A stretch of 64,000 nucleotides of DNA from Vulcanimicrobiota bacterium (lineage in GTDB: Bacteria > Vulcanimicrobiota > Xenobia > Xenobiales > JADMJV01), in contig JBFWNU010000006.1 in the NCBI GenBank assembly GCA_050250895.1, positions 279,513 to 343,512 of the forward strand, given 5' to 3'. This document shows, in pieces, positions 1 through 64,000 of the stretch (position 1 is the stretch's first letter; each line of letters starts with the position of its first letter). A program made the translations under genes and the position numbers. A model generated the notes under the pieces. The model was given only the letters and a program-made list of their open reading frames with translations. It did not search any database and had not been told where the DNA came from.

Positions 1-868
1 CGCGGCCCGCGTCGATCTCGAGTCGGCCCAGATCAAGCGCGACGCGGCTCTCGAATTGCAGCAGGCTTCCCAGGCCAGGATTCAGGGGGCCCGCGCCCAG
101 GTGCAACAGGCCCAGGCCAATCTCGACCAGGCGCGCATCAATCTCGAGCGCACCGTCATTCGCTCACCCATTGACGGCATCGTGCTCGATGTGCTGGTGA
201 CCGAGGGCCAGACGGTAGCCGCCCAACTCCAGGCGCCCAGCCTGTTCATTCTGGCTGAGAATCTCAACCAGATGCAGGTCGAGACCAGCATCGACGAGGC
301 CGATATCGGACAGGTCAAGGCTGGCATGAAGGCCATCTTTACGGTGGATGCCTTTCCCGACGAGAGGTTCGAGGGCAAGGTCACCGAGGTCAGGCAATCG
401 CCGGTGGTGGTTCAGAACGTGGTCACCTACACCGTTATCATCGAGGCCACCAACCCCGAACTCAGACTCAAGCCGGGCATGACGGCGACCGTAGATATCG
501 TGGTCGAGAGCAAGAATCAGGTGACCATGATCCCCAGCGCCGCTCTTCGCTTCAAGCCCGATGAAACCGAGTCGGGCTCGGGAACGCAAGCGTCTGGGGA
601 GCAGCCACGCCTGAGCCAGCGCCGGGGCCGGGGTGAAGGTCGCAGCCGCGAAGGCCGCACCGTCTACACCCTCGAGGGTGACCAGCTGGTGCCTCACAAA
701 GTGAAGACCGGACTTACCGACGCCATCAACACCGAGATGATCGAGGGCGATCTCAAGTCCGGCCAGCAGGTGGTGGTGGGTAAAGCCGTGCCCGAGACCG
801 AGGCCACTCCGGCCAGCAGCAATAATCGCAGCGGCGGCAATCGGCGGCGCGGAATGAGGATGTTTTAG
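1..868 (+). CDS. Efflux periplasmic adaptor subunit, MacA/HlyD family (5'-truncated)
   Basis: Coiled coil then IRSPIDG, IDEADIG, LKPGMTA motifs; directly upstream of ABC ATPase and MacB-type permease; frame open to window edge. Confidence 0.9.
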   Translation, partial: AARVDLESAQIKRDAALELQQASQARIQGARAQVQQAQANLDQARINLERTVIRSPIDGIVLDVLVTEGQTVAAQLQAPSLFILAENLNQMQVETSIDEADIGQVKAGMKAIFTVDAFPDERFEGKVTEVRQSPVVVQNVVTYTVIIEATNPELRLKPGMTATVDIVVESKNQVTMIPSAALRFKPDETESGSGTQASGEQPRLSQRRGRGEGRSREGRTVYTLEGDQLVPHKVKTGLTDAINTEMIEGDLKSGQQVVVGKAVPETEATPASSNNRSGGNRRRGMRMF

Positions 869-1542
869 TGACGCCCGTATTGGAAATCAGCCAACTCGAA
901 CGCACCTATCGCAACGGCCAGATCGAGGTCAAAGCCCTTCGAGGCGTGAGCTTCACGGTCGAGCGGGGCGATTTCGTGGCCGTGATGGGGCCTTCGGGTT
1001 CGGGCAAGTCGACCATGATGAACATCCTCGGTTGCCTCGATCGACCCACTGCCGGCAGTTACAAGCTCGATGGGGTCGAAACGGCTCGACTAGACACTGA
1101 CGAGCGGGCGCGACTGCGCAACCAGAAGATCGGTTTCGTCTTTCAGGGCTTCAATCTGCTGGCCCGCACCACGGCGGTGGAAAACGTCGAGTTGCCTCTG
1201 CTGTATCAAGGCCTCTACGACCCCGAGGCCAGACGAGCCCGCTGTCGCAGCGCTCTGACGCGAGTCAAACTGGGTCATCGCTTCGACCACGTCCCGTCGC
1301 ATCTGTCCGGTGGCGAGCAGCAGCGGGTGGCCATCGCCCGCGCTCTGGTCACCGAGCCTTCGCTGCTGCTGGCCGACGAGCCCACCGGCAATCTGGACAC
1401 CCGCACCAGCGACGAGGTTATGGAGCTCTTTGGCGAACTCAACGCCCACGGCCTAACCATCGTCATGGTCACTCACGAGCAAGACGTGGCTGACAAGGCG
1501 CGTCGCATCATCACGTTCCGCGACGGGAGGCTGGTCGCCTAG
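868..1542 (+). CDS. ABC transporter ATP-binding protein (MacB/LolD-like)
   Basis: Walker [10 protein letters not shown], signature LSGGEQQR, Walker [13 protein letters not shown]-loop VTHE. Confidence 0.95.
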
Positions 1543-2760
1543 ATGACGCTCTCGAGCACCTTCACCATTGCCGCCAGGGCTCTGACGCGCAACGCCATGC
1601 GTACCTTCCTGACCATGCTGGGTCTCATTATCGGGGTTGGCGCCGTCATTACCATGCTGGCCCTGGGCAACGGCGCCCGCACCTCGATTCAAGCCAGCAT
1701 CGCCAGCCTGGGCACCAACACCATCATGATCTCGTCGGGCTCGGTCAACTCGGGCGGTGTGCGCAGCGGTGCCTTCGGCAGTTCGAACCTGACCGTGGAG
1801 GACGCCGAGGCCCTGGCGAACCAGGCGCCGTCGCTGGCCTATGTGGCCCCCATGACCCAGAACAGTTCCCAGGTGGTCTATCAAAACCAGAACTGGTTCA
1901 CCAGCGTCCAGGGTACCAGCCCCGACTTTACCGAGATTCGCAACTGGCCCGTCGAGTCGGGCCAGTTCTTTACCGCCGCCGACGTTCGCTCGGCGGCCAA
2001 GGTGTGCGTGCTGGGTCGGACCGTGGCCAACGAACTCTTCGACGATGAAGAGCCTATCGGCCAGACCCTTCGCATCGGTCGCGTCCCTTTTCGGGTGGTG
2101 GGCATTCTCTCGGTCAAAGGCGAAGCCGCCTTCGGCCAGAACCAGGACGACCTGGTCGTGGTGCCCTACACCACTGCCATGAAGCGCTTGTTCAATCAGA
2201 ACAACCTGCGCAACATTCTAGCCTCGGCCAGCAGCGAAGAGGCCGTGCCCACGGCCGTGGCCGAGATCACCGACATCCTCAAGGTCCGCCATCGCATTCG
2301 CGAGGGACAAGAAGAGGACTTCTCGGTGCGGACTCAGGCCGAGTTCGCCCAGACCGCCGCCGAGTCCACCCGCGTCTTCACCATGCTGTTGGGGGGCATC
2401 GCTTCCGTCTCGCTGTTGGTAGGCGGCATTGGCATCATGAATATTATGTTGGTCTCGGTCACCGAGCGCATTCGCGAGATCGGCATCCGGATGGCGGTGG
2501 GCGCGCGCGCCCGCGATATCTTGCAACAGTTTCTGGTGGAGGCCATTTTGCTTTCGGTGGCGGGCGGGGCGGTGGGCGTCGGCTTGGGGTTCTTGCTGGC
2601 CAAGGTGGGGGCCTCATTCTCGAATTGGAAACTGGTGGTCTCGCCGCAGTCGGTGGTGCTGGCCTTCGGATTCTCGGCCTTTATCGGAGTCTTCTTCGGT
2701 CTCTACCCGGCCGTCAAAGCTTCGCGTCTGGACCCCATCGAGGCCCTGCGCCACGAGTAA
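1543..2760 (+). CDS. ABC transporter permease (MacB/FtsX family)
   Basis: LTMLGLIIGV TM1, large periplasmic domain, GGIGIMNIMLVSVTERIREIGIR, C-terminal PIEALR. Confidence 0.95.
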   Translation: MTLSSTFTIAARALTRNAMRTFLTMLGLIIGVGAVITMLALGNGARTSIQASIASLGTNTIMISSGSVNSGGVRSGAFGSSNLTVEDAEALANQAPSLAYVAPMTQNSSQVVYQNQNWFTSVQGTSPDFTEIRNWPVESGQFFTAADVRSAAKVCVLGRTVANELFDDEEPIGQTLRIGRVPFRVVGILSVKGEAAFGQNQDDLVVVPYTTAMKRLFNQNNLRNILASASSEEAVPTAVAEITDILKVRHRIREGQEEDFSVRTQAEFAQTAAESTRVFTMLLGGIASVSLLVGGIGIMNIMLVSVTERIREIGIRMAVGARARDILQQFLVEAILLSVAGGAVGVGLGFLLAKVGASFSNWKLVVSPQSVVLAFGFSAFIGVFFGLYPAVKASRLDPIEALRHE

Positions 2761-2762
2761 AA

Positions 2763-2791
2763 TTGCGCCTGGGCCGACGGCCTGCTAGAAT
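2763..2791 (+). promoter_or_regulatory. Sigma70-type promoter for a probably leaderless Uma2 transcript
   Basis: TTGCGC (2763-2768), 17-nt spacer, TGn-TAGAAT (2786-2791); ATG 6 nt later at 2798 with no Shine-Dalgarno. Confidence 0.55.
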
Positions 2792-2797
2792 TGGGCC

Positions 2798-3364
2798 ATG
2801 CTTGCCCATCGAGAACGTCGCCGCTTCACACCGGCAGAGTACCTGGCCCTCGAGGAGCGTTCCGAAACCAGGAGCGAGTTTTATCGGGGCGAGATCTTTG
2901 CCATGAGCGGTGGCACGGTTGAGCACAACCGACTGGTGCGCAATCTGACCGCGCTTCTGGATGCAGGTTTGCGAGGCTCGAGTTGCGAGGTTTTCGTAGC
3001 CGACATGCGCTTGCATGTGGCCGCTCACGAACTCTTTACCTATCCAGATCTATTTGTGGTCTGCGGGCCCTTGCCGCGGATGACAGAACGTGCCGATACG
3101 CTGGTCGACGCCAAGCTCGTCGTCGAGGTTCTGTCTCCTTCCACCGAAAAATACGATCGGGGCGAGAAGTTTCACCTTTATCAGGGGCTGCCTTCCTTCT
3201 CGGAGTATTTGCTGGTCCGCCAGGACCGCATCGAGATCGAACGCCACAGTCGGCGCAGCCCCGACGAGTGGGTATGGTCGCGGCATCGCGAGGCGGACCA
3301 GATCGAGTTGGCCTCGATCGGGCTGTGCCTGGCCGCGGCCGACATCTACCGAGACGTGTTTTAA
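2798..3364 (+). CDS. Uma2 family (DUF820) PD-(D/E)xK endonuclease-like protein
   Basis: EYLALE..SE..GEIFAM, YPD, VEVLSPSTEKYDRGEK, EYLLV motifs. Confidence 0.92.
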   Translation: MLAHRERRRFTPAEYLALEERSETRSEFYRGEIFAMSGGTVEHNRLVRNLTALLDAGLRGSSCEVFVADMRLHVAAHELFTYPDLFVVCGPLPRMTERADTLVDAKLVVEVLSPSTEKYDRGEKFHLYQGLPSFSEYLLVRQDRIEIERHSRRSPDEWVWSRHREADQIELASIGLCLAAADIYRDVF

Positions 3365-3370
3365 CCCACC

Positions 3371-5434
3371 CTATTCGTTCTCGATCTCGAGGAAGACATC
3401 GCCGATCTGGATGCCCTCGTCCTGGATGTCGATGTTGACATCCGGCCTGACCCCGCCGGCCTGCTGCAGATAGAGATCCAGGAATTCGCGGCCGGCGGCC
3501 GGATCCCAGTCATGAGCGGCCAGATAGTCGGCCATCTTGGCATAATGTTGGTCAAAGCTCTTTTCGCCCAGCTTCTGGCGCAGTTCGACTTCAAGCGAGA
3601 AAAGCTGATGGGCTTTGGGAAGGTCTCCACCGGCGTTGCCCAGCTGCAGTTTGAGTCGCTCGAAGGCGGGCCCGGGGGCAAGCGGGCCGCGTTTTTTTTC
3701 GAGGAACCGATACTCGTCAAAGGCCACGCCCAGAGCGGGGAAACTGCCGGGCAGTTCGGCCAGGCCGGGCTCGCGGGCCACCCGCCGGGCCCAGCTGTCT
3801 AACACCTGCTGGCGCTGGTCAGAGAGGGGCACCTCGGTGCGCGAAGGGGCGCTGGCCTGAAGTAGCAGCGAGGTGTTGGCAGCCAGATGCTGGCTGTCGG
3901 ATTGCTCGATCGAGGGCAGGCGTCGAGCTACTTCGCGACGGCGGTAGAGCTGCTCCTTGAAGGAACGAATGGAGGGGAATTTCTCGGTGCGCGAGAGAGC
4001 CAACAGATTGGTCAGCTCTTCTTCCACCGCCGGCTGGTCGTTGTTGGCCAACAGGGCCAGCGAGAGCAACGTCTCGGCGCCGGCTTCATCGAGGTTGATG
4101 CTCTCGGAGAGTTGGGCGCGCACCTTGTCGAGCAGCTCCGAACCACGCTCTTCCAGGCCCACCAGCTCAAACAGAGCGGGGAAGTATTGGCCCTCGGCTC
4201 GGCTCACGCGAGCGAAGTTGTAGTCCTCGAAATCGCCGTGGTCAAAACGTAGAAACTGCGAGAGCAGATGGTCTTCCGGGCTCTGGCGCACTCCGTTGCG
4301 GGTGAACTTGAAGTCCTTGAGCAGGTCGGCGTTGCTCTCTTTGAACTTGTTGAGACCCCGCAGGTAGGCACCCATCTCTTCTACGGTCGAGTCCTCATAG
4401 CGCTCCCAGATGGCTTCGATGCGGGGGCGGATGACCCGCTTGAGCACGTGAGTCATCACCGGGATCGACGGCTTGTAGTCGACATCGTGGGCGATTCCCT
4501 CGAACAGATAGGCGTGCGCCGGACCGAGATTCTCCTCCGGCGCCGAAGCGATGGCCTGGAGCACCTCTTCGGTCCGCTCGGGGGCCATCCGCAGCAGGGG
4601 CAGGACCGAGTCTACCAGGTCGCCCCGCGAACTGATGGTCTCGGTGACCAGGCGCTCGACGCCCTGCCAGAACTTGTCCTGGGCTAACAACTCGGGAAAG
4701 GCCTGACCCATGGCCCCGTAGATGGCCACCCGATCGCTGCTCTGCTTGCCGATCACGCCCTCGACCTCGGCCCGGTCGGCCATGCCCAGCAAGCGCTCGA
4801 GATGAGGCTGCAGCCCCTCACGCAAAGGCTCGGAATCCTTGGCTTCTTCAAACAGGCGGCGCACCGCCCGCAGATCGTGGGCGTAGATCAGTCCGTCCTG
4901 ACACCAATCCAGCATCTGGGTTACGTGTTCGGCCATGTGGCCGTCCTGCGTCCAATCGGCGACCAGACGGTCGGCCCGGTCATCGTAGTAAGCTAGATCG
5001 CTGCGCAGACGATCGCTTGTTGCATCAGGCATCTCGAGTAACAACGCCCCGGCGTGACCGCGGAAGACGCCCTTGTCGAGACCCTCTTCGAGGCTGACCT
5101 GGCCCAGTTTGAGGTCGCCGGCCTCGATCCAGTGCTGGGCTGTCTGGCGCAGTGCTTGGCGGGTCTCGTCGACCAGTTCTTTAGAGAAGCGTTGGTCGTC
5201 GATCTTGCGATAGAAATCGACCAGCACCTGGCCGGCCCGCATGGGCACTTCCTCGCTGTGCGGCTCGAAGCTCTCGAGTTCGCCGACCATGGACTCAAAG
5301 CACTTCTGGTCGCGATAACGGCCGGCGTCGTCGTAAAAGACCGAGGTGAATTCTCGTTCGCGAGCCTCGAGCGCCGAAATCCTGGGGTCGACCCGCCGCT
5401 GGGGAGCAGCCGTCTGGTTTGATATCGAGAGCAT
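3371..5434 (-). CDS. Hypothetical helical protein (~687 aa)
   Basis: Long ORF; start moved to ATG 5434 (MLSISNQ) because the upstream extension overlaps the divergent rluA-like gene; no recognised domain. Confidence 0.7.
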   Translation of the reverse strand: MLSISNQTAAPQRRVDPRISALEAREREFTSVFYDDAGRYRDQKCFESMVGELESFEPHSEEVPMRAGQVLVDFYRKIDDQRFSKELVDETRQALRQTAQHWIEAGDLKLGQVSLEEGLDKGVFRGHAGALLLEMPDATSDRLRSDLAYYDDRADRLVADWTQDGHMAEHVTQMLDWCQDGLIYAHDLRAVRRLFEEAKDSEPLREGLQPHLERLLGMADRAEVEGVIGKQSSDRVAIYGAMGQAFPELLAQDKFWQGVERLVTETISSRGDLVDSVLPLLRMAPERTEEVLQAIASAPEENLGPAHAYLFEGIAHDVDYKPSIPVMTHVLKRVIRPRIEAIWERYEDSTVEEMGAYLRGLNKFKESNADLLKDFKFTRNGVRQSPEDHLLSQFLRFDHGDFEDYNFARVSRAEGQYFPALFELVGLEERGSELLDKVRAQLSESINLDEAGAETLLSLALLANNDQPAVEEELTNLLALSRTEKFPSIRSFKEQLYRRREVARRLPSIEQSDSQHLAANTSLLLQASAPSRTEVPLSDQRQQVLDSWARRVAREPGLAELPGSFPALGVAFDEYRFLEKKRGPLAPGPAFERLKLQLGNAGGDLPKAHQLFSLEVELRQKLGEKSFDQHYAKMADYLAAHDWDPAAGREFLDLYLQQAGGVRPDVNIDIQDEGIQIGDVFLEIENE

Positions 5435-5530
5435 GATCGTCCTGAAACTATCACCCCGGGTCGAAAGCCGCATTGAGAACATGTAACATGGTCGCGAGGA
5501 TGGCGGGTCGAACCGCCCGAACTTCTCGCC

Positions 5531-6151
5531 ATGGCCTACCAGGTGCTTTATGAAGACGACTTCTTGCTGGTGGTCTCCAAGCCCGCGGGGCTGCTGTTTC
5601 ATCCCACCTGGGATCCGGACCGGCCCAACCTGGTCAAAGAGATCCGCCAGGCCTTAGGACCCGACCAGTATTTGGGCACTCATCAGCGTCTCGATCAGGT
5701 CACCTCGGGAGTGGTGCTTTTTTCTCGCCATAAGAGCGCCAACTTCAGCTTGCATCGACAATTTGCCACCCGCAAGGTCGAGAAGATCTACCACGCGCTG
5801 GTGAGCCAGGTGCCCGAGCCTGGCTGGGAGGTCAGCAACCACCTGGGGCGCGACGGCGCCTATACGGTCGAGGATGACGACGGCAAACTGGCCCTTACTT
5901 CGTTTCGACGGCTGGAACAGCGCTCGGATTGTTGGCTGGTCGAGGCCCGCCCTCGCACCGGTCGCCGCCATCAGATCCGGGTCCATCTCGCCGGTTGCGG
6001 GCTGCCCATCGTCGGTGACGACCTCTATGGAGGACGGCCGGCCCACCGGACCATGTTGCACGCCTTGCAGCTTCGACTGGACCATCCCATTAGCCGAGAG
6101 CCGCTTCGCTTCGAGGCCCCTTACCCGACCGATTTCGGGGTGGCGGCGTGA
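5531..6151 (+). CDS. RluA family pseudouridine synthase
   Basis: KPAGL, HQRLDQVTSG (catalytic Asp), TGRRHQIRVHL, GDDLYG, LHA motifs. Confidence 0.93.
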   Translation: MAYQVLYEDDFLLVVSKPAGLLFHPTWDPDRPNLVKEIRQALGPDQYLGTHQRLDQVTSGVVLFSRHKSANFSLHRQFATRKVEKIYHALVSQVPEPGWEVSNHLGRDGAYTVEDDDGKLALTSFRRLEQRSDCWLVEARPRTGRRHQIRVHLAGCGLPIVGDDLYGGRPAHRTMLHALQLRLDHPISREPLRFEAPYPTDFGVAA

Positions 6152-6729
6152 TCCCCGGCCCCGTCCTCGAGGGGCTGACCCGGCGGTTGGCCGAGTGCCC
6201 TCCCGATTTTCTAGCAGAACCGCGGCGAGCCAACGGCCAGGGTTCGGTCGTGGTGGGCGCGGTGGTGTCGGACCTCTTGCAGCGCCTGGGCGCAGAGCCC
6301 CTCGACCGAGAAGCCATGCAGGGCTTTGTGGGTGACGACAAAAGCCGCAATCGTCTGCGCATTACCCTGGTGGCTTGCTGGTTGCTGGCCGACCCGGCCC
6401 TGCTCGATTATCCTGAATTGCCCGACAAAGCTTTGGTGTGGCTAGAAGAAGGCTTTCAGGAGTTGGCCGCCCTGGTCGATCCGACCCTGTTCGTGACCGA
6501 CCCCGACCGGCGCGAAGAGCTGGCCAGGCTGTGCCTGGATAGTCTCGACCTGCTGCCGGCCGGAGAGAGCCGGGCTCAGGCCCAGGACCGCTTGACCACC
6601 CTTTCGAGCGTGGAGCGCGAGCGCGTCATCCAGACAGCCCGCCAAGCCCAGGAACGGGCCCGTCTGGTGCGCGAAGAGCTGGCCCGCAAGCAGGCCGCCG
6701 AGGCAGCCGCGGCCTGGAGCAACGAATGA
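6148..6729 (+). CDS. Hypothetical protein
   Basis: 193-aa ORF with 4-nt overlaps to both neighbours; C-terminal coiled coil. Confidence 0.75.
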   Translation: MIPGPVLEGLTRRLAECPPDFLAEPRRANGQGSVVVGAVVSDLLQRLGAEPLDREAMQGFVGDDKSRNRLRITLVACWLLADPALLDYPELPDKALVWLEEGFQELAALVDPTLFVTDPDRREELARLCLDSLDLLPAGESRAQAQDRLTTLSSVERERVIQTARQAQERARLVREELARKQAAEAAAAWSNE

Positions 6730-7997
6730 GCATGCTGCACCGGTTGACCGAACATGAATCGGCCCCCCTCTTCAATTATCGCTGTGGCGACATGCTCGAC
6801 GAGGCCGGCCTGGCGGCCGTGCGGGATTTCGAAACCAGGCTGCATGCAGAACCGGTCGGCTACCGCCACGGTCAGCCGCCCGACTGGGTCCACGAGCTGG
6901 CCGGGCGGGCAACGCGAACGGTGCCACACTATCGTGAGTTCGGGTCCTATGCCGGCGAGTTCCAGGCACTGCCGACCCTGGGGCGCCAGGTGCTCGCTCA
7001 CCGTCCCGAGAGTTTGGTGCCCGATGATGTTCCGCTCGATCCGATGATCGTCTACTACACCTCGGGCACCACCGAAAGCTCGGTTCTGATTCCCTCGCAT
7101 CCTACCGTTTCGTCGATGGTGTTACCCTTGCTGCGACGGGCGCTCGAGACCAGAGGAGTGACCCTCCAGGGAGGTCCCGACCGGGTCGCCCTGTGCCTGG
7201 TGGGTGATCGCCGCCAGACCCTGACCTATGCCTGTCTTTCAAGCTATCTGGGCGGAGCGGGCTTCCTCAAGGTCAACCTCAATCCGGCCGACTGGAACCA
7301 GCCGGCCGATCGGGTCGCCTATCTCGATGCCATGGATCCCGAGGTCTATACCGGTGATCCCGTGTCGTTTCTGCGACTGGCCGAACTCGGGCTCAAGACC
7401 AGGCCGAAGGCTCTGGTCTCGTCTGCTCTGGCGTTGTCTGCGGCCGTGAGCGAGCAACTCGAAGCCCACTTTGGCTGCCCGGTGCTCGACATCTATTCGC
7501 TCAGCGAAGCGCGTTTCTTGACGGTAGCCACTCCCAGAGGGCATCGACTGTTGGCCCCGGACATCTACCTCGAGATCCTCGACGAGCAGGGAAGTCCGCT
7601 CGAGCCTGGCCGGCGCGGCGAGGTCGTGGTCACCACCGGACGAAACCCATACCAGCCCCTGCTCCGCTATCGCACCGGGGATTTTGGCTGCCTCGAGTGG
7701 GTGGGTTCGCAGCCGTTTCTGGTGGGCCTCGAAGGTCGCGAACCTGTGATGTTCAGCCGTCGTGACGGTGGCCAGGTCAATAACATCGACATCACGGCCG
7801 CCTTACAAGACCTGCCGCTGGCCCAGTTTCACCTGCACCAGGCGGCCGATGGCCAACTCAAGCTCGCCTATCGAGGTCAGGTTGCCGAATCAGAGTTGCG
7901 CACCCGACTGAGCCAGGCTTTGGGCGATTGGCCGTGTCTACTCGAGGCTCTGGACGGGCCGATGGAAGGCAAGCTCGTGCGCTACACCCGCGAGTAG
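6726..7997 (+). CDS. Phenylacetate-CoA ligase/CapK-like adenylate-forming enzyme
   Basis: YYTSGTT loop, YSLSE, LLRYRTGD, GR motifs of the ANL superfamily. Confidence 0.85.
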   Translation: MSMLHRLTEHESAPLFNYRCGDMLDEAGLAAVRDFETRLHAEPVGYRHGQPPDWVHELAGRATRTVPHYREFGSYAGEFQALPTLGRQVLAHRPESLVPDDVPLDPMIVYYTSGTTESSVLIPSHPTVSSMVLPLLRRALETRGVTLQGGPDRVALCLVGDRRQTLTYACLSSYLGGAGFLKVNLNPADWNQPADRVAYLDAMDPEVYTGDPVSFLRLAELGLKTRPKALVSSALALSAAVSEQLEAHFGCPVLDIYSLSEARFLTVATPRGHRLLAPDIYLEILDEQGSPLEPGRRGEVVVTTGRNPYQPLLRYRTGDFGCLEWVGSQPFLVGLEGREPVMFSRRDGGQVNNIDITAALQDLPLAQFHLHQAADGQLKLAYRGQVAESELRTRLSQALGDWPCLLEALDGPMEGKLVRYTRE

Positions 7998-9124
7998 CGA
8001 TAGCGCAGCAAGGTGTCGACCACCACCGCCACCGAGTCGGTGATCGAGAGCCAATACTCGTATTTCTTGCCGTTGGCCAGGCTACAGAGCAAAGGATACA
8101 CCGGTTTGCGCCACTTCCAATAGTCCTCGCCAAAAAGGATCATGGGACTGGGGCCGGATTCCATGTAGTAGTTTTGAGTGTTGTCCTGAAAGATCTCCTG
8201 GACGGTCCCGGCATTGCCGGGTGCGAATACGATCCCGGCCCCGGCCACCGTCACCAGGCCATCTTCACGAACGCTGTTGGCGAAGTATTTGGCTACATGG
8301 CTGGCAAAAAGATTGGGAGGTTCGTGGCCATAGAGCCAGGTGGGAATGCCCAGACTCTGGGCGCGGATGGGGTCTTTGGGCGGATAGCGCCGACGGACGG
8401 CGATCCCGGTGAGCAGCCATTCGCGTTTCTGGCGGTAGGTCGGCGCACTCTCGAGAGCGGCCACCGCTTGAGCCAACTCGTCTTCGCCGCGGTCGACAAA
8501 GAGGGCGCCCAGGTGCGTGGCTTCCATGGCTCCGGGCCCTCCGCCACTGATCATGAAGAAGCCTTCCTGGGTGAGACGCCGCGACAGCAGGGCCACCTTG
8601 AAGTAGTCGGGATGATCACGGCCCAGGCTATGCCCTCCCATCATCGCCACCACTTCTCGGCCCTCGAGCAGTTCTTCCATGGCGTCGGTAATGGCGTGGT
8701 CATGCAGGCGACGCCCCAAAGCGTCGAGGATGTCGGGAGGTCTTTCTCGCCCGGTCTGTTCCCAATGCTCATAGATCAGCCCGTCGAGAGTCCTGTCGTA
8801 GGCGTTCTCGTCACCGGCCAGAAGTCGTTGCTCGAGTTCCCCGGGCTCGAGTAGCTCTTCTACGGTATAGAGAAAGCCTCGATAGGGGTCATAAGGTAGC
8901 TCGGGCAAACGCGGAAACAGCATGCTGCCTTGATTCAAGGCGTGGGCTAGCGCTACCGGTTCGAGCAGGCAACCCAGAAAGACGGCTCCTCGCAGATCGG
9001 CCCCCATGAGGGCCTGGGTGCGCCCGCGCAAGTCCAGGCTCTGGCAGACGGTATTTTCAAGACTGCCACCGGCAGCCAGATGGTTGTCGAGTTTTTCCAG
9101 GCTCTCAAATTCTAGTCTCGGCAT
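7982..9124 (-). CDS. LOG/SLOG family nucleotide-binding protein
   Basis: SGGGPGAMEA, SVREDGL, PGNAGTVQE motifs. Confidence 0.85.
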   Translation of the reverse strand: MPRLEFESLEKLDNHLAAGGSLENTVCQSLDLRGRTQALMGADLRGAVFLGCLLEPVALAHALNQGSMLFPRLPELPYDPYRGFLYTVEELLEPGELEQRLLAGDENAYDRTLDGLIYEHWEQTGRERPPDILDALGRRLHDHAITDAMEELLEGREVVAMMGGHSLGRDHPDYFKVALLSRRLTQEGFFMISGGGPGAMEATHLGALFVDRGEDELAQAVAALESAPTYRQKREWLLTGIAVRRRYPPKDPIRAQSLGIPTWLYGHEPPNLFASHVAKYFANSVREDGLVTVAGAGIVFAPGNAGTVQEIFQDNTQNYYMESGPSPMILFGEDYWKWRKPVYPLLCSLANGKKYEYWLSITDSVAVVVDTLLRYRYSRV

Positions 9125-9134
9125 GGCCCCTCAC

Positions 9135-9161
9135 GAAGAAGGCCCACCGGCGGCGGGCCTC
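9135..9161 (-). terminator. Intrinsic terminator-like hairpin after small ORF
   Basis: Minus strand AGGCCC-GCCGCCGGT-GGGCCT followed by TCTTC. Confidence 0.5.
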
Positions 9162-9185
9162 TCAAAAGTTGGTCGTGAGATGAAC

Positions 9186-9302
9186 TTAATAGAACCCGGA
9201 GCTAGTGGCTCCGAAATACATCACCGTCATCAGGGTCAAAAGGCCCAGAATCGCCACCGGAAGGCAGGTGATGGCGGTGTTGCTGGATGGATGGTGAGAC
9301 AC
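9186..9302 (-). CDS. Small single-pass membrane protein (38 aa)
   Basis: GGAGGA SD then GTG; MSHHPSSNTAITCLPVAILGLLTLMTVMYFGATSSGFY; hairpin downstream. Confidence 0.6.
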   Translation of the reverse strand: MSHHPSSNTAITCLPVAILGLLTLMTVMYFGATSSGFY

Positions 9303-9369
9303 GTTTGCGTCCTCCGATTGTGATGTCGCAAGGCCCATTCGGGGTCGAACCTCGCCTCCCTCTTTCGCT

Positions 9370-10140
9370 CTAAAGTGAACCGGCCCACTCTTTGGCCGGC
9401 CCGCTGACCCGCTCGTCGGTGTATTGCAAGAACTCGCCACTCCACTGGCGCGGCGCAAACAAAGCCAGCCAGGCAGCCACTCTCGCAGGAACCTCGGGAG
9501 GTTCGAGTTGGCCTTGCTCTTTCAAGTTGACGAAGTTCTTCCACTTCTCCTCGGTCATGCCCGATTGGCCTTGCTCGCGGATCTCGGTTTGCATGGCCGT
9601 ATCGATCACGCCGGGTCGCAACGAGAGCGAGGTGACCTCGGGCTCTTCGGCGGCGATAACCGAACTCAAGTGCAGAAGGCCGGCCTTCGAGGTGCAATAG
9701 GCGCTCCACCCTTCCATCGGCTTGACGGCCGCGCCGGTGCTGATGTGGACGATGCGCCCCTGGGGGTGGCGCAGGTGGGGTAGGGCGGCCCGGGTCAGCA
9801 GCATGGGGGCCAACAGATTGACGCGCAGGTTGTGCTCCCAACTCTGGGGATCCGCCTCGGCCAGGCGGTCGAGGGGACCCAGGACCCCGGCATTGTGGAT
9901 GAGGGCATCTAGTCGTCCGTATTCTTTGACGGTCGCCTCGACGAGCGCAGGGGCGGCCCCATTCTCGGCCAGGTCGGCACTGACCACCATAGCCCGAGAA
10001 CATTGCGAAGCCAGGTCTTCGAGGGCCTCTCGGCTACGGGCCGTCAGCACCAGGTTGCAGCCTGCCGCGTCGAGACATCGGGCAATGGCGGCCCCCAGTC
10101 CACGCGAGGCGCCGGTAATCAAAACTACTCGATCTTGCAT
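9370..10140 (-). CDS. SDR family oxidoreductase (sepiapterin/benzil reductase-like)
   Basis: TGASRGLG, HNAG, YCTSK catalytic motif, PGVIDT. Confidence 0.93.
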   Translation of the reverse strand: MQDRVVLITGASRGLGAAIARCLDAAGCNLVLTARSREALEDLASQCSRAMVVSADLAENGAAPALVEATVKEYGRLDALIHNAGVLGPLDRLAEADPQSWEHNLRVNLLAPMLLTRAALPHLRHPQGRIVHISTGAAVKPMEGWSAYCTSKAGLLHLSSVIAAEEPEVTSLSLRPGVIDTAMQTEIREQGQSGMTEEKWKNFVNLKEQGQLEPPEVPARVAAWLALFAPRQWSGEFLQYTDERVSGPAKEWAGSL

Positions 10141-10187
10141 GGCCTGCCCTTCCAGGTGTCTTCAGCAGACCCTGCGAAAACCACGTC

Positions 10188-10544
10188 ATGGACCGACGGC
10201 TGATGGCGGGCGACCTGACCGTGTTGCTGGCCTTTACCGGGCTGGGGATGGCCTTTCATCACGTGGGTGGCAATCCTTTGACAGCCTTTCTGCGTATCGG
10301 CCTACCTTTCGTGGTGGCCTACTCTTTGATGGCCGTGGCGTTGGGAGCCTGGCAGCTCGAACAGGACAAGCCGTGGCTCAGGGCCGGACTCACCTGGTTG
10401 GCCGGGGTCGGCCTGGGTCTGGGGCTGCGCTATCTGGTGCAGGGACCCTTCGCAACGGTCTTCGCCAAGATCACCCTGGCCTTTACCGGGCTCTGTCTGG
10501 CCCTATGGCGGGGCCTCTATCATTGGCTCAGAGTTCGAGCTTGA
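10188..10544 (+). CDS. Small membrane protein, DUF3054-like
   Basis: Four hydrophobic segments; GD..F..G...H, LPF and terminal WR pattern. Confidence 0.7.
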   Translation: MDRRLMAGDLTVLLAFTGLGMAFHHVGGNPLTAFLRIGLPFVVAYSLMAVALGAWQLEQDKPWLRAGLTWLAGVGLGLGLRYLVQGPFATVFAKITLAFTGLCLALWRGLYHWLRVRA

Positions 10545-11391
10545 TGGCCTGGACTGGCTTGGACTCTTTCTCGGCGCTTTGATAGACAAACTCGTGCTCA
10601 CCGACGGCGATCCGATCGCCAGCGCGCAGGCGGACACGGGCACCCGGACCCACCACGCCCGTCCAATGGATGCCGTCGTTCTTGCGAGTGACCGACACTT
10701 CACCACCGATCATCCCACGGCTCAAACTGAAGCATTTTTCGCGTTCGTCCCAGTCGATCAGAAGCTCGGCGTCCAAGCCCTCGATCAGGTGCTCCTGGTC
10801 GAAGGGCTTTTCGTCTCCGCCGGCCAGCGTCGAAGCGATCGCGATCTTGAAACCTTTGAGTTCGAAACTCTCGCCGCCCACGCTATCAAGGCGAAAACCG
10901 CTGGGCACCTCGATAGCAACCTTGCGCTTGACGGGAGCGGGAGCCTTGGCCGGTTCACGCGGAGTGCGCACCGCGAAGGTCGAGCGAGATGGAGCCCGCA
11001 TCAAGTCGGGCCTTTGCTCGAGGGGCAGCACGAAGTCATCGGGGTCGCCGGCAAATCGCGACTCGGCCTCTTGCAACTCGAGGGTGATGGCTCCCATCTT
11101 GATCATGTCACCGGCTTTGAGCCAGGTTTCGTCGACCGCCTCTTCGTTGACATAGGTTAGATTGGTTTGGGAGCGATGCATCAGCTTGAACTGCTTTTTT
11201 GCCTCGTCCCAAAAAAGCTCGGCGTGCAGGCGCGAAACGGCGTCGTCGTTGAGGCGAAACCAACCGGACTGGCGGTCGTCGGTGGTGCGGGCCCGGCCGA
11301 TGCTAAACTGCTTGGAGTCGATCGGGTGGGTGAGACCCTTTCCAGGTCCGCTGATGATCCTCAACTGCAGGCCGCAACTCCAAGTGCTCAT
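10528..11391 (-). CDS. FHA domain-containing protein
   Basis: IGR...VSRLHA...N.TYVN FHA motifs; second FHA-like beta region at C-terminus. Confidence 0.85.
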   Translation of the reverse strand: MSTWSCGLQLRIISGPGKGLTHPIDSKQFSIGRARTTDDRQSGWFRLNDDAVSRLHAELFWDEAKKQFKLMHRSQTNLTYVNEEAVDETWLKAGDMIKMGAITLELQEAESRFAGDPDDFVLPLEQRPDLMRAPSRSTFAVRTPREPAKAPAPVKRKVAIEVPSGFRLDSVGGESFELKGFKIAIASTLAGGDEKPFDQEHLIEGLDAELLIDWDEREKCFSLSRGMIGGEVSVTRKNDGIHWTGVVGPGARVRLRAGDRIAVGEHEFVYQSAEKESKPVQAIKLEL

Positions 11392-11433
11392 GCCGACACC
11401 TCCTCGCGTGTTGGCCCCTCATTCTACGCCCCT

Positions 11434-13953
11434 CTAGCTAAGCACCTTCATGGTGCCGGCCGTGACGCCGAATTGCTCGTGGACTCCCACCTGCTCGAGC
11501 AATTCGGTCGGAGTCAGACGACCCGCCAATAGAGCCTGGTAAGCACCCAGCACTCGCTCGGCTTGCTGTCTTGTCTCGCGGACGAACTCGATGCGTAGCC
11601 GGCGCACCCCCCGCTCGACCAGCTTGGGCACCAGTTGGGCTGCAGTCTGAGCGGCGGCGTTGAAGACCGTGTTGCGACAACCCACGTCGACAATCACGGG
11701 GTGAACGCCACCCACCCGGTCGCGCAAGGCCACCTGGTGTTTTTCGCAGGGGCGCCCGCAGGAGCGAAAATCGCGGCCCTGACTGAGCAGGTGAGAATAG
11801 ACGCAATGTTCGGTGTGAAAGGTTGGGATATGGTGGTGGATCGTGACCGCAACTCGTGAGGCGGGCACACGGTCGAGCATGGCCAACAGTTGGACCTCGT
11901 CGAGGTCATGGGCGGCGGTGACCGTGCTCAGCCCCCGCGAGAGCACGTGGCGGGCCGTGAGCGAATTGGTGACGTTGAGCGAGAAGTCGCCGTGCAAAAC
12001 AGGTCGCTGGTCGAGACCGGAAAAGTGGCTGACGGCCCCCCAATGGCGCACCAGCACGCAGTCGGGGTTCAGCCGTTCGATACGGCGATCGTAGACCTCT
12101 TCCCCCGGCTTTTGGACGCGCACGGTAGCCAGGCCCACCTCCAGTCCGGCTTGACGCGCTCGCTCGACCGCGGCGTTCAAACCGACCATCTCCATCCAAT
12201 CCAGTTCGACCCGCTGCACCCCGCTGGCGATGGCCGCTTCGAGGTGTTCGGCCTGGCGACACAGGGCCACCAGGTAGGCCGGCCCGGGATCGGCCTCGAC
12301 CGCCTGGCGCAAACCCTCCAGATGGGGTCCCGGTCGGCACGCTCGTGGCGCCATGGCGCGCTGGCTCTCGAGTTGCTCGACCAGTTCGCGCCGCAGCTTT
12401 TTTAGCTCGGAGACGGGGACAAACAACCCTGGCGCGAGCCGGTTTTCGAGGCTGCCGAGCCGAAACGGGGTGCCGCCGAGGGCCCCCAGCTTGTCGACCA
12501 GGGTGGCCTGGTCCAGGCCCGCCCCGGTGGCCGAGGCCAGGGCCGTCGCACTCTCGACCCTGGCCCGCTTGGGACCCAGGCGAGCTTCCACTGTCATGGC
12601 CGACCCCAGAGAGCCGCTCACGACCAACATCAGGTCCTGCCCGCGGGCCTGCCCGTGGCGGCCGCGGGCCGCCTTGGGATCGCTGGTGACTTGGACACGA
12701 GCTCCGGGCTTGACCGCGGACAGATCGGGCCCGGGCTGGCCAAATCCCAGCCTCCAGCTCGAGCCTTTGCGCTCGACCGAAAAAATGGGACCTCCCTGCT
12801 CCTCGGCCTGCTCGTCACCCTGGCAAAAGACGACCCCCATGCCGGCTCGCGGCCTCAGACGAGCCGCAGCTGCGCCGCTGGCGGCAGTGGTCGATCCTCC
12901 CAGGGCAGGTGGCGTACAGGCCAGTTCACCCAGCGCCGCCACCGGTTCGGGGTGGGTTGCCCGGACGACCACATGGCGTGGCTCGACCCGCTCGACGACC
13001 CCGAGCAAAAGACCACGATGACGCGGAGTGATGCCCTCGACCAGCGTCTGGTGATCGCTACCGAACAGAAAGCCGTCCCCAAAGCCCCGCGAATAGGTCA
13101 GACTCAGGTCACGCACATTCTCGGCCAGGCGCTTGGGGTCGGGGCGGCCGTCGGCTACGGCGTCGAGCCAATCGCGCAGACTGTGGACCGCCGTCTTGAC
13201 ATACTCGGGTCCCTTCTGGCGGCCTTCGATTTTGAGGGTGTGGACACCGATCTCCATCAGGCGCTCCACCGCTCGAAAGCCGGCCAGGTCGCGGGGACTG
13301 AGCAGATAACTCACCTCGCCCAGGGGGCGCGGCTGGTCGTCGACCACCAATTCATAGGGTAGCCGGCAGGCCTGGGCGCACTGGCCCCGATTGGCCGAGC
13401 GGCCCCCCCAGGTCTCGCTCGAAAGGCATTGGCCGCTCCAGGACACGCACAGGGCTCCCATGATAAACACTTCTAGCTCGAGGTCACAGCCCCGGCGAAA
13501 GCGGGCGATCTCGTCCACCGAAAGCTCTCTGGGCACAACCACCCGGGTCACCCCGAGTTCGGCCGCAAAGGCCGCGCCCTCGGGGCTCGAGATCGTCATC
13601 TGGGTGCTGGCGTGCAGCTCTAGTTCGGGGCAGATAGCCCGGGCCAACAGGGCCACGGCCGGATCCTGAACGATCAGGGCGTCGACGCCGGCGCTGGCGA
13701 TGCGGGCCAGAATGGGCTCGAGCTTTTCCAACTCGCTCTCGAACACCAGGGTGTTCAAGGCCAGATAGGCTCGGGCTCGGTGAGCGTGAATCTCGGCCAC
13801 CACTGCCTCCAGCCCGTCGAGAGGAAAATTGGTGGCCCGAGCGCGGGCGTTGAATCCGTCGTCGAGTCCAAAATAGACGGCATCGGCTCCGGCGGCCAGG
13901 GCCGCCGCCAGGCTGGTGCGATCCCCCGCCGGGGCCAGAATCTCGGGAACCAT
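11434..13953 (-). CDS. Peptidase U32 family protein with DUF3656-like region; probable RlhA-type 23S rRNA hydroxylase
   Basis: EILAPAG, GADAVYFG, FNAR, HASTQM, CVSWSGQC, NRGQCAQACR, KIEGR motifs; 839 aa two-domain size. Confidence 0.85.
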   Translation of the reverse strand: MVPEILAPAGDRTSLAAALAAGADAVYFGLDDGFNARARATNFPLDGLEAVVAEIHAHRARAYLALNTLVFESELEKLEPILARIASAGVDALIVQDPAVALLARAICPELELHASTQMTISSPEGAAFAAELGVTRVVVPRELSVDEIARFRRGCDLELEVFIMGALCVSWSGQCLSSETWGGRSANRGQCAQACRLPYELVVDDQPRPLGEVSYLLSPRDLAGFRAVERLMEIGVHTLKIEGRQKGPEYVKTAVHSLRDWLDAVADGRPDPKRLAENVRDLSLTYSRGFGDGFLFGSDHQTLVEGITPRHRGLLLGVVERVEPRHVVVRATHPEPVAALGELACTPPALGGSTTAASGAAAARLRPRAGMGVVFCQGDEQAEEQGGPIFSVERKGSSWRLGFGQPGPDLSAVKPGARVQVTSDPKAARGRHGQARGQDLMLVVSGSLGSAMTVEARLGPKRARVESATALASATGAGLDQATLVDKLGALGGTPFRLGSLENRLAPGLFVPVSELKKLRRELVEQLESQRAMAPRACRPGPHLEGLRQAVEADPGPAYLVALCRQAEHLEAAIASGVQRVELDWMEMVGLNAAVERARQAGLEVGLATVRVQKPGEEVYDRRIERLNPDCVLVRHWGAVSHFSGLDQRPVLHGDFSLNVTNSLTARHVLSRGLSTVTAAHDLDEVQLLAMLDRVPASRVAVTIHHHIPTFHTEHCVYSHLLSQGRDFRSCGRPCEKHQVALRDRVGGVHPVIVDVGCRNTVFNAAAQTAAQLVPKLVERGVRRLRIEFVRETRQQAERVLGAYQALLAGRLTPTELLEQVGVHEQFGVTAGTMKVLS

Positions 13954-14480
13954 CAGGTCTCGTCTCGATAGCGCAGGCCGCGACGCTGCTGCTCGGCCAG
14001 GTAAGCTTTGCGAATGATCTCGCGCACTTCGAAAGGCTCGCGGACGTTGTTGAGCACCACCTCGGGCTTGCTGGTGTCCGAGCTGAGAATCTTGACGTCG
14101 CCGATCTTGAAGGCGCGCTCGCCGAGATTCTGGGTGACCTCGGTGTCTCGCACCCGCACCAGGTCGATCTCTTCGAGCTGGCGGCTAAAGACACCCCGGA
14201 AAATGCGCAAGCGCTGGCTGGTCAATTCATAGCGTGTGCCCATGGTGGCGTAAGGTTTGCCGCTCCACAAGACGCTCTCGTCGCCTGCGGTCTGGGCGGG
14301 GCCGACCGACTCCTGGTCTTCTTCTTCGAGCTGGGACAGCACGGCGAAGACCCCATCGGCCAGGGCTCCGACCACCGTCTGAAGCTGGGCGTGGGGAATG
14401 GCGTCCAGCTTGACGCCGCTTTCGTCAACGGAGCGGTAGAATTGGTCGGTGATCAGCTTGCGCACGGTTTCTTTCTGCAT
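13953..14480 (-). CDS. Bacterial PH domain protein
   Basis: YELTSQRLRIFRGVF..EEIDL.RVRD...GDV pattern. Confidence 0.8.
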   Translation of the reverse strand: MQKETVRKLITDQFYRSVDESGVKLDAIPHAQLQTVVGALADGVFAVLSQLEEEDQESVGPAQTAGDESVLWSGKPYATMGTRYELTSQRLRIFRGVFSRQLEEIDLVRVRDTEVTQNLGERAFKIGDVKILSSDTSKPEVVLNNVREPFEVREIIRKAYLAEQQRRGLRYRDET

Positions 14481-14550
14481 AGGCGCCCCATTAGGCGCGG
14501 GCGCGCCAGTTTCCCGCCGCCAGTCGGCGGTCGGCCACCATCGCCCAGGT

Positions 14551-15039
14551 TTAATGCGAGCTGCTGCGGGTGGCTTTGGTTAGAAGGTCTTCGAAATCGG
14601 CCAGTTCTTTCTTGGTGAGCAAGAACAGGCCGTTGTTCCCTGCCTGAATCAACTCCAGCAGGACGGCTCGCCCCATTGGGGCTTTGTTCATCACGGCGAT
14701 GCTCACCTCGCCGCTGCCTTTGTAGTTGGCCACAAAGCGAGACTCGCTGTCTTTGAGCTTGTCCATCGAGGTTCGGGCCACCCGGATGCCGTCAACGAAC
14801 TTGCGAAAGTCAGCCTCTTTGAGCAAGACCTGGACGTGACTCTTCTTGATATTGTCGTCGAGCAACAGGGCCACGCCCTCGGTCCCTTTGGCGTCGAACA
14901 CCACCACCGACATCACCCCGGAGTTGGTTTTGCAGATGCCCACCTGTTTGGTGCTAGGTTCTTCGGCCGAGGCCCCCAGGCAGAGCAGCAACCAGCAAGC
15001 GAGCATAACGGCGTGCTCGAAACGCGCAATTTTCAACAT
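14551..15039 (-). CDS. Hypothetical secreted protein
   Basis: Hydrophobic N-terminal signal ending ASA; 162 aa. Confidence 0.7.
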   Translation of the reverse strand: MLKIARFEHAVMLACWLLLCLGASAEEPSTKQVGICKTNSGVMSVVVFDAKGTEGVALLLDDNIKKSHVQVLLKEADFRKFVDGIRVARTSMDKLKDSESRFVANYKGSGEVSIAVMNKAPMGRAVLLELIQAGNNGLFLLTKKELADFEDLLTKATRSSSH

Positions 15040-15187
15040 TCTCGTCTAGTTCCTCGCGGGATCGGGAAGGCCTTTGTGCCGGGAGGCGAGCAGGATGGCC
15101 GCTGGCTCTTCGGGGTGGAACACGGAGACCACCCAGGCCACGGAGGAGGTGGCCGCAACCTTGGATGTGCGCGCTTGCTGATCTAAT

Positions 15188-15547
15188 GGAGAGCGGGAGG
15201 CTCGCGGAGAGGTGAGCCCGGCTGGCGAATCGCGGGGCCCCGCCGAGCCCGACCAGGCCAGGTCATTGGCGACTGCCCGAACCGCAAGCCCACTTCCAGC
15301 TGGAAGACCGGCTAGTCCCAGCGGCCGCCGCGGGACCCCGGACTTCCGCGCGGAAGTGGTCCCGCCCACCTTCCGGCGGGGTGTGCGCCGCACAACCCTG
15401 GCCACGGCCGCCGCCGGGCCTGGTCAACCGGGCCAAGCCCAGACATTCGGTAGCCTGCGCGGCCGCATCGTGGCGCCCCCGGGCCCGGCGCGGTGTCGGC
15501 GGTCCCTCTCTGCGTCTCCGTCCTCGGCGGTTATTCTAGAAGGCGCC
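15188..15547 (-). ncRNA. OLE-like structured ncRNA (5' domain of OLE RNA, apparently shortened)
   Basis: Lies in a 520-nt gap with no credible ORF. Minus-strand motifs in order: UAGAAUAA, GGGGCGCCACGAU, UCUGGGCUUG, UUGACCAGG, GGGACCACUUCCGCGCGGAAGU, CAAUGACCUGGCCUGGUC, CAGCC; these match my recollection of the OLE consensus. Long-range stems 15251-15259/15417-15425 and 15188-15212/15504-15519. Confidence 0.7.
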
Positions 15548-15561
15548 GCCCGGAGGTGTGG

Positions 15562-17469
15562 TCAGTCGAGGCGGAAGTGAATCTCGTCCTGCAAAGGCTG
15601 GGGTAGGACCTGGCGCAGGCTCGGGTCCTCTGGCGGTCGCTCGCCGGTGAAGAAGGCCTCCAGCTGATCCCAGTGCTCATAGGCGGCCGTGCCGACCGTG
15701 CAGGCCAGGCCCACGGCCCCGATGATCGGGGGGATGACCATTCCGCCAGCCAGGGCCGAGATCAGCATCAGTCCACCACAGCCGATCTTGAGCCCGCCCA
15801 CGGTCATCTGCTTGTTGGCGTTGTGCTTGAGCTGATTGAGAATCTGCATCACTTTGGAGTAGTCCTCTTCGGCTTGCTCGAGTTGCGCGCCCGTCAATTC
15901 CTGGCCCAACCGCTCGTGCATGGCTTCCGTGACGGCGATGGCTCCCTCGACGATCGATTTGCTCGAGGCTCCGTGATGCAGGTCCATACCGCCGTCGACG
16001 ATCTGGAGGGCGCCGGCTACGCCGGTCATGATGCGGGCTACCTGGGCGGCTGACTGAGCCCGCTCGCCCAACCGCATGGCCTCGCCGCCTACGGCCCTGG
16101 CCTGTCCGGCCAGATTCTGGGCCTCGCCGGCCAGGGCGGCGGCCTGGGTCAGATTGCCGGCCTGGGCGGCTGCCTGGGCGGCTGCTTTGGCCGCCACGGC
16201 GGCGGCGCCGAGCGCCTGGGCGTTCTCGGCCAGCGAAAGGGCGTGGGCTCCGGTGAGCAGGGCTGCCCCCGAGTGGAGGGCGCCCCCACCTCCGGCGATG
16301 GCCGTGCCCGCCTGCAGGATGGCGTTGGTGTCGGCATCCTCGTCGATCAGTCCGGGGTTGGCCACGGCGTATTCCAGCACCGCCATCACCAGCGGGTGAC
16401 GAGCGGCGTAGCCGGGTTCGGCCGCCTCGATCTGGCGGGTAAGTTCGGCCATGTCGAGGCTATTGCGACCGACCACCTCGGGGGGGTCGACGGTCATGCG
16501 ATGGGTCACGATCGGTCCCTCGGTGGCCGTGGTCGTGCCGGTACGGGTGATGGTATAGTCCTCGAACAGGCCGCCATCGACCTCGGTCCGGTCGCGGCCT
16601 CGGTCGACGGTAACATCCGAACCGGTGCCTTCGATGGCCATACGATGCTCGTTGTAGCTGATGGTGTTGTGGCGACGCTGGCCATCCACCCGGATGAGTC
16701 CGGTGTGGTAGTCGACCTGATAGTCGTCGCTGCCCGGTCCGTCCACATGGACCACGCCGTTGGTCTCGGTCACGCGCCAGTTGAGATTGCCATCAGGGTC
16801 GCGGAACTGGACTCCGTCGCGCAGCACCTCGTAGGCGCTTTCGCCGTCGCGGTTCTGCAACTCGAGGCGGTCGCGGGTGGCCACGTAAATGTTGCGCCGA
16901 TAAGGGGACTCTTTGTGGTGGACGGTGTTGCCGAAGCGGGCCACACTCTGGTCATAGCCCATCGGGATATCGAGATTGACCTGACGGAAGTCCGAGACTC
17001 CCTCACCCCAGCCGGCAGCCAGCGACGGCACCAGGCTTAGATTGCCGTTGGCATCGTGAAAAATTCCGTGGCCCAGGTCGACGCCCACATCTGAGTAGGC
17101 AACGTCCCTCTCGTCGCTGCCTGCCCCGCGGCCGGCGTTGCTGCGAAGCTCGGTCTGTCTGAGCAGATCGACCCGTGGGGTGCCGTGGGGGAGGACGGTG
17201 ACGGCCAGGCCGTCGGTCTGGTTGATGGCCTGGGTCACCAGCGAGGTGGCCGGGGCGGCATGGGCGGCACCTGCGATGCCGGTCAACCCGGCCACACCGG
17301 CGCACAATCCAGCCACCGCTTTTTGCCAGGCGGATAGTCCCGGTGCTTCGGGATGGTCTTCGCCCGCGCCCAGGCGCACCGTGTCGAGTTCAATCTTCTG
17401 GGGCTCGCGAAAGGGAAGGCCTGTGCCTGGGGGTGGGGCGTGTCTTAAAGTGTTGTCGCTGCGAATCAT
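15562..17469 (-). CDS. Hypothetical protein with beta-rich middle and Ala/Gly-rich hydrophobic helical C-terminus (translocator/pore-former-like)
   Basis: GGAGG SD before ATG 17469 (MIRSDNT); long Ala-rich helices and two hydrophobic segments near the C-terminus. Confidence 0.7.
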   Translation of the reverse strand: MIRSDNTLRHAPPPGTGLPFREPQKIELDTVRLGAGEDHPEAPGLSAWQKAVAGLCAGVAGLTGIAGAAHAAPATSLVTQAINQTDGLAVTVLPHGTPRVDLLRQTELRSNAGRGAGSDERDVAYSDVGVDLGHGIFHDANGNLSLVPSLAAGWGEGVSDFRQVNLDIPMGYDQSVARFGNTVHHKESPYRRNIYVATRDRLELQNRDGESAYEVLRDGVQFRDPDGNLNWRVTETNGVVHVDGPGSDDYQVDYHTGLIRVDGQRRHNTISYNEHRMAIEGTGSDVTVDRGRDRTEVDGGLFEDYTITRTGTTTATEGPIVTHRMTVDPPEVVGRNSLDMAELTRQIEAAEPGYAARHPLVMAVLEYAVANPGLIDEDADTNAILQAGTAIAGGGGALHSGAALLTGAHALSLAENAQALGAAAVAAKAAAQAAAQAGNLTQAAALAGEAQNLAGQARAVGGEAMRLGERAQSAAQVARIMTGVAGALQIVDGGMDLHHGASSKSIVEGAIAVTEAMHERLGQELTGAQLEQAEEDYSKVMQILNQLKHNANKQMTVGGLKIGCGGLMLISALAGGMVIPPIIGAVGLACTVGTAAYEHWDQLEAFFTGERPPEDPSLRQVLPQPLQDEIHFRLD

Positions 17470-17621
17470 CGGTATGGGCCTCCCTGAGTTGAGCTGACCG
17501 AGGTCGCGAAGGCGCGCGGAATCGCCCCCTTTGGGACGGCGGTTCCAAGACATAAGAACGCCATCGAGACCTCCTGCACGGATCGATGGCTAGAGACTAG
17601 ACCTGGCGCGTCACAACCGCG

Positions 17622-18470
17622 TTAAAGGTTGCGACGGGCACCCAGATAGCGCTTCTTGAAATAGGGCTCGTCGAGGCTGCTGATGGTCACCTGCTTGGCG
17701 CGTGAAGAGGCGTGAATGAAGTGGCGCTGACCCAGATAGATACCCACGTGGGAAGCCCCGGGAGCGTAGGTCTCGAAGAAGACCAGATCGCCGGGTTGCT
17801 CGTGACCGTTGGCGATCACCTCGCCCACCTTGTACTGGATATCGGCGGTGCGAGGAAGTTTCACTCCGTGGCGGGCGAAGACCAGTTGGACGTAGCCCGA
17901 GCAGTCGGCACCGGTGGGAGCCTCTCCGCCCCAGACATAGGGGACGCCCATCAGGCTCCGGGCCGTCTTGAGCAGGCCGAACAGGGCCCGCCCTCGGCGC
18001 GAAGAGAGGCTGCGCCGCCGGGGCTGGGGTTCGCCGCGGCTGGGAATTTCGATGACTCGGCCGTCGTCGGTGATGAGCACACTCTGGGCCGAGCTGTGAG
18101 CCGGCTCCTGGCCCGCGACGGCATACTGCTCGAGCATTTTGAGTTCGAGGTTGGTGGTGTCTTCCGTCTCGACCGCAACCGGTTTGGGAGCGGCCGGTCG
18201 GGGGGCGCTGGCTTTGATCTTTTCCCAGTCGACCTGGGTCTCGGCCTGTTTGAAGTTGGGGTTGGGCACGCAAAGCAGATCGCCGGGTTTGACCCGGGCC
18301 TCATCGAGGTTGGGATTCATGGCCAGGATGGTGCCGCGGTCGCTCTTGAAGTCGAGGGCGATACTTACGATCGTGTCTCCGGATTTTACCCGGTAGTAGG
18401 TGTAGTATTCTTCTGTAAACCCAGGACACCAGAGTAGGGCTAGCAGCGCTAGCGTAATCAATCTTCTCAT
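17622..18470 (-). CDS. LysM + NlpC/P60 peptidoglycan endopeptidase
   Basis: Signal peptide; YRVKSGDT..IA LysM; PYVWGG, DCSG, LPRTA, HVGIY, FIHAS. Confidence 0.95.
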   Translation of the reverse strand: MRRLITLALLALLWCPGFTEEYYTYYRVKSGDTIVSIALDFKSDRGTILAMNPNLDEARVKPGDLLCVPNPNFKQAETQVDWEKIKASAPRPAAPKPVAVETEDTTNLELKMLEQYAVAGQEPAHSSAQSVLITDDGRVIEIPSRGEPQPRRRSLSSRRGRALFGLLKTARSLMGVPYVWGGEAPTGADCSGYVQLVFARHGVKLPRTADIQYKVGEVIANGHEQPGDLVFFETYAPGASHVGIYLGQRHFIHASSRAKQVTISSLDEPYFKKRYLGARRNL

Positions 18471-18533
18471 GGATGCCTCCCCGGTGGGGACTTTACCAGG
18501 AAACCCCTGGTCGGCGCAAGTCCGCCAGTCCTC

Positions 18534-19664
18534 TCACGCGGTGGCCAGTTCTCGAAAGGCCGCCTCTACCCTGTTTCTTCCCTTTTCTTTGGCGCGATAG
18601 AGGGCCTGATCGGCGGCCTCGAGCCACTGGCTGATCTCTTGTCCTTCCCCCAGCTGGGCCGCTCCGATGGAGATGGTGACCGTGAGACCGGCCACCGGAG
18701 CCCGTTCGATGGCCGCTCGGATCCTTTCGGCCACCACCACGGCTGCGTCGAGGTCGGTCTGGCGCAGCAGCAGACAGAACTCCTCGCCCCCATAGCGAGC
18801 CAGGCTATCGTCGAGGCGCGCATTGCTCGAGATCAGGCCGGCTACCTCGGCGAGCACCCGGTCGCCCTGCTGGTGACCGTGCTGGTCGTTGACCTGCTTG
18901 AAGTGGTCTATGTCCAGCATCAACACGGCCAGGTTGCTGCCCTCGCGGCGGGCCCTGGCGACACTGGTCTCGAGCAGTTCGCGCAGGTGGCGACGGTTCC
19001 ATACCCCGGTGAGTCCGTCGGTGGTGGCCTCGAGGGCCCTTTCGGCGGTGGCGTGGACCGTCTGGCGAATCTGAGTGGAGATCATCTGACCCAGGATGCC
19101 GCTACCAATGAGCAGCATGGCGTGGTTTCGAATATGCGAAAAGTCGCCAGCCGGCAACTGATAGACTCTGACTGCATCAAAACCCATATAGCAGAGCAGC
19201 ACTCCCGAGTTGACCAGGATTCCGAATCGGGTTACCTCGCTAAACCGCATGCCAGCGGCGATGATCAGCATGTAGAGGCCGGCCACCCCCGAGCCCTGCA
19301 AGACCATCTGGTGGTCATCTTGCGGGGTCGAAAAGAAGACCATGACCGGCAGGGACAACAGAATGGCGTCAAAACCCACCGAGGCATAGGCCAGGGGTGC
19401 CGCTGCCAGGTTGGGATTGCGGTCGATGAGATAGATGACCACCAGCGAATAGAAGGCCGCCACTACGACTCCGCCGAGCAGCCATCCGAAGCCGGGCGGC
19501 GGAGCACCGCCGACGGCCATCCCCATGTCGTTGACATGCAGGCCAAGAAACAACAGGGCCAGGGACCCGCGGAACAGGGCGATGCGGCGTTCGACCCCCC
19601 GGGCGGATTCCTCCAGGATCCTCTCGACGATACCGGGGGTAGGACTGGACTGTTCTGCGCTCAC
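18534..19664 (-). CDS. Membrane-bound diguanylate cyclase
   Basis: Several TM helices; DGLTG, DIDHFKQVND, RYGGEEF, ADQALYRAK. Confidence 0.95.
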   Translation of the reverse strand: MSAEQSSPTPGIVERILEESARGVERRIALFRGSLALLFLGLHVNDMGMAVGGAPPPGFGWLLGGVVVAAFYSLVVIYLIDRNPNLAAAPLAYASVGFDAILLSLPVMVFFSTPQDDHQMVLQGSGVAGLYMLIIAAGMRFSEVTRFGILVNSGVLLCYMGFDAVRVYQLPAGDFSHIRNHAMLLIGSGILGQMISTQIRQTVHATAERALEATTDGLTGVWNRRHLRELLETSVARARREGSNLAVLMLDIDHFKQVNDQHGHQQGDRVLAEVAGLISSNARLDDSLARYGGEEFCLLLRQTDLDAAVVVAERIRAAIERAPVAGLTVTISIGAAQLGEGQEISQWLEAADQALYRAKEKGRNRVEAAFRELATA

Positions 19665-20836
19665 TTGGCACGCTCGGTGGTGTAACGGTCGAGCGTCTGA
19701 CCGGCCGTGCCGATAGCCTCGTAGGTCACCTGGTCGTCGCCCACGTCAACCATCCAGACATGCGCGCGGCTGGCGGCCGTGGCCTCATACCAGCGCAAAG
19801 CAGGGTCCACGCTACGCGGGGGGCGCCCCCAGCAGCCGTCTCCCAGATAGACCGTGCCCTGTTTGGCGATTTTGTTGGCTTTGAGTGGAGGCGTCCGCTT
19901 GAGGGTGTGGTCGTGGTTCTCGAAGGCGGCCGTCAGCCCGAAGCGATCGAACAGGGGGACCCAATGACTTCGACCCTGCTCGGAATAGTAGTCGCCATAA
20001 CCTCGATGGGATGGATAGCAGGGCACATGGTAGAGGGCAAACTTCCAGGGGCTGCGGCACTTCTCGAGAGACTGTCGCAGCCATTGACTCTGAGTTCCAC
20101 CATGCGGGCTCACATGGCCCGAGTCGAGGACAAAGACCGTGACCTGGTCGCCGAGACTGCGCTCGAAGTAGCTGTCGGCATGTTGGCGGAGAAAGCCGAA
20201 ATAGAATGGGGCCTTCTGTTTGCGCTGGCCAAACGAGCCGGCCACGTCGTGGTTGCCGATGGCCGCGATGAAAGGGATGGTCAAACCGTCGGGGGTGACC
20301 ATGTTCTTTTCCCAGTTGTCCAGCCAGCGGTCCCAGAAACCGTCGCGCCGCAGATCACCATCGGCGTAGGCGATATCTCCCCCTACCAGGGCGACCATGG
20401 GCGAACGGCGGGCAGCCTGTTCGAGCAGTTGGACGGTCTCGGGTTCGAAATACATGTCTCCGCCGGTTACAAAGCGCACCGGACCCTGGCTGGGTAGGGT
20501 CTTGAACTTGCGCTTCGAGCAGAACCCGTCGGTGGGGTCGCCGGCCTGAAAGTGATACACCTGGCCGGGCTCAAGACCACGCAGGGTGGCCACGTGAATC
20601 CGCCGCGAACTCGACAGCCACTGGTAACTGGTGGCCGCCTGGCGTTGCTCGAGTTGATCGGGCCGTTGTCCGTAGCGCACCTGCGGTTGGGCGACCCGGC
20701 CGCGGGTCTGGAAAATGACCGTCATGGTGTGGCTGGTGTCAGGATCTTGCCAGGTCAAGTAGACATGGGTGGGTGCCGCCAGCGCCGGGCCGGCCAACCA
20801 CAGGAACAGGACCAGTAGTAACCGCTTGGAAAACAC
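19661..20836 (-). CDS. Secreted purple acid phosphatase-like metallophosphoesterase with FN3-like N-domain
   Basis: Signal peptide; GGD, GGDIAY, GNHD, ENHDH metal motifs. Confidence 0.9.
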   Translation of the reverse strand: MFSKRLLLVLFLWLAGPALAAPTHVYLTWQDPDTSHTMTVIFQTRGRVAQPQVRYGQRPDQLEQRQAATSYQWLSSSRRIHVATLRGLEPGQVYHFQAGDPTDGFCSKRKFKTLPSQGPVRFVTGGDMYFEPETVQLLEQAARRSPMVALVGGDIAYADGDLRRDGFWDRWLDNWEKNMVTPDGLTIPFIAAIGNHDVAGSFGQRKQKAPFYFGFLRQHADSYFERSLGDQVTVFVLDSGHVSPHGGTQSQWLRQSLEKCRSPWKFALYHVPCYPSHRGYGDYYSEQGRSHWVPLFDRFGLTAAFENHDHTLKRTPPLKANKIAKQGTVYLGDGCWGRPPRSVDPALRWYEATAASRAHVWMVDVGDDQVTYEAIGTAGQTLDRYTTERAK

Positions 20837-20879
20837 GTCCAGGTCTGTTTTGGGCCGAGGTCCAGGTTTCCTGGTGGAC

Positions 20880-21662
20880 CTACTGGTCGGCGAGGTTCCA
20901 GATTCTGCTGCTGGCCCCTGGATGAGTAAAACTATCCTCGGCTTCGCAGGTCTTGAGAAAGTTGACCGCCCCGCTCAGGCCATAGCCCAACCTTTTGAGG
21001 GTGTCGATGCCATCGCCGTCGGCCTCGAATTCGGCCTGATGATAGAAACGATTTAGCCTGGCTTCATAAAGGCTGTGGCGCAAGCCGCTGGCTTGTTCCA
21101 TTCTGGCTTCCCAGGCCAACCGTTGAGCGTCGTGGCCGCGCCGGAGATGTCCTAGTTCGTGACCCAGCACGAAGAGAACTCCGGTGTCTGGATTTTGGTC
21201 GAGAATTCCCCGACTGATATAGACCGAGCCGTCCGAACAGCATTCGCCGGCAATCTTGTCGGTGTCGAGAACCTTGAAAGTGTATTCCATTCCGGAGCGG
21301 CGTTGGGTGGGCAAGGCCTGCTCGCCCAACCTCTGCAAGCGGGCGTTGAGCTCGGGGTCGTGGTCAACCCCATAGGTCTTCTCGAGCGACTCGGCGTCGC
21401 GGTGGCCGGCCAGTTTCTCGGCCTCGGGGGAGAGGGGCGGGGGTTCGCTGACGAAGAGCAGCGCTCCCACCAGATCCTGCGCCAGTCGGGCCGCGGTCTG
21501 ACCGGCAGCCTGCAGCAAGCTCGGCGCTGGCGGTCGGGGGGGAAGACTGAGTTCGCTTAAGTCAGCCCGGTCTGCCGGCGCGCTCTCGGGCGTAGGGCCG
21601 GTGGCAGCCAGGGGCCGGGAAAGCGGCATCTGGTATGGAAAAGCGAGGGGTCTGATCTCCAT
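20880..21662 (-). CDS. M48 family metallopeptidase
   Basis: HELGH, EFEAD, THP..R motifs; P/A-rich N-terminal extension. Confidence 0.88.
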   Translation of the reverse strand: MEIRPLAFPYQMPLSRPLAATGPTPESAPADRADLSELSLPPRPPAPSLLQAAGQTAARLAQDLVGALLFVSEPPPLSPEAEKLAGHRDAESLEKTYGVDHDPELNARLQRLGEQALPTQRRSGMEYTFKVLDTDKIAGECCSDGSVYISRGILDQNPDTGVLFVLGHELGHLRRGHDAQRLAWEARMEQASGLRHSLYEARLNRFYHQAEFEADGDGIDTLKRLGYGLSGAVNFLKTCEAEDSFTHPGASSRIWNLADQ

Positions 21663-21736
21663 TTTTGCCCCCTTAGTCTAGCACACTTGCTCGCTGACGG
21701 CGAGGGTTCAGGGGCAACCTATGGAAATAGCCCGGG

Positions 21737-22132
21737 ATGGAACAAAATCTTCCCCCCGGACTTCCCTCTGAAGCTCTCGAGAGCTTTAGCCGCCTGCTCG
21801 AGTTTCCTCTCGACAGTCAGCAATCGATGCAGGAGGCGGTCGATCGGTATCTGGCTCAGGTCGCTACGGCTTCGCGTCGGGACAAAATGGTAGTCGATGT
21901 GGGCCTGGCCCAGGCCATCGCTCTGGCCCTCAAGAACCTTCTAGGCTACAATCCCGCCACGGTGCCCAACCAGCAGCAGCGCTGGATCCAGGCTGCCACC
22001 CGCTACTTCTTCTTGGACGACGATTCCGAACCGGACACTTCGTCGGTGATCGGCTTTGATGACGATGCGGCGGTGCTCAACGCCGTGGCCACGGCGGTGG
22101 GACGCAGCGACCTGGTGGTAAGTATCGGTTAG
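21737..22132 (+). CDS. YkvA/DUF1232-like protein
   Basis: YF..DDD..PD....GFDDD motif. Confidence 0.7.
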   Translation: MEQNLPPGLPSEALESFSRLLEFPLDSQQSMQEAVDRYLAQVATASRRDKMVVDVGLAQAIALALKNLLGYNPATVPNQQQRWIQAATRYFFLDDDSEPDTSSVIGFDDDAAVLNAVATAVGRSDLVVSIG

Positions 22133-23223
22133 TGCACCTGCTCCCCGGTCAGAATTACGATTGTTTGCGCTGCGGTCGCAGCTGCACCTCGAGTTGGCGC
22201 GTGCCGGTCGACCACCGTTACGCTGCTCGGTTGCTGCCCCTGCGGTTGGTGGACAACGCCTTCGAGCCGTGTGAGGGTGGCCTGGCTCTGCGCCTCGAGG
22301 GGGAACGCTGCGTGTTTCTCGATCAGGGGGCCTCGTGCCGCATCCACGCCCAGCTTGGTGCCAGTCAAAAGCCCACCACCTGTCAGCTCTTTCCCTTTCT
22401 ACCCGTAGAAACCCCGGACGGTCTGTTCGTGGGCGCCTCATTCTATTGCACCGCCATTGCCCAGAATCACGGCCGTCCCCTGGCCGAGCACAGTCAGGAT
22501 ATTGCCCGTCTGGGTCCCTATCCCCGGGTAGGTTTCGAGCCGGCCCGGCTCGATGGCCAGTGCCGGTTGGGCTGGGATGTCTACCGCCGGTTCGAACACG
22601 AGTTGAAGGCACGCTTGTCGGGCCGGGGGCTGGGGCAGGCCTTCTGGAGCCTCTGCTGGTGGCTTTCAGGCGAGCCCGGGTCTGAACTGGTCGACCTTGA
22701 AGCGGCCCTGGTCGAGGGCCCGGCCGACCCATTTCTCAACTGGCTCGAGGTGGCCTCACTTCGCTCGCTGTGCGCCCGCATCGAGGCGCCCGGCGCCGGC
22801 CTCGAACTGCTGGCTGCTCTCGAGCAGGACGCACCGGTCTGCTTGCAGGGCCGCTTCACCGGTCGCCCTTCCGAATTGGTGGAATTCATGCAGCGGAGCG
22901 GTCCCAGTCCACTGGTCGAGGAAGTCATCGTGCGTTATCTTGAGGGTTTGTTGTTTCGCAAATTCTTGCTGCTGCGCGGCACGGTGCTCGAAAATCTCCT
23001 GCTGATGCATATGGTGACGCATCTGATGCGCTTTTATTCAGCCGCCTTCGCCATGGCCGGGGGGCGCCGTCAGGTCGAATCGTCAGACGTGTACGAAGCC
23101 CTCGATTTGATGGAGTTGGTCTTACTGACCCACTCCGCCGAGGGCTTCGTGGTGGCACCGAACCTGGTGCGATTCTATCGCGATCGAGCCGAAGCTTTGC
23201 GTCAGACAGGCACCGAGTCGTAG
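22132..23223 (+). CDS. YkgJ/FliB-like cysteine-cluster protein
   Basis: CLRCGRSC, CVFL....CRIH, KPTTCQLFP motifs. Confidence 0.8.
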   Translation: MHLLPGQNYDCLRCGRSCTSSWRVPVDHRYAARLLPLRLVDNAFEPCEGGLALRLEGERCVFLDQGASCRIHAQLGASQKPTTCQLFPFLPVETPDGLFVGASFYCTAIAQNHGRPLAEHSQDIARLGPYPRVGFEPARLDGQCRLGWDVYRRFEHELKARLSGRGLGQAFWSLCWWLSGEPGSELVDLEAALVEGPADPFLNWLEVASLRSLCARIEAPGAGLELLAALEQDAPVCLQGRFTGRPSELVEFMQRSGPSPLVEEVIVRYLEGLLFRKFLLLRGTVLENLLLMHMVTHLMRFYSAAFAMAGGRRQVESSDVYEALDLMELVLLTHSAEGFVVAPNLVRFYRDRAEALRQTGTES

Positions 23224-24110
23224 GCCCGTAGCTCCTGAGCGAATCCGCCGCCCTGGACGTACTGGATGATGGTGCTGTAGCGGCTCAGGTTGTCGATGGT
23301 TCCGCTGTTGATGACGTCGTTGAGGCTCAAAGCTCCACTATTGAGGGCCTGGGTGATGGCGCCGATCGTCTGGACATCGGACTGTCCTACTCCCGGCCGG
23401 TTGGCCAGATTGCCCAGGCCGCGCGAGAGCAACAGGTTCTTCAAGCCGGGGTTGTTATAGTTGCCCGGCCCACCGAACTTGTTGCCTTTGAAGACCGAGG
23501 CGACTTGCATGAAGAGTTGGGCGTCGGGAGCCATCTGGGAAAAGGCGTTGGCGCCGTAAGCCATCCCCTGGGGAGTAAGGGGGTCGGCGCCGGCCGCGTA
23601 AGCCGCAAACTGGTAGGCGTAGTCGCGAGCCAGGCCGGCGCTCCACAGCGACGGGTCTTGAACACGTCCAAAGCGGGTGCCCGGAATGGCGTCGCCTTGC
23701 GAGATGCCGGTGCGGCCCTGCAGGGCGCCGCCGGCCACCTGAGCCTGCAGATAGCTGGCGAACTCGTTGGGGTCTGACGGGAAGGGAGGCGCGATGCCGC
23801 CGGTCTGGGGAAAGCCGCCGCCGCCACCGTAGACCGGATAGCCGCCTCCGCCACCGTAAACGGGATAGCCACCGCCACCACCGGGGTAGGGACTGGGCCC
23901 GGGATAGCCACCGCCACCGGGAACCCCTCCGCCAGCGAAACCGCCCCAACCCTGCGAAAGTTGGGAGAGTGCGCTCAGCAGTGTGCCCAGCAACTGCACG
24001 ATGTTGCCAGGAAAGAAGCTGCCTCCTCCGATTTGGGCTGGACCAAAATAGCCGGATGGCCGGGCTTGTTGGGCGACAAAGGGTTGGCCGCCGAGACCTT
24101 GAATGCTCAT
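23202..24110 (-). CDS. Glycine-rich, cysteine-free hypothetical protein (harpin-like)
   Basis: GGGGAAG SD; amphipathic IVQLLGTLLSALSQL; GGGG(G)YP repeats; no Cys in 302 aa. Confidence 0.75.
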   Translation of the reverse strand: MSIQGLGGQPFVAQQARPSGYFGPAQIGGGSFFPGNIVQLLGTLLSALSQLSQGWGGFAGGGVPGGGGYPGPSPYPGGGGGYPVYGGGGGYPVYGGGGGFPQTGGIAPPFPSDPNEFASYLQAQVAGGALQGRTGISQGDAIPGTRFGRVQDPSLWSAGLARDYAYQFAAYAAGADPLTPQGMAYGANAFSQMAPDAQLFMQVASVFKGNKFGGPGNYNNPGLKNLLLSRGLGNLANRPGVGQSDVQTIGAITQALNSGALSLNDVINSGTIDNLSRYSTIIQYVQGGGFAQELRAYDSVPV

Positions 24111-24204
24111 TCTTCCCCCGAATGATGAATTGACCCCGCGGGGCTATGCTTTTTTATACCACGCCAGCCCAAACAAGTTAAGAGCTCAAATGTTAACAAA
24201 CTTG

Positions 24205-25533
24205 TTACGAGGGAGACGAATCTTTCTGGTAGTGGAGCAATTGCAACTGGGTTTGCTCGGCATCCAGGCGCAGTCTCACCGCCCCCTCGGGACAGAAGCC
24301 TGAAGCCTTCAGGCTCAACCGATAGGTGCCGGCGCGGGGGGCCTGAAAACTGAGAGTGCCCGACAGCGGCAACACCACCTTGCGAGGGGTCAGGTTCTTC
24401 TGGAAGTGGCGTTCTACGCCGCTCTGTCCGTCGCTGATGGCCAGGCGCATCTGGCACTCGGCCGTGACCGCGCCGTCGGTCTCGGGTCGCGCGAACTGAA
24501 CGTTGCCGCGCAGTCGCACCAACTCGCCCGCGGCCAGAAAGAGATCGCGCCCAACCAGTTCTTGGAGGGGCTGATTAGAAGCGATGGCCGGACAGTCGAT
24601 GGCCACCGCGGTGGCCCACGAACTCAAAGCGTAGCTCGGTTGCTGCCCGAAGACCAGCAGGTCGAAGTAGTTCGAGCCGGGATAAAGCGCAAAGCCATGT
24701 CCGAACCCTCCATAGACTCGAAACTCCAGGTTTTGGGGACCGGCCTGGGGCTCGACCACGGCCTCGAACTGCAAAGGGGCGAACAGGTTGCCCTCGAGCA
24801 CATTCTCGCCGCCGTAGGGCGAGATGGCTGCAGCTTGATTGGTGAGGACTCCTGCCAGCATCTCCATGCCGTTTCGGGCCACGCCCAAAGCCTGGCCACT
24901 GACGCGCCATAACTCGTCTGGTCCGGCCCGGGCCCCCAGGGTGCTGATGGCCTCTTGCTGGTAGGGGGTCTGTCCATAGACCCGTTCGAGCGGAGGCGGG
25001 CCCTGGAGGTACCGCTGCAGCCAGTAGGCGTTTCGGGCGTCGTCTCGACTGGTGTACAGGTGGTAGTGTTCGACCAGCAGGTTGCCGTAGGAGAGGTTGT
25101 CGGCGTGGTCGATCGTGACGGGAAAGTCCCCCCCGCTGTGAAAGGCCGAGCCCTCCGAGCTGACCTCGTAGGTGCCGTCTTTGGGTACTTTGAACAGACC
25201 CATGGCCCGCATGGGCAGGTGATGGCTGCCGGGTTGCTCGTTGACCTGGATGACGCGCGTGCCCACCGGCTTGCCGTTGACGGTCAGGCGGAACTGCTGG
25301 CCTACCTGTTCGGCGCTATCGATGGTGAACTGGACCTGCGAGTCGATCACCAGGAGGTCGCCCTGGCGGGCTTCGACGGACATGAGATAGACCCGCTGCC
25401 AGCCGCTGTTGGCAGGCAGCACCGAAGCCCTCAGCTGCTGGGTCTGATGGATCGTCTTGAGGGCTCTGACCGGCTGGGCCTGGACGGCCGAGGGAAGCAA
25501 CATGAATAGAGTGAGGAACCAGGCCAGACGCAT
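24205..25533 (-). CDS. Hypothetical secreted beta-rich protein
   Basis: Signal peptide MRLAWFLTLFMLLPSAVQA from ATG 25533; repeated beta-sandwich-like segments. Confidence 0.7.
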   Translation of the reverse strand: MRLAWFLTLFMLLPSAVQAQPVRALKTIHQTQQLRASVLPANSGWQRVYLMSVEARQGDLLVIDSQVQFTIDSAEQVGQQFRLTVNGKPVGTRVIQVNEQPGSHHLPMRAMGLFKVPKDGTYEVSSEGSAFHSGGDFPVTIDHADNLSYGNLLVEHYHLYTSRDDARNAYWLQRYLQGPPPLERVYGQTPYQQEAISTLGARAGPDELWRVSGQALGVARNGMEMLAGVLTNQAAAISPYGGENVLEGNLFAPLQFEAVVEPQAGPQNLEFRVYGGFGHGFALYPGSNYFDLLVFGQQPSYALSSWATAVAIDCPAIASNQPLQELVGRDLFLAAGELVRLRGNVQFARPETDGAVTAECQMRLAISDGQSGVERHFQKNLTPRKVVLPLSGTLSFQAPRAGTYRLSLKASGFCPEGAVRLRLDAEQTQLQLLHYQKDSSPS

Positions 25534-25611
25534 TGAGAAAAATTCTGGCCGGAGTCGAGAGGACCTTCCTGGTTTGAATTTCTGTAACATCGCTGTGTTA
25601 AACTAGCCAAC

Positions 25612-27225
25612 GTGGATTTAGGTCCCCTGCGGTCTAGCTCACTCCCCGCGGCTCATCGCCTGCCGGCCAGGCCGGCTTCAACGCGCCCTGAAGCGGTGGC
25701 CTCACCGACCTCGCTGGATGCGGTCGAGCCCCTGACTTTGCTCGATTCGATCCGGGCTCAACGGGGGCTTTCCAAGCAGGCCGCCATGCGGGTCACCATG
25801 CAGGTTGCCACCAGTCTGGTTCCCGGCCTGCACGGGGCGGTCGTCGGGCTGGTCAGCAAGGCCGACCAGTTGCCGGCTGCTCGACCCGAAGTCGTGCATG
25901 CCCAGGTCGAGTGCGGGGGAGGGGAACACTCCAAACTGACGCTTGAACTGGCTCGGCCGGTCGACTTGCACCAACATTCCCTGGCCCTGACCGGACCCGA
26001 GGGCACCACCGTGCCCACCCTGCTCACCTGGTCTGAGGTGACCACGGCCGAGCCTGCTCCGGTCAAACTGGACGCTACTCAGCCGGTATCACCGAGCCGT
26101 CTCGATTGCCCCCCGCAGGTACTGGCCGAATTGGCAGCGGCTAAACGGGTGTTGGTGGTCGGGCACGTGCCCCCCGACGGCGACTGCGTCGGCAGCGCGG
26201 CCGGAATGGGGCGCCTGTTGGCCAAGCTCGGCAAAGAGGTCGACGTCTGCGTCGATGCGCCCCTGCCGGGTTGGATGCGCAATCAATTGGGGGCAGGCGA
26301 AGTCAAGCGCTATGACCAGCTGGCCGACCAGGATTACGATCTGGTCGTGATGGTCGATGTGGGTCAGGCTGATCGGATCGGCGGGGCGCGCCAGGCGGTC
26401 GAGAAAGCGCCGGCGGTGGTCATCGTCGACCATCACCAGGTCGACCCCACCAGCCAGGACCTGGGAATGGTCCAGGGGGCCAGACTGGCCAAGTGGATCA
26501 ATCCCCAGGATGCGGCCGCGGTGCTGGTGGCTGGTGTGGCCGAAAGGATGGGCGGCGACCTGGGGCGTCAGGACTGGCAAGAGGTCATCAACCCGCTTTT
26601 GACCGGAGTGCTCACCGATACCCGCGAATTCACCAACCCCGGCCTTCGACCCGAGACCCTGGGCTATTTCAAGCATATGCTCGAGGTCCGAGGCGATGGC
26701 GAGCTGGAGTCGGCCCGGGCCAGGCTCGTGGCCGACCCTTCGGCCTCAATGGCCGGAGTGCTCGTAGCCCCCGCCGTGATGGCCGACGAGATGCTGGCTC
26801 CCGAGGCCGCGCCGCTGCGCGAACGCCTGGCCGAGATGGGCTCCCAGGGCTATCGTGAAGAACTCGGACCTCGGCTTTCGCTCTTGATGGTTCCCGATCA
26901 GGCGATGGCTCTGGCCGAGGATTCTGGTCGCCTCACCGATGCTCGGGTCAATCGCATCGATCTCAATGATGTGCTCTATTCCCGGCTGGACTCGGTGGCC
27001 AAAGAGTCGGACCTGGCGGTGATGTTGCTCGAACAGCCTCAAGGAATCATGCTCTCGATCCGTTCGCGCGCTCCCGATGGGGCTCGCAATCTGGCTGCCC
27101 ATTTCGGTGGGGGGGGCAAATCGCACATGGGCGGCGCGCTGGTGGCCGACACCCTCGATAACGTAGCCGAGCGTTTGCGCCAGTTGGGGCAACATCCGGC
27201 CAATTCGTCCCCGGACAGGCCCTAG
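25612..27225 (+). CDS. DHH/DHHA1 family phosphoesterase (NrnA-like) with long N-terminal extension
   Basis: HVPPDGDCVGS, VD, DHH, TDT, SIRS, GGGG motifs; ~165-aa extra N-terminus. Confidence 0.85.
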   Translation: MDLGPLRSSSLPAAHRLPARPASTRPEAVASPTSLDAVEPLTLLDSIRAQRGLSKQAAMRVTMQVATSLVPGLHGAVVGLVSKADQLPAARPEVVHAQVECGGGEHSKLTLELARPVDLHQHSLALTGPEGTTVPTLLTWSEVTTAEPAPVKLDATQPVSPSRLDCPPQVLAELAAAKRVLVVGHVPPDGDCVGSAAGMGRLLAKLGKEVDVCVDAPLPGWMRNQLGAGEVKRYDQLADQDYDLVVMVDVGQADRIGGARQAVEKAPAVVIVDHHQVDPTSQDLGMVQGARLAKWINPQDAAAVLVAGVAERMGGDLGRQDWQEVINPLLTGVLTDTREFTNPGLRPETLGYFKHMLEVRGDGELESARARLVADPSASMAGVLVAPAVMADEMLAPEAAPLRERLAEMGSQGYREELGPRLSLLMVPDQAMALAEDSGRLTDARVNRIDLNDVLYSRLDSVAKESDLAVMLLEQPQGIMLSIRSRAPDGARNLAAHFGGGGKSHMGGALVADTLDNVAERLRQLGQHPANSSPDRP

Positions 27226-27974
27226 TTGGACGCAGGGGGTGCAGGTGCCCACACCTTCCACGGACCGGGTTTGCCCGGCTCCAGCATCGTCCTTTCCAGA
27301 CCCGAACCGACGGGCAGGTCCATGACGGCGGTCAGGGTCGGATCGTAGGCCACCAGCACTCCTAACGGCATGTCGACGACCTTGGACTCGTCAACCTCTT
27401 GCCCCGCGCTGGCGTACATTTCCCAGAAATCGGATTTCCAGCGGACCAGCTTACGGATGAGTTCTCCCTTCAACGCGTCCAGGTGGGTCATCACCGGACA
27501 GCCCGCCTCGACCGAGTAGGGCCAGTCCTCGTGGAAGAATCTCCAGGTCGGTTCGACGCAAAAGGGGACGGCCAGGTTGGGAATGTCGATCGTGGTGTGC
27601 TCGGCGTCCGGCACCAGTTGCCAGGCCGGCACGCGCTTGTCCCAGTAGTCATGGGCCCCCAACAGTAGTCGTTCGCTCCAGGAGGGGTCAGCCCGTCGCA
27701 ACTGCCACCGCCCGCAGTCCGGGAACTCGAACTTGAAATCTTCGGGTTTTAGAAGGGATTCCAGGTGGCGGGCGGCCTGGTCGATCAGATGGCCCACCGC
27801 CCCGGGCGGCAAGCCCAGCCCCCCGGCTAGCACCAATTCGGCCCCGTGCTTTGGATAGAGCCCGATAGTGTAGTAGAAGGGCGGAGCGGCCCCGCCCCCT
27901 ACGGCGTAGATATGACGGCCGCTGCGTTCGATGTTGGATCGAATCTGGGCCAGTAGTTGACGGCGAAAGTCCAT
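27222..27974 (-). CDS. DUF4262-like protein
   Basis: FYYTIGL....GAELV.G pattern. Confidence 0.65.
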   Translation of the reverse strand: MDFRRQLLAQIRSNIERSGRHIYAVGGGAAPPFYYTIGLYPKHGAELVLAGGLGLPPGAVGHLIDQAARHLESLLKPEDFKFEFPDCGRWQLRRADPSWSERLLLGAHDYWDKRVPAWQLVPDAEHTTIDIPNLAVPFCVEPTWRFFHEDWPYSVEAGCPVMTHLDALKGELIRKLVRWKSDFWEMYASAGQEVDESKVVDMPLGVLVAYDPTLTAVMDLPVGSGLERTMLEPGKPGPWKVWAPAPPASN

Positions 27975-27976
27975 GG

Positions 27977-28651
27977 CTAAATCCTGGCTGCTCCTAACTC
28001 TTGTCCTTCGGGGCTGACCACGTGGATCTCCTTGGGCGTGACTTTGACCGGCACGTTGAAGTAGAGGCGGTCGGCGCTGGCGCTGCTCTTGGGAGAGACG
28101 CCGATGTCGAAGTTGCCCTCACAATTGTAGCGTGTCCCCCGGGTGTCGGTGACGAAGAAGTCTTTGGCGTTGAGCCGCAGTGGCTTCTCGGAGTTGTTGC
28201 GGATCGAGACGGTCAGGCGCAGCGTCTCGTATTCGGGGATGGGCGAGGTGACCTTCTCGCGTTTGCTGATGCTGACACTCACCGAGGCCGCGCCCACCGC
28301 GCCCGATTTGCTCCAGAAGTCGACCACCAGGCCTTGCTGCGACTCTTTGAGGTCATAGCCGAAAGTCGAAGCGATGGCCTGGGCGCTCACATAGGTCTTG
28401 CCGTCGTAGCGATTGAAGTCGGTGAACGGCTTGCCATCGATGAAGAGGGAGTTCCCCGTGCTACGGTCGACGATCTGCCAACCCATGTTGGTGCCGAGTC
28501 CGCTCACCTCGAGATAAGTTTTTTTGTTGGGGAAGATGGAATCGACTTGAAAGGTCTTCTGGCCGTTGATGCTGACCGAGCACTTGACCAGTTTCTCGGC
28601 GGCCGTGGCGGCGATGGTTAGGAGGATGAGGCATAGAGCAATCTGGCGCAT
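27977..28651 (-). CDS. Secreted protein with C-terminal DUF4352-like Ig fold
   Basis: Signal peptide; V.IRNNS....L...F..TD..G..Y and F.VP pattern. Confidence 0.7.
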   Translation of the reverse strand: MRQIALCLILLTIAATAAEKLVKCSVSINGQKTFQVDSIFPNKKTYLEVSGLGTNMGWQIVDRSTGNSLFIDGKPFTDFNRYDGKTYVSAQAIASTFGYDLKESQQGLVVDFWSKSGAVGAASVSVSISKREKVTSPIPEYETLRLTVSIRNNSEKPLRLNAKDFFVTDTRGTRYNCEGNFDIGVSPKSSASADRLYFNVPVKVTPKEIHVVSPEGQELGAARI

Positions 28652-28698
28652 GGCTCACGCCTGCGCCTTGGACCGTCCGGAATCCTGCCGAACATGGC

Positions 28699-30330
28699 TT
28701 AGAGCCTGCGCTTGGCCACCTGGTGAGCAAGCCGCATCGGCACTGCCAGGGCCATGAGGATCAGGACCAGGCTATAGGGAAAGGCCGAAGAGAGCGCCGC
28801 CGCCTGGATCGGCTCGATACTGCCCTGGCTGACCAGAATGCCGGTGACGGTGGCGAGCAGGGCGCCCCACATCACCTTGGTGCTCAGGCGAGGCTCGAGA
28901 TCGCCTTCGGTGGTCATCATGGCGATGACGAAGGTGGCCGAGTCGGCCGAAGTGACCAGGAACGTAAACAGCAGACACAAGGATAGAGTCGAGGTCACCC
29001 CTGCCAGGGGCAAATGACCGAGCAACGCGAACAGCCCCACCGCCGGGTCGCCGTTGGGACCGCTCACCAGTTGACCGATGCCCTGGGTGGTGTTCATTTC
29101 ATACCACAGGCCCGTTCCACCGAAGACCGAGAACCAGGCCACCGTGAACAGAGTGGGCACCGCCAGCGAACCGAGAATCAGCTCTTTGATGGTCCGTCCG
29201 CGGGAGATACGCGCAATGAAAATGCCCACGAAGGGAGCCCAGGCGATCCACCAGGTAAAGTAAGTCAAGGTCCAATCGGCCATCCAATGTTCGTACTTCG
29301 GGGTGAAGGGCGCCACTCGAAAGCCCAGGGTGGGAAGGGCCGACAGATACTGTCCCAAAGAGTCGACGAATAGTTTGAGGATAAAGAGAGTGGGCCCGCA
29401 GAGAAAGACGAAAACCATCAGGGCCACGCACATGCCCATATTGACGTTGGAAAGAATCTGGATTCCCTTCTTGAGGCCGGTGGTGGCCGAGGCGATAAAA
29501 GCGATGGTCACCAGCACCAGAATGAGGGTGTAACCCATTCCGCTTTTGGCCGCCGTCCAGCCGTAGGCGTGGGCAAATCCGGCCGCCAACTGAAACGTGC
29601 CCATGCCGACCGAGGCGGCCACCCCGAAAATGATGGCCAGAGTGGCGGTCAGGTCGGCCACGAGCTTCAAGGCCTTATTGAGGGTGGGCGAGGCGAACAG
29701 GTCGACCACCGCCGAGGAGACCAGGTATTTCTTGCGCTTGCGAAAGCCGTAATAGGCGACGGCTACGGCGCAGAGTGTGTAGACCCCCCAGCCGTGCAGG
29801 CCCCAGTGAAAGAGGGTGATGCCCATGGCCTGGCGAGCCGCTTCGACCGTGGCCGGATTGCCTACCGGCGGGTGTAGAAAGTGGATGACCGGTTCGGCCC
29901 CGCCCCAAAACAGCAGGCCGACTCCCATGCCGGCCGAGAATAGCATGGAATACCAGGAGAGATCCGAGAATTCGGGTTCGTCCTCAGGGTCGCCCAGCAC
30001 CACATCGCCAAACCGCGAGAAGGCGAGATACATGAGATAGATGAGCGAGCCGGTGGCCAGCAGGATGAAGAACCAGCTCAAATTGCGGGTCACGAAGCTC
30101 TTGGCCTGGTCGGCGATGGTGAGCAAGCTGTCGCCCTGGATGACCGCCCAGATGGTAAAGAGAATGGTGAAGCCGACCGAGAGGAACATATTGGTGCTCA
30201 TCCGGTTGTGCTCTTCCGAACGGATGTCCTCGAGTTCGCGATCCTCGTCATGCACGAGTCGTTCCAGGACTTTGTCGCGGAAGTCGTTTTGTTTATTGGC
30301 TTTCTTGGTGCTTTTAGGGTCGGATGTCAA
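28699..30330 (-). CDS. BCCT family (betaine/carnitine/choline) transporter; start uncertain
   Basis: SMLFSAGMGVGL, FHWGLHGW, WWIAWAPFVG.FIARISRGRT, TSADS motifs. Confidence 0.93.
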   Translation of the reverse strand: MTSDPKSTKKANKQNDFRDKVLERLVHDEDRELEDIRSEEHNRMSTNMFLSVGFTILFTIWAVIQGDSLLTIADQAKSFVTRNLSWFFILLATGSLIYLMYLAFSRFGDVVLGDPEDEPEFSDLSWYSMLFSAGMGVGLLFWGGAEPVIHFLHPPVGNPATVEAARQAMGITLFHWGLHGWGVYTLCAVAVAYYGFRKRKKYLVSSAVVDLFASPTLNKALKLVADLTATLAIIFGVAASVGMGTFQLAAGFAHAYGWTAAKSGMGYTLILVLVTIAFIASATTGLKKGIQILSNVNMGMCVALMVFVFLCGPTLFILKLFVDSLGQYLSALPTLGFRVAPFTPKYEHWMADWTLTYFTWWIAWAPFVGIFIARISRGRTIKELILGSLAVPTLFTVAWFSVFGGTGLWYEMNTTQGIGQLVSGPNGDPAVGLFALLGHLPLAGVTSTLSLCLLFTFLVTSADSATFVIAMMTTEGDLEPRLSTKVMWGALLATVTGILVSQGSIEPIQAAALSSAFPYSLVLILMALAVPMRLAHQVAKRRL

Positions 30331-30507
30331 AGAAATAGCAGAATGGGCCTCTCTAAAGGGGATGGAACGTTCTTCCGCAACGGGATCGATTTTCCTTGGA
30401 TGTTTTAAAAAAAGGTCTGAGGGAAGGAGGAATTTGGCAGGGGGGCATAGGATTACGGCGATTCGGCCGCCACTGGCATGCCGGCGGCCCGGAGGTAGAA
30501 ACACATA

Positions 30508-34152
<3,645 letters not shown>

Positions 34153-34179
34153 CTCATCGGCAGTCCTCCGTCGCCAGCG

Positions 34180-34208
34180 AAGGCCCCGGATTTTTCCGGG
34201 GCCTTTTC
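34180..34208 (+). terminator. Intrinsic terminator after rpoC
   Basis: AAGGCCCCGGA-TTTT-TCCGGGGCCTT followed by TTCC. Confidence 0.8.
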
Positions 34209-34213
34209 CTGTT

Positions 34214-34445
34214 GGCGGCGGAGTTGCTCGTGGTAAAACCCAGCCGAAGCCTCGAAAGGCCAGGCACCTGGCGGCCTGGCTGGGGCCCAGCGCCGCCCCG
34301 TTGGGGTGGGCCGCTCACCATCGTAAACACCCCGCCCACTCGGACCCCGAGAAAGGTGCCCATGCGCCCGGCTTGAGAGGTTTTGTGGGCGCACCTCGGG
34401 GTTGGCTCGTCTCGGTCTGGTCTGGGACCTGCGCGAACCACCGCC
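34214..34445. ncRNA. Candidate structured ncRNA (~230 nt), family unknown
   Basis: Terminal stem 34214-34221/34438-34445; internal stems 34239-34245/34278-34284, 34345-34351/34395-34401, 34363-34369/34387-34393; hairpin 34249-34260 (UUCG loop on minus strand). Confidence 0.45.
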
Positions 34446-34453
34446 TGCAGCCC

Positions 34454-35551
34454 TCAGCTGTAGGGTATCTCGAGACAGCGCATGAGCAGTTCTACGGGCA
34501 ACGCGCTGGCCACTCGATGGTTGGCTCCGGTCATGTCCTCGGCTGCCAGCAGGGCGTTAAGGATGGCTTCTTCGGTGGCATCCAGGGCCGCTTCGTAGAG
34601 CGGGTTGACGAAGGCGTCACCCAGGATTCGCAGGCGGTACAACTTATGGCGGGGACGACGCGGAACCGTATTGGCGGTCGAGAAGGCGAGCACGATCTCG
34701 CCCGAACCGTGGGCCGCGTAAGAACCCATGCGGCCAATGCCCAGGGCTACTCGCTTGGCTACACGATTGAGTTGGTGGGGCAGCAAAGGGGCATCGGTGG
34801 CGGCCACGGCGATGATGCTGCCAGCGATTCCCGGCCGTCGCTGCAACCGGGGCATCATCTCTCCCAGGCGTCGTCCCACCGGAATACCATCCACCCGCAA
34901 CTCTTCTAGAGAGCCCCAGTTGGACTGCACCAGGACCCCGATGGTAAAGGCCCCTTCCTCCAGGGTGAGCACTCGCGACGAGGTGCCGATGCCGGCCTTG
35001 AGATCGCAGGTCATCATGCCGGTGCCGCCACCCACCGACCCTTCCTGCACCGGACCCGAGTGGGCCGCGGCGATAGCCTCGAAGACATGATGGCGACGCA
35101 CGTGATGGCCGGCGATGTCGTTGAGCCAGCTATCGTCGCACTCGCCCACCAGGGGAATGATGACGTCGTGTTCGCCCCCGATGCCGGGATAATGCTCGAC
35201 CATGTAGGCCACGATCGCCTCGGACACCGAGCCCACGCTCAGCGTGTTGGTCAGGGCGATGGGGGTCTCGATCAGGCCCCATTCGACCACCTGGGTGAGC
35301 CCCCCGACTTCGCCCGCCCCGTTAAGCACGAAGGCTCCGCCGTGGACCCGCTCGTTGAAGATGTTGCCGGCATTTGGCAAGATGGCGGTTACGCCCGTGC
35401 GAATCGGTCCCGTTCCGGCCTTGAGGCGACCTTCGCCTTCGATGATGGTGGAATGGCCGACCTGCACGCCGGCGACATCGGTAATGGCGTTATAGGCACC
35501 CGAGTGGTGGCGTCCGATTCTGATACCGAGATCACGCGCCCGTGGTCGCAA
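34454..35551 (-). CDS. DmpA/P1 (S58) family aminopeptidase
   Basis: NAITDV.GV.VGH, TGVTAI, ECDD, EGSVGGGTGM, G-S autocleavage site (AGSII), HGSGE. Confidence 0.93.
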   Translation of the reverse strand: MRPRARDLGIRIGRHHSGAYNAITDVAGVQVGHSTIIEGEGRLKAGTGPIRTGVTAILPNAGNIFNERVHGGAFVLNGAGEVGGLTQVVEWGLIETPIALTNTLSVGSVSEAIVAYMVEHYPGIGGEHDVIIPLVGECDDSWLNDIAGHHVRRHHVFEAIAAAHSGPVQEGSVGGGTGMMTCDLKAGIGTSSRVLTLEEGAFTIGVLVQSNWGSLEELRVDGIPVGRRLGEMMPRLQRRPGIAGSIIAVAATDAPLLPHQLNRVAKRVALGIGRMGSYAAHGSGEIVLAFSTANTVPRRPRHKLYRLRILGDAFVNPLYEAALDATEEAILNALLAAEDMTGANHRVASALPVELLMRCLEIPYS

Positions 35552-37532
35552 GATGTTGTTGTTCCCGTCTCTGGTTTTTCCAGCGTTTGATGGCCGGCGT
35601 GAGGATCTCTGCGACCAGTTCGGTGTAACTCAGGCCGGCCGCCCGCGCAATCACGCACAGATCCGAGAAGTTCGGCGTCAATCCCGGTAGCGGGTTGCAC
35701 TCGAGAAAATGCGGGTTGCCTTCGCCATCGCAGCGCAGGTCGATGCGGGCCACATCGCGACAGCCCAGGGCTCGAAAGGCCCCCTTGGCCACCTTTTCGA
35801 GTTGCCGAAATAGCTTGGGGGTCACCTCGGCCGGGACCTGAAAGGTCACGTTCTCGTTCTCGTCGAGCTTGTGTGAGAAGGCGTAGACGCGCTTGGTGTT
35901 GTTGGGCCCGAACAAGATTTCCATGGGGGGAAGCATGCGCAGTTTGCGCTGGCCCAGAATGCCGACGGTGAACTCGCGCCCGGGCAGATAGGTCTCGACC
36001 AGGGCCGGTTGGTGGTAGCGCGCCACCGACTCGATCACCGCCTCGCGCAACTGCTTTTCGTTTTCGACCAGGCAGTTCTCGAAGATACCCTTGCTGCTGC
36101 CCTCGGCCACCGGTTTGACGAAGAGAGGATAGCGAAGGTCGTTGGGTAGCTTTTCGCGCCCGTGATTCATGACCAGAAAATCGGGAGTGTGAAAGCCCGC
36201 CTGGCGCACCAGTCGCTTGGCCAGGGCTTTGTCGAGGGCCAGAGCCAGGGCGCCGGCGTCAGAGCCGGTGAAGGGGATGCCCATCAATTCGAGCAGCGCC
36301 GGCACCTGGGCCTCGCGATTGCGACCCTGGATGCCTTCGGCGATGTTGAAGACCACATCCACCCCCTCGAGGCGGGCCGGCAGTTCGGGTCCCGCTTCGA
36401 GGTCGATCGGTTCGTAGCCGTTAGCCCGGATCGCCTCGAGCAGCGCATGGATGGTGGTGGGCGAATCAAATTCGGCCTCGTGGTCCTGGTCTTCGGAGAC
36501 TTTACTCCGCTTGACGTTGTAGGTGAGTCCCACTCGGGTCGGCTGGGTCTTCGGTTGTTCCTTGATAATTTGCTGGCGATTGCATGCGCTTTTGACGATG
36601 CAGTCGAGCACCGAGCCCACGGTGGGCAGGCCCGCGGCGGCGGCGCACAGATAGATGGCCGCCCCGGGTTCGAGGCTGGGCAGAGCGTTGACCTCGATGA
36701 GAAAGGCTTCACCCCGCTCGTCGACCCGAAAGTCGACGCGGGCGAAATCTTTGACCTGCAACACCTCGACCGCCTTGCGGGTGGCCGCCACCAGTCTCTT
36801 GCGGGTGGCCGGGCTGACCTCGGCGGGGCAGGCTACCTCGACGTCATCGGGGCGATGCTGTTTGAGTTCGTAGTCGTAGATCGAGTGCTTTCGGGCCGGA
36901 CCCTTGAAGACGTAATGGGCCGGCTCCAGCACTCCTTTCTTGCTCAGATAAGGCACCGTGACGTCCCGCCCGCGGATGAACTCTTCGACCAGCACGCCCG
37001 AAGGGTATTCCTCGAGCATGGCCGTCACCACCGCCTCCAGGCGCTCGGGGGCTTCTACCACCGAATCCTGGGTGATACCCTTGGAGCTGCCTTCGAAGTT
37101 AGGCTTGACGATGACCGGAAAAGTCAGGTCCAGGTCTTTGAGTTCGCTCCCCCGCGACACGAACTTCCAGCCGGGAACTTTGATGCCGCGCTCTTTGAGG
37201 GCCAGTTTGGTCAGGTGTTTGTCGAGGGTGAGGGTGCAAACGTAGGCGTCCGAGCCCGTGAAAGCCAACCCCAGTTGCTCGAGCAAGGCGGGATAGAAGC
37301 CCTCGCGAAAACGCCCTCGACTGCCCTCGGCCGTGTTAAAGACCAGGTCGGGGCGAAGCGCCTCGAGGCGGGCCACCAGCGAGGGCAGGCTGGTAGAGGC
37401 TTCCACCAGAGTGACCTTGTGGCCCAGTTCGCATAGGGCGGCTCGCACCGCTTCTACGGTCTCGGGCGTGTCGAATTCGGCTTGCTCGGGGGTGAGACAG
37501 GTTTGCAGGTTATGAAGAAATGCGATTTTCAA
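35532..37532 (-). CDS. Tandem D-Ala-D-Ala ligase-like ATP-grasp protein (two fused units)
   Basis: Motifs EFD.P.T, VFN.AEG, FTGSD, DK, VKP..EGSSKGI, R.D.R, E.N.LP each occur twice. Confidence 0.9.
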   Translation of the reverse strand: MKIAFLHNLQTCLTPEQAEFDTPETVEAVRAALCELGHKVTLVEASTSLPSLVARLEALRPDLVFNTAEGSRGRFREGFYPALLEQLGLAFTGSDAYVCTLTLDKHLTKLALKERGIKVPGWKFVSRGSELKDLDLTFPVIVKPNFEGSSKGITQDSVVEAPERLEAVVTAMLEEYPSGVLVEEFIRGRDVTVPYLSKKGVLEPAHYVFKGPARKHSIYDYELKQHRPDDVEVACPAEVSPATRKRLVAATRKAVEVLQVKDFARVDFRVDERGEAFLIEVNALPSLEPGAAIYLCAAAAGLPTVGSVLDCIVKSACNRQQIIKEQPKTQPTRVGLTYNVKRSKVSEDQDHEAEFDSPTTIHALLEAIRANGYEPIDLEAGPELPARLEGVDVVFNIAEGIQGRNREAQVPALLELMGIPFTGSDAGALALALDKALAKRLVRQAGFHTPDFLVMNHGREKLPNDLRYPLFVKPVAEGSSKGIFENCLVENEKQLREAVIESVARYHQPALVETYLPGREFTVGILGQRKLRMLPPMEILFGPNNTKRVYAFSHKLDENENVTFQVPAEVTPKLFRQLEKVAKGAFRALGCRDVARIDLRCDGEGNPHFLECNPLPGLTPNFSDLCVIARAAGLSYTELVAEILTPAIKRWKNQRREQQHLATTGA

Positions 37533-37625
37533 GATTCCAACCTAAAGTTTGGTGAGTACGGCCGGCATTCGCTGTTGGCCTAAAGCATTCCCTGTGCAAT
37601 CGCCACAAAGGCAGAGGGTCGAAAA

Positions 37626-39122
37626 TTGGCGAAGGAGGCCCCGATGACCACCACAATGACTGCGGCTGAAATCATGCGCCCGGGTCATTTTGAACCCGAG
37701 CGCCATTTCTATCCCCGCGTGCTCAATGCCACTATTCATCCTATGGTGGCCTTCTTCATGCGGCTCTCTCCCGAGCGCCTGGTGAGCCGCTACTGCCACC
37801 TCAATCCGCGCGTAGACCCCCGCGCCCTGCGCGAGATTCTCTCCTATCGGCCCCGCTATTTTCGCTGGGCCGGGGGCGACCTGTTCAACGTCACCACGGC
37901 CGAAGGACAACAAGAGATGGTGCTCATCGAGACCAACTCTTGTCCTTCGGGTCAGAAGTCGATGCCTCTTCTGGCCGACCATCAGGAGATGGGTGGCTAT
38001 CAGACCGTGGTCGAGTCGGTGCTGGCCCCGCTCTTTCGGAAGGCCAAGAAAGCCAGAGAGCTCAAGGGTGTGCTGGCCGTCATCTTCGACAAGAACCCCA
38101 TGGGCAATTCGGGCTACGCCGCGGCCATGGCCGAGCACTTCAAAGAAAACGTCTACTTGACGCCGTTTCTCGCCAGCGACCCTGACCCCCCGGTGAGGGT
38201 CCGCGATCGCGCCCTCGAGGTTCGGGACCCGAGCGGGACCTGGTTGACCGTGCGGGCCGCTTTTCGCTACGTGACGCAGAAGCCGTGGGCGCGTATCCCT
38301 ATCGACTGTAAGACGTTTCTGGTCAACCCCATCCAGGCCTGTCTGGCCGGCGGTCGCAACAAAGCGGTCGCCGCCATGGCCTATGAGCTGCTCAATAGCG
38401 AGCTGGCGGGCACCGGCCTCGAGGTGCGCACCCCCGAGACCATCCGCGACGTCACCAAAGGCGAGATCCCGATGCTGGTGCGCAAGATGGGCGGCCACGC
38501 CGTGGTCAAGATCCCTTACAGCAATGCTGGTCAGGGCGTCTTTACCATCACCACCGAAGACGAACTCGATGCCTTCATGGCGGGCTCTTACGGCTATGAC
38601 CGCTTCATCGTGCAAAGCTTGATTGGCAACTATCTGTGGAGTTCGCAGGGCGCTCGCGGGCGGTTCTACCACGTAGGCATGCTGCCCAACAAAAACAATC
38701 AGATCTACGTGGCCGACCTGCGCATGATGGTGGCCGCCGGCGAAGAGGGTTTCATGCCCCTGGCCGTTTATGGTCGACGGGCCCGTTCGGCCTTGCTCGA
38801 CCGCCTGGATGGCTCGGTGAGTTCCTGGGATATGCTCGGCACCAACCTCTCCATCGCCAAAGGCGCCGACGCCTGGGATTCTGACACGGCCCGTCTGGTG
38901 CTGATGGACCGGCGCGACTTCAATACTTTGGGTCTGAGCCTCGATGACCTTCTCAAAGGTTATGTCCAGACCGTGTTGGGGGTGGTGGCCATCGACAAGA
39001 TGGCCCGCAATCTCACCACTCAGAAGGGCCGCTTTCGCATGAAGCTGTATCAGAAGCTCAACAATGATCCCAAGCTAATGGACGAGATCTGGCAAGCCAC
39101 ACCCAACGAACCCGAACGATGA
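37626..39122 (+). CDS. ATP-grasp-like ligase, probably circularly permuted
   Basis: GGD and IETNS near the N-terminus, then [20 protein letters not shown]. Confidence 0.7.
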
Positions 39123-40081
39123 AGAAGATTCGCTACCAGGCCATCGAGATCGAGAACTATCCTCAGGGTCAACGGACCGATTTCTGGCGGGGCCTGTATC
39201 AAGACGCCACCAGTTGCCCGGTCCGAGTGCCCTTTATCGTGGCCCGCGGAGCCCGCAACGGACCCGTGCTCGGCGTGACCGCCGCGGTGCATGGCAACGA
39301 ACTCAACGGCCTGCGCATCATTCAGCACCTGCTCGAAGAAGTCGACCTGGCTCGGCTGGCCGGCAGTCTGGTGTGCGTGCCGGTGGTCAACGTGCCCAGC
39401 TACAACGCCGGCACCCGGCTGTTTCCCGATGGCCTCGACCTAAACCATGTCTTTCCCGGCAAGTCGGAGGGCAGGCCGGCCGAACAGTACGCCCGGGCTT
39501 TTAGCGAGACGCTGCTGCCCTGTCTCGACTATCTGGTCGACCTGCACACCGCCAGCGACGGCCGGGTGAATACGATGTACGTGCGGGTCGACATGAAGGT
39601 CGAGGTGGCCCACCAGATGGCCGTAGACTTCAATCCCCAGATCATTTTGCACGGACGTTCGGGCGACGGCACCTTGCGCAGCGCGGCTCGCCGCCATGAC
39701 ATCCCGGCGGTCACCGTCGAAGCCGGCAATCCCAGCGTCATTCAGGGCCGCATGGTGTTTGAAGGCGAGACCGGAATTCGCAACATCATGATGGGCCTGG
39801 GCATGCTCGAAGGCAAGCCCAGCATCACCCGTGAGCCGGTGGTGTGCGAAGCCTCGCGCTGGTTGCGCACCACCAGCGGAGGCTTGCTCGAGACCCGCTT
39901 CAAACTGTTGGAGCGCGTAGTGAAGAGGCAGGTGTTGGCCGTGACCCGCGACCCCTTCGGCAAGATTCTGAAGGAATATCGTTGCCCGGCCGACGGCGTA
40001 GTCATCGGTATGGCGGCCAATCCGGCCGCCGCCTCGGGCACGCGCTATTGCCATCTGGGCACCATCGGCGAGGGGCTGTGA
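39119..40081 (+). CDS. Succinylglutamate desuccinylase/aspartoacylase (M14-like) family
   Basis: HGNE, DLN..FPG, DLHT, TVEAG; C-terminal biotinyl/lipoyl-like domain. Confidence 0.92.
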
Positions 40082-40908
40082 AGATCTGGCTGTATTCGCA
40101 CCTGGTGGATTCGCCAGGCAATCGATTGTTTTTCGACGAGGCCACCCGCCGGGGTCATGAAGTGGTCGAGGTTCGACCGGACCTCACCCACTGGCCTTTG
40201 AGCGGCTCGACCGAAGAGCGTCCCGACCTGGTTTTCACCCGCTCGGGAAGCTCGTCGCCCGCCAACGCTTTGCCGGGTCTCATCACCCTCGAGCAGGCCG
40301 GCCTCTTGTGCATCAATTCCAGTCAGAGTCTGCTCTTTAGTCGTGACAAAGCCATCAGCTACAGTCTGTTGGCCAGGGCCGGGGTGCCGGTGCCGCGCTC
40401 TGTCTATCTGGGCCGGGGTCCGGTGGGGGAGGCGGCCGCCCAGATTCCTGGCCCCCCCTGGATCGTGAAGCTGCCGGTAAGCACCAAAGGGCAGGGGATC
40501 GTGTTGGTCGAGAGCATGCGCAGTCTACGCTCGCTGGTGGATACTCTGCACGCCCTGGACCAGACCATGATTTTGCAAGAGTTCGTAGCCTCGGCCGCCG
40601 GTTGCGATACTCGGGTGCTGGTGCTGGGCGGGCAGGCGGTGGTGGCGGCCAAACGCCAGGCCGGCCAGGGCGACGAGTTTCGCTCGAACCTCTTTCTGGG
40701 AGGGCAGGCCACCGGTCTCGAGCTGAGTTCGCAGTGGCGCCTGGTGGCCGAGAAAGCGGCCGAGACCCTAGGGCTCGAGGTGGCCGGCGTCGATCTCCTG
40801 GAGGGTCCGGCCGGCCCGCTGGTGGTGGAAGTCAACGGCTCACCCGGCATGACGGCAGCTTCGGACATCGCGCCCAGGATCGTCAGCTATCTCGAAGGTC
40901 GTTGCTAG
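40078..40908 (+). CDS. RimK family alpha-L-glutamate ligase-like ATP-grasp
   Basis: GTG overlapping the previous stop; DK, VK...G.G, LQEFV, DTR, FRSNL, GVD, EVNGSPG. Confidence 0.9.
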   Translation: MKIWLYSHLVDSPGNRLFFDEATRRGHEVVEVRPDLTHWPLSGSTEERPDLVFTRSGSSSPANALPGLITLEQAGLLCINSSQSLLFSRDKAISYSLLARAGVPVPRSVYLGRGPVGEAAAQIPGPPWIVKLPVSTKGQGIVLVESMRSLRSLVDTLHALDQTMILQEFVASAAGCDTRVLVLGGQAVVAAKRQAGQGDEFRSNLFLGGQATGLELSSQWRLVAEKAAETLGLEVAGVDLLEGPAGPLVVEVNGSPGMTAASDIAPRIVSYLEGRC

Positions 40909-40985
40909 GGGCTGGCTCGGTCGGAGCTACCGGAGATTGTCTCTTCATGCCAGGATGAGCGCGGGGGGCCGGGGAACACAGCGGG

Positions 40986-42029
40986 GTGAAAATCGGGTTC
41001 ATGATCACCGATTTTGGAGTCAAAAAGGCGGTCCACACGACCGTCCGCATGGCTCGCGAGGCTAGCGCTCGCGGCCACGATGTCTGGTTTTTTGGACCCG
41101 GTGATTTTGCCTACCGGTCCGATGATACCCTCTGGATGCACGCCCGCCGCGCCCCTCGAGAGAACTACAAGTCGAATACCACTTACCTCTCCGACTTGAC
41201 TACTGCCCCCACCGAAGCCAACATCTGTGCGGCCGAACTCGACGTTGTCTTCTTGCGCGACAACCCGGCCAAATACAGCAAGGAGCAGAGTTGGGCCCGG
41301 CCCACCGGCACCACTTTCGGGCGAGCGGCTGTGCGCGAAGGGGCCGTGGTGCTCAACGACCCCGATGGCCTCATGCAGGCCAACAACAAGATGTATTTTC
41401 AGTTCTTTCCCGAGCAGGTTCGCCCCCGGACGCTGATCACCCGGGATCGAGAAGAGATCCGCGGCTTCGCCAAGGACCTTGAAGGCGACCTGATCCTCAA
41501 GCCGTTGCAGGGGTCGGGCGGGGAAGGCGTCTTTATCGTCAAGAAGGACGGCCACTACAACCTGAACCAGCTGGTCGACGCCTTGATCAAGGATGGCTAT
41601 GTCATTGCCCAAGAGTACCTGGTGGCGGCCGAGAAGGGCGACACCAGGCTGTTTATGATGAACGGGCGCCCGCTGCGGGTGAAGGGCCGTTATGCCGCCT
41701 TTCAGCGGGTGCGCCAGGGCGACGATATTCGCAGCAACATGCACGCCGGGGGCACGGTGGAGAAGGCCGAGGTGACTCCGGTCATGCTGGACATCTGCGA
41801 GATGGTGCGGCCAAAACTGGTCAAAGACGGTATGTTCCTGGTTGGCCTCGACATCGTGGGTGACAAGCTGATGGAGATCAACGTCTTTTGCCCGGGCGGC
41901 CTGGCTGGCATGGAGAAACTCGAGGGGGTCAACTTTTCGGCGGCAGTGATCGAGGCCCTAGAACGCAAGGCGCGCTATGCCGCCTACTATAATCGAGCCT
42001 TCGACAACGCTTCGATGGCCACGTTATGA
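40986..42029 (+). CDS. Glutathione synthetase-like ATP-grasp
   Basis: FLRDNP, NDP.GL...NK, KPL.G.GGEGVF, QEYL, GDTR, RSN..GG, GLD, EINV..PGG. Confidence 0.88.
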   Translation: MKIGFMITDFGVKKAVHTTVRMAREASARGHDVWFFGPGDFAYRSDDTLWMHARRAPRENYKSNTTYLSDLTTAPTEANICAAELDVVFLRDNPAKYSKEQSWARPTGTTFGRAAVREGAVVLNDPDGLMQANNKMYFQFFPEQVRPRTLITRDREEIRGFAKDLEGDLILKPLQGSGGEGVFIVKKDGHYNLNQLVDALIKDGYVIAQEYLVAAEKGDTRLFMMNGRPLRVKGRYAAFQRVRQGDDIRSNMHAGGTVEKAEVTPVMLDICEMVRPKLVKDGMFLVGLDIVGDKLMEINVFCPGGLAGMEKLEGVNFSAAVIEALERKARYAAYYNRAFDNASMATL

Positions 42030-42547
42030 GGCTTCGCTGGCTGCTGCTGGCGCTGTTGCTGCTGCCGGCCTGGGCCCTCGACGATCAGCAGAAAGCTCTG
42101 CTGGCCGGAGCCCGCAGTTGTCTGGGGGACGTCTATGACTCTGGTTACTACACCGGGGGGCCGCCACCCAAGGGCCGCGGGGCATGTCCCGAGGTGGTCT
42201 ACTACGCCTATCTGAAGATTGGTGTCGACCTGCAGGCAGAGGTCGACCGCGACCTGCGCGCCAACCCCTCGCTCTATCCCAGTCGTCGCGACCGCAACAT
42301 CGACTACCGCTGGTGTCCCAACTTGATAGTCTGGTTCTCGCGCCATACCAAGACGCTGCCGCGCGATAGCGATTGGCGGGCCGGAGATGTGGTGTTCTTC
42401 AATCTGTTGGGCGATGGGGTAGCCGATCACATCGGCATCGTCTCGGACAAACCGGGCCACGTCATCCATAACCTGGGCCCTCGCTGCGTCGAGGACCGGG
42501 CGCTCGAGCGATTGCGGATCGTCGGGCACTTCAGAATGCCTCGCTAA
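42026..42547 (+). CDS. DUF1287 family secreted protein (NlpC/P60-like)
   Basis: Signal peptide; YD.GY, G.C.EV, DLQ, D.NID.R..PNL, GD.V, HIGIV, HN.G. Confidence 0.85.
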   Translation: MRLRWLLLALLLLPAWALDDQQKALLAGARSCLGDVYDSGYYTGGPPPKGRGACPEVVYYAYLKIGVDLQAEVDRDLRANPSLYPSRRDRNIDYRWCPNLIVWFSRHTKTLPRDSDWRAGDVVFFNLLGDGVADHIGIVSDKPGHVIHNLGPRCVEDRALERLRIVGHFRMPR

Positions 42548-44474
42548 GCACCAGCGCCGGCAGACTAATGCCGCTACGCAACAACTCCAGGCGTTCTTGG
42601 GCCTGAGGCTCCGAGAGCACGCGGGGCTTGAGGGGAGCTCTCACCAGCACCCTGCGCCACTGGAGTTCTTTGATGAGGGGAATGTGGTGGCGCGCGATCT
42701 TGCCCACGAATAGCGGCTCGAGGTCTCCTCCTTTGCGCAAGAAGTCGAGTAAAGAGACCAGTCCGCGCAGGTAGATGGCATCCTTGGTCAGGCCTCCGCC
42801 TCGATAGACGCGAGTGACGATGTCGAACAGGCCGGCGGCCGGAAGGGTATATTGGTCGCGCAAGCGATTGAAGGTCTCGCTGAAGGTCGCTCCGGATAAC
42901 AGCAGATCGACGGCCAGCACCCGCACCGCCAGCAGCCGGATACGCGGGCGGCTCAAAGGTCCTGAGAGAAATTCCGACAGCACGGCGATGCCCTCTTGAA
43001 AGGCCAGATAATCAGCCAGCCCCAGCGCCAGTTGCCGCAGCGGCTGAGCCCGGCCGTTGTAGTAGGTGAGCAGATGAGTGCCCACCTCGTGGTGTAGTAA
43101 CGGCTGAACGCGCGAGGCCGCGACCTGGGCCCGACTGCCGATCAACAGATGGCCACGGTCGCAGAGGATGCCGTTACCCAGGTCTTCGCGCACTTCGACC
43201 CGGGGGGTGAAGCCTTCCCACTGTTGGCGGTAACATTCGATCTCGTCGCGCGCCAACTGGGCGAACTCTTCGGCCTCGACCAGCTTGGGATCGGCTTCGC
43301 GGGCCCGCTGGGGCAGCACCTCGAGCACCTGGCGGGCCACCGCTCTGAGCTCGTCGTCGACCTTGCCATAGAGCGAGAGCGAGCCATAGAGGAAGTGCGG
43401 GGTGCGGCGCCGACCCAGCATGGTGATCTTGGTGTCGAGTTGATGCTGCTTTTCTAGAAAAAGGCGTGCCAAGGTCGGTTCCTCCACCCGGTCGACCGGC
43501 ACCGCAAAGAGTTGGCGCTTGAGCTGAGTGGGATCGTGCGGAAAGGGACGATAGAGGAATTCAGGGTCCTGGTTATAGCCTGCCTTCTTGAAGCGCAGCC
43601 AGGCTTGATGGGTGTTGATGGGAGTGGCCTGGAGCAGGAACGAGAACGAGTTCGAAACGTCCTCGAGAGCCTGGTCCACCTGCCAAACCATCTTGACCAT
43701 GGCCCGCGGGCCCAGCGTCTGGTAATTGGGGGGAGCCAGCGGAGTCGAGGTCGTGACGAACTCATACAGGGTTTGGCGCAGCACTCGGCCCAGCTTGCGG
43801 CGCAAGCTGCGCAAGATGATGGGATAGGGTTTTCCGGCGGTGGATTGATAGAAGGGCGAGATCTCGAGTCCCAGACGCAGACAGTGATTCTCTTCGCACC
43901 ATTGGCGCCCTAGAATCCGGGGGCGGTCGCTGGGCCACGGTTTCTGGTCGGTCTGAGTCACGATGGCGGGCACCGCCACTTTGAGTCGGCGCAATCGTCC
44001 GCTCATGGTTTCAGCCAGGCGCTCGACGGTGGGGTGGCCGCCCGTGTGGATGGTGAATTGTGCAATGGTGTAAGGCTCGAGCAAAGGCGGTCCTGCCCAC
44101 AGCTCGAGCAGAAGGAAGGCTCCGAAGGCGGGCTGCTGAGCGCTGACCACCGTCTCGACCAGGGGACGTGCATCTTCCCCCGGACCGACCTCGAGGCAGG
44201 AGGCTTCACTGGTCAAGAGAGCGCGGGTTCCCTCATCGGGTAGGGTGGGGGCTCGATATAAGCAGAGAAAGGGCAGCCGGCGGTCGACCTTGAGCCGAGT
44301 CTTTTCGCCCCAGCGAATGCGAAGAGTCTCGCCTGTGCGTAGCTCCTGGACGAGTTCTTCCAGGTCGATGGTGGTTTTCTCGCTGTGACTCAAGGCTCGA
44401 CCCTTGGTCGCGGTCCGAGCAAACTCCTGGCCGGAGGGGGGCAGGGCAGCCGGGTCTGGCGCGGAACTTGCCAA
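42531..44474 (-). CDS. QEGLA-motif (DUF1704, MATCAP-like) zinc carboxypeptidase; start uncertain
   Basis: HEVGTH, QEGIA, RVYRGGG, TKDAIYLRG, GK motifs. Confidence 0.88.
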   Translation of the reverse strand: MASSAPDPAALPPSGQEFARTATKGRALSHSEKTTIDLEELVQELRTGETLRIRWGEKTRLKVDRRLPFLCLYRAPTLPDEGTRALLTSEASCLEVGPGEDARPLVETVVSAQQPAFGAFLLLELWAGPPLLEPYTIAQFTIHTGGHPTVERLAETMSGRLRRLKVAVPAIVTQTDQKPWPSDRPRILGRQWCEENHCLRLGLEISPFYQSTAGKPYPIILRSLRRKLGRVLRQTLYEFVTTSTPLAPPNYQTLGPRAMVKMVWQVDQALEDVSNSFSFLLQATPINTHQAWLRFKKAGYNQDPEFLYRPFPHDPTQLKRQLFAVPVDRVEEPTLARLFLEKQHQLDTKITMLGRRRTPHFLYGSLSLYGKVDDELRAVARQVLEVLPQRAREADPKLVEAEEFAQLARDEIECYRQQWEGFTPRVEVREDLGNGILCDRGHLLIGSRAQVAASRVQPLLHHEVGTHLLTYYNGRAQPLRQLALGLADYLAFQEGIAVLSEFLSGPLSRPRIRLLAVRVLAVDLLLSGATFSETFNRLRDQYTLPAAGLFDIVTRVYRGGGLTKDAIYLRGLVSLLDFLRKGGDLEPLFVGKIARHHIPLIKELQWRRVLVRAPLKPRVLSEPQAQERLELLRSGISLPALVLSEAF

Positions 44475-44476
44475 AG

Positions 44477-45541
44477 ATGGTCAGGACGTGGCTCGACCAG
44501 CTGTTGCTCGGTCGGCTCTCCGATGGGCAGCGGTGGGTCTGGATCGGGGTGCTGCTGTTACTCATCTTGAGCGCGCCGCTGCTGGATCTGCTCGGGGACC
44601 CTCACTTTCACCTGAATCTCTATCCCTTGCCCATTATCCTGGCGGTCTTTCTCTTTCGCGAGCGAGGACTGTTAATGGTGGGCGTGATGATGGGAGTCTA
44701 CAGCCTGGTGCAGTTTCACCGCTCTACCGGCTCGGCGGCGATGATGGTCAATAACTTTTTCGAGTTGCTCGTGCTCTCTCTGGTGGGCGTGGTTTGTCAC
44801 GGCCTGGTCAAGAGCTATCGTCGCCTCTACCGGCGTGAAAGCGAGCTAGCGGCGGCCCGCCAGGAAGTCTTGATGACCCTGACCCACGAGCTGCGAAGCC
44901 CGCTCTTTGCGGCTCAGGGCACTATTGAGTCGCTATTGCGCGGTTTCGAGCGGATGAGTCCTGAACAGTTGCGCCAACAATTGCAGGCGGCCGGAGTGGC
45001 CATCACCCTGGTCAACCGCGAGGTCGAGGGCATCACCCAGCTGTTTCGGGTCGAATCGGGCAAGCTCAGGGTCCACCCCCAACCCTTGCAGCTCGAGGAG
45101 GTGTTCGAGGGCGTGCGGTCGCGTCATCCGGAGGTCTCTCATCCGGCCCACCGGTTGGTGTTCGCGGGCGGAGAACTCCAACTACGGGCCGACCGTCTAC
45201 TGTTGACCCAGGCTCTCGACAACCTGGTTACCAACGCTTTTCGCCACGCTCCCGGCGGGCGGGTCGAGGTGGCGGCGACGGTGACCGAGCAGAAAGTGAT
45301 CATCGTGATCCAGGATGAAGGGCCCGGGATCGCCAACAAAGACCGGCAGCGAATCTTCGAGAGATACGAGCGGGGTGAGGGCGAAACGCCCGGATTCGGC
45401 ATCGGCCTCTATTTGGCCCGGGAGTATCTCTGCGCTCAGGGTGGCGAGCTGACTCTTGAATCGAGCCCTCGCGGAGCCCGATTCGTGGCCAGCCTACCTC
45501 TGGAGGAGTTGCATGGGGATCATCCGAGTGGTGATAGCTGA
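44477..45541 (+). CDS. Membrane sensor histidine kinase
   Basis: TM region; THELRSPL H-box, NLVTNA, DEGPG, GIGL. Confidence 0.93.
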   Translation: MVRTWLDQLLLGRLSDGQRWVWIGVLLLLILSAPLLDLLGDPHFHLNLYPLPIILAVFLFRERGLLMVGVMMGVYSLVQFHRSTGSAAMMVNNFFELLVLSLVGVVCHGLVKSYRRLYRRESELAAARQEVLMTLTHELRSPLFAAQGTIESLLRGFERMSPEQLRQQLQAAGVAITLVNREVEGITQLFRVESGKLRVHPQPLQLEEVFEGVRSRHPEVSHPAHRLVFAGGELQLRADRLLLTQALDNLVTNAFRHAPGGRVEVAATVTEQKVIIVIQDEGPGIANKDRQRIFERYERGEGETPGFGIGLYLAREYLCAQGGELTLESSPRGARFVASLPLEELHGDHPSGDS

Positions 45542-46184
45542 TGACCATCATCTAGTCCGCCAGATGATGGTAAATACTCTTTCCACTACCGACGGGCTCG
45601 AAGTGGTGGCCGAGGCTTCCAACGGCACCGAGGCATTAGAAGCATGCCGAAAGTTTCGTCCGCAGGTGCTGGTGCTGGATCTCAAGATGCCCGACATGTC
45701 GGGGGTCGAAGTCACCCGCCGCGTCCAGAGCCTGCTGCCCGAGATGGGCGTCCTGATTCTGACGGCTGTCGAAGAGGAAGGACCCTTGTTCGAGTCGCTG
45801 GCTGCCGGGGCCCGCGGCTACCTACTCAAGGATGCCTCGGTGGATGAGGTGGTGGGAGCCATTCGCACGGTGGCCTCGGGGCGGGCCGTGCTGCATCCCC
45901 GCAGTACTCTGAGTCTGCTCAACGAGTTTCAACGGTCTCGCATGACCAACACGCGCAAGACCGATCAGAGCTTTGCCTCGACGCTCACCCGACTCACTCC
46001 GCGTGAGCGTGAGGTTCTTCGCTTGATCGGACAGGGGTTTTCCAATCGAGAGATCGGGCGCCAGCTCGTCATCAGCGAGAAAACCGCCAAGACTCACGTG
46101 GCCAATCTGCTGCGCCGGATCGGAGTCAAGGACCGGGTGGCCGCAGCGATTTTTGCCGTCAAAGCGGGCCTCTGCGAGCCCTGA
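45513..46184 (+). CDS. NarL/LuxR family response regulator
   Basis: GGAGGAG SD; ADDH, LDLKMP, GYLLK; LTPREREVL...SNREI HTH. Confidence 0.95.
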   Translation: MGIIRVVIADDHHLVRQMMVNTLSTTDGLEVVAEASNGTEALEACRKFRPQVLVLDLKMPDMSGVEVTRRVQSLLPEMGVLILTAVEEEGPLFESLAAGARGYLLKDASVDEVVGAIRTVASGRAVLHPRSTLSLLNEFQRSRMTNTRKTDQSFASTLTRLTPREREVLRLIGQGFSNREIGRQLVISEKTAKTHVANLLRRIGVKDRVAAAIFAVKAGLCEP

Positions 46185-46192
46185 AAATGAAG

Positions 46193-46218
46193 AAGCCCCT
46201 CGATTTGGCGAGAGGCTT
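46193..46218. terminator. Terminator hairpin between convergent genes
   Basis: AAGCCCCTCG-ATTTGG-CGAGAGGCTT; T-rich tail on the minus strand. Confidence 0.6.
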
Positions 46219-46238
46219 GTCGGCTCGAATGACCGGAT

Positions 46239-46409
46239 TCAGGCGGCTTGCCCCCTGGCTCGCATCCGCTCTAGCGTGCGCAGGGCCTTGTCTGAAAGGT
46301 ATCCTTTGTCGTCGTAAGTCTCCCAAATGGACTGGAGAATTTCGTTGTCGGGAAAAAGGTCGTCCACTTCGGAAAGTAACTCGTCGACATAATCGCCTGA
46401 ATGTCTCAT
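46239..46409 (-). CDS. Small acidic hypothetical protein (56 aa)
   Basis: AGGGAGG SD; MRHSGDYVDELLSEVDDLFPDNEILQSIWETYDDKGYLSDKALRTLERMRARGQAA; terminator downstream. Confidence 0.7.
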   Translation of the reverse strand: MRHSGDYVDELLSEVDDLFPDNEILQSIWETYDDKGYLSDKALRTLERMRARGQAA

Positions 46410-46439
46410 CTCGGCGCCCTCCCTTTTTATGGTATTAAC

Positions 46440-46507
46440 AGTCTAGTAGCGGTACTCCTGGAGTGCCATACTCCAAATGGATTAGGCTGACTACTCCGAT
46501 CGAATGA
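46440..46507 (-). promoter_or_regulatory. Promoter with repeated NarL-type operator half-sites
   Basis: TACTCC at 46453, 46469, 46492, each with an imperfect inverted partner; minus-strand TAGACT -10 at 46445-46440. Confidence 0.55.
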
Positions 46508-46520
46508 TTTGTTAAAATCT

Positions 46521-47210
46521 CTAGGATTTGTAGGCGCTGCCTCGGTTTGCTTTGTGATAAGCCGCCACTTCGCGGGCTACCACCAGCCAGAGATAAAAAC
46601 CGCAAGCGTAGCCGATGACCTGCCGCAAATAGGGAACGGGCAGCATCCAGCCCAGCACCCCTACCACAGGAATGAGCAGCAGTAACCAGGCAAAGCCGAA
46701 ATATTCACCAGGGTCGGCAGTGACGAACTCGAAGATGTCGCGGAAGCGAAAGCCCCCTGGAATGTCGCCACTCTCGGCGAAGCAGGCCAGGGCGATCGGC
46801 ATGAGCATCACGATGAGCGCCCACAGGGCCAGCGCCAACAGGCCCACAATGCCCACCAGGATCTCGCCGAACAAGCCGTGTTGCATGGTGCCCTTGGCCA
46901 GGGCGCTCTGGGTGCCGTAGATGTAGCCGAAGCTCAGCATCGTGATGGCTCCTGGAAGGCAGGCCAAAAGAGCATAGCCGGCCATCACCACGAAACCACC
47001 CAGGCCCCGAAACAGATGGCCCGTGAACTCGTCCGAACTCCATCCTGGCAGAGTCCCGTCGTCACTACCATCCAGTCCTCGCTCGATGAGCAGCTGAATG
47101 TAACCGAGGGGGGCGAAAAATACGATGGGGATGATGCTAAACAGCGTCCCAAGTGCGATTTTCTTGCCCGCTTCGCTGTCTCGCAACGGGGATTTGAAAT
47201 CGATGGCCAT
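46521..47210 (-). CDS. DUF4013-like membrane protein
   Basis: IP.....GY, LP.W, G..G pattern with about five TM helices. Confidence 0.75.
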   Translation of the reverse strand: MAIDFKSPLRDSEAGKKIALGTLFSIIPIVFFAPLGYIQLLIERGLDGSDDGTLPGWSSDEFTGHLFRGLGGFVVMAGYALLACLPGAITMLSFGYIYGTQSALAKGTMQHGLFGEILVGIVGLLALALWALIVMLMPIALACFAESGDIPGGFRFRDIFEFVTADPGEYFGFAWLLLLIPVVGVLGWMLPVPYLRQVIGYACGFYLWLVVAREVAAYHKANRGSAYKS

Positions 47211-47453
47211 GGAGGCCTCCTGCTTCGTAGTCCCTCTAGATTTCGCGAGTTGCGGCGGCCTTCCCTGTCGGGGGTCGTGGCTAGAGCAAGTCGGCTCGCT
47301 CGGGCCCGGTTAGTTTTGCCTCGATCGGGGAAAGGAATTCGAACAGGACCAAATCGGCAGGACGGGAACGCAACCCGGGCGGGGAGTGTTGGTTTACTAG
47401 GTGAGGTTCCCGGTGGGGTCGAAGTATCTCAGGGGGTTGGGTTAGGAGACGAC

Positions 47454-47648
47454 GTGAGCTTAGGACCTTTTGAAATCGTGGCGCTGGCCTTTTTGGCCGT
47501 GTTGATCTTTGGAACGGCCCCTTTCATTCGAGCCGGCTCCGCTCTCGGCCAGACGGTCAAAGAGTTCCGCAAGGCGGTTACGACCGCTGAGGCATCCGAG
47601 CCCGAAAAGCTCGAAGCACCCCAAGGAGAAGCGTCTGAAAAAGCTTGA
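47454..47648 (+). CDS. TatA/TatB family twin-arginine translocase subunit
   Basis: AGGAG SD, GTG; LGPFEI...LIFG TM and amphipathic LGQTVKEFRKA. Confidence 0.8.
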   Translation: MSLGPFEIVALAFLAVLIFGTAPFIRAGSALGQTVKEFRKAVTTAEASEPEKLEAPQGEASEKA

Positions 47649-47658
47649 AGACCAGCCG

Positions 47659-48351
47659 ATGACCTTCTTCGGTCATCTCGAGGAGCTGCGGTCACGCCTC
47701 TTGTGGTCGTTGTGGGCCTGGATATTGGCCTCCGGCGTGTGCTACTATTTCGTGCCAAAGTTGCTGGTGGTGGTGCGCGAGGAGTTTCTCGACGCCAAGA
47801 TTCAGCTCATCTTCACCCATCCCACCGAGGCCTTCTTTGCCTATCTCAAGGTGGCTATGGTGGCGGGCACCTTCGTGGCTTCTCCGGTGCTGGGCTACCA
47901 CGTCTTGATGTTCGTGGTGCCGGGGCTCGAACAGCATGAACGTCGCTGGCTGTTTCGGCTGATGCCCTTTTCCATTCTGTTGTTTGTGGCCGGCTGCACC
48001 TTTGCTTTCTACGTGGTGCTGCCGATCACGATGCACTTCTTCGTGAGTTTTTCCAACGAAGCTCTGACCCCGATGTTTACCGTAGGAGAATTCCTGGGCT
48101 TTGTGACGGGGGTGCTGTTACTCTGTGGGGTCGCCTTTCAAGTGCCGTTGGTGCTTTTCTTGGCGGCGCAATTAGGGCTCATCTCTTCAAAGATGCTGCG
48201 CCAGCATCGGCGCATCGCGATTTTCTTGTCTTTTCTCATCGCGGCCGTGGCCACGCCCACTCCCGACGCTTTCACCATGTCGGTTGTGGCCGTGCCTATC
48301 TGGCTGCTCTTTGAGATCAGTGTGGTATTGATTCGAATCACGGGTAAATAG
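47659..48351 (+). CDS. tatC: Twin-arginine translocase subunit TatC
   Basis: HLEELRSRL, PTEAF, PGL..E, FQVP, TPTPD. Confidence 0.95.
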   Translation: MTFFGHLEELRSRLLWSLWAWILASGVCYYFVPKLLVVVREEFLDAKIQLIFTHPTEAFFAYLKVAMVAGTFVASPVLGYHVLMFVVPGLEQHERRWLFRLMPFSILLFVAGCTFAFYVVLPITMHFFVSFSNEALTPMFTVGEFLGFVTGVLLLCGVAFQVPLVLFLAAQLGLISSKMLRQHRRIAIFLSFLIAAVATPTPDAFTMSVVAVPIWLLFEISVVLIRITGK

Positions 48352-48370
48352 AGACTTGGAGGTCTACTTA

Positions 48371-48553
48371 ATGGACTACTTCACCATGGCCTGGACACTG
48401 GGCCCCACTGAACTGATTGTCTTGTTGGTCATCGCGCTGGTGGTCTTCGGACCCAAGCGTTTGCCCGAACTGGGCGAGGCTTTTGGCAAAGGGATCAAGA
48501 GCTTCAAGAACGCCAGCAAAGAGCCTCCGGCCGAAGCCGACGAAACCGTTTGA
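48371..48553 (+). CDS. tatA: Twin-arginine translocase subunit TatA
   Basis: GPTELIV...VFGPKRLPELG...GKGIKSFK. Confidence 0.93.
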   Translation: MDYFTMAWTLGPTELIVLLVIALVVFGPKRLPELGEAFGKGIKSFKNASKEPPAEADETV

Positions 48554-48571
48554 GCCGGCTGGGAGTTTGAA

Positions 48572-48925
48572 GTGAGCCTAACGCCTTTGCTTGAGATCGT
48601 TCCGGGGGAGAGCTATTACCGCGTGGTGGTCCGCGGCGATCTCGACATGGCCACTGTTCCCACCTTCAAGTCGAGGATGAGCGAGCTGGTCGCTCAGGGG
48701 GTGGTCCGTTTTGTGGTGGATATGACCGAGGTAGAGCACGCCGACACCACGGGTCTCGGCATCCTCGTCTGGCTGCACAAGACGGCCGAGCACGAAGGCG
48801 GAGCCCTTTGCTTGTTGGGCGGGCCACCGCAGTTTCGAAGGGTCCTAGAGCTGACCGGCCTCAATCAGTTGTTCACGTTCCACGAGCAGTTGTCCGAGGC
48901 CGAGAGCTTCCTCGGGTGTGTCTGA
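48572..48925 (+). CDS. STAS domain anti-sigma factor antagonist
   Basis: GDLDMAT, VDM..V...DTTGLG.L, LELTGL. Confidence 0.9.
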   Translation: MSLTPLLEIVPGESYYRVVVRGDLDMATVPTFKSRMSELVAQGVVRFVVDMTEVEHADTTGLGILVWLHKTAEHEGGALCLLGGPPQFRRVLELTGLNQLFTFHEQLSEAESFLGCV

Positions 48926-49370
48926 CGACTATTACCAGCAGTTAAAAACCTTCTTCGAGCAGCAAGTCCGCTTCAACCGCCGGATGGGGTTGGTGGTGGA
49001 AGAGCTGGCGCCTGGATTGGCCCGCCTACGATTTCCGTTTCAAGAGGACTTCATGGGGGACCCTTTGCGGCAGGCCCTCCACGGCGGCGTCGTGGCCACC
49101 ATCATCGACCTGGCCGGGGGAATGGCTGTCTTCACGCGGTTGAGCCGGGGCGACGCCTGCTCGACCATCGATCTACGCGTCGACTATTACCTGCCCGCCG
49201 AGAGCCTGGATCTGGTGGCCGAGGCCCGTTTGGCACGCCTGGGCAACCGGGTGGCCGTCTCGAATATCGAGGTCATCCAGCCCGGCCGTTCTGGCCTGAT
49301 TGCCGAAGGCCGAGGAGCCTACGCCATCAAGAACAAGGCCCTTCAGGGACCAGACGAAGAGGCCAGGTGA
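48918..49370 (+). CDS. PaaI family hotdog thioesterase
   Basis: LHGGV.ATIID, TIDLRVDY. Confidence 0.9.
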   Translation: MSDDYYQQLKTFFEQQVRFNRRMGLVVEELAPGLARLRFPFQEDFMGDPLRQALHGGVVATIIDLAGGMAVFTRLSRGDACSTIDLRVDYYLPAESLDLVAEARLARLGNRVAVSNIEVIQPGRSGLIAEGRGAYAIKNKALQGPDEEAR

Positions 49371-49972
49371 TAGGCCAGGATGGCCAGTTCGTGAGTAAGG
49401 TCGACATTGCGCACCACTACCGGTTCGACCATGCCCAGAGAGCGGCCGGTGAAGTTCAAAATGGCTTTGACGCCGCACTGAGTCAACAGTTCAGCCGTGC
49501 TTGGTGCGGCAGCCGCCGGCACCGCCAGCACTCCCAGATCGACGCTCAGAGGTTGCGGCAGGTCGGCGATGTCACAGACCGTCAAGCCGCCCAGTTCCTT
49601 GCCGACCTTGCCAGGGTCGGCGTCGAAGATGTGAACGATCTCGAATCCCCAACGCGCAAAGCCCGGGAAGTTGGCCAGCGCTGAACCGAGATTGCCGGCA
49701 CCCACCAGCACCACCTTGTGTTGTCGATCCAGCTGCATGATCGAGGCGATGCGGCGCAACAGGTGTTGGACCGGGTAACCCAGTCCCTGAATGCCAAACT
49801 CGCCGAAATAAGACAGGTCTTTCCGGAATTGTGAGGCTTTGATGCCCGCTCGCGATGCGATTTCTCCCGAGGAGACGATCGAGATGCCGCTCTCCTGCAG
49901 CTCAGCCAGGCAACGAAAATAGACGGGCAGCCTTGACACGGTGGGGTCGGGAATTTTCACGCGTTTATCCAT
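49343..49972 (-). CDS. rex: Redox-sensing transcriptional repressor Rex
   Basis: TVSRLPVY, QFRKDLSYFGEFG..G.GY, VGAGNLG, ILNF. Confidence 0.95.
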   Translation of the reverse strand: MDKRVKIPDPTVSRLPVYFRCLAELQESGISIVSSGEIASRAGIKASQFRKDLSYFGEFGIQGLGYPVQHLLRRIASIMQLDRQHKVVLVGAGNLGSALANFPGFARWGFEIVHIFDADPGKVGKELGGLTVCDIADLPQPLSVDLGVLAVPAAAAPSTAELLTQCGVKAILNFTGRSLGMVEPVVVRNVDLTHELAILAYHLASSSGP

Positions 49973-50001
49973 AGGGCGGGCTATAGGCAACGCGGTTTCG
50001 A

Positions 50002-50856
50002 CTATCGGCGTATTTTCCCTGTCTTCTTCTTGACGGGCAACTGATGCTCCCAGGCGGTCACCACCTGGGCCAGGCGCAGGCAGTCGATGAGAGGCTCGAG
50101 GCCATCAGGGCAGGGAGTGACGGCCTGGGCTATCAGGCGCACCGCATCCAGGTCGACATCCCCCTCGCGGAATTCGCCCCCGCGCACATACGATCCCAGA
50201 TCCAGGACCAGCGTGGACGGACAGACCATGGATGCCCGGACCAGACCGACCACCCCGGTGGCCGCGATCAAAATCTCGGCCTGACGGGTGTGGCGGGACA
50301 GATCGCGGGTCATCTCATGACAGATGGTGACGGTGGCATCGTGGGCCAGCAGCAAGAGGGCCAGCGGCTGGGCCAACCAGGGGCTGCGCCCGAGCACTAC
50401 TACCCGCCGCCCGGCCACCCCGTGTCCCTGGCTTTCGAGGAGCTTCAGGCAGGCCAGGCCGGCCAGGGGAGGGCGTTGCCCCAGGTTGAGAGGGTGGACT
50501 CCATCGAGGTCGCGCCTGGCCAGTCCAGGTTGAGCCGCCAGCATGGATTCGAGCTCTTCGGTCACCGGAGGCTGGACCAGAAAACCATGAAAACGGTCCG
50601 AGCTGACCAGATACTCGAGGGTGGCCCGCACCTCGCGCTCGGCTCCACGAGCCGCGAAGCGGTAGTGCTGCGTTCGAATGCCCAGGTGAGCGGCGCGGCT
50701 GAGCAGCGACCCCGCTCGCGACCCCGCCGTCGTGCCGAGCTCGACGAGGGCCAACGAGGGAGGTTGGTGCTCAGCCATGAGGCGTTGGAGTCGCTGTGCC
50801 AAACGTTCATACAGTCGCTCGACGAACGAGGCGCTTTCTAGTAGTTCGGCGGCCAT
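50002..50856 (-). CDS. Divergent FolD-like protein
   Basis: G.LVQ.P, DLDG.HPLNLG, V.LGRS, ATVTICH, GDVD, TP motifs; several catalytic positions altered. Confidence 0.8.
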   Translation of the reverse strand: MAAELLESASFVERLYERLAQRLQRLMAEHQPPSLALVELGTTAGSRAGSLLSRAAHLGIRTQHYRFAARGAEREVRATLEYLVSSDRFHGFLVQPPVTEELESMLAAQPGLARRDLDGVHPLNLGQRPPLAGLACLKLLESQGHGVAGRRVVVLGRSPWLAQPLALLLLAHDATVTICHEMTRDLSRHTRQAEILIAATGVVGLVRASMVCPSTLVLDLGSYVRGGEFREGDVDLDAVRLIAQAVTPCPDGLEPLIDCLRLAQVVTAWEHQLPVKKKTGKIRR

Positions 50857-51091
50857 CTGTCGAGGTTCGTTAGACGGCTCTGCAAACCCTCGCGGGGAGC
50901 CAGACGACTTTCAAGTCATTCTCTCTGATACTAGGAAAGTGCGGTTTTTGCAGGAAGCTAGCAGCGGGTCCCAAAAGAGTGGCTTTTTATATGACGGATT
51001 TCGTCGAATCACAGAGCATCGAATAGGCCGGCGTTAAGTGCCGCTCGTAGCGATCCAGCGCCGCCAATTTGACTAAGGAAGGTGAACACTA

Positions 51092-51277
51092 ATGCCGCCT
51101 AAGAAAGATACGAAAAAGAAAGCTACCGCGAAGAAAGACGCCGACAACAAAGGCGCCTCGAAGAAAGCGGCTGGCAAGTCTAGCTCGAAGCCTGCGGCCA
51201 AGAAGCCCGCTGCTAAGAGCGGTGGTGCCAAGAAGGCTGCTCCGCGGAAAAAAGGGACCCCGGTCAAAGAGATGTAG
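51092..51277 (+). CDS. Lys/Ala-rich histone H1-like small protein
   Basis: AAGGAAGG SD; 61 aa with KK and PAAKK repeats; terminator follows. Confidence 0.8.
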   Translation: MPPKKDTKKKATAKKDADNKGASKKAAGKSSSKPAAKKPAAKSGGAKKAAPRKKGTPVKEM

Positions 51278-51304
51278 CTCGCTACGCGACCGAAGGTTTC
51301 TGAG

Positions 51305-51329
51305 AAAGCCTCCCCCGGGAGGCTGTTTT
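51305..51329 (+). terminator. Intrinsic terminator
   Basis: AGCCTCCC-CC-GGGAGGCT followed by GTTTT. Confidence 0.65.
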
Positions 51330-51787
51330 CATGGTGACGAGAATCGTGCCGTGAAGTCGTCGGACTTCAATCCGAAGATTTCGGGCCGTTCTTCGTAGAC
51401 GAGAAAGTCGTCAGAAACCCACTCCAGTAATCCCGATTCGGTGTCGAAGCCCACGACCCAATAGTACCTGCCCCGGGTCAACTCCTCGGTGGTGTGTTGG
51501 GCCCTGGCCAGAAACGTTCGCTGTTGGTCTTGCTGGTCGAGATGGCGGGTCAGGCTGCCAGCCAAGGCCACGAGGTAGTCTTCGGCCGGCACTTCGTCCA
51601 GGTCATTGCGCGCCTGCGCCAGTGCCGGCGGGTAGGCCAGCGCCGAGCGCAGTAGACCCGCCAGTTCCGGTGCGACCGCTTCGCCCTCGGGTTCAAAGGC
51701 AGCATAGATGCGAAAACTTCGGTCAGAAGGGGCGGCAAGTTCCAGAGCCTGGCCAGACGGACGGTGGGTGCTGACGAAGATTTTCAT
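51329..51787 (-). CDS. Hypothetical protein
   Basis: ORF from ATG 51787 (MKIFVST), divergent from ruvB. Confidence 0.65.
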   Translation of the reverse strand: MKIFVSTHRPSGQALELAAPSDRSFRIYAAFEPEGEAVAPELAGLLRSALAYPPALAQARNDLDEVPAEDYLVALAGSLTRHLDQQDQQRTFLARAQHTTEELTRGRYYWVVGFDTESGLLEWVSDDFLVYEERPEIFGLKSDDFTARFSSP

Positions 51788-51866
51788 TCGGCCTGGAGCT
51801 TGGTCTTTTGGGAGGGAAGTCCTGCCGGGGAGGGCAGGGGGACTGTCGTGTAGAAAAAAATTCACC

Positions 51867-52874
51867 ATGCCAGGCCCTCAACGTTTATTGACCCCCCAGG
51901 CCATTCGTGGCGACGAACAAGAGAACACGCTACGACCTCGGTGTCTCGACGAGTATGTGGGTCAGTCTGAAGTGGTCGCCAACCTGCGGGTGTTCATCGA
52001 GGCGGCGCGCCAGCGTCAAGAACCGGTCGACCATGTGCTCTTATCGGGACCGCCCGGTCTGGGCAAGACCACTCTGGCCAGCCTGGTGGCCCGCGAGATG
52101 GGGGCTCAGTTGCGCAGTACTTCGGGCCCGGCCATCGAGCGCCCCATCGACCTGTTGGTGTTGCTCAACAGTCTGACCGCCAACGATGTGCTCTTTGTCG
52201 ACGAGATCCACCGCATGTCTCGCAACGTCGAGGAGATCCTCTATCCCGTGATGGAGGACCTGAGCTTCGACCGCATCATTTCCAAAGGGATGAAAAAGGG
52301 GGCCGTGCGCCATCGCATCGCCCCCTTTACCCTGGTTGGCGCCACCACTCGGGGCGGCTCGCTATCCGCCCCGCTGCGCTCTCGCTTCGGCATTCTGTTC
52401 CATCTAAACTATTACGATGTCGAGGATCTGGCTCGGATCGTCGAGCGGTCGGCCGGCATCCTCGCGATCGAGATCGAGCCCGACGGGGCTCACGAGGTCG
52501 CTGCGCGATGTCGCGGCACGCCACGCATCGCCAATCGATTGTTGCGACGCGTGCGTGACTATGCTCAGGTCGAGGGAGCCGTTTCGATCTGTCAGGGCGT
52601 TGCCCGAAGCGCGCTCGACCGCATGGGTATCGATCGCTGTGGGCTGGACCGCCTGGACCAGAAGATTCTAGAGTGCTTGATCCACAAGTTCGACGGGCGG
52701 CCCGTCGGGCTGGCCACGCTAGCGGCCGCGGTCCAGGAAGACCCCCACAACCTCGAAGAAATGTATGAGCCCTACCTGTTGGCTTCTGGGTTCTTACAAA
52801 AAACTCCGCGGGGGCGCGTGGCCGCTCCGCGGAGTTATCGACATCTAGGGCTCGAGCCCCCGCCGGTCTACTGA
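51867..52874 (+). CDS. ruvB: Holliday junction branch migration helicase RuvB
   Basis: LRP, GPPGLGKTT, TSGP, DEIHR, GATTR, RGTPRIANRLLRRVRD, TPRGR. Confidence 0.97.
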   Translation: MPGPQRLLTPQAIRGDEQENTLRPRCLDEYVGQSEVVANLRVFIEAARQRQEPVDHVLLSGPPGLGKTTLASLVAREMGAQLRSTSGPAIERPIDLLVLLNSLTANDVLFVDEIHRMSRNVEEILYPVMEDLSFDRIISKGMKKGAVRHRIAPFTLVGATTRGGSLSAPLRSRFGILFHLNYYDVEDLARIVERSAGILAIEIEPDGAHEVAARCRGTPRIANRLLRRVRDYAQVEGAVSICQGVARSALDRMGIDRCGLDRLDQKILECLIHKFDGRPVGLATLAAAVQEDPHNLEEMYEPYLLASGFLQKTPRGRVAAPRSYRHLGLEPPPVY

Positions 52875-54394
52875 CGTGTGACCTCAATCTCGATCGGGGT
52901 GCTGTTGGCGTTGTCGGTAATGATCAGTAGCATCTTTCCATTTCTCGGCACGCGGCTGGCTTCGATTCCCACATCGAAGTGACCGCTAGAGCTGACCATC
53001 GCGCTGCTCGAGAATTGGGCGGTGGCTCCCGCCAGCGCGCCGAGCACGTCGTTCTTCGAGTAGCGGACGACGACCTGGACCTGGGAGCCGGGCCGGCCAC
53101 TACCCTGAACGTTGAAGTTCACCGGCAAAGTCATGCCAGAGCGGATGTTGCTCACGCTCAGCACGTTCCCGTTGACCATGAGTTGACTGGGGGCGTTGGC
53201 GGTAATGGTCTGCCCGTTGCTCAAGACCGCCCGGCCAACGATGGAGACGCTGCCGTTCTGGTTGCTGGGAACGGTGTAGCTGCCGGTGAAGTAACCCGTC
53301 GAGGTCTCGCGCATCGGGTTGTTGCTGAGGTTGCCCGCGTCGAAGTAGGCGCGCGAACCGGTGGGAGCGTTGTAAGAAACGCTCACTGTTTGACCCGGAC
53401 TGACGTTGGTAGGACTGAAAGACAAGTTGGTGATGGAGTTGGTGATGGAGTTGGCGGTGGCGTTGATGGTGAAGGTCCATTGCTGGCGAATCTGACCGTT
53501 GCTCGCAAAGCCAATGGCGTCCACCTGATGCTGGCCGGGAGCCAGGTCGTAGCCGGGGTCCCAGTAGATGGCCTGGCCGCTGAAGCCGGATTGCGAGGTG
53601 AAGTCGCGTCCGTCGATGACCAGTTGAGCTCGCGAGACCCGCTGGCGGAAGTCCGCTCCGATCCGAGGACGCGAGACGGTCACGACCTCGCCGTTGTTGG
53701 GACTCATGGTGACCGAGGAGGAGCCGGCACCGGCCGAGCCGGTGGTGAAGCTCCATGCGTAGGAATAGTTTTGTCCGTTGGTGCCGGTGGCCGACACCTC
53801 GGCCTTGTGAAGGCCGGGAGATAGGTCGTAGTCGGGCTTCCATACCAGGGCCTCGCGACGAACCTTGGCGGCTCGGGTGAAGTCGATGCCGTCGACATAG
53901 AAGCGGTGGCTGTCGCGGCGGACGTCGCCCGGAAATCGAACTCGCACCCGCGGCTGGCTTTCGGAGACGCTTTCGTTGGGGCCGGGGTTGACCTCAATAC
54001 CGGTGTTGGCATTGTTGCTAGTACCGCTCGTGCCAGCGAGGACCGTGACGGTCCGGCTGGCTTCTTGAGCCGCTTCCCGATTGCCCAGCTTCAGGTAGCC
54101 GACCAGCACTCCTTTGTCGATTACCAGGCCCTGAGGGATGACATAACGAGTCTCGTAGCGGCCAGGTTGCGTCTCGGTCAGGGCGACGCTTTTGATGGCA
54201 CCCAGAATCTCGAAGCGAGCCTGGCCTCCTCGGTCTCCCGTCAAGATGACTTCGAGCACGTCGCCAGCTCGCAGCTGGTTGGTTCCGGAGTGAATCACCG
54301 AGTCGATCCTGGCCCGACGCTGGGCCAGGCCAGGACCGCTTACGATCAACAGGGACAATAACAAGCAAAGTAGTGTGGAACGTTTGGAAAACAT
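52868..54394 (-). CDS. Secreted protein with repeated Ig-like beta domains
   Basis: Signal peptide from ATG 54394; duplicated unit (DG.DFT...W.P.YDL.PG.H...W.FT). Confidence 0.75.
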   Translation of the reverse strand: MFSKRSTLLCLLLSLLIVSGPGLAQRRARIDSVIHSGTNQLRAGDVLEVILTGDRGGQARFEILGAIKSVALTETQPGRYETRYVIPQGLVIDKGVLVGYLKLGNREAAQEASRTVTVLAGTSGTSNNANTGIEVNPGPNESVSESQPRVRVRFPGDVRRDSHRFYVDGIDFTRAAKVRREALVWKPDYDLSPGLHKAEVSATGTNGQNYSYAWSFTTGSAGAGSSSVTMSPNNGEVVTVSRPRIGADFRQRVSRAQLVIDGRDFTSQSGFSGQAIYWDPGYDLAPGQHQVDAIGFASNGQIRQQWTFTINATANSITNSITNLSFSPTNVSPGQTVSVSYNAPTGSRAYFDAGNLSNNPMRETSTGYFTGSYTVPSNQNGSVSIVGRAVLSNGQTITANAPSQLMVNGNVLSVSNIRSGMTLPVNFNVQGSGRPGSQVQVVVRYSKNDVLGALAGATAQFSSSAMVSSSGHFDVGIEASRVPRNGKMLLIITDNANSTPIEIEVTRQ

Positions 54395-54527
54395 TGTGCG
54401 ACCTTCCATTTTCGAGAGAGTTTCCCTTTCCGGACGGCCGGAGTTGGCGGCTGCACTCGGCTCTGACCGTGTCCCTTCCCAGGGGGAGGGTACGGGCTCG
54501 ATCAGGAAGAACGGACGCGCCTCCGCT

Positions 54528-55037
54528 ATGCATTGCGAATTCGAAATCGAGGGGGAGAGAGTCCGCGCGGAGCTGGTTCCGTGTGACGGTGGCGGATTTC
54601 GCGTTCGCCTGGGCGAGCGCTGGCTGCTGGTGGACGATCTTCCCGGCCATTTAATCCTCACTTCCGAAGACGGCACTACCCGCTCGGTCGAGTATGTTGT
54701 TTGTCCCGTAGAGCACGGCCAACAGGTGCATCTGGAGCGCCAGGTGGTGGGCGTCATGAGTCCCCGTCGCAAGCGCTCCCGCGGCGGGGCAAGCAGCGAC
54801 GGCACCGTGAACTCTCCCATGAACGGACAGGTGGTCAAGGTGCTCAAGTCTGACGGGGCCCCCGTCAAAGAGGGGGAGGTCGTGCTCACTCTTGAAGCAA
54901 TGAAGATGGAGAACGAGGTGACCGCCCCACGAGCGGGTCGGCTCGTCGACCTTCGAGTCGAGGTTGGTCAAACGGTTTCTCCCGGAAACTTATTGTTTCG
55001 TGTCGAAGTAGAGCAGAGCGGGAAGACTCCCGCGTGA
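54528..55037 (+). CDS. Biotin carboxyl carrier domain protein
   Basis: SPMNG, LEAMKMENE biotinylation motif. Confidence 0.92.
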   Translation: MHCEFEIEGERVRAELVPCDGGGFRVRLGERWLLVDDLPGHLILTSEDGTTRSVEYVVCPVEHGQQVHLERQVVGVMSPRRKRSRGGASSDGTVNSPMNGQVVKVLKSDGAPVKEGEVVLTLEAMKMENEVTAPRAGRLVDLRVEVGQTVSPGNLLFRVEVEQSGKTPA

Positions 55038-55071
55038 TTCCAGGTCGGAAGACTAAAAGAGAAGCGAACAC

Positions 55072-55860
55072 TTGTTCCACAACATCCTGAACAAGCTCTT
55101 CAATCGGGACGACGATGACGGAGAACCCAAGAAAACTCCGCCGGTCGCGTCCGAGAAGAAGCCGCCGCCGGAGGCCAGAGCTCCCGAACGTCCGCCCGAT
55201 GTGCCGCGGCATCAGGATATACCCAATCGCATCGAAATCGGGGTGGATCTCAAGGCTATTCCGGCCACTCTACCAGGCAAGCCTCGCGCCTGGCCGGTGA
55301 AGGTCACGGGCTTTTCGGCCGAGGGTTTCTGGGTGGCTCGCACCGATCCCGAGGATGAGATACTGCCCACCAACGTCGGCGAATTGCTGACCCTGGTCCT
55401 GTTCGACAACAAACTTCAGTTGACTTATGACTGCCCGGTGCTGCGCATCGAGGGCGGAGCGGTCGAGAAGGTGCTGGTGGGGCCCCCTACCAAGACCGTG
55501 CAGGAAGAGTCGCAGATGCAGAACCTGGGCGGTCGCAAGCATCTGCGCATCAATTTTCGCCTACCGGCCGAGATTCGGGCGGTGGCGGGCGGAGAGCTAG
55601 GTCCCCCAATCTCGGGGCACACCCGGGACATCAGTATGAGCGGACTGGCGGTGGAATGCCCGCAGGAATTCGATGCCGGAGCCGAGATCGAAATTCGCAT
55701 CCTGTCCTGGAACTTTCCCCTGAAAGTGCGCGCTTTCGTGGTACGGTGTGCCGCCGAGGATGGCAAGACCGTAGTGGCTGTCTCGTTTCCTCCGGACCTG
55801 TCCACCATCTCTCAGGACCTCATTGGGCAGTTCATTCTCGAGAATCAACGCAACGTGTAA
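55072..55860 (+). CDS. PilZ domain protein (YcgR-like c-di-GMP effector)
   Basis: RKHLR (RxxxR) and DISMSG (DxSxxG). Confidence 0.9.
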   Translation: MFHNILNKLFNRDDDDGEPKKTPPVASEKKPPPEARAPERPPDVPRHQDIPNRIEIGVDLKAIPATLPGKPRAWPVKVTGFSAEGFWVARTDPEDEILPTNVGELLTLVLFDNKLQLTYDCPVLRIEGGAVEKVLVGPPTKTVQEESQMQNLGGRKHLRINFRLPAEIRAVAGGELGPPISGHTRDISMSGLAVECPQEFDAGAEIEIRILSWNFPLKVRAFVVRCAAEDGKTVVAVSFPPDLSTISQDLIGQFILENQRNV

Positions 55861-55953
55861 CAATCCATTCGAAAGGATGGATTTGGCCGGCCCTATAATA
55901 GAAGGCGCAAACTTTCGGTCATTCTTGTGGCCGGCCCCAGCAGAGGAGACACC

Positions 55954-56808
55954 GTGAGCGAGATTTCTACGGTTGGCGTCATTGGCGCCGGAACCATGGG
56001 CTCTGGCATTGCTCAGACCTTCGCCCAGTATGGCTTCGAGGTTCGCCTGGTGGATAGCCAGAAGGTCGCCATCGAGCGCGCCCAAGCCACGATCACTACC
56101 AGTCTGGAAAAGTTTCAGCAAAAGGGAAAGCTGGACCAGAAGGCAGTCGAGGATACGCTGGCCAGATTGCATTTTCACCAGGACTTGAACACGGTGGCAC
56201 AATGCAACCTGGTAATCGAGGCCGTGTTCGAAAAGCTCGAGGTGAAGCTTTCGGTGCTCGAGCAGTTGAACGGTATCTGCACCCCCGAGACGATCCTGGG
56301 CAGCAATACCAGTTCGATTTCGATCACCGCTCTGGCTCGAGCGGTGTCTCATCCCGGCCGCTTTCTGGGCTTCCACTTCATGAACCCGGTGCCGCTGATG
56401 AAGCTGGTCGAGTTGATTCGAGGGGAGCTCACCTCTCCCGAAACCATCCAGCGGGCCATCAGTGTCTGTCAGGTGCTCGCCAAGACTCCGGTCGAGGCCA
56501 ACGATTATCCGGGCTTTCTCTCGAACCGCATTCTGATGCCGATGATCAATGAGGCGGTCTTTGCCCTGATGGAGGGAGTAGGCGACGCCGTGGGCATAGA
56601 CACGGTGATGAAGCTGGGCATGAATCATCCGATGGGGCCGCTGGCTCTGGCCGACCTGATTGGCCTGGATGTATGCCTGGACATCATGGAGGTGCTTCAT
56701 CGGGGCCTGGGGGACAAGTATCGTCCCTGTCCGCTCTTGCGGCGTAAAGTAGAAGCGGGCCAGCTGGGCCGCAAGACGGGAGCTGGCTTCTATGACTACC
56801 CCAACTAA
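55954..56808 (+). CDS. hbd: 3-hydroxybutyryl-CoA dehydrogenase
   Basis: [50 protein letters not shown]. Confidence 0.95.
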
Positions 56809-57526
56809 CCAGAATGCGAAGTTCTCGTGGCTGCTGATGGGCCTGGGCACCCTGGCCGCGCTCGGATTGGCCTATCTTGGCCTCAGCCGAAACCGTGACG
56901 AGTCGCGGATTGCGGTCTATGTGATCGGTGAAGTCCAGACTCCGGGAGTGGTGGTGCTTCCGGCGGGCAGCCGGGTGGTCGACGCTATCAAACGGGCCGG
57001 GGGGCTGACCCGCGACGCCGACGAACAGGCCATCAATCTGGCCGCTCGCTTGAGCGACGAAGACAAGATCGTGGTCCCCGCCAGAGGCCAGGCGGTGACG
57101 GTCGAGCCGCGCCTGCCGCAACTGGCGGCCGAGGGTCCCGGTCAGGAGCTACCGATGCCCGAGCCGCCTCCGGTTGAACCCGAGGTGGGCGCCCCCCCCG
57201 AAATGGACCCTGTGATGGAAGAGGCCACTCCCGCTCCGGCCGATAGTGGCCATTGGGAGGGCGGTCTGGTGGTGGAAAGCGACGTGTCGGATGCGGTCGG
57301 GGCCCCGGCCGGTAACGAGGCGCCTCCCGGCCGGGTGAGCGTGAATCGAGCCACCGTCGAAGAGTTAGAGAGCGTGCCCGGCGTGGGGCCCGAACTGGCC
57401 GCCAAGATCGTTGCCTTTCGCCAGGGTCCGCCGGCCCGCGCCTTCTCTACTCTTGAGGAACTTACTCAGATTCCAGGTATCAAGGAGCGCAAGCTCGAAC
57501 AGTTGAGGCCGTACATCGATCTATGA
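56792..57526 (+). CDS. comEA: ComEA family DNA-binding protein
   Basis: N-terminal TM, SLBB (GEV..PGV, INLA..L.D), C-terminal HhH (VNRAT.EEL..VPGVG, IPGI). Confidence 0.9.
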
Positions 57527-58830
57527 GCCAATCTGCCGAGCAAACAGCCAAAACTGATAGCGTTTTTCCGGGTCCGCTTCGGGCCCGTCCCGAATACTTT
57601 GTGGCCGGTCGCGGCCGCTATGGGGTTTATTACCTCATTGACCACCTACTGCGCAGCCTTGCCTGGGGTAGTGACCGAGAGGCGATGGGCAATCTGTCGA
57701 TCACGGTCGAGACCGAGGGCACGCTGAAGCTGACCCGTCGCTGGCCGGGCTGCCAGGACCTCTACCCTGAACTCGAGGGCAGTCTCAACCCACCCGCCGG
57801 GGTGTCTTTGGCCGAACATCATTTTCTGCGTTGCGTGAATGGCATCAAGTCGGGCAAGTTCGACCGGCTCCAGTGGGCCCGAGGCAATCCCTTCACAGCC
57901 ATCTATTTAGCCGTGGCGGTGGCCCTCTCGAGTCGAGCCAAGCTGAGTCTTACCTGCAGTCAGGGTACCTTTACCCAGACCTATCGCGAGGGGCTGCCGG
58001 CCGGTGAAGTGGCCCGTAGCTCCGGCGGCGAAGCGGCACTATCGCTCGAGCTGTTGCTTGACAGCACTATCTTGCAAGAAGAGATCCCCTCGTACCCGTT
58101 CCGCATTCGCCTGCGCGAGTTGGCTTGTCTCCTGCCGGGCATCAACATGGAGTTACAATACAAGGGTTTCAAGCCGGTCAAGTTCAAAGCCGAAAATGGG
58201 GTCCGCGAGCTACTCGAGTTCTATGTTCCCGACACCGATCGGCTGCATCCCGACCCGTTCCTCTTTGAATACACCGACAAGAAGGGTCTCAACTATCGCT
58301 GTGCGCTGTTCTTGATTCAGTCCGAGATGGAGCGTCTCAAGAGTTTTGCTGGTCTTGACGAGTCCTATCACGGTGGCACCCACGAGAACGTCTTTCGCGA
58401 TGTCGTGCTGGGCGTGTTTCGGCAGTTGCACAAGTTCGAGGTGCCCGAGCGGCGCCAGTCGCTTGAAAACATCGCCAGTTCGCGGATGACTTATTTCGGC
58501 ACCTTCGGGGCCACCATTCCCTACAATCTAGAAGAGCGCAAAAGCGAGTTCGTGAGAACGGTGCCGGGTGTGGCCGCCGCGATTCACTTCGACTCGCCGG
58601 GCCTTGAATGGGAGAGCAATCATCGCGCCCGGGCTCTCAAGCCCGAGTTGGATGAGGACTTCCGCTCGGAGCTGCTCTTCGAGTTTCGCCGCTGGGTGCT
58701 AGAGCAGTCGGACACCATCCGGGCCTGGAAAGAGCAGTGGGCTCCCAAGGGCCGGCGCAAGCGCAGCCCCACCGGCACGACCCCAGCCGAGAAGAAGGAT
58801 GAGGAAGAGGAAGACGACGATGACGCTTAA
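57523..58830 (+). CDS. Degenerate GyrB/ParE N-terminal (GHKL + transducer)-like protein
   Basis: LRARPEYF, SGKFD, ALSS, QTYREG, RLRELACL.PG, GGTHE in GyrB order; no TOPRIM; acidic tail. Confidence 0.7.
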   Translation: MSQSAEQTAKTDSVFPGPLRARPEYFVAGRGRYGVYYLIDHLLRSLAWGSDREAMGNLSITVETEGTLKLTRRWPGCQDLYPELEGSLNPPAGVSLAEHHFLRCVNGIKSGKFDRLQWARGNPFTAIYLAVAVALSSRAKLSLTCSQGTFTQTYREGLPAGEVARSSGGEAALSLELLLDSTILQEEIPSYPFRIRLRELACLLPGINMELQYKGFKPVKFKAENGVRELLEFYVPDTDRLHPDPFLFEYTDKKGLNYRCALFLIQSEMERLKSFAGLDESYHGGTHENVFRDVVLGVFRQLHKFEVPERRQSLENIASSRMTYFGTFGATIPYNLEERKSEFVRTVPGVAAAIHFDSPGLEWESNHRARALKPELDEDFRSELLFEFRRWVLEQSDTIRAWKEQWAPKGRRKRSPTGTTPAEKKDEEEEDDDDA

Positions 58831-59035
58831 AGGCACACTCAAGCGATCCGATTTGGAAGGAGGCGTGTGGGTCTTCGAGGCCGACAGCGGAGAACGATTC
58901 CATCTCGAGGGGCTCGATCCGGCCCATGAGAAAGATGGGGCGCGCCTGGAACTCGAGGGCGATGTCGACGCAGGCGGGGTCAGCATCGGCATGATGGGTT
59001 CGGTCTTCGCGGTGCGCCGGGCCAAGAGTTTGTGA
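58820..59035 (+). CDS. Small beta-rich hypothetical protein (71 aa)
   Basis: MTLKGT...EGGVW...DSGERF.L; overlaps both neighbours. Confidence 0.7.
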   Translation: MTLKGTLKRSDLEGGVWVFEADSGERFHLEGLDPAHEKDGARLELEGDVDAGGVSIGMMGSVFAVRRAKSL

Positions 59036-59568
59036 ATCCGGGCCGGGGGCCGCTGCAAAATACTCCAGAAGCCTTCGAGGCGCAGCTTCGAGAGGGCCAC
59101 TATAACGAACTCAGGGTGGCCCTCTTTTACATGTTGCGGGGATTTTGTGCTAGAATCGGGTTCGAGAATGGGCGCTACGACATCACCCTCCTGCGCGATG
59201 ACGGGACTCGACGCAAGGTCGAGGTCAAGTGGGACAAGCGGGCAGGCCAGACCGGCAACCTGTACTTCGAGGTCGAAAACACCCGCCAGCGGGCGCCCTC
59301 GGGCATCATGGCCACCACGGCCGACATCTGGTGTCACGTCGTCGGCGAAGGCCAGCAGGCCCTGCTGAGTCGGGTGGACCGGCTGCGTGAGGTGCTCGAG
59401 CAGGGCCAGTTCCGCAGCGTGAACACCACCGGAGCCGACAGTAACAGTCGGGGCTTGCTGGCGGCCCGGGCGCGGCTGGAGGGTGTCGACGGCCTACATT
59501 GGGTAAGACTACCCACAGTGGAAGACTATTTCGGAGAGTTATTTCGACGGAGCGGATGGCGTGGATAA
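59032..59568 (+). CDS. PD-(D/E)xK nuclease-like protein, phage-type family
   Basis: YD...VEVKWD...TGN.YFE...SGI..T.AD.W. Confidence 0.7.
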   Translation: MNPGRGPLQNTPEAFEAQLREGHYNELRVALFYMLRGFCARIGFENGRYDITLLRDDGTRRKVEVKWDKRAGQTGNLYFEVENTRQRAPSGIMATTADIWCHVVGEGQQALLSRVDRLREVLEQGQFRSVNTTGADSNSRGLLAARARLEGVDGLHWVRLPTVEDYFGELFRRSGWRG

Positions 59569-60121
59569 TCGAGAGCAACTAAAGGTGTTCTGGTCGTACG
59601 GCCTGGCCTCGCTGATCATGCTGTTCGTGACCGGATTGTTCTGGACCCTCATCCCGTTTATTATGGTGCTGCGGCTGGCTGACGCCGATCCGGCTGTGAA
59701 GGCTCGCCTCGAGCAGGTCGCCGCCTATCAACTCGACCCGGTAGACATTGACCCTGACGATCCTACCCTGGCTCGTCGCCGCGAAGCCCTGGCCCCCGTC
59801 TTTGCCAAGCTCAACTGGTTCTTCGTGGCCTTGTTGACCAGTGCTTTGAGCTTTTCGTGCTTAGGCTTTTTCTGCGGTTGGAGCTGTGGCGACGCGGCCT
59901 GGGCGGGGGCGCTACCCCTGGTGGCTTTGCTGACGCAACGCAGTCCGGCAGTGATGCCCAACGTCATGGCCCAGACCGGCTTTACCGGGATCGAACTGCA
60001 GTTGTGGCAGCAGGTGGTGGTGGTGATGGTGCAGCTCGTGGTGGTCTATGCCGCGGCTATCTGGGGTGCCAATCTGCACGCTCGGCGAGCGGCCTCAGTA
60101 GACGACCTGGAAGGGTCCTAG
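59561..60121 (+). CDS. Hypothetical membrane protein
   Basis: Four hydrophobic segments. Confidence 0.7.
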   Translation: MDNREQLKVFWSYGLASLIMLFVTGLFWTLIPFIMVLRLADADPAVKARLEQVAAYQLDPVDIDPDDPTLARRREALAPVFAKLNWFFVALLTSALSFSCLGFFCGWSCGDAAWAGALPLVALLTQRSPAVMPNVMAQTGFTGIELQLWQQVVVVMVQLVVVYAAAIWGANLHARRAASVDDLEGS

Positions 60122-60370
60122 TCCGGGGTCGTCCTGGCACCAATCCAACTCGATCGAGTCGACTTGTCCCCAGGGCGGGCCCTGGCGCAGCCGAACCAGA
60201 AATTCGTGAAGCCGCTCTTGAGGACCGCGAGCTCGTACCCGCACACTACCGTCGCGCTCGTTGCGCACCCACCCGTCGAGACTGAGCTTCATGGCTTCGC
60301 GGGTAGCAAACATTCGGTAGCCCACCCCCTGCACCTGACCTTTGACCACCGCTTCGAAGCAAAGCACCAT
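60095..60370 (-). CDS. acyP: Acylphosphatase
   Basis: GQVQGVGYR, GWVRN..DGSV, GP. Confidence 0.93.
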   Translation of the reverse strand: MVLCFEAVVKGQVQGVGYRMFATREAMKLSLDGWVRNERDGSVRVRARGPQERLHEFLVRLRQGPPWGQVDSIELDWCQDDPGLGPFQVVY

Positions 60371-60486
60371 TCTGACTTCTAGCTGCGCGGCTTTGGGCCT
60401 TTCGGTGCCAGCGCAACATGGTGTTAACACACCCGGCTCGGCCTCTTACTATTCTCACAGAGAACTCCAGGAAAGGGGCCATAACT

Positions 60487-61605
60487 GTGAACGTGTCAAG
60501 TCTGGCGGCGCGCCCTCAAACGAGTGCTGCGAGTAAGCCGCCCACGCCACCGGCCGAGACGAAAAAGTCGCCCGAGCAGGATGAATTTTTAGCGACGAGT
60601 CCTGACAAGGACCGCATCGGATACGAGGTTGCCTATAACCTTGGCAAAGGCGTTTACGGCGTGGTGAAAGGCGCGGCCAAGACCGGCCAGGCGCTTCACT
60701 TGACCGGCCTGGTGATGGGCCTGCAGACGCCCGGCGTCGCCGGGGCCCTGGGCCTGATGGGTGGTACCTACGATGTGCTGCACGGCGGTAGTGTGGCTCA
60801 GCAGGCGGCCATCAACCGCAACCTGACGGGCAGCATCCTGGGGAGTTTGCAGGTTCTTCAGGGCGTGGCCACCTATGCCAGCGTGCTGGCTCCCACCTTC
60901 GGCGCTCCGGCCGTGGTCGGTCAGGGCGCCGCCCTGGTAGCCGCTGGCGCCTTCGCCGGACGGATGGGTTACGAAGGTTTCGCGGCCGCCAAAGGCGCCA
61001 TCACCGGCGAGCCCTCCGCCACCGGTGGCTCGGCCCAGCCCGGCGCCATGGGCACCATGCAGGCTCCCGGCGAGATGGGTTCGATGGCAGCCGTTCAGCG
61101 GTCAGATGACGACGACGGCACGGCCGATGAAGTCAACGGCGACAGCCGCGTCTACGAGCAGTTTTTCGCCGCCAACCGCTCCGTCAGCCAGTTCGTGCAG
61201 CGTATCGGCGGCATCGGGGCCTTCTGGAACAACTTTGACGCCATCCGGGGCGGCACGCCCGGCGGCATCTGGGGTATCCTCGGTATCGTGGGTTCGACCA
61301 CCTCGGTGATGCAGGGCATGGCCGAACTCACTCGGGGAGCTTCGAACCAGCATCGCGGTGACACCGTAGGCGGAGCTCTGCACGTGATTCAGGGCCTCGG
61401 CTCGGTAGGTGCCTCGCTGGGTATGGGTCGCACCGCCGGCTTCGTTGCCGCCGGCGCCTGGGCCGCTCGCACCGCCTATATGATGTATGAGCAGTCCAAG
61501 CAGCTTCAGGGCGGCGACAACGAAGAGTCGATGACCGACGTGATCGTCGACTCGGTGAAGAACTCGTTGGGCCTGTCCCACCAGGACGAAAGCAAAGCCG
61601 CCTGA
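60487..61605 (+). CDS. Hypothetical Gly/Ala-rich membrane-active protein with internal duplication
   Basis: GTG 60487 after GGAAAGGGG; two similar hydrophobic blocks joined by a low-complexity linker. Confidence 0.75.
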   Translation: MNVSSLAARPQTSAASKPPTPPAETKKSPEQDEFLATSPDKDRIGYEVAYNLGKGVYGVVKGAAKTGQALHLTGLVMGLQTPGVAGALGLMGGTYDVLHGGSVAQQAAINRNLTGSILGSLQVLQGVATYASVLAPTFGAPAVVGQGAALVAAGAFAGRMGYEGFAAAKGAITGEPSATGGSAQPGAMGTMQAPGEMGSMAAVQRSDDDDGTADEVNGDSRVYEQFFAANRSVSQFVQRIGGIGAFWNNFDAIRGGTPGGIWGILGIVGSTTSVMQGMAELTRGASNQHRGDTVGGALHVIQGLGSVGASLGMGRTAGFVAAGAWAARTAYMMYEQSKQLQGGDNEESMTDVIVDSVKNSLGLSHQDESKAA

Positions 61606-61616
61606 TCGGGGCAGCT

Positions 61617-62024
61617 TCAATCGACTCGCGCGGGCGTCCACAGCCGGATGCGCCGCGCGATTCTATTTTCGCGCGTTTCGTCGCCATATTCGGTGGGGGC
61701 GGGGGGCTGGCCGAACGCTTCGGTCTGGTGCAGGGTGTTGATGTTGAGCGTTGCGAACTGGCCTTCTTCGGCGCTCAGCAGAGCGCCCAGATAGACCCCA
61801 CATTGGGGACAAAGTAGAAAGTCGGCCGTGGCCAGCCCGAAGCGATAGCGTCGCGGTCCGCCCTCGAAACTCACCCGACCGCTCGGATCGGTGGCCGTCA
61901 CCGCTCCGTGCAGCCGACAGAAGCGACAAGCGCACTGGCGCAAGCGCAGTTGGGCGGCAGGGATAGCGGTTTCGAAGCTCACCGCGAGCTGGCCGCAATG
62001 ACAGCCCCCTCGGTAGAGCGTCAA
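61617..62024 (-). CDS. GFA/CENP-V family zinc protein
   Basis: GGCHCG, CACRFC, CPQCG. Confidence 0.9.
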   Translation of the reverse strand: MTLYRGGCHCGQLAVSFETAIPAAQLRLRQCACRFCRLHGAVTATDPSGRVSFEGGPRRYRFGLATADFLLCPQCGVYLGALLSAEEGQFATLNINTLHQTEAFGQPPAPTEYGDETRENRIARRIRLWTPARVD

Positions 62025-64000
62025 CTGCCCCCGTCTTCGGCGTGCTTGTCGGCCTTCTTGCGGATGAGGGCGGCCAGATCTTCCTTGCCCAGGCGCTCGT
62101 AGGTGCTGGCCAGCTCTTCATAGCCCTGGATCGTCGGTTTGACCTTAACGTATTTCTGATACTGGATCACGGCCATCGTGTCGGCTCCGGTCCGGCTATA
62201 CCCGCGGGCCAGGTTGAGGAGATGATCGGGTTCGTCTGCATGCTTGTTGACCAGGTCGCGCAGCGCTTTGACTACGGCCTTGTCGTCACCGAGCGCGCCG
62301 AACAGTGCTTCAAAAGCCACGGTGTCGGTGGGGTCGCTTCCCAGACGCTGCTCGCAGGTGGCCGCGTCCAGGTCGGCTGCCGGGGCAGCCTCCTCGGCAG
62401 GAGGAGCTTCCGCCGCCGGTGCGGCTTCGGGCGCTGTCGCCTCGGCCTGAACCGGCTCGGGTTCTGGTGCGGCGGCCTCAACCGGGGCTGGCTCTGGCTC
62501 TGGCTCAGGTTCCGCCGCTGGTTCGGGTGTCTCAACCGGGGCAGGCTCGGGCTCGGGTGCCTCGGGCCTCGACGCTTCCGGCTCTGCGCCTTCGGGGGGG
62601 ACTGCTTCTACTGCCGAGGCCTCGGCCACAGGCACTTCTTCGGCGGCGGATTCTGGCTCTGATTCGGGTTCGGCCGCTTCCGAGGGCACCGGCTCGGCCG
62701 GCTCGGGAGCTTCCGTGGGTTGGGGCGCCTCGGTCGTGGTCGGGGCGACGGTTTCGGGCGGTGCGGGCTCGGCCGCGCGACTCGCCTCTGCGACCCCGGC
62801 TGCTACCCCGGCCTCGACGGTGGCCCGGATCTCGTCCTGACTGAACTCTACGGCCTGCTCGGCGGTTTGCCGGGCCTGACGGGCTTGCTCGCGGGCTTCG
62901 AGGAAGGCGGCCGTGGCCGTCTCGATGGTCTGGCGCAGGTGCTCGCGGTCGGCCACCCGGTCTCGCAAGGCCTGAGCCACCGCGGTCTGGCCTTCGGCTT
63001 CGGCGGCCACCGCCCAGGCGGTGTAGTGGCCGGCCACCAGGTAATGGGTCTCTTGATCACCCGGGACCAGCTCAAGAAAGCCTTCGAGCAGCGTGATGGC
63101 TTCGGCGAAGCGGCCCTGCTCGACCAGTTGCTCGGACCAGGTCTTGTAGAGTTCGCCCAGTTGTTTGAGAACGATTTCGTGGTCAGCCTGGACCAGCAAG
63201 GCAGCGTGCAAGATCGAGGCTGCTTGCTCGACCCAGCCGTCGCCGGCCAGGCGAGCGGCAAACTCGGAATAGAGGTTGACCAGACTGTCGGTGTCGTCAG
63301 GAGCGGGATAAGTGATGCCCGAGCGGGCCGCGGTGGTCATCAAGTGATGGCCCACCGCCCGCATCCAACCGGCTTGCTGGGTCGGTTGATAGCCGTGGAG
63401 TTGCAGCTTGAACAATTGCTCGGTCAGCAGTGGGCTGGGGGGCGGTGCCGGCTGCAAACTCACCGGAGTGGGCGGGGCCGTCATGACGATAGGCTGGGCC
63501 GGGGCCGGCGGGGCCACCGCCGGTGGGGCAGAGACGGCCGGTGGGGGAGGGGCTATGGCGATGGGCTCGGGGGCGGGCATGGCCATGGCTGGCTCGGGCG
63601 GAGCCTCGACCGCCTCGGGTTCGTCGGGAGGACCCACCTCGGCTTTGAGTTGCTCGATGCGCGGTTTGATCTCTTGCAGGTTGGGTTGGATGACCGCCAG
63701 GCGTTCCAGGGCCGCCAGAGCGGCCGCTGGTCCCTCACTGGAGTACAGCTGGGTGGACCAGGTCGCATAGAGACGAGCCTGCTCCCGGGAGATCTCGGGG
63801 TGGGTTGAAAACGACCGGTGCATGGCATCGAGCAGATCCACGCACAACTCGAGTTCTTGCCGAGGCTCGAGCAGAGCCTTGAAACAGCCGACCAGCTGCC
63901 CGGCCCTGGCCAGATCTCCCTTGTGGTGGGCCATGAGGTCGTCGAACACTCTTGGTAGACCCTGGCGGTCCTCGGCCAGAAAGTAGTCCACCACGGCGGT
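62021..64000 (-). CDS. TPR-like helical protein with Pro/Ala/Glu-rich linkers (5'-truncated)
   Basis: TPR-like helices separated by PA- and PE-rich low-complexity regions; frame runs to window edge. Confidence 0.8.
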   Translation of the reverse strand, partial: TAVVDYFLAEDRQGLPRVFDDLMAHHKGDLARAGQLVGCFKALLEPRQELELCVDLLDAMHRSFSTHPEISREQARLYATWSTQLYSSEGPAAALAALERLAVIQPNLQEIKPRIEQLKAEVGPPDEPEAVEAPPEPAMAMPAPEPIAIAPPPPAVSAPPAVAPPAPAQPIVMTAPPTPVSLQPAPPPSPLLTEQLFKLQLHGYQPTQQAGWMRAVGHHLMTTAARSGITYPAPDDTDSLVNLYSEFAARLAGDGWVEQAASILHAALLVQADHEIVLKQLGELYKTWSEQLVEQGRFAEAITLLEGFLELVPGDQETHYLVAGHYTAWAVAAEAEGQTAVAQALRDRVADREHLRQTIETATAAFLEAREQARQARQTAEQAVEFSQDEIRATVEAGVAAGVAEASRAAEPAPPETVAPTTTEAPQPTEAPEPAEPVPSEAAEPESEPESAAEEVPVAEASAVEAVPPEGAEPEASRPEAPEPEPAPVETPEPAAEPEPEPEPAPVEAAAPEPEPVQAEATAPEAAPAAEAPPAEEAAPAADLDAATCEQRLGSDPTDTVAFEALFGALGDDKAVVKALRDLVNKHADEPDHLLNLARGYSRTGADTMAVIQYQKYVKVKPTIQGYEELASTYERLGKEDLAALIRKKADKHAEDGGS

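Follow-up and report, generated by a model that had tools for sequence, protein, structure and literature searches.

A 10-kb region (34454..44474) of the 64,000-nucleotide stretch of DNA analysed here, hereafter the window, encodes five ATP-grasp domains together with three classes of hydrolase, and comprises three separately conserved modules, each consisting of one or more ligases and a hydrolase. We give an even chance to the view that this lineage has merged the 'make-and-break' modules into one cluster, each hydrolase being able to undo the type of bond that its partner ligases make. We are likewise about half persuaded that the cluster makes and breaks down small peptide-like compounds in the cytoplasm, perhaps as part of osmotic adaptation. 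As makers of amide bonds are paired with cutters, peptide-like compounds are probably built and recycled.

Table 1. Features of the cluster and of the adjoining regulators, in window coordinates
Feature	Coordinates	Strand	Evidence or remark
S58/DmpA-BapA-type self-processing aminopeptidase, 365 aa (module 1 hydrolase)	34454..35551	-	PF03576 (Peptidase_S58), E 4e-114
Tandem Ddl-like ligase, 666 aa (module 1 ligase)	35532..37532	-	two Dala_Dala_lig_C stretches (Pfam)
Divergent intergenic region between the two operons	37533..37643	.	111 bp; AGGAGG precedes ATG 37644
Circularly permuted ATP-grasp ligase, unnamed family, P0001 (first gene of module 2)	37644..39122	+	structural model; ORF from 37626
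AstE/AspA-type zinc deacylase, 320 aa (module 2 hydrolase)	39119..40081	+	PF24827 (AstE_AspA_cat), E 4e-32
RimK-family ATP-grasp ligase, 276 aa (second ligase of module 2)	40078..40908	+	PF08443, E 1.8e-35
GshB-like ATP-grasp ligase, PRK12458 subfamily, 347 aa (module 3 ligase)	40986..42029	+	NF009110, 446 bits vs 408
DUF1287 protein, 173 aa	42026..42547	+	PF06940, E 2.2e-33; weak NlpC/P60 match
Long-form MATCAP/QEGLA zinc carboxypeptidase, 647 aa (module 3 hydrolase)	42531..44474	-	PF08014, E 1.8e-85
MATCAP domain	aa 294-632, 42579-43595	-	PF08014
Extra N-terminal FGase-like domain of the MATCAP protein	aa ~56-244, 43743-44309	-	model fold
Histidine kinase	44468-45541	+	HisKA/HATPase_c
LuxR-type response regulator	ORF 45456-46184	+	Response_reg/GerE

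The ORF list places all eight genes where the first-pass annotation had put them, and Pfam, NCBIfam and a structural model upheld its count of five ATP-grasp domains and three peptidase classes. The ATP-grasp domains belong to the tandem Ddl-like (two), permuted, RimK-like and GshB-like ligases; the hydrolases are of the S58/DmpA, AstE/AspA and MATCAP/QEGLA types, and a DUF1287 gene accompanies them. On reading the sequence, the claimed overlaps, one of 20 nt and the others mostly of 4 nt, were also found: 20 nt between the Ddl and S58 genes, ATGA between the permuted ligase (a 498-aa ORF, unk498) and AstE, GTGA between AstE and RimK, and ATGA between GshB and DUF1287. The DUF1287 and MATCAP genes are convergent and overlap by 17 nt. 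The cluster has only three gaps, of 111, 77 and 301 bp; ORFs inside the 301-bp gap are Arg/Pro-rich, antisense-like frames. Neither an Rfam match nor a consensus promoter was found in the 111-bp region. For the cluster enzymes, all NCBIfam equivalog models scored below cut-off. The signal peptide, the membrane segments and a number of the catalytic motifs were assigned by visual inspection.

The module 1 ligase scored 333 bits against NF002378 (cut-off 243), and no equivalog model passed. The DdlA alignment of each half begins at about residue 83-89, and the ATP-grasp Lys, Asp, Glu-x-Asn and EGSSKG positions are kept in both halves across 20 homologs. The protein is predicted to be two complete ATP-grasp modules, with shortened N-domains and a conserved AEFD/AEYD motif of its own. 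Its partner matched the PDB entry 2drh ('D-aminopeptidase') with 340 bits, as well as BapA (3n2w) and DmpA (1b65), and its G243-S244 aligned with the N-S position of BapA. Of the best 80 tandem-Ddl loci, nearly all of them in records of Myxococcota, Bdellovibrionota, Bradymonadia and Oligoflexia, 56 contain an S58 gene, and in 43 it is no more than 1 kb downstream. The module is common in Myxococcota and Bdellovibrionota.

The first ligase of module 2 most likely starts at ATG 37644, preceded by AGGAGG, which corrects the ORF start of 37626. It matched no Pfam or NCBIfam model, and a Pfam search of 24 family members at E up to 10 returned neither PF08886 nor any other match. At least 3668 homologs exist, with identities of 55-77% among the best 120 listed. 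The predicted model (pLDDT 85) has an ATP-grasp fold and is closest to 3k1t (Z 16.6). Because the permuted families (3k1t, eukaryotic glutathione synthetases, GspS and YgiC) cover model residues of about 21-464 whereas ordinary ATP-grasps cover only 148-457, and because the invariant E102-x-N104 is placed in an N-terminal hairpin, the earlier assignment as a permuted ATP-grasp holds; K295 is invariant too. An atlas search returned a look-alike cluster of 85 members, 86% from Eukaryota and most commonly from Mucoromycota. For AstE, the top NCBIfam match was DoeB at 73.5 bits, far under the cut-off of 402.7; HGNE...H motifs are visible in its sequence. The RimK-like protein, whose most likely start is GTG 40078, giving 276 aa and not the 354-aa ORF, passed TIGR00768 (157 bits vs 143) and fell short of the RimK equivalog NF007764 (142 vs 331). 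ORF clustering of 52 permuted-ligase loci with at least 4 kb on each side placed members of the AstE cluster within 4 kb of the ligase at 37 loci and members of the RimK/GshB-like cluster at 33; 29 loci had both partners within that distance and 11 had neither.

In module 3, the GshB-like ligase scored under the cut-offs of the glutathione synthase equivalogs in NCBIfam. PRK12458-type proteins elsewhere are fused to FGase (n=45) or to MATCAP (n=2), and at 5 of the 9 loci from relatives the GshB-like and MATCAP genes lie next to each other and converge. The MATCAP protein scored 335.4 against TIGR02421 (cut-off 338.65) and contains HEVGTH and QEGIA motifs. Its extra N-terminal domain (~260 aa; model pLDDT 77) is closest to the FGase 2q7s (Z 12.8). 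Across nine orthologs, no invariant His, Glu or Asp precedes D267; the FGase-like domain is probably a non-catalytic binding domain. According to these locus counts and fusions, the ligase/hydrolase sub-pairs noted earlier are real and conserved. DUF1287, by contrast, does not appear to belong to the system in which it had been included. Its N-terminus, MRLRWLLLALLLLPAWA, contains a signal-peptide-like stretch by eye, its distribution in relatives is unlike that of the ligase modules, and it is absent from the relatives' GshB/MATCAP pairs. Given this exported look and different distribution, DUF1287 is probably a passenger.

Ordinary roles for the cluster enzymes are unlikely. A canonical Ddl (234 bits) is encoded elsewhere in the genome, gshA (PF04262, PF04107) was not found in this 99.6%-complete genome, and its only two GSH-S_ATP genes both lie inside the cluster. 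The case against glutathione and cell-wall roles, previously made for the cluster, is thereby extended to the whole genome. The ribosomal protein S6 ends in ...SMFVRTN, without an acidic tail. The entry 3k1t was deposited as a putative ATP-grasp-type gamma-glutamylcysteine synthetase, and we take it to be the rare ATP-grasp-type 'GshA' of Pfam PF08886. Because the permuted ligase is closest to 3k1t, the absence of gshA needs to be read with care, and the cluster ligases may perform a glutathione-like two-step chemistry.

Domain content, modularity and recurrent linkage are observed directly; what the enzymes act on, in which order and to what physiological end we infer, the substrate statements for all three modules being family resemblances. 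In module 1, the tandem Ddl-like ligase would join small amino acids, perhaps D- or beta-amino acids, in twos or threes, and the DmpA/BapA-type aminopeptidase would take residues off the N-terminal end. In module 2, the permuted ATP-grasp and then the RimK-like ligase would act in the manner of GshA followed by GshB, to give an acidic compound with an amide link (an acyl- or glutamyl-amino acid, for instance), which the AstE/AspA-type deacylase would split. In module 3, a residue would be joined to a free carboxylate by the GshB-like ligase and taken off by the MATCAP-type carboxypeptidase, aided by the FGase-like binding domain. The modules would be co-regulated, probably via the adjoining two-component system, and would interconvert free amino acids, above all glutamate, and short peptides, for example in osmotic shifts. 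Since the enzymes other than DUF1287 lack signal peptides and are ATP-dependent or work on soluble products, we place this predicted chemistry in the cytoplasm, with small molecules as substrates in preference to proteins or the cell wall.

Characterised members of the Ddl, GshB, glutathione/Gsp synthetase, DmpA/BapA, AstE/AspA and FGase families act on small molecules, and relatives of RimK and MATCAP are best known for activity on protein tails. One report (PMC12568646) adds Cp1B and the YgiC/YjfC peptide-spermidine ligases as small-molecule relatives. As the characterised relatives of most parts act on small molecules and S6 lacks an acidic tail, NRPS-independent synthesis and turnover of small peptides, one of two readings in the first-pass annotation, fits better than the other, reversible tagging.

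Several known systems resemble parts of the cluster. As in the GshA/GshB pathway, two ATP-dependent ligases would act in sequence to give an acidic, tripeptide-like product. The permuted ligase is nearest 3k1t in structure, Foldseek ranks eukaryotic glutathione synthetases among its best matches, and the partner ligases of its family carry GSH-S_ATP or RimK domains. However, the permuted family has no PF08886 match, the glutathione synthase equivalog models score below their cut-offs, a dedicated hydrolase is always nearby, and a conventional gshA was not found in the genome. E. coli GspSA and YgiC/YjfC likewise couple a permuted ATP-grasp-type ligase to a reversing hydrolase in a regulated make-and-break cycle for a small amide. 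The permuted ligase matches Gsp/YgiC-type folds with Z 12.5-12.6 but lacks sequence-level membership in those families, and its hydrolase partner is an AstE-type zinc enzyme with a gene of its own instead of a fused CHAP amidase. At 7 of the 52 loci the permuted ligase has polyamine genes as neighbours, and the window has none. In the animal NAAG/beta-citrylglutamate pathway, RIMKLA/RIMKLB, of the RimK family, make an N-acyl-dipeptide-like acidic solute, and aspartoacylase, of the AstE/AspA family, deacylates a related N-acyl amino acid. The shared enzyme families make this an analogy only: an NAT8L-like acetyltransferase is absent here, and the permuted ligase has no counterpart there. Iyer, Abhiman, Burroughs and Aravind (Mol Biosyst 2009) reportedly linked RimK-like, GshB-like and permuted ATP-grasps with AstE/AspA, FGase, DmpA-like and DUF1704 peptidases, and are said to have predicted new peptide metabolites and tags from this ATP-grasp/peptidase network; our literature search found no biochemical tests of those predictions.

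An unlikely alternative is a writer and eraser of protein tails, the bacterial equivalent of the tubulin code. Some protein would be extended at its C-terminus by the RimK-like and GshB-like ligases, and perhaps by the permuted one, and trimmed by the AstE/M14-like and MATCAP enzymes, and the Ddl/S58 pair would work N-terminally or on a connected peptide. The S6 tail is a known target of glutamylation by RimK, and RimK-like genes recur with MATCAP, for example divergently in a Polyangia locus. The same three superfamilies as in the tubulin code (TTL/TTLL, CCP M14 and MATCAP/TMCP) adjoin here, with the MATCAP zinc motifs present, and MATCAP/TMCP strip C-terminal tubulin residues, glutamates included, according to PMC10499314. 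A further likeness is to Pseudomonas RimK/RimB and RloABC, in which a RimK-like ATP-grasp goes with a peptidase that cuts glutamate-rich sequences, with a link to hypo-osmotic tolerance (Lormand et al. 2025, PMC12239564). Yet S6 and the inspected ends of all cluster proteins lack an acidic C-terminal run, no tubulin-like or other acidic-tailed substrate gene is in the cluster, and no carrier gene or small ORF fits into its three gaps. TTL Pfam matches were marginal, with no stretch passing alone, and the bacterial MATCAP is partnered by small-molecule ligases of the GshB-like type and by an FGase-like domain. A retropepsin and a transglutaminase-like membrane partner are absent from the 22 ORFs scanned, the hydrolases here being of the AstE, MATCAP and S58 types. 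For the Ddl, GshB-like, permuted, S58, AstE and FGase-like parts, the closest characterised relatives all use small molecules.

Salvage or remodelling of cell-wall peptides, in which peptidoglycan stem peptides, possibly of prey bacteria, are recycled or edited, is very unlikely. It would employ the Ddl-like ligase, the D-aminopeptidase, the M14-like amidase (cf. MpaA), the carboxypeptidase and DUF1287, which looks exported and weakly NlpC/P60-like. The tandem Ddl scores above a Ddl subfamily cut-off, known relatives of S58 are D- or beta-aminopeptidases, and the four taxa dominating the best 80 tandem-Ddl loci are largely predatory groups. Against this, the housekeeping Ddl sits elsewhere, both Ddl halves have shortened N-domains and their own motif, and mur, mpl, ampG, opp and racemase genes are absent among the 22 ORFs scanned. 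In addition, the look-alike cluster of the permuted ligase is mainly eukaryotic, from organisms without peptidoglycan, and DUF1287 does not travel with the ligases.

The idea of a single co-conserved eight-gene unit did not survive the neighbourhood survey, which is consistent instead with a lineage-specific merger. Outside the lineage, MATCAP occurs in 1 of 5 genomes carrying the module 2 trio, and the permuted ligase in just 1 of 5 tandem-Ddl genomes. The modules nevertheless seem linked to each other, and there is little chance, in our estimate, that a random rearrangement brought three functionally unrelated modules together. Such an event would suit their separation in most other lineages, the location of the GshB/MATCAP pair and the trio on different contigs in five relatives, and the divergence of the Ddl/S58 unit from the remaining genes, with which it is not co-transcribed here. 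However, one relative (L011) has a six-gene Ddl-S58-permuted ligase-AstE-RimK-GshB operon with 4-nt overlaps throughout, another (G009) has the order Ddl-S58-permuted ligase-RimK, and the arrangement varies among G000, G001, G009 and G013 while the modules always stay joined. In a phylum sample of 201 genomes from 78 genera, the permuted ligase (8), tandem Ddl (7) and MATCAP (9) were confined to the same two genera, apart from MATCAP in one further genus; this narrow spread counts as roughly one event, since two sister genera may have a single ancestor. The families also regroup independently in a Polyangia genome, where seven of the eight lie within about 30 kb at 34-67% identity, including a Ddl-S58-AstE operon.

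Improbable as well is an NRPS-independent secreted natural product (an antimetabolite di- or tripeptide, protease inhibitor or siderophore-like compound, with hydrolases for self-protection or maturation): ATP-grasp ligases do make the dipeptides bacilysin and rhizocticin, and BacD (3vmm), RizA (4wd3) and the fungal E-64 ATP-grasp Cp1B are among the fold matches, but exporter, tailoring oxygenase, methyltransferase and resistance genes are all absent from the cluster, 52-60% identity across phyla is unusually conserved for secondary metabolism, and a dedicated hydrolase per ligase favours turnover over export.

For the preferred reading, small-peptide synthesis and turnover, several observations hint at an osmotic role. 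In a study of Photobacterium damselae at 1% NaCl (PMC10308900), adjacent genes named by annotation 'GshB' and 'QEGLA motif protein' were up 38-fold and 27.5-fold, and the Rlo system, a RimK-like/peptidase pairing, is tied to hypo-osmotic stress (PMC12239564). Osmotic genes neighbour a minority of permuted-ligase loci: an MscS channel gene lies near 10 of 52, a BCCT transporter gene is within the window, and the Polyangia cluster includes a cation-chloride cotransporter. The two-component pair at 44468..46184 is a candidate regulator of the cluster. The N-terminus of the histidine kinase is hydrophobic by eye, and regulator homologs, 68-70% identical, flank the ligase operon in three relatives' loci (L011, L014 and L021).

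The cluster is a meeting point of three large, strongly conserved modules: a tandem Ddl-like ligase with a Peptidase S58 protein (module 1), a trio of a permuted ATP-grasp ligase, an AstE-like protein and a RimK/GshB-like ligase (module 2), and a GshB-like ligase with a MATCAP-type peptidase (module 3). The ORF list and matches to Pfam and NCBIfam bore out the gene content proposed in the first-pass annotation, as well as the 4-nt overlaps (ATGA and GTGA junctions) that it had described in the rightward unit. The Ddl and S58 genes overlap by 20 nt, with no alternative in-frame start. The rpoC gene of the upstream flank is the only one found in the genome, and its upstream neighbour is the opposite-strand BCCT gene, not rpoB; the usual rpoB–rpoC linkage seems to be broken in the window. 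A small carrier or precursor gene was sought in the gaps of 111, 77 and 301 bp and none was accepted; the ORFs in the 301-bp gap (34153–34453) are Arg/Pro/Gly-rich and resemble non-coding frames. No Rfam match was obtained at E values up to 1 in 33800–46600, and a promoter and terminator scan was uninformative, its counts being at or below shuffled expectation.

Genes of the cluster and its flanks, in window positions
Feature	Position	Location	Evidence
BCCT transporter	28699–30504 (−)	upstream flank	
rpoC (beta-prime), 1214 aa	30508–34152 (+)	upstream flank	
Peptidase_S58 protein	34454–35551	leftward unit	PF03576, E 4e-114
Tandem Ddl-like ligase, 666 aa	35532–37532	leftward unit	two Dala_Dala_lig_C stretches
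Permuted ligase, 498-aa ORF	37626–39122; likely start ATG 37644, AGGAGG upstream	rightward unit	no family match
AstE_AspA_cat protein	39119–40081	rightward unit	PF24827, 111.8 bits vs 25
RimK-family ligase	from GTG 40078 (most likely start)	rightward unit	rimK_fam, 157 bits vs cut-off 143
GshB-like ligase	40986–42029	rightward unit, 77-nt gap after RimK gene	NF009110, 446 bits vs 408
DUF1287	42026–42547	rightward unit	
MATCAP/QEGLA protein, 647 aa	42531–44474	converges on rightward unit	PF08014, E 1.8e-85
Histidine kinase and LuxR-type response regulator		downstream flank	

The tandem Ddl-like protein has at least 3876 relatives of 366–1166 aa among 8000 scored, and the best 120 listed are 52–70% identical to it. 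The ATP-grasp catalytic positions are retained in both halves, which each carry a conserved motif of their own, AEFD or AEYD. The alignment of each half with DdlA begins only at residue ∼83–89, which indicates that the N-domains of both halves are shortened. Its partner is closest to the Pyrococcus 'D-aminopeptidase' (340 bits), BapA and DmpA; G243–S244, presumably the self-processing site, aligns with the N-S of BapA, and the Gly-Ser position is conserved. By sequence, this predicted protein is a member of the Peptidase S58 (DmpA/BapA) family. From an alignment-based scan, 82 tandem Ddl loci were fetched, of which the 80 with a strong match were examined. S58 was counted by tblastn, ORF calling being prone to lose genes to antisense frames at high GC. 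Of the 80 loci, 28 have an S58 match that starts no more than ∼240 nt from the end of Ddl; in another 15 it starts at most 1 kb downstream, and in 13 it starts at some other place in the locus. Of the rest, 19 loci lacked S58 and five had no downstream room. Overall, the pair was matched in at least 662 species genomes. A second S58 paralog of the window's genome (G000:C3:632712-633773), 52% identical to that of the window, has one in-frame TGA inside the match, which could represent a pseudogene, a sequencing error or recoding.

The permuted ligase of the window matched no Pfam family at E values up to 10, and at this threshold 24 members of its family gave chance-level matches only, the best being to RimK (E 0.018, two members). 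Assignment to Pfam GshA (PF08886), eukaryotic glutathione synthetase or the CP_ATPgrasp families was rejected, as there was no HMM match. The structure was predicted from an alignment of 24 homologs with a pLDDT of 85 and a pTM of 0.89. Foldseek ranked 3k1t first (its depositors call it a putative gamma-glutamylcysteine synthetase, from Methylobacillus flagellatus), followed by eukaryotic glutathione synthetases, 3n6x, glutathionylspermidine synthetase, YgiC/YjfC and the E-64 ligase Cp1B. In a Foldseek-independent structure search, the model matched 3k1t (Z 16.6, 330 residues, rmsd 4.1) and ArgX (Z 13.6). Permuted enzymes aligned with model residues ∼21–464, whereas ordinary ATP-grasps aligned with 148–457 only. 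E102, N104 and K295 are invariant in the 24 sequences, and E102-x-N104 sits in an N-terminal hairpin. Together, the alignment ranges and the location of this motif indicate that the Mg-binding strands are shifted to the front of the protein, and the model places the enzyme in the circularly permuted branch of the ATP-grasp superfamily. The family, which has neither a Pfam nor an NCBIfam model, comprises at least 3668 proteins at E 0.001 (among 8000 candidates scored). Of the first 600 pattern matches in species genomes, 582 were confirmed, which puts the family in at least that many species genomes. A look-alike cluster of mainly eukaryotic proteins, listed in an atlas search, has 85 members, 86% of them from Eukaryota, most commonly Mucoromycota.

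The neighbours of the permuted ligase were counted in the 52 loci, out of 98 non-duplicate ones, that had at least 4 kb on each side; five of the 98 had no called ligase ORF and the other excluded loci were too short. A gene of the AstE cluster was present within 4 kb in 37 of the 52 loci and one of the RimK/GshB-like cluster in 33; 29 loci had the two together and 11 had neither. The partner counts may be underestimates, as they derive from ORF calling and single-linkage clustering. An MscS-type channel gene lay within the same distance in 10/52 loci, and genes for arginine decarboxylase, agmatinase and a deoxyhypusine-synthase-like protein were near the ligase in 7/52. The trio was richest in Saprospiraceae and Lewinellaceae, and every trio locus from the scan of species genomes belongs to a metagenome-assembled genome. 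Lewinellaceae and Phaeodactylibacter-type loci also included permuted ligases lacking AstE and RimK partners within 4 kb, and in one locus, L055, an MscS-type mechanosensitive channel gene (3436–4314) lies 3′ of the ligase. In seven related loci, the sole Rfam match was a TPP riboswitch (L005, 13669–13780 (+), 76.6 bits) directly 3′ of the GshB-like gene in a trio operon from Pirellulaceae, where it probably controls the next gene and not the trio. The AstE-like protein of the window scored well below the models for named activities (DoeB, 73.5 bits versus 402.7; AstE, 16.5 versus 305.65); its sequence supports membership of the AstE/AspA family and no named activity.

The predicted peptidase of module 3 is assigned by sequence to the MATCAP/DUF1704/QEGLA metallopeptidase family: it scored 287.6 bits versus 27 with PF08014 and 335.4 with TIGR02421, just below the cut-off of 338.65, and it contains HEVGTH and QEGIA, which we take to be the zinc motifs of MATCAP. 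Nine MATCAP loci were fetched, eight from relatives and one holding a short paralog in the window's genome. In five of the relatives' eight loci (G003, G005, G007, G011 and G015), MATCAP lies next to the GshB-like gene and converges on it; in the other three, MATCAP lacks a GshB-like neighbour. Among 48 longer relatives of the GshB-like protein, 45 are fusions to FGase (N-formylglutamate amidohydrolase, PF05013) and two are fusions to MATCAP; the remaining one looks like an unrelated chimera. The FGase fusions (P0246–P0290) are ∼625-aa proteins with an N-terminal FGase domain and a PRK12458-type GshB-like ligase, and look like single-chain make-and-break enzymes. They are named 'glutathione synthase' or 'N-formylglutamate amidohydrolase', depending on the source.

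The MATCAP protein has an extra N-terminal domain with no Pfam match. Modelled from a shallow alignment of nine orthologs (pLDDT 77), this domain was closest to the FGase 2q7s (Z 12.8, 177 residues, rmsd 3.2), followed by poly-gamma-glutamate hydrolases and M14 carboxypeptidases (Z 10–11). No His, Glu or Asp before D267 is invariant in the nine orthologs, which indicates that the domain is probably non-catalytic; judging from these sequences, it probably serves for binding and not as another active site. Arg65, Tyr209, Arg222 and Arg225, which are invariant, are candidates for a carboxylate-binding site. The short-form paralog (G000:C1:2440136-2441191, L193; a 396-aa frame, 35% identical) lacks the FGase-like domain, and the 20 kb retrieved around this paralog showed no homologs of cluster proteins. 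DUF1287, whose N-terminus resembles a signal peptide by eye, is translationally coupled to the GshB-like gene in the window. It occurs in 15 of 41 relatives (6/6 in genus g2, 5/5 in g4 and 3/8 in g3), a distribution unlike that of the ligase modules, was not found in the relative G001 and is absent from the relatives' GshB/MATCAP pairs. We treated it as a passenger.

Canonical roles were evaluated across the genome, and all equivalog-level NCBIfam models fell below cut-off for the cluster proteins. The 666-aa ligase passed NF002378 (333 bits versus 243) and failed all Ddl equivalogs, such as NF011169 (255 versus 404). We rejected it as the housekeeping Ddl on these grounds, on its tandem form with shortened N-domains and on the presence of a separate, better-scoring Ddl on contig C2 (234 bits). 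These data suggest that the database name of the tandem proteins, ordinary D-Ala-D-Ala ligase, is wrong. The RimK-family ligase passed only the broad rimK_fam model and failed equivalog NF007764 (142 bits versus 331); as ribosomal protein S6 ends in SMFVRTN, without a Glu-Glu tail, the enzyme was rejected as RimK, the 30S ribosomal protein S6–L-glutamate ligase. Similarly, the GshB-like ligase failed TIGR01380 (209 versus 299) and NF003573 (221 versus 272), and passed the PRK12458 subfamily model. Its assignment as glutathione synthase was rejected on this basis and because no gshA of PF04262 or PF04107 was found in the genome; a PF08886 search was uninformative, since the control matched no genome either. 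The two GSH-S_ATP genes of the cluster are the only ones in the genome. Finally, Rlo/Rim ligase–retropepsin systems combine a RimK-like ligase with a retropepsin-like peptidase and a transglutaminase-like membrane protein; by contrast, neither partner was present by Pfam among the 22 ORFs scanned in the cluster and its flanks (24.2–50.9 kb).

Surveying the co-conservation of the eight genes, as the first-pass annotation had suggested, showed separate modules with links between them. In relative G013 (locus L011, 6916–14299), Ddl, S58, permuted ligase, AstE, RimK and GshB follow one another in that order, all five junctions being 4-nt overlaps. The operon of G009 (L015, C356, 8384–13768) runs Ddl–S58–permuted ligase–RimK without an AstE-like gene between the last two, indicating that the deacylase is dispensable or replaced in this genome. 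G001 has the divergent arrangement of the window. In G003, G007 and G015, the Ddl gene and the trio are on separate contigs, with S58 beside Ddl in G003 and G015. The permuted ligase and long MATCAP occur in the identical 10 of 41 relatives; seven of these 10 also have the tandem Ddl, which was not found in the remaining 31. A survey of 201 genomes from 78 genera of the phylum gave the permuted ligase in eight, MATCAP in nine and the tandem Ddl in seven; all carriers belong to genera g1 and g3, except for one MATCAP in g15. As the two genera are kin, this shared distribution may go back to one event and does not amount to statistical proof. A Polyangia genome (G050) independently supports linkage of the modules: within it, ∼30 kb hold a Ddl–S58–AstE operon, a divergent RimK/MATCAP pair, the permuted ligase and a GshB-like gene, with proteins 34–67% identical to those of the window. 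Other genomes speak against a general link: of five further trio-bearing genomes only one had MATCAP, and of five further tandem-Ddl genomes only one had the permuted ligase, the modules lying mostly apart in both sets. A homolog of the LuxR-type regulator, 68–70% identical, flanks the operon in three loci (L011, L014 and L021), which makes the two-component system a candidate regulator of the cluster.

In each module, a ligase would be matched by a hydrolase capable of undoing its reaction: a carboxylate-extending GshB- or RimK-type ligase would be paired with a carboxypeptidase or deacylase, and a Ddl-type ligase with an aminopeptidase. Glutathionylspermidine synthetase/amidase follows the same logic. 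Characterized relatives of most of the parts act on small molecules, which favours synthesis and turnover of small compounds in the cytoplasm. We give about even chances to the reading, drawn from these analogies, that the cluster makes and degrades small acidic peptides or acyl-amino acids there. Glutamate is a recurring theme of related enzymes (RimK, GshA/GshB, AstE, FGase, poly-gamma-glutamate hydrolase and the tubulin-deglutamylating TMCPs of the MATCAP family). Reversible tagging of protein tails is possible, if rather unlikely. Tubulin deglutamylation is reported for MATCAP-family TMCPs (PMC10499314). S6 of this genome lacks a Glu-Glu tail on which a RimK reaction could act. Such tagging, if real, would represent a bacterial form of the tubulin code that resembles its ancestor. 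Salvage of cell-wall peptides, to which Ddl-type ligases might point, is improbable given the separate Ddl gene. A secreted natural product has a structural parallel in the E-64 ligase, and we hold it improbable as well. That the three modules are unrelated neighbours fits their separation in other genomes and is at odds with the joined operons of kin and G050; it too has a low probability.

We hypothesize that the cluster has a role in osmotic adaptation, based on three observations. In Photobacterium damselae, adjacent genes (A0J47_RS17020 and RS17025) for a GshB, so named by annotation only, and a QEGLA protein are up 38-fold and 27.5-fold, respectively, at low salt (PMC10308900). The RimK-like Rlo system is described as having a hypo-osmotic phenotype (PMC12239564). 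Genes for MscS, BCCT and cation-chloride transporters occur as neighbours. A specific version, which we consider unlikely, is an 'amino-acid polymerisation buffer'. When external osmolarity drops, free glutamate, and perhaps also alanine and polyamines, would be joined by the five ATP-grasp domains into short peptides or acyl-amino acids with less osmotic activity. When it rises, these products would be broken down again by the three exopeptidase-type hydrolases, with the adjacent membrane-embedded histidine kinase controlling the switch. Such a buffer would be a new fast, reversible way to alter internal solute count, alongside transport and mechanosensitive channels. An osmotic link, if true, would give the modules a common physiology with the Pseudomonas Rlo/Rim systems.

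ATP-grasp ligases beside diverse peptidases had reportedly been proposed in print by Iyer et al. in 2009. We add the widespread tandem Ddl/S58 module, without claiming its absence from earlier print. New here are the operonic joining of this module to the others, the genome-wide evidence against canonical roles and the FGase-like domain predicted for the long MATCAP, together with the GshB–FGase and GshB–MATCAP fusions. Proteins related to human MATCAP in bacteria usually take their name from an indirect phenotype ('flavohemoglobin expression-modulating'). The merged operons are a practical entry point, as one DNA of 6–10 kb could de-orphan all three modules together. Nothing about function could be learned from the other neighbours that the tandem Ddl has in myxobacterial loci, namely HemB, an RDD protein and an ABC ATPase. 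The best 80 tandem Ddl loci (L105–L184) are almost all from Myxococcota, Bdellovibrionota, Bradymonadia, Oligoflexia and Bacteriovoracia records, with strains of Archangium and Hyalangium among the carriers named. These groups are largely predatory, and a tie to a prey-digesting lifestyle is conceivable.
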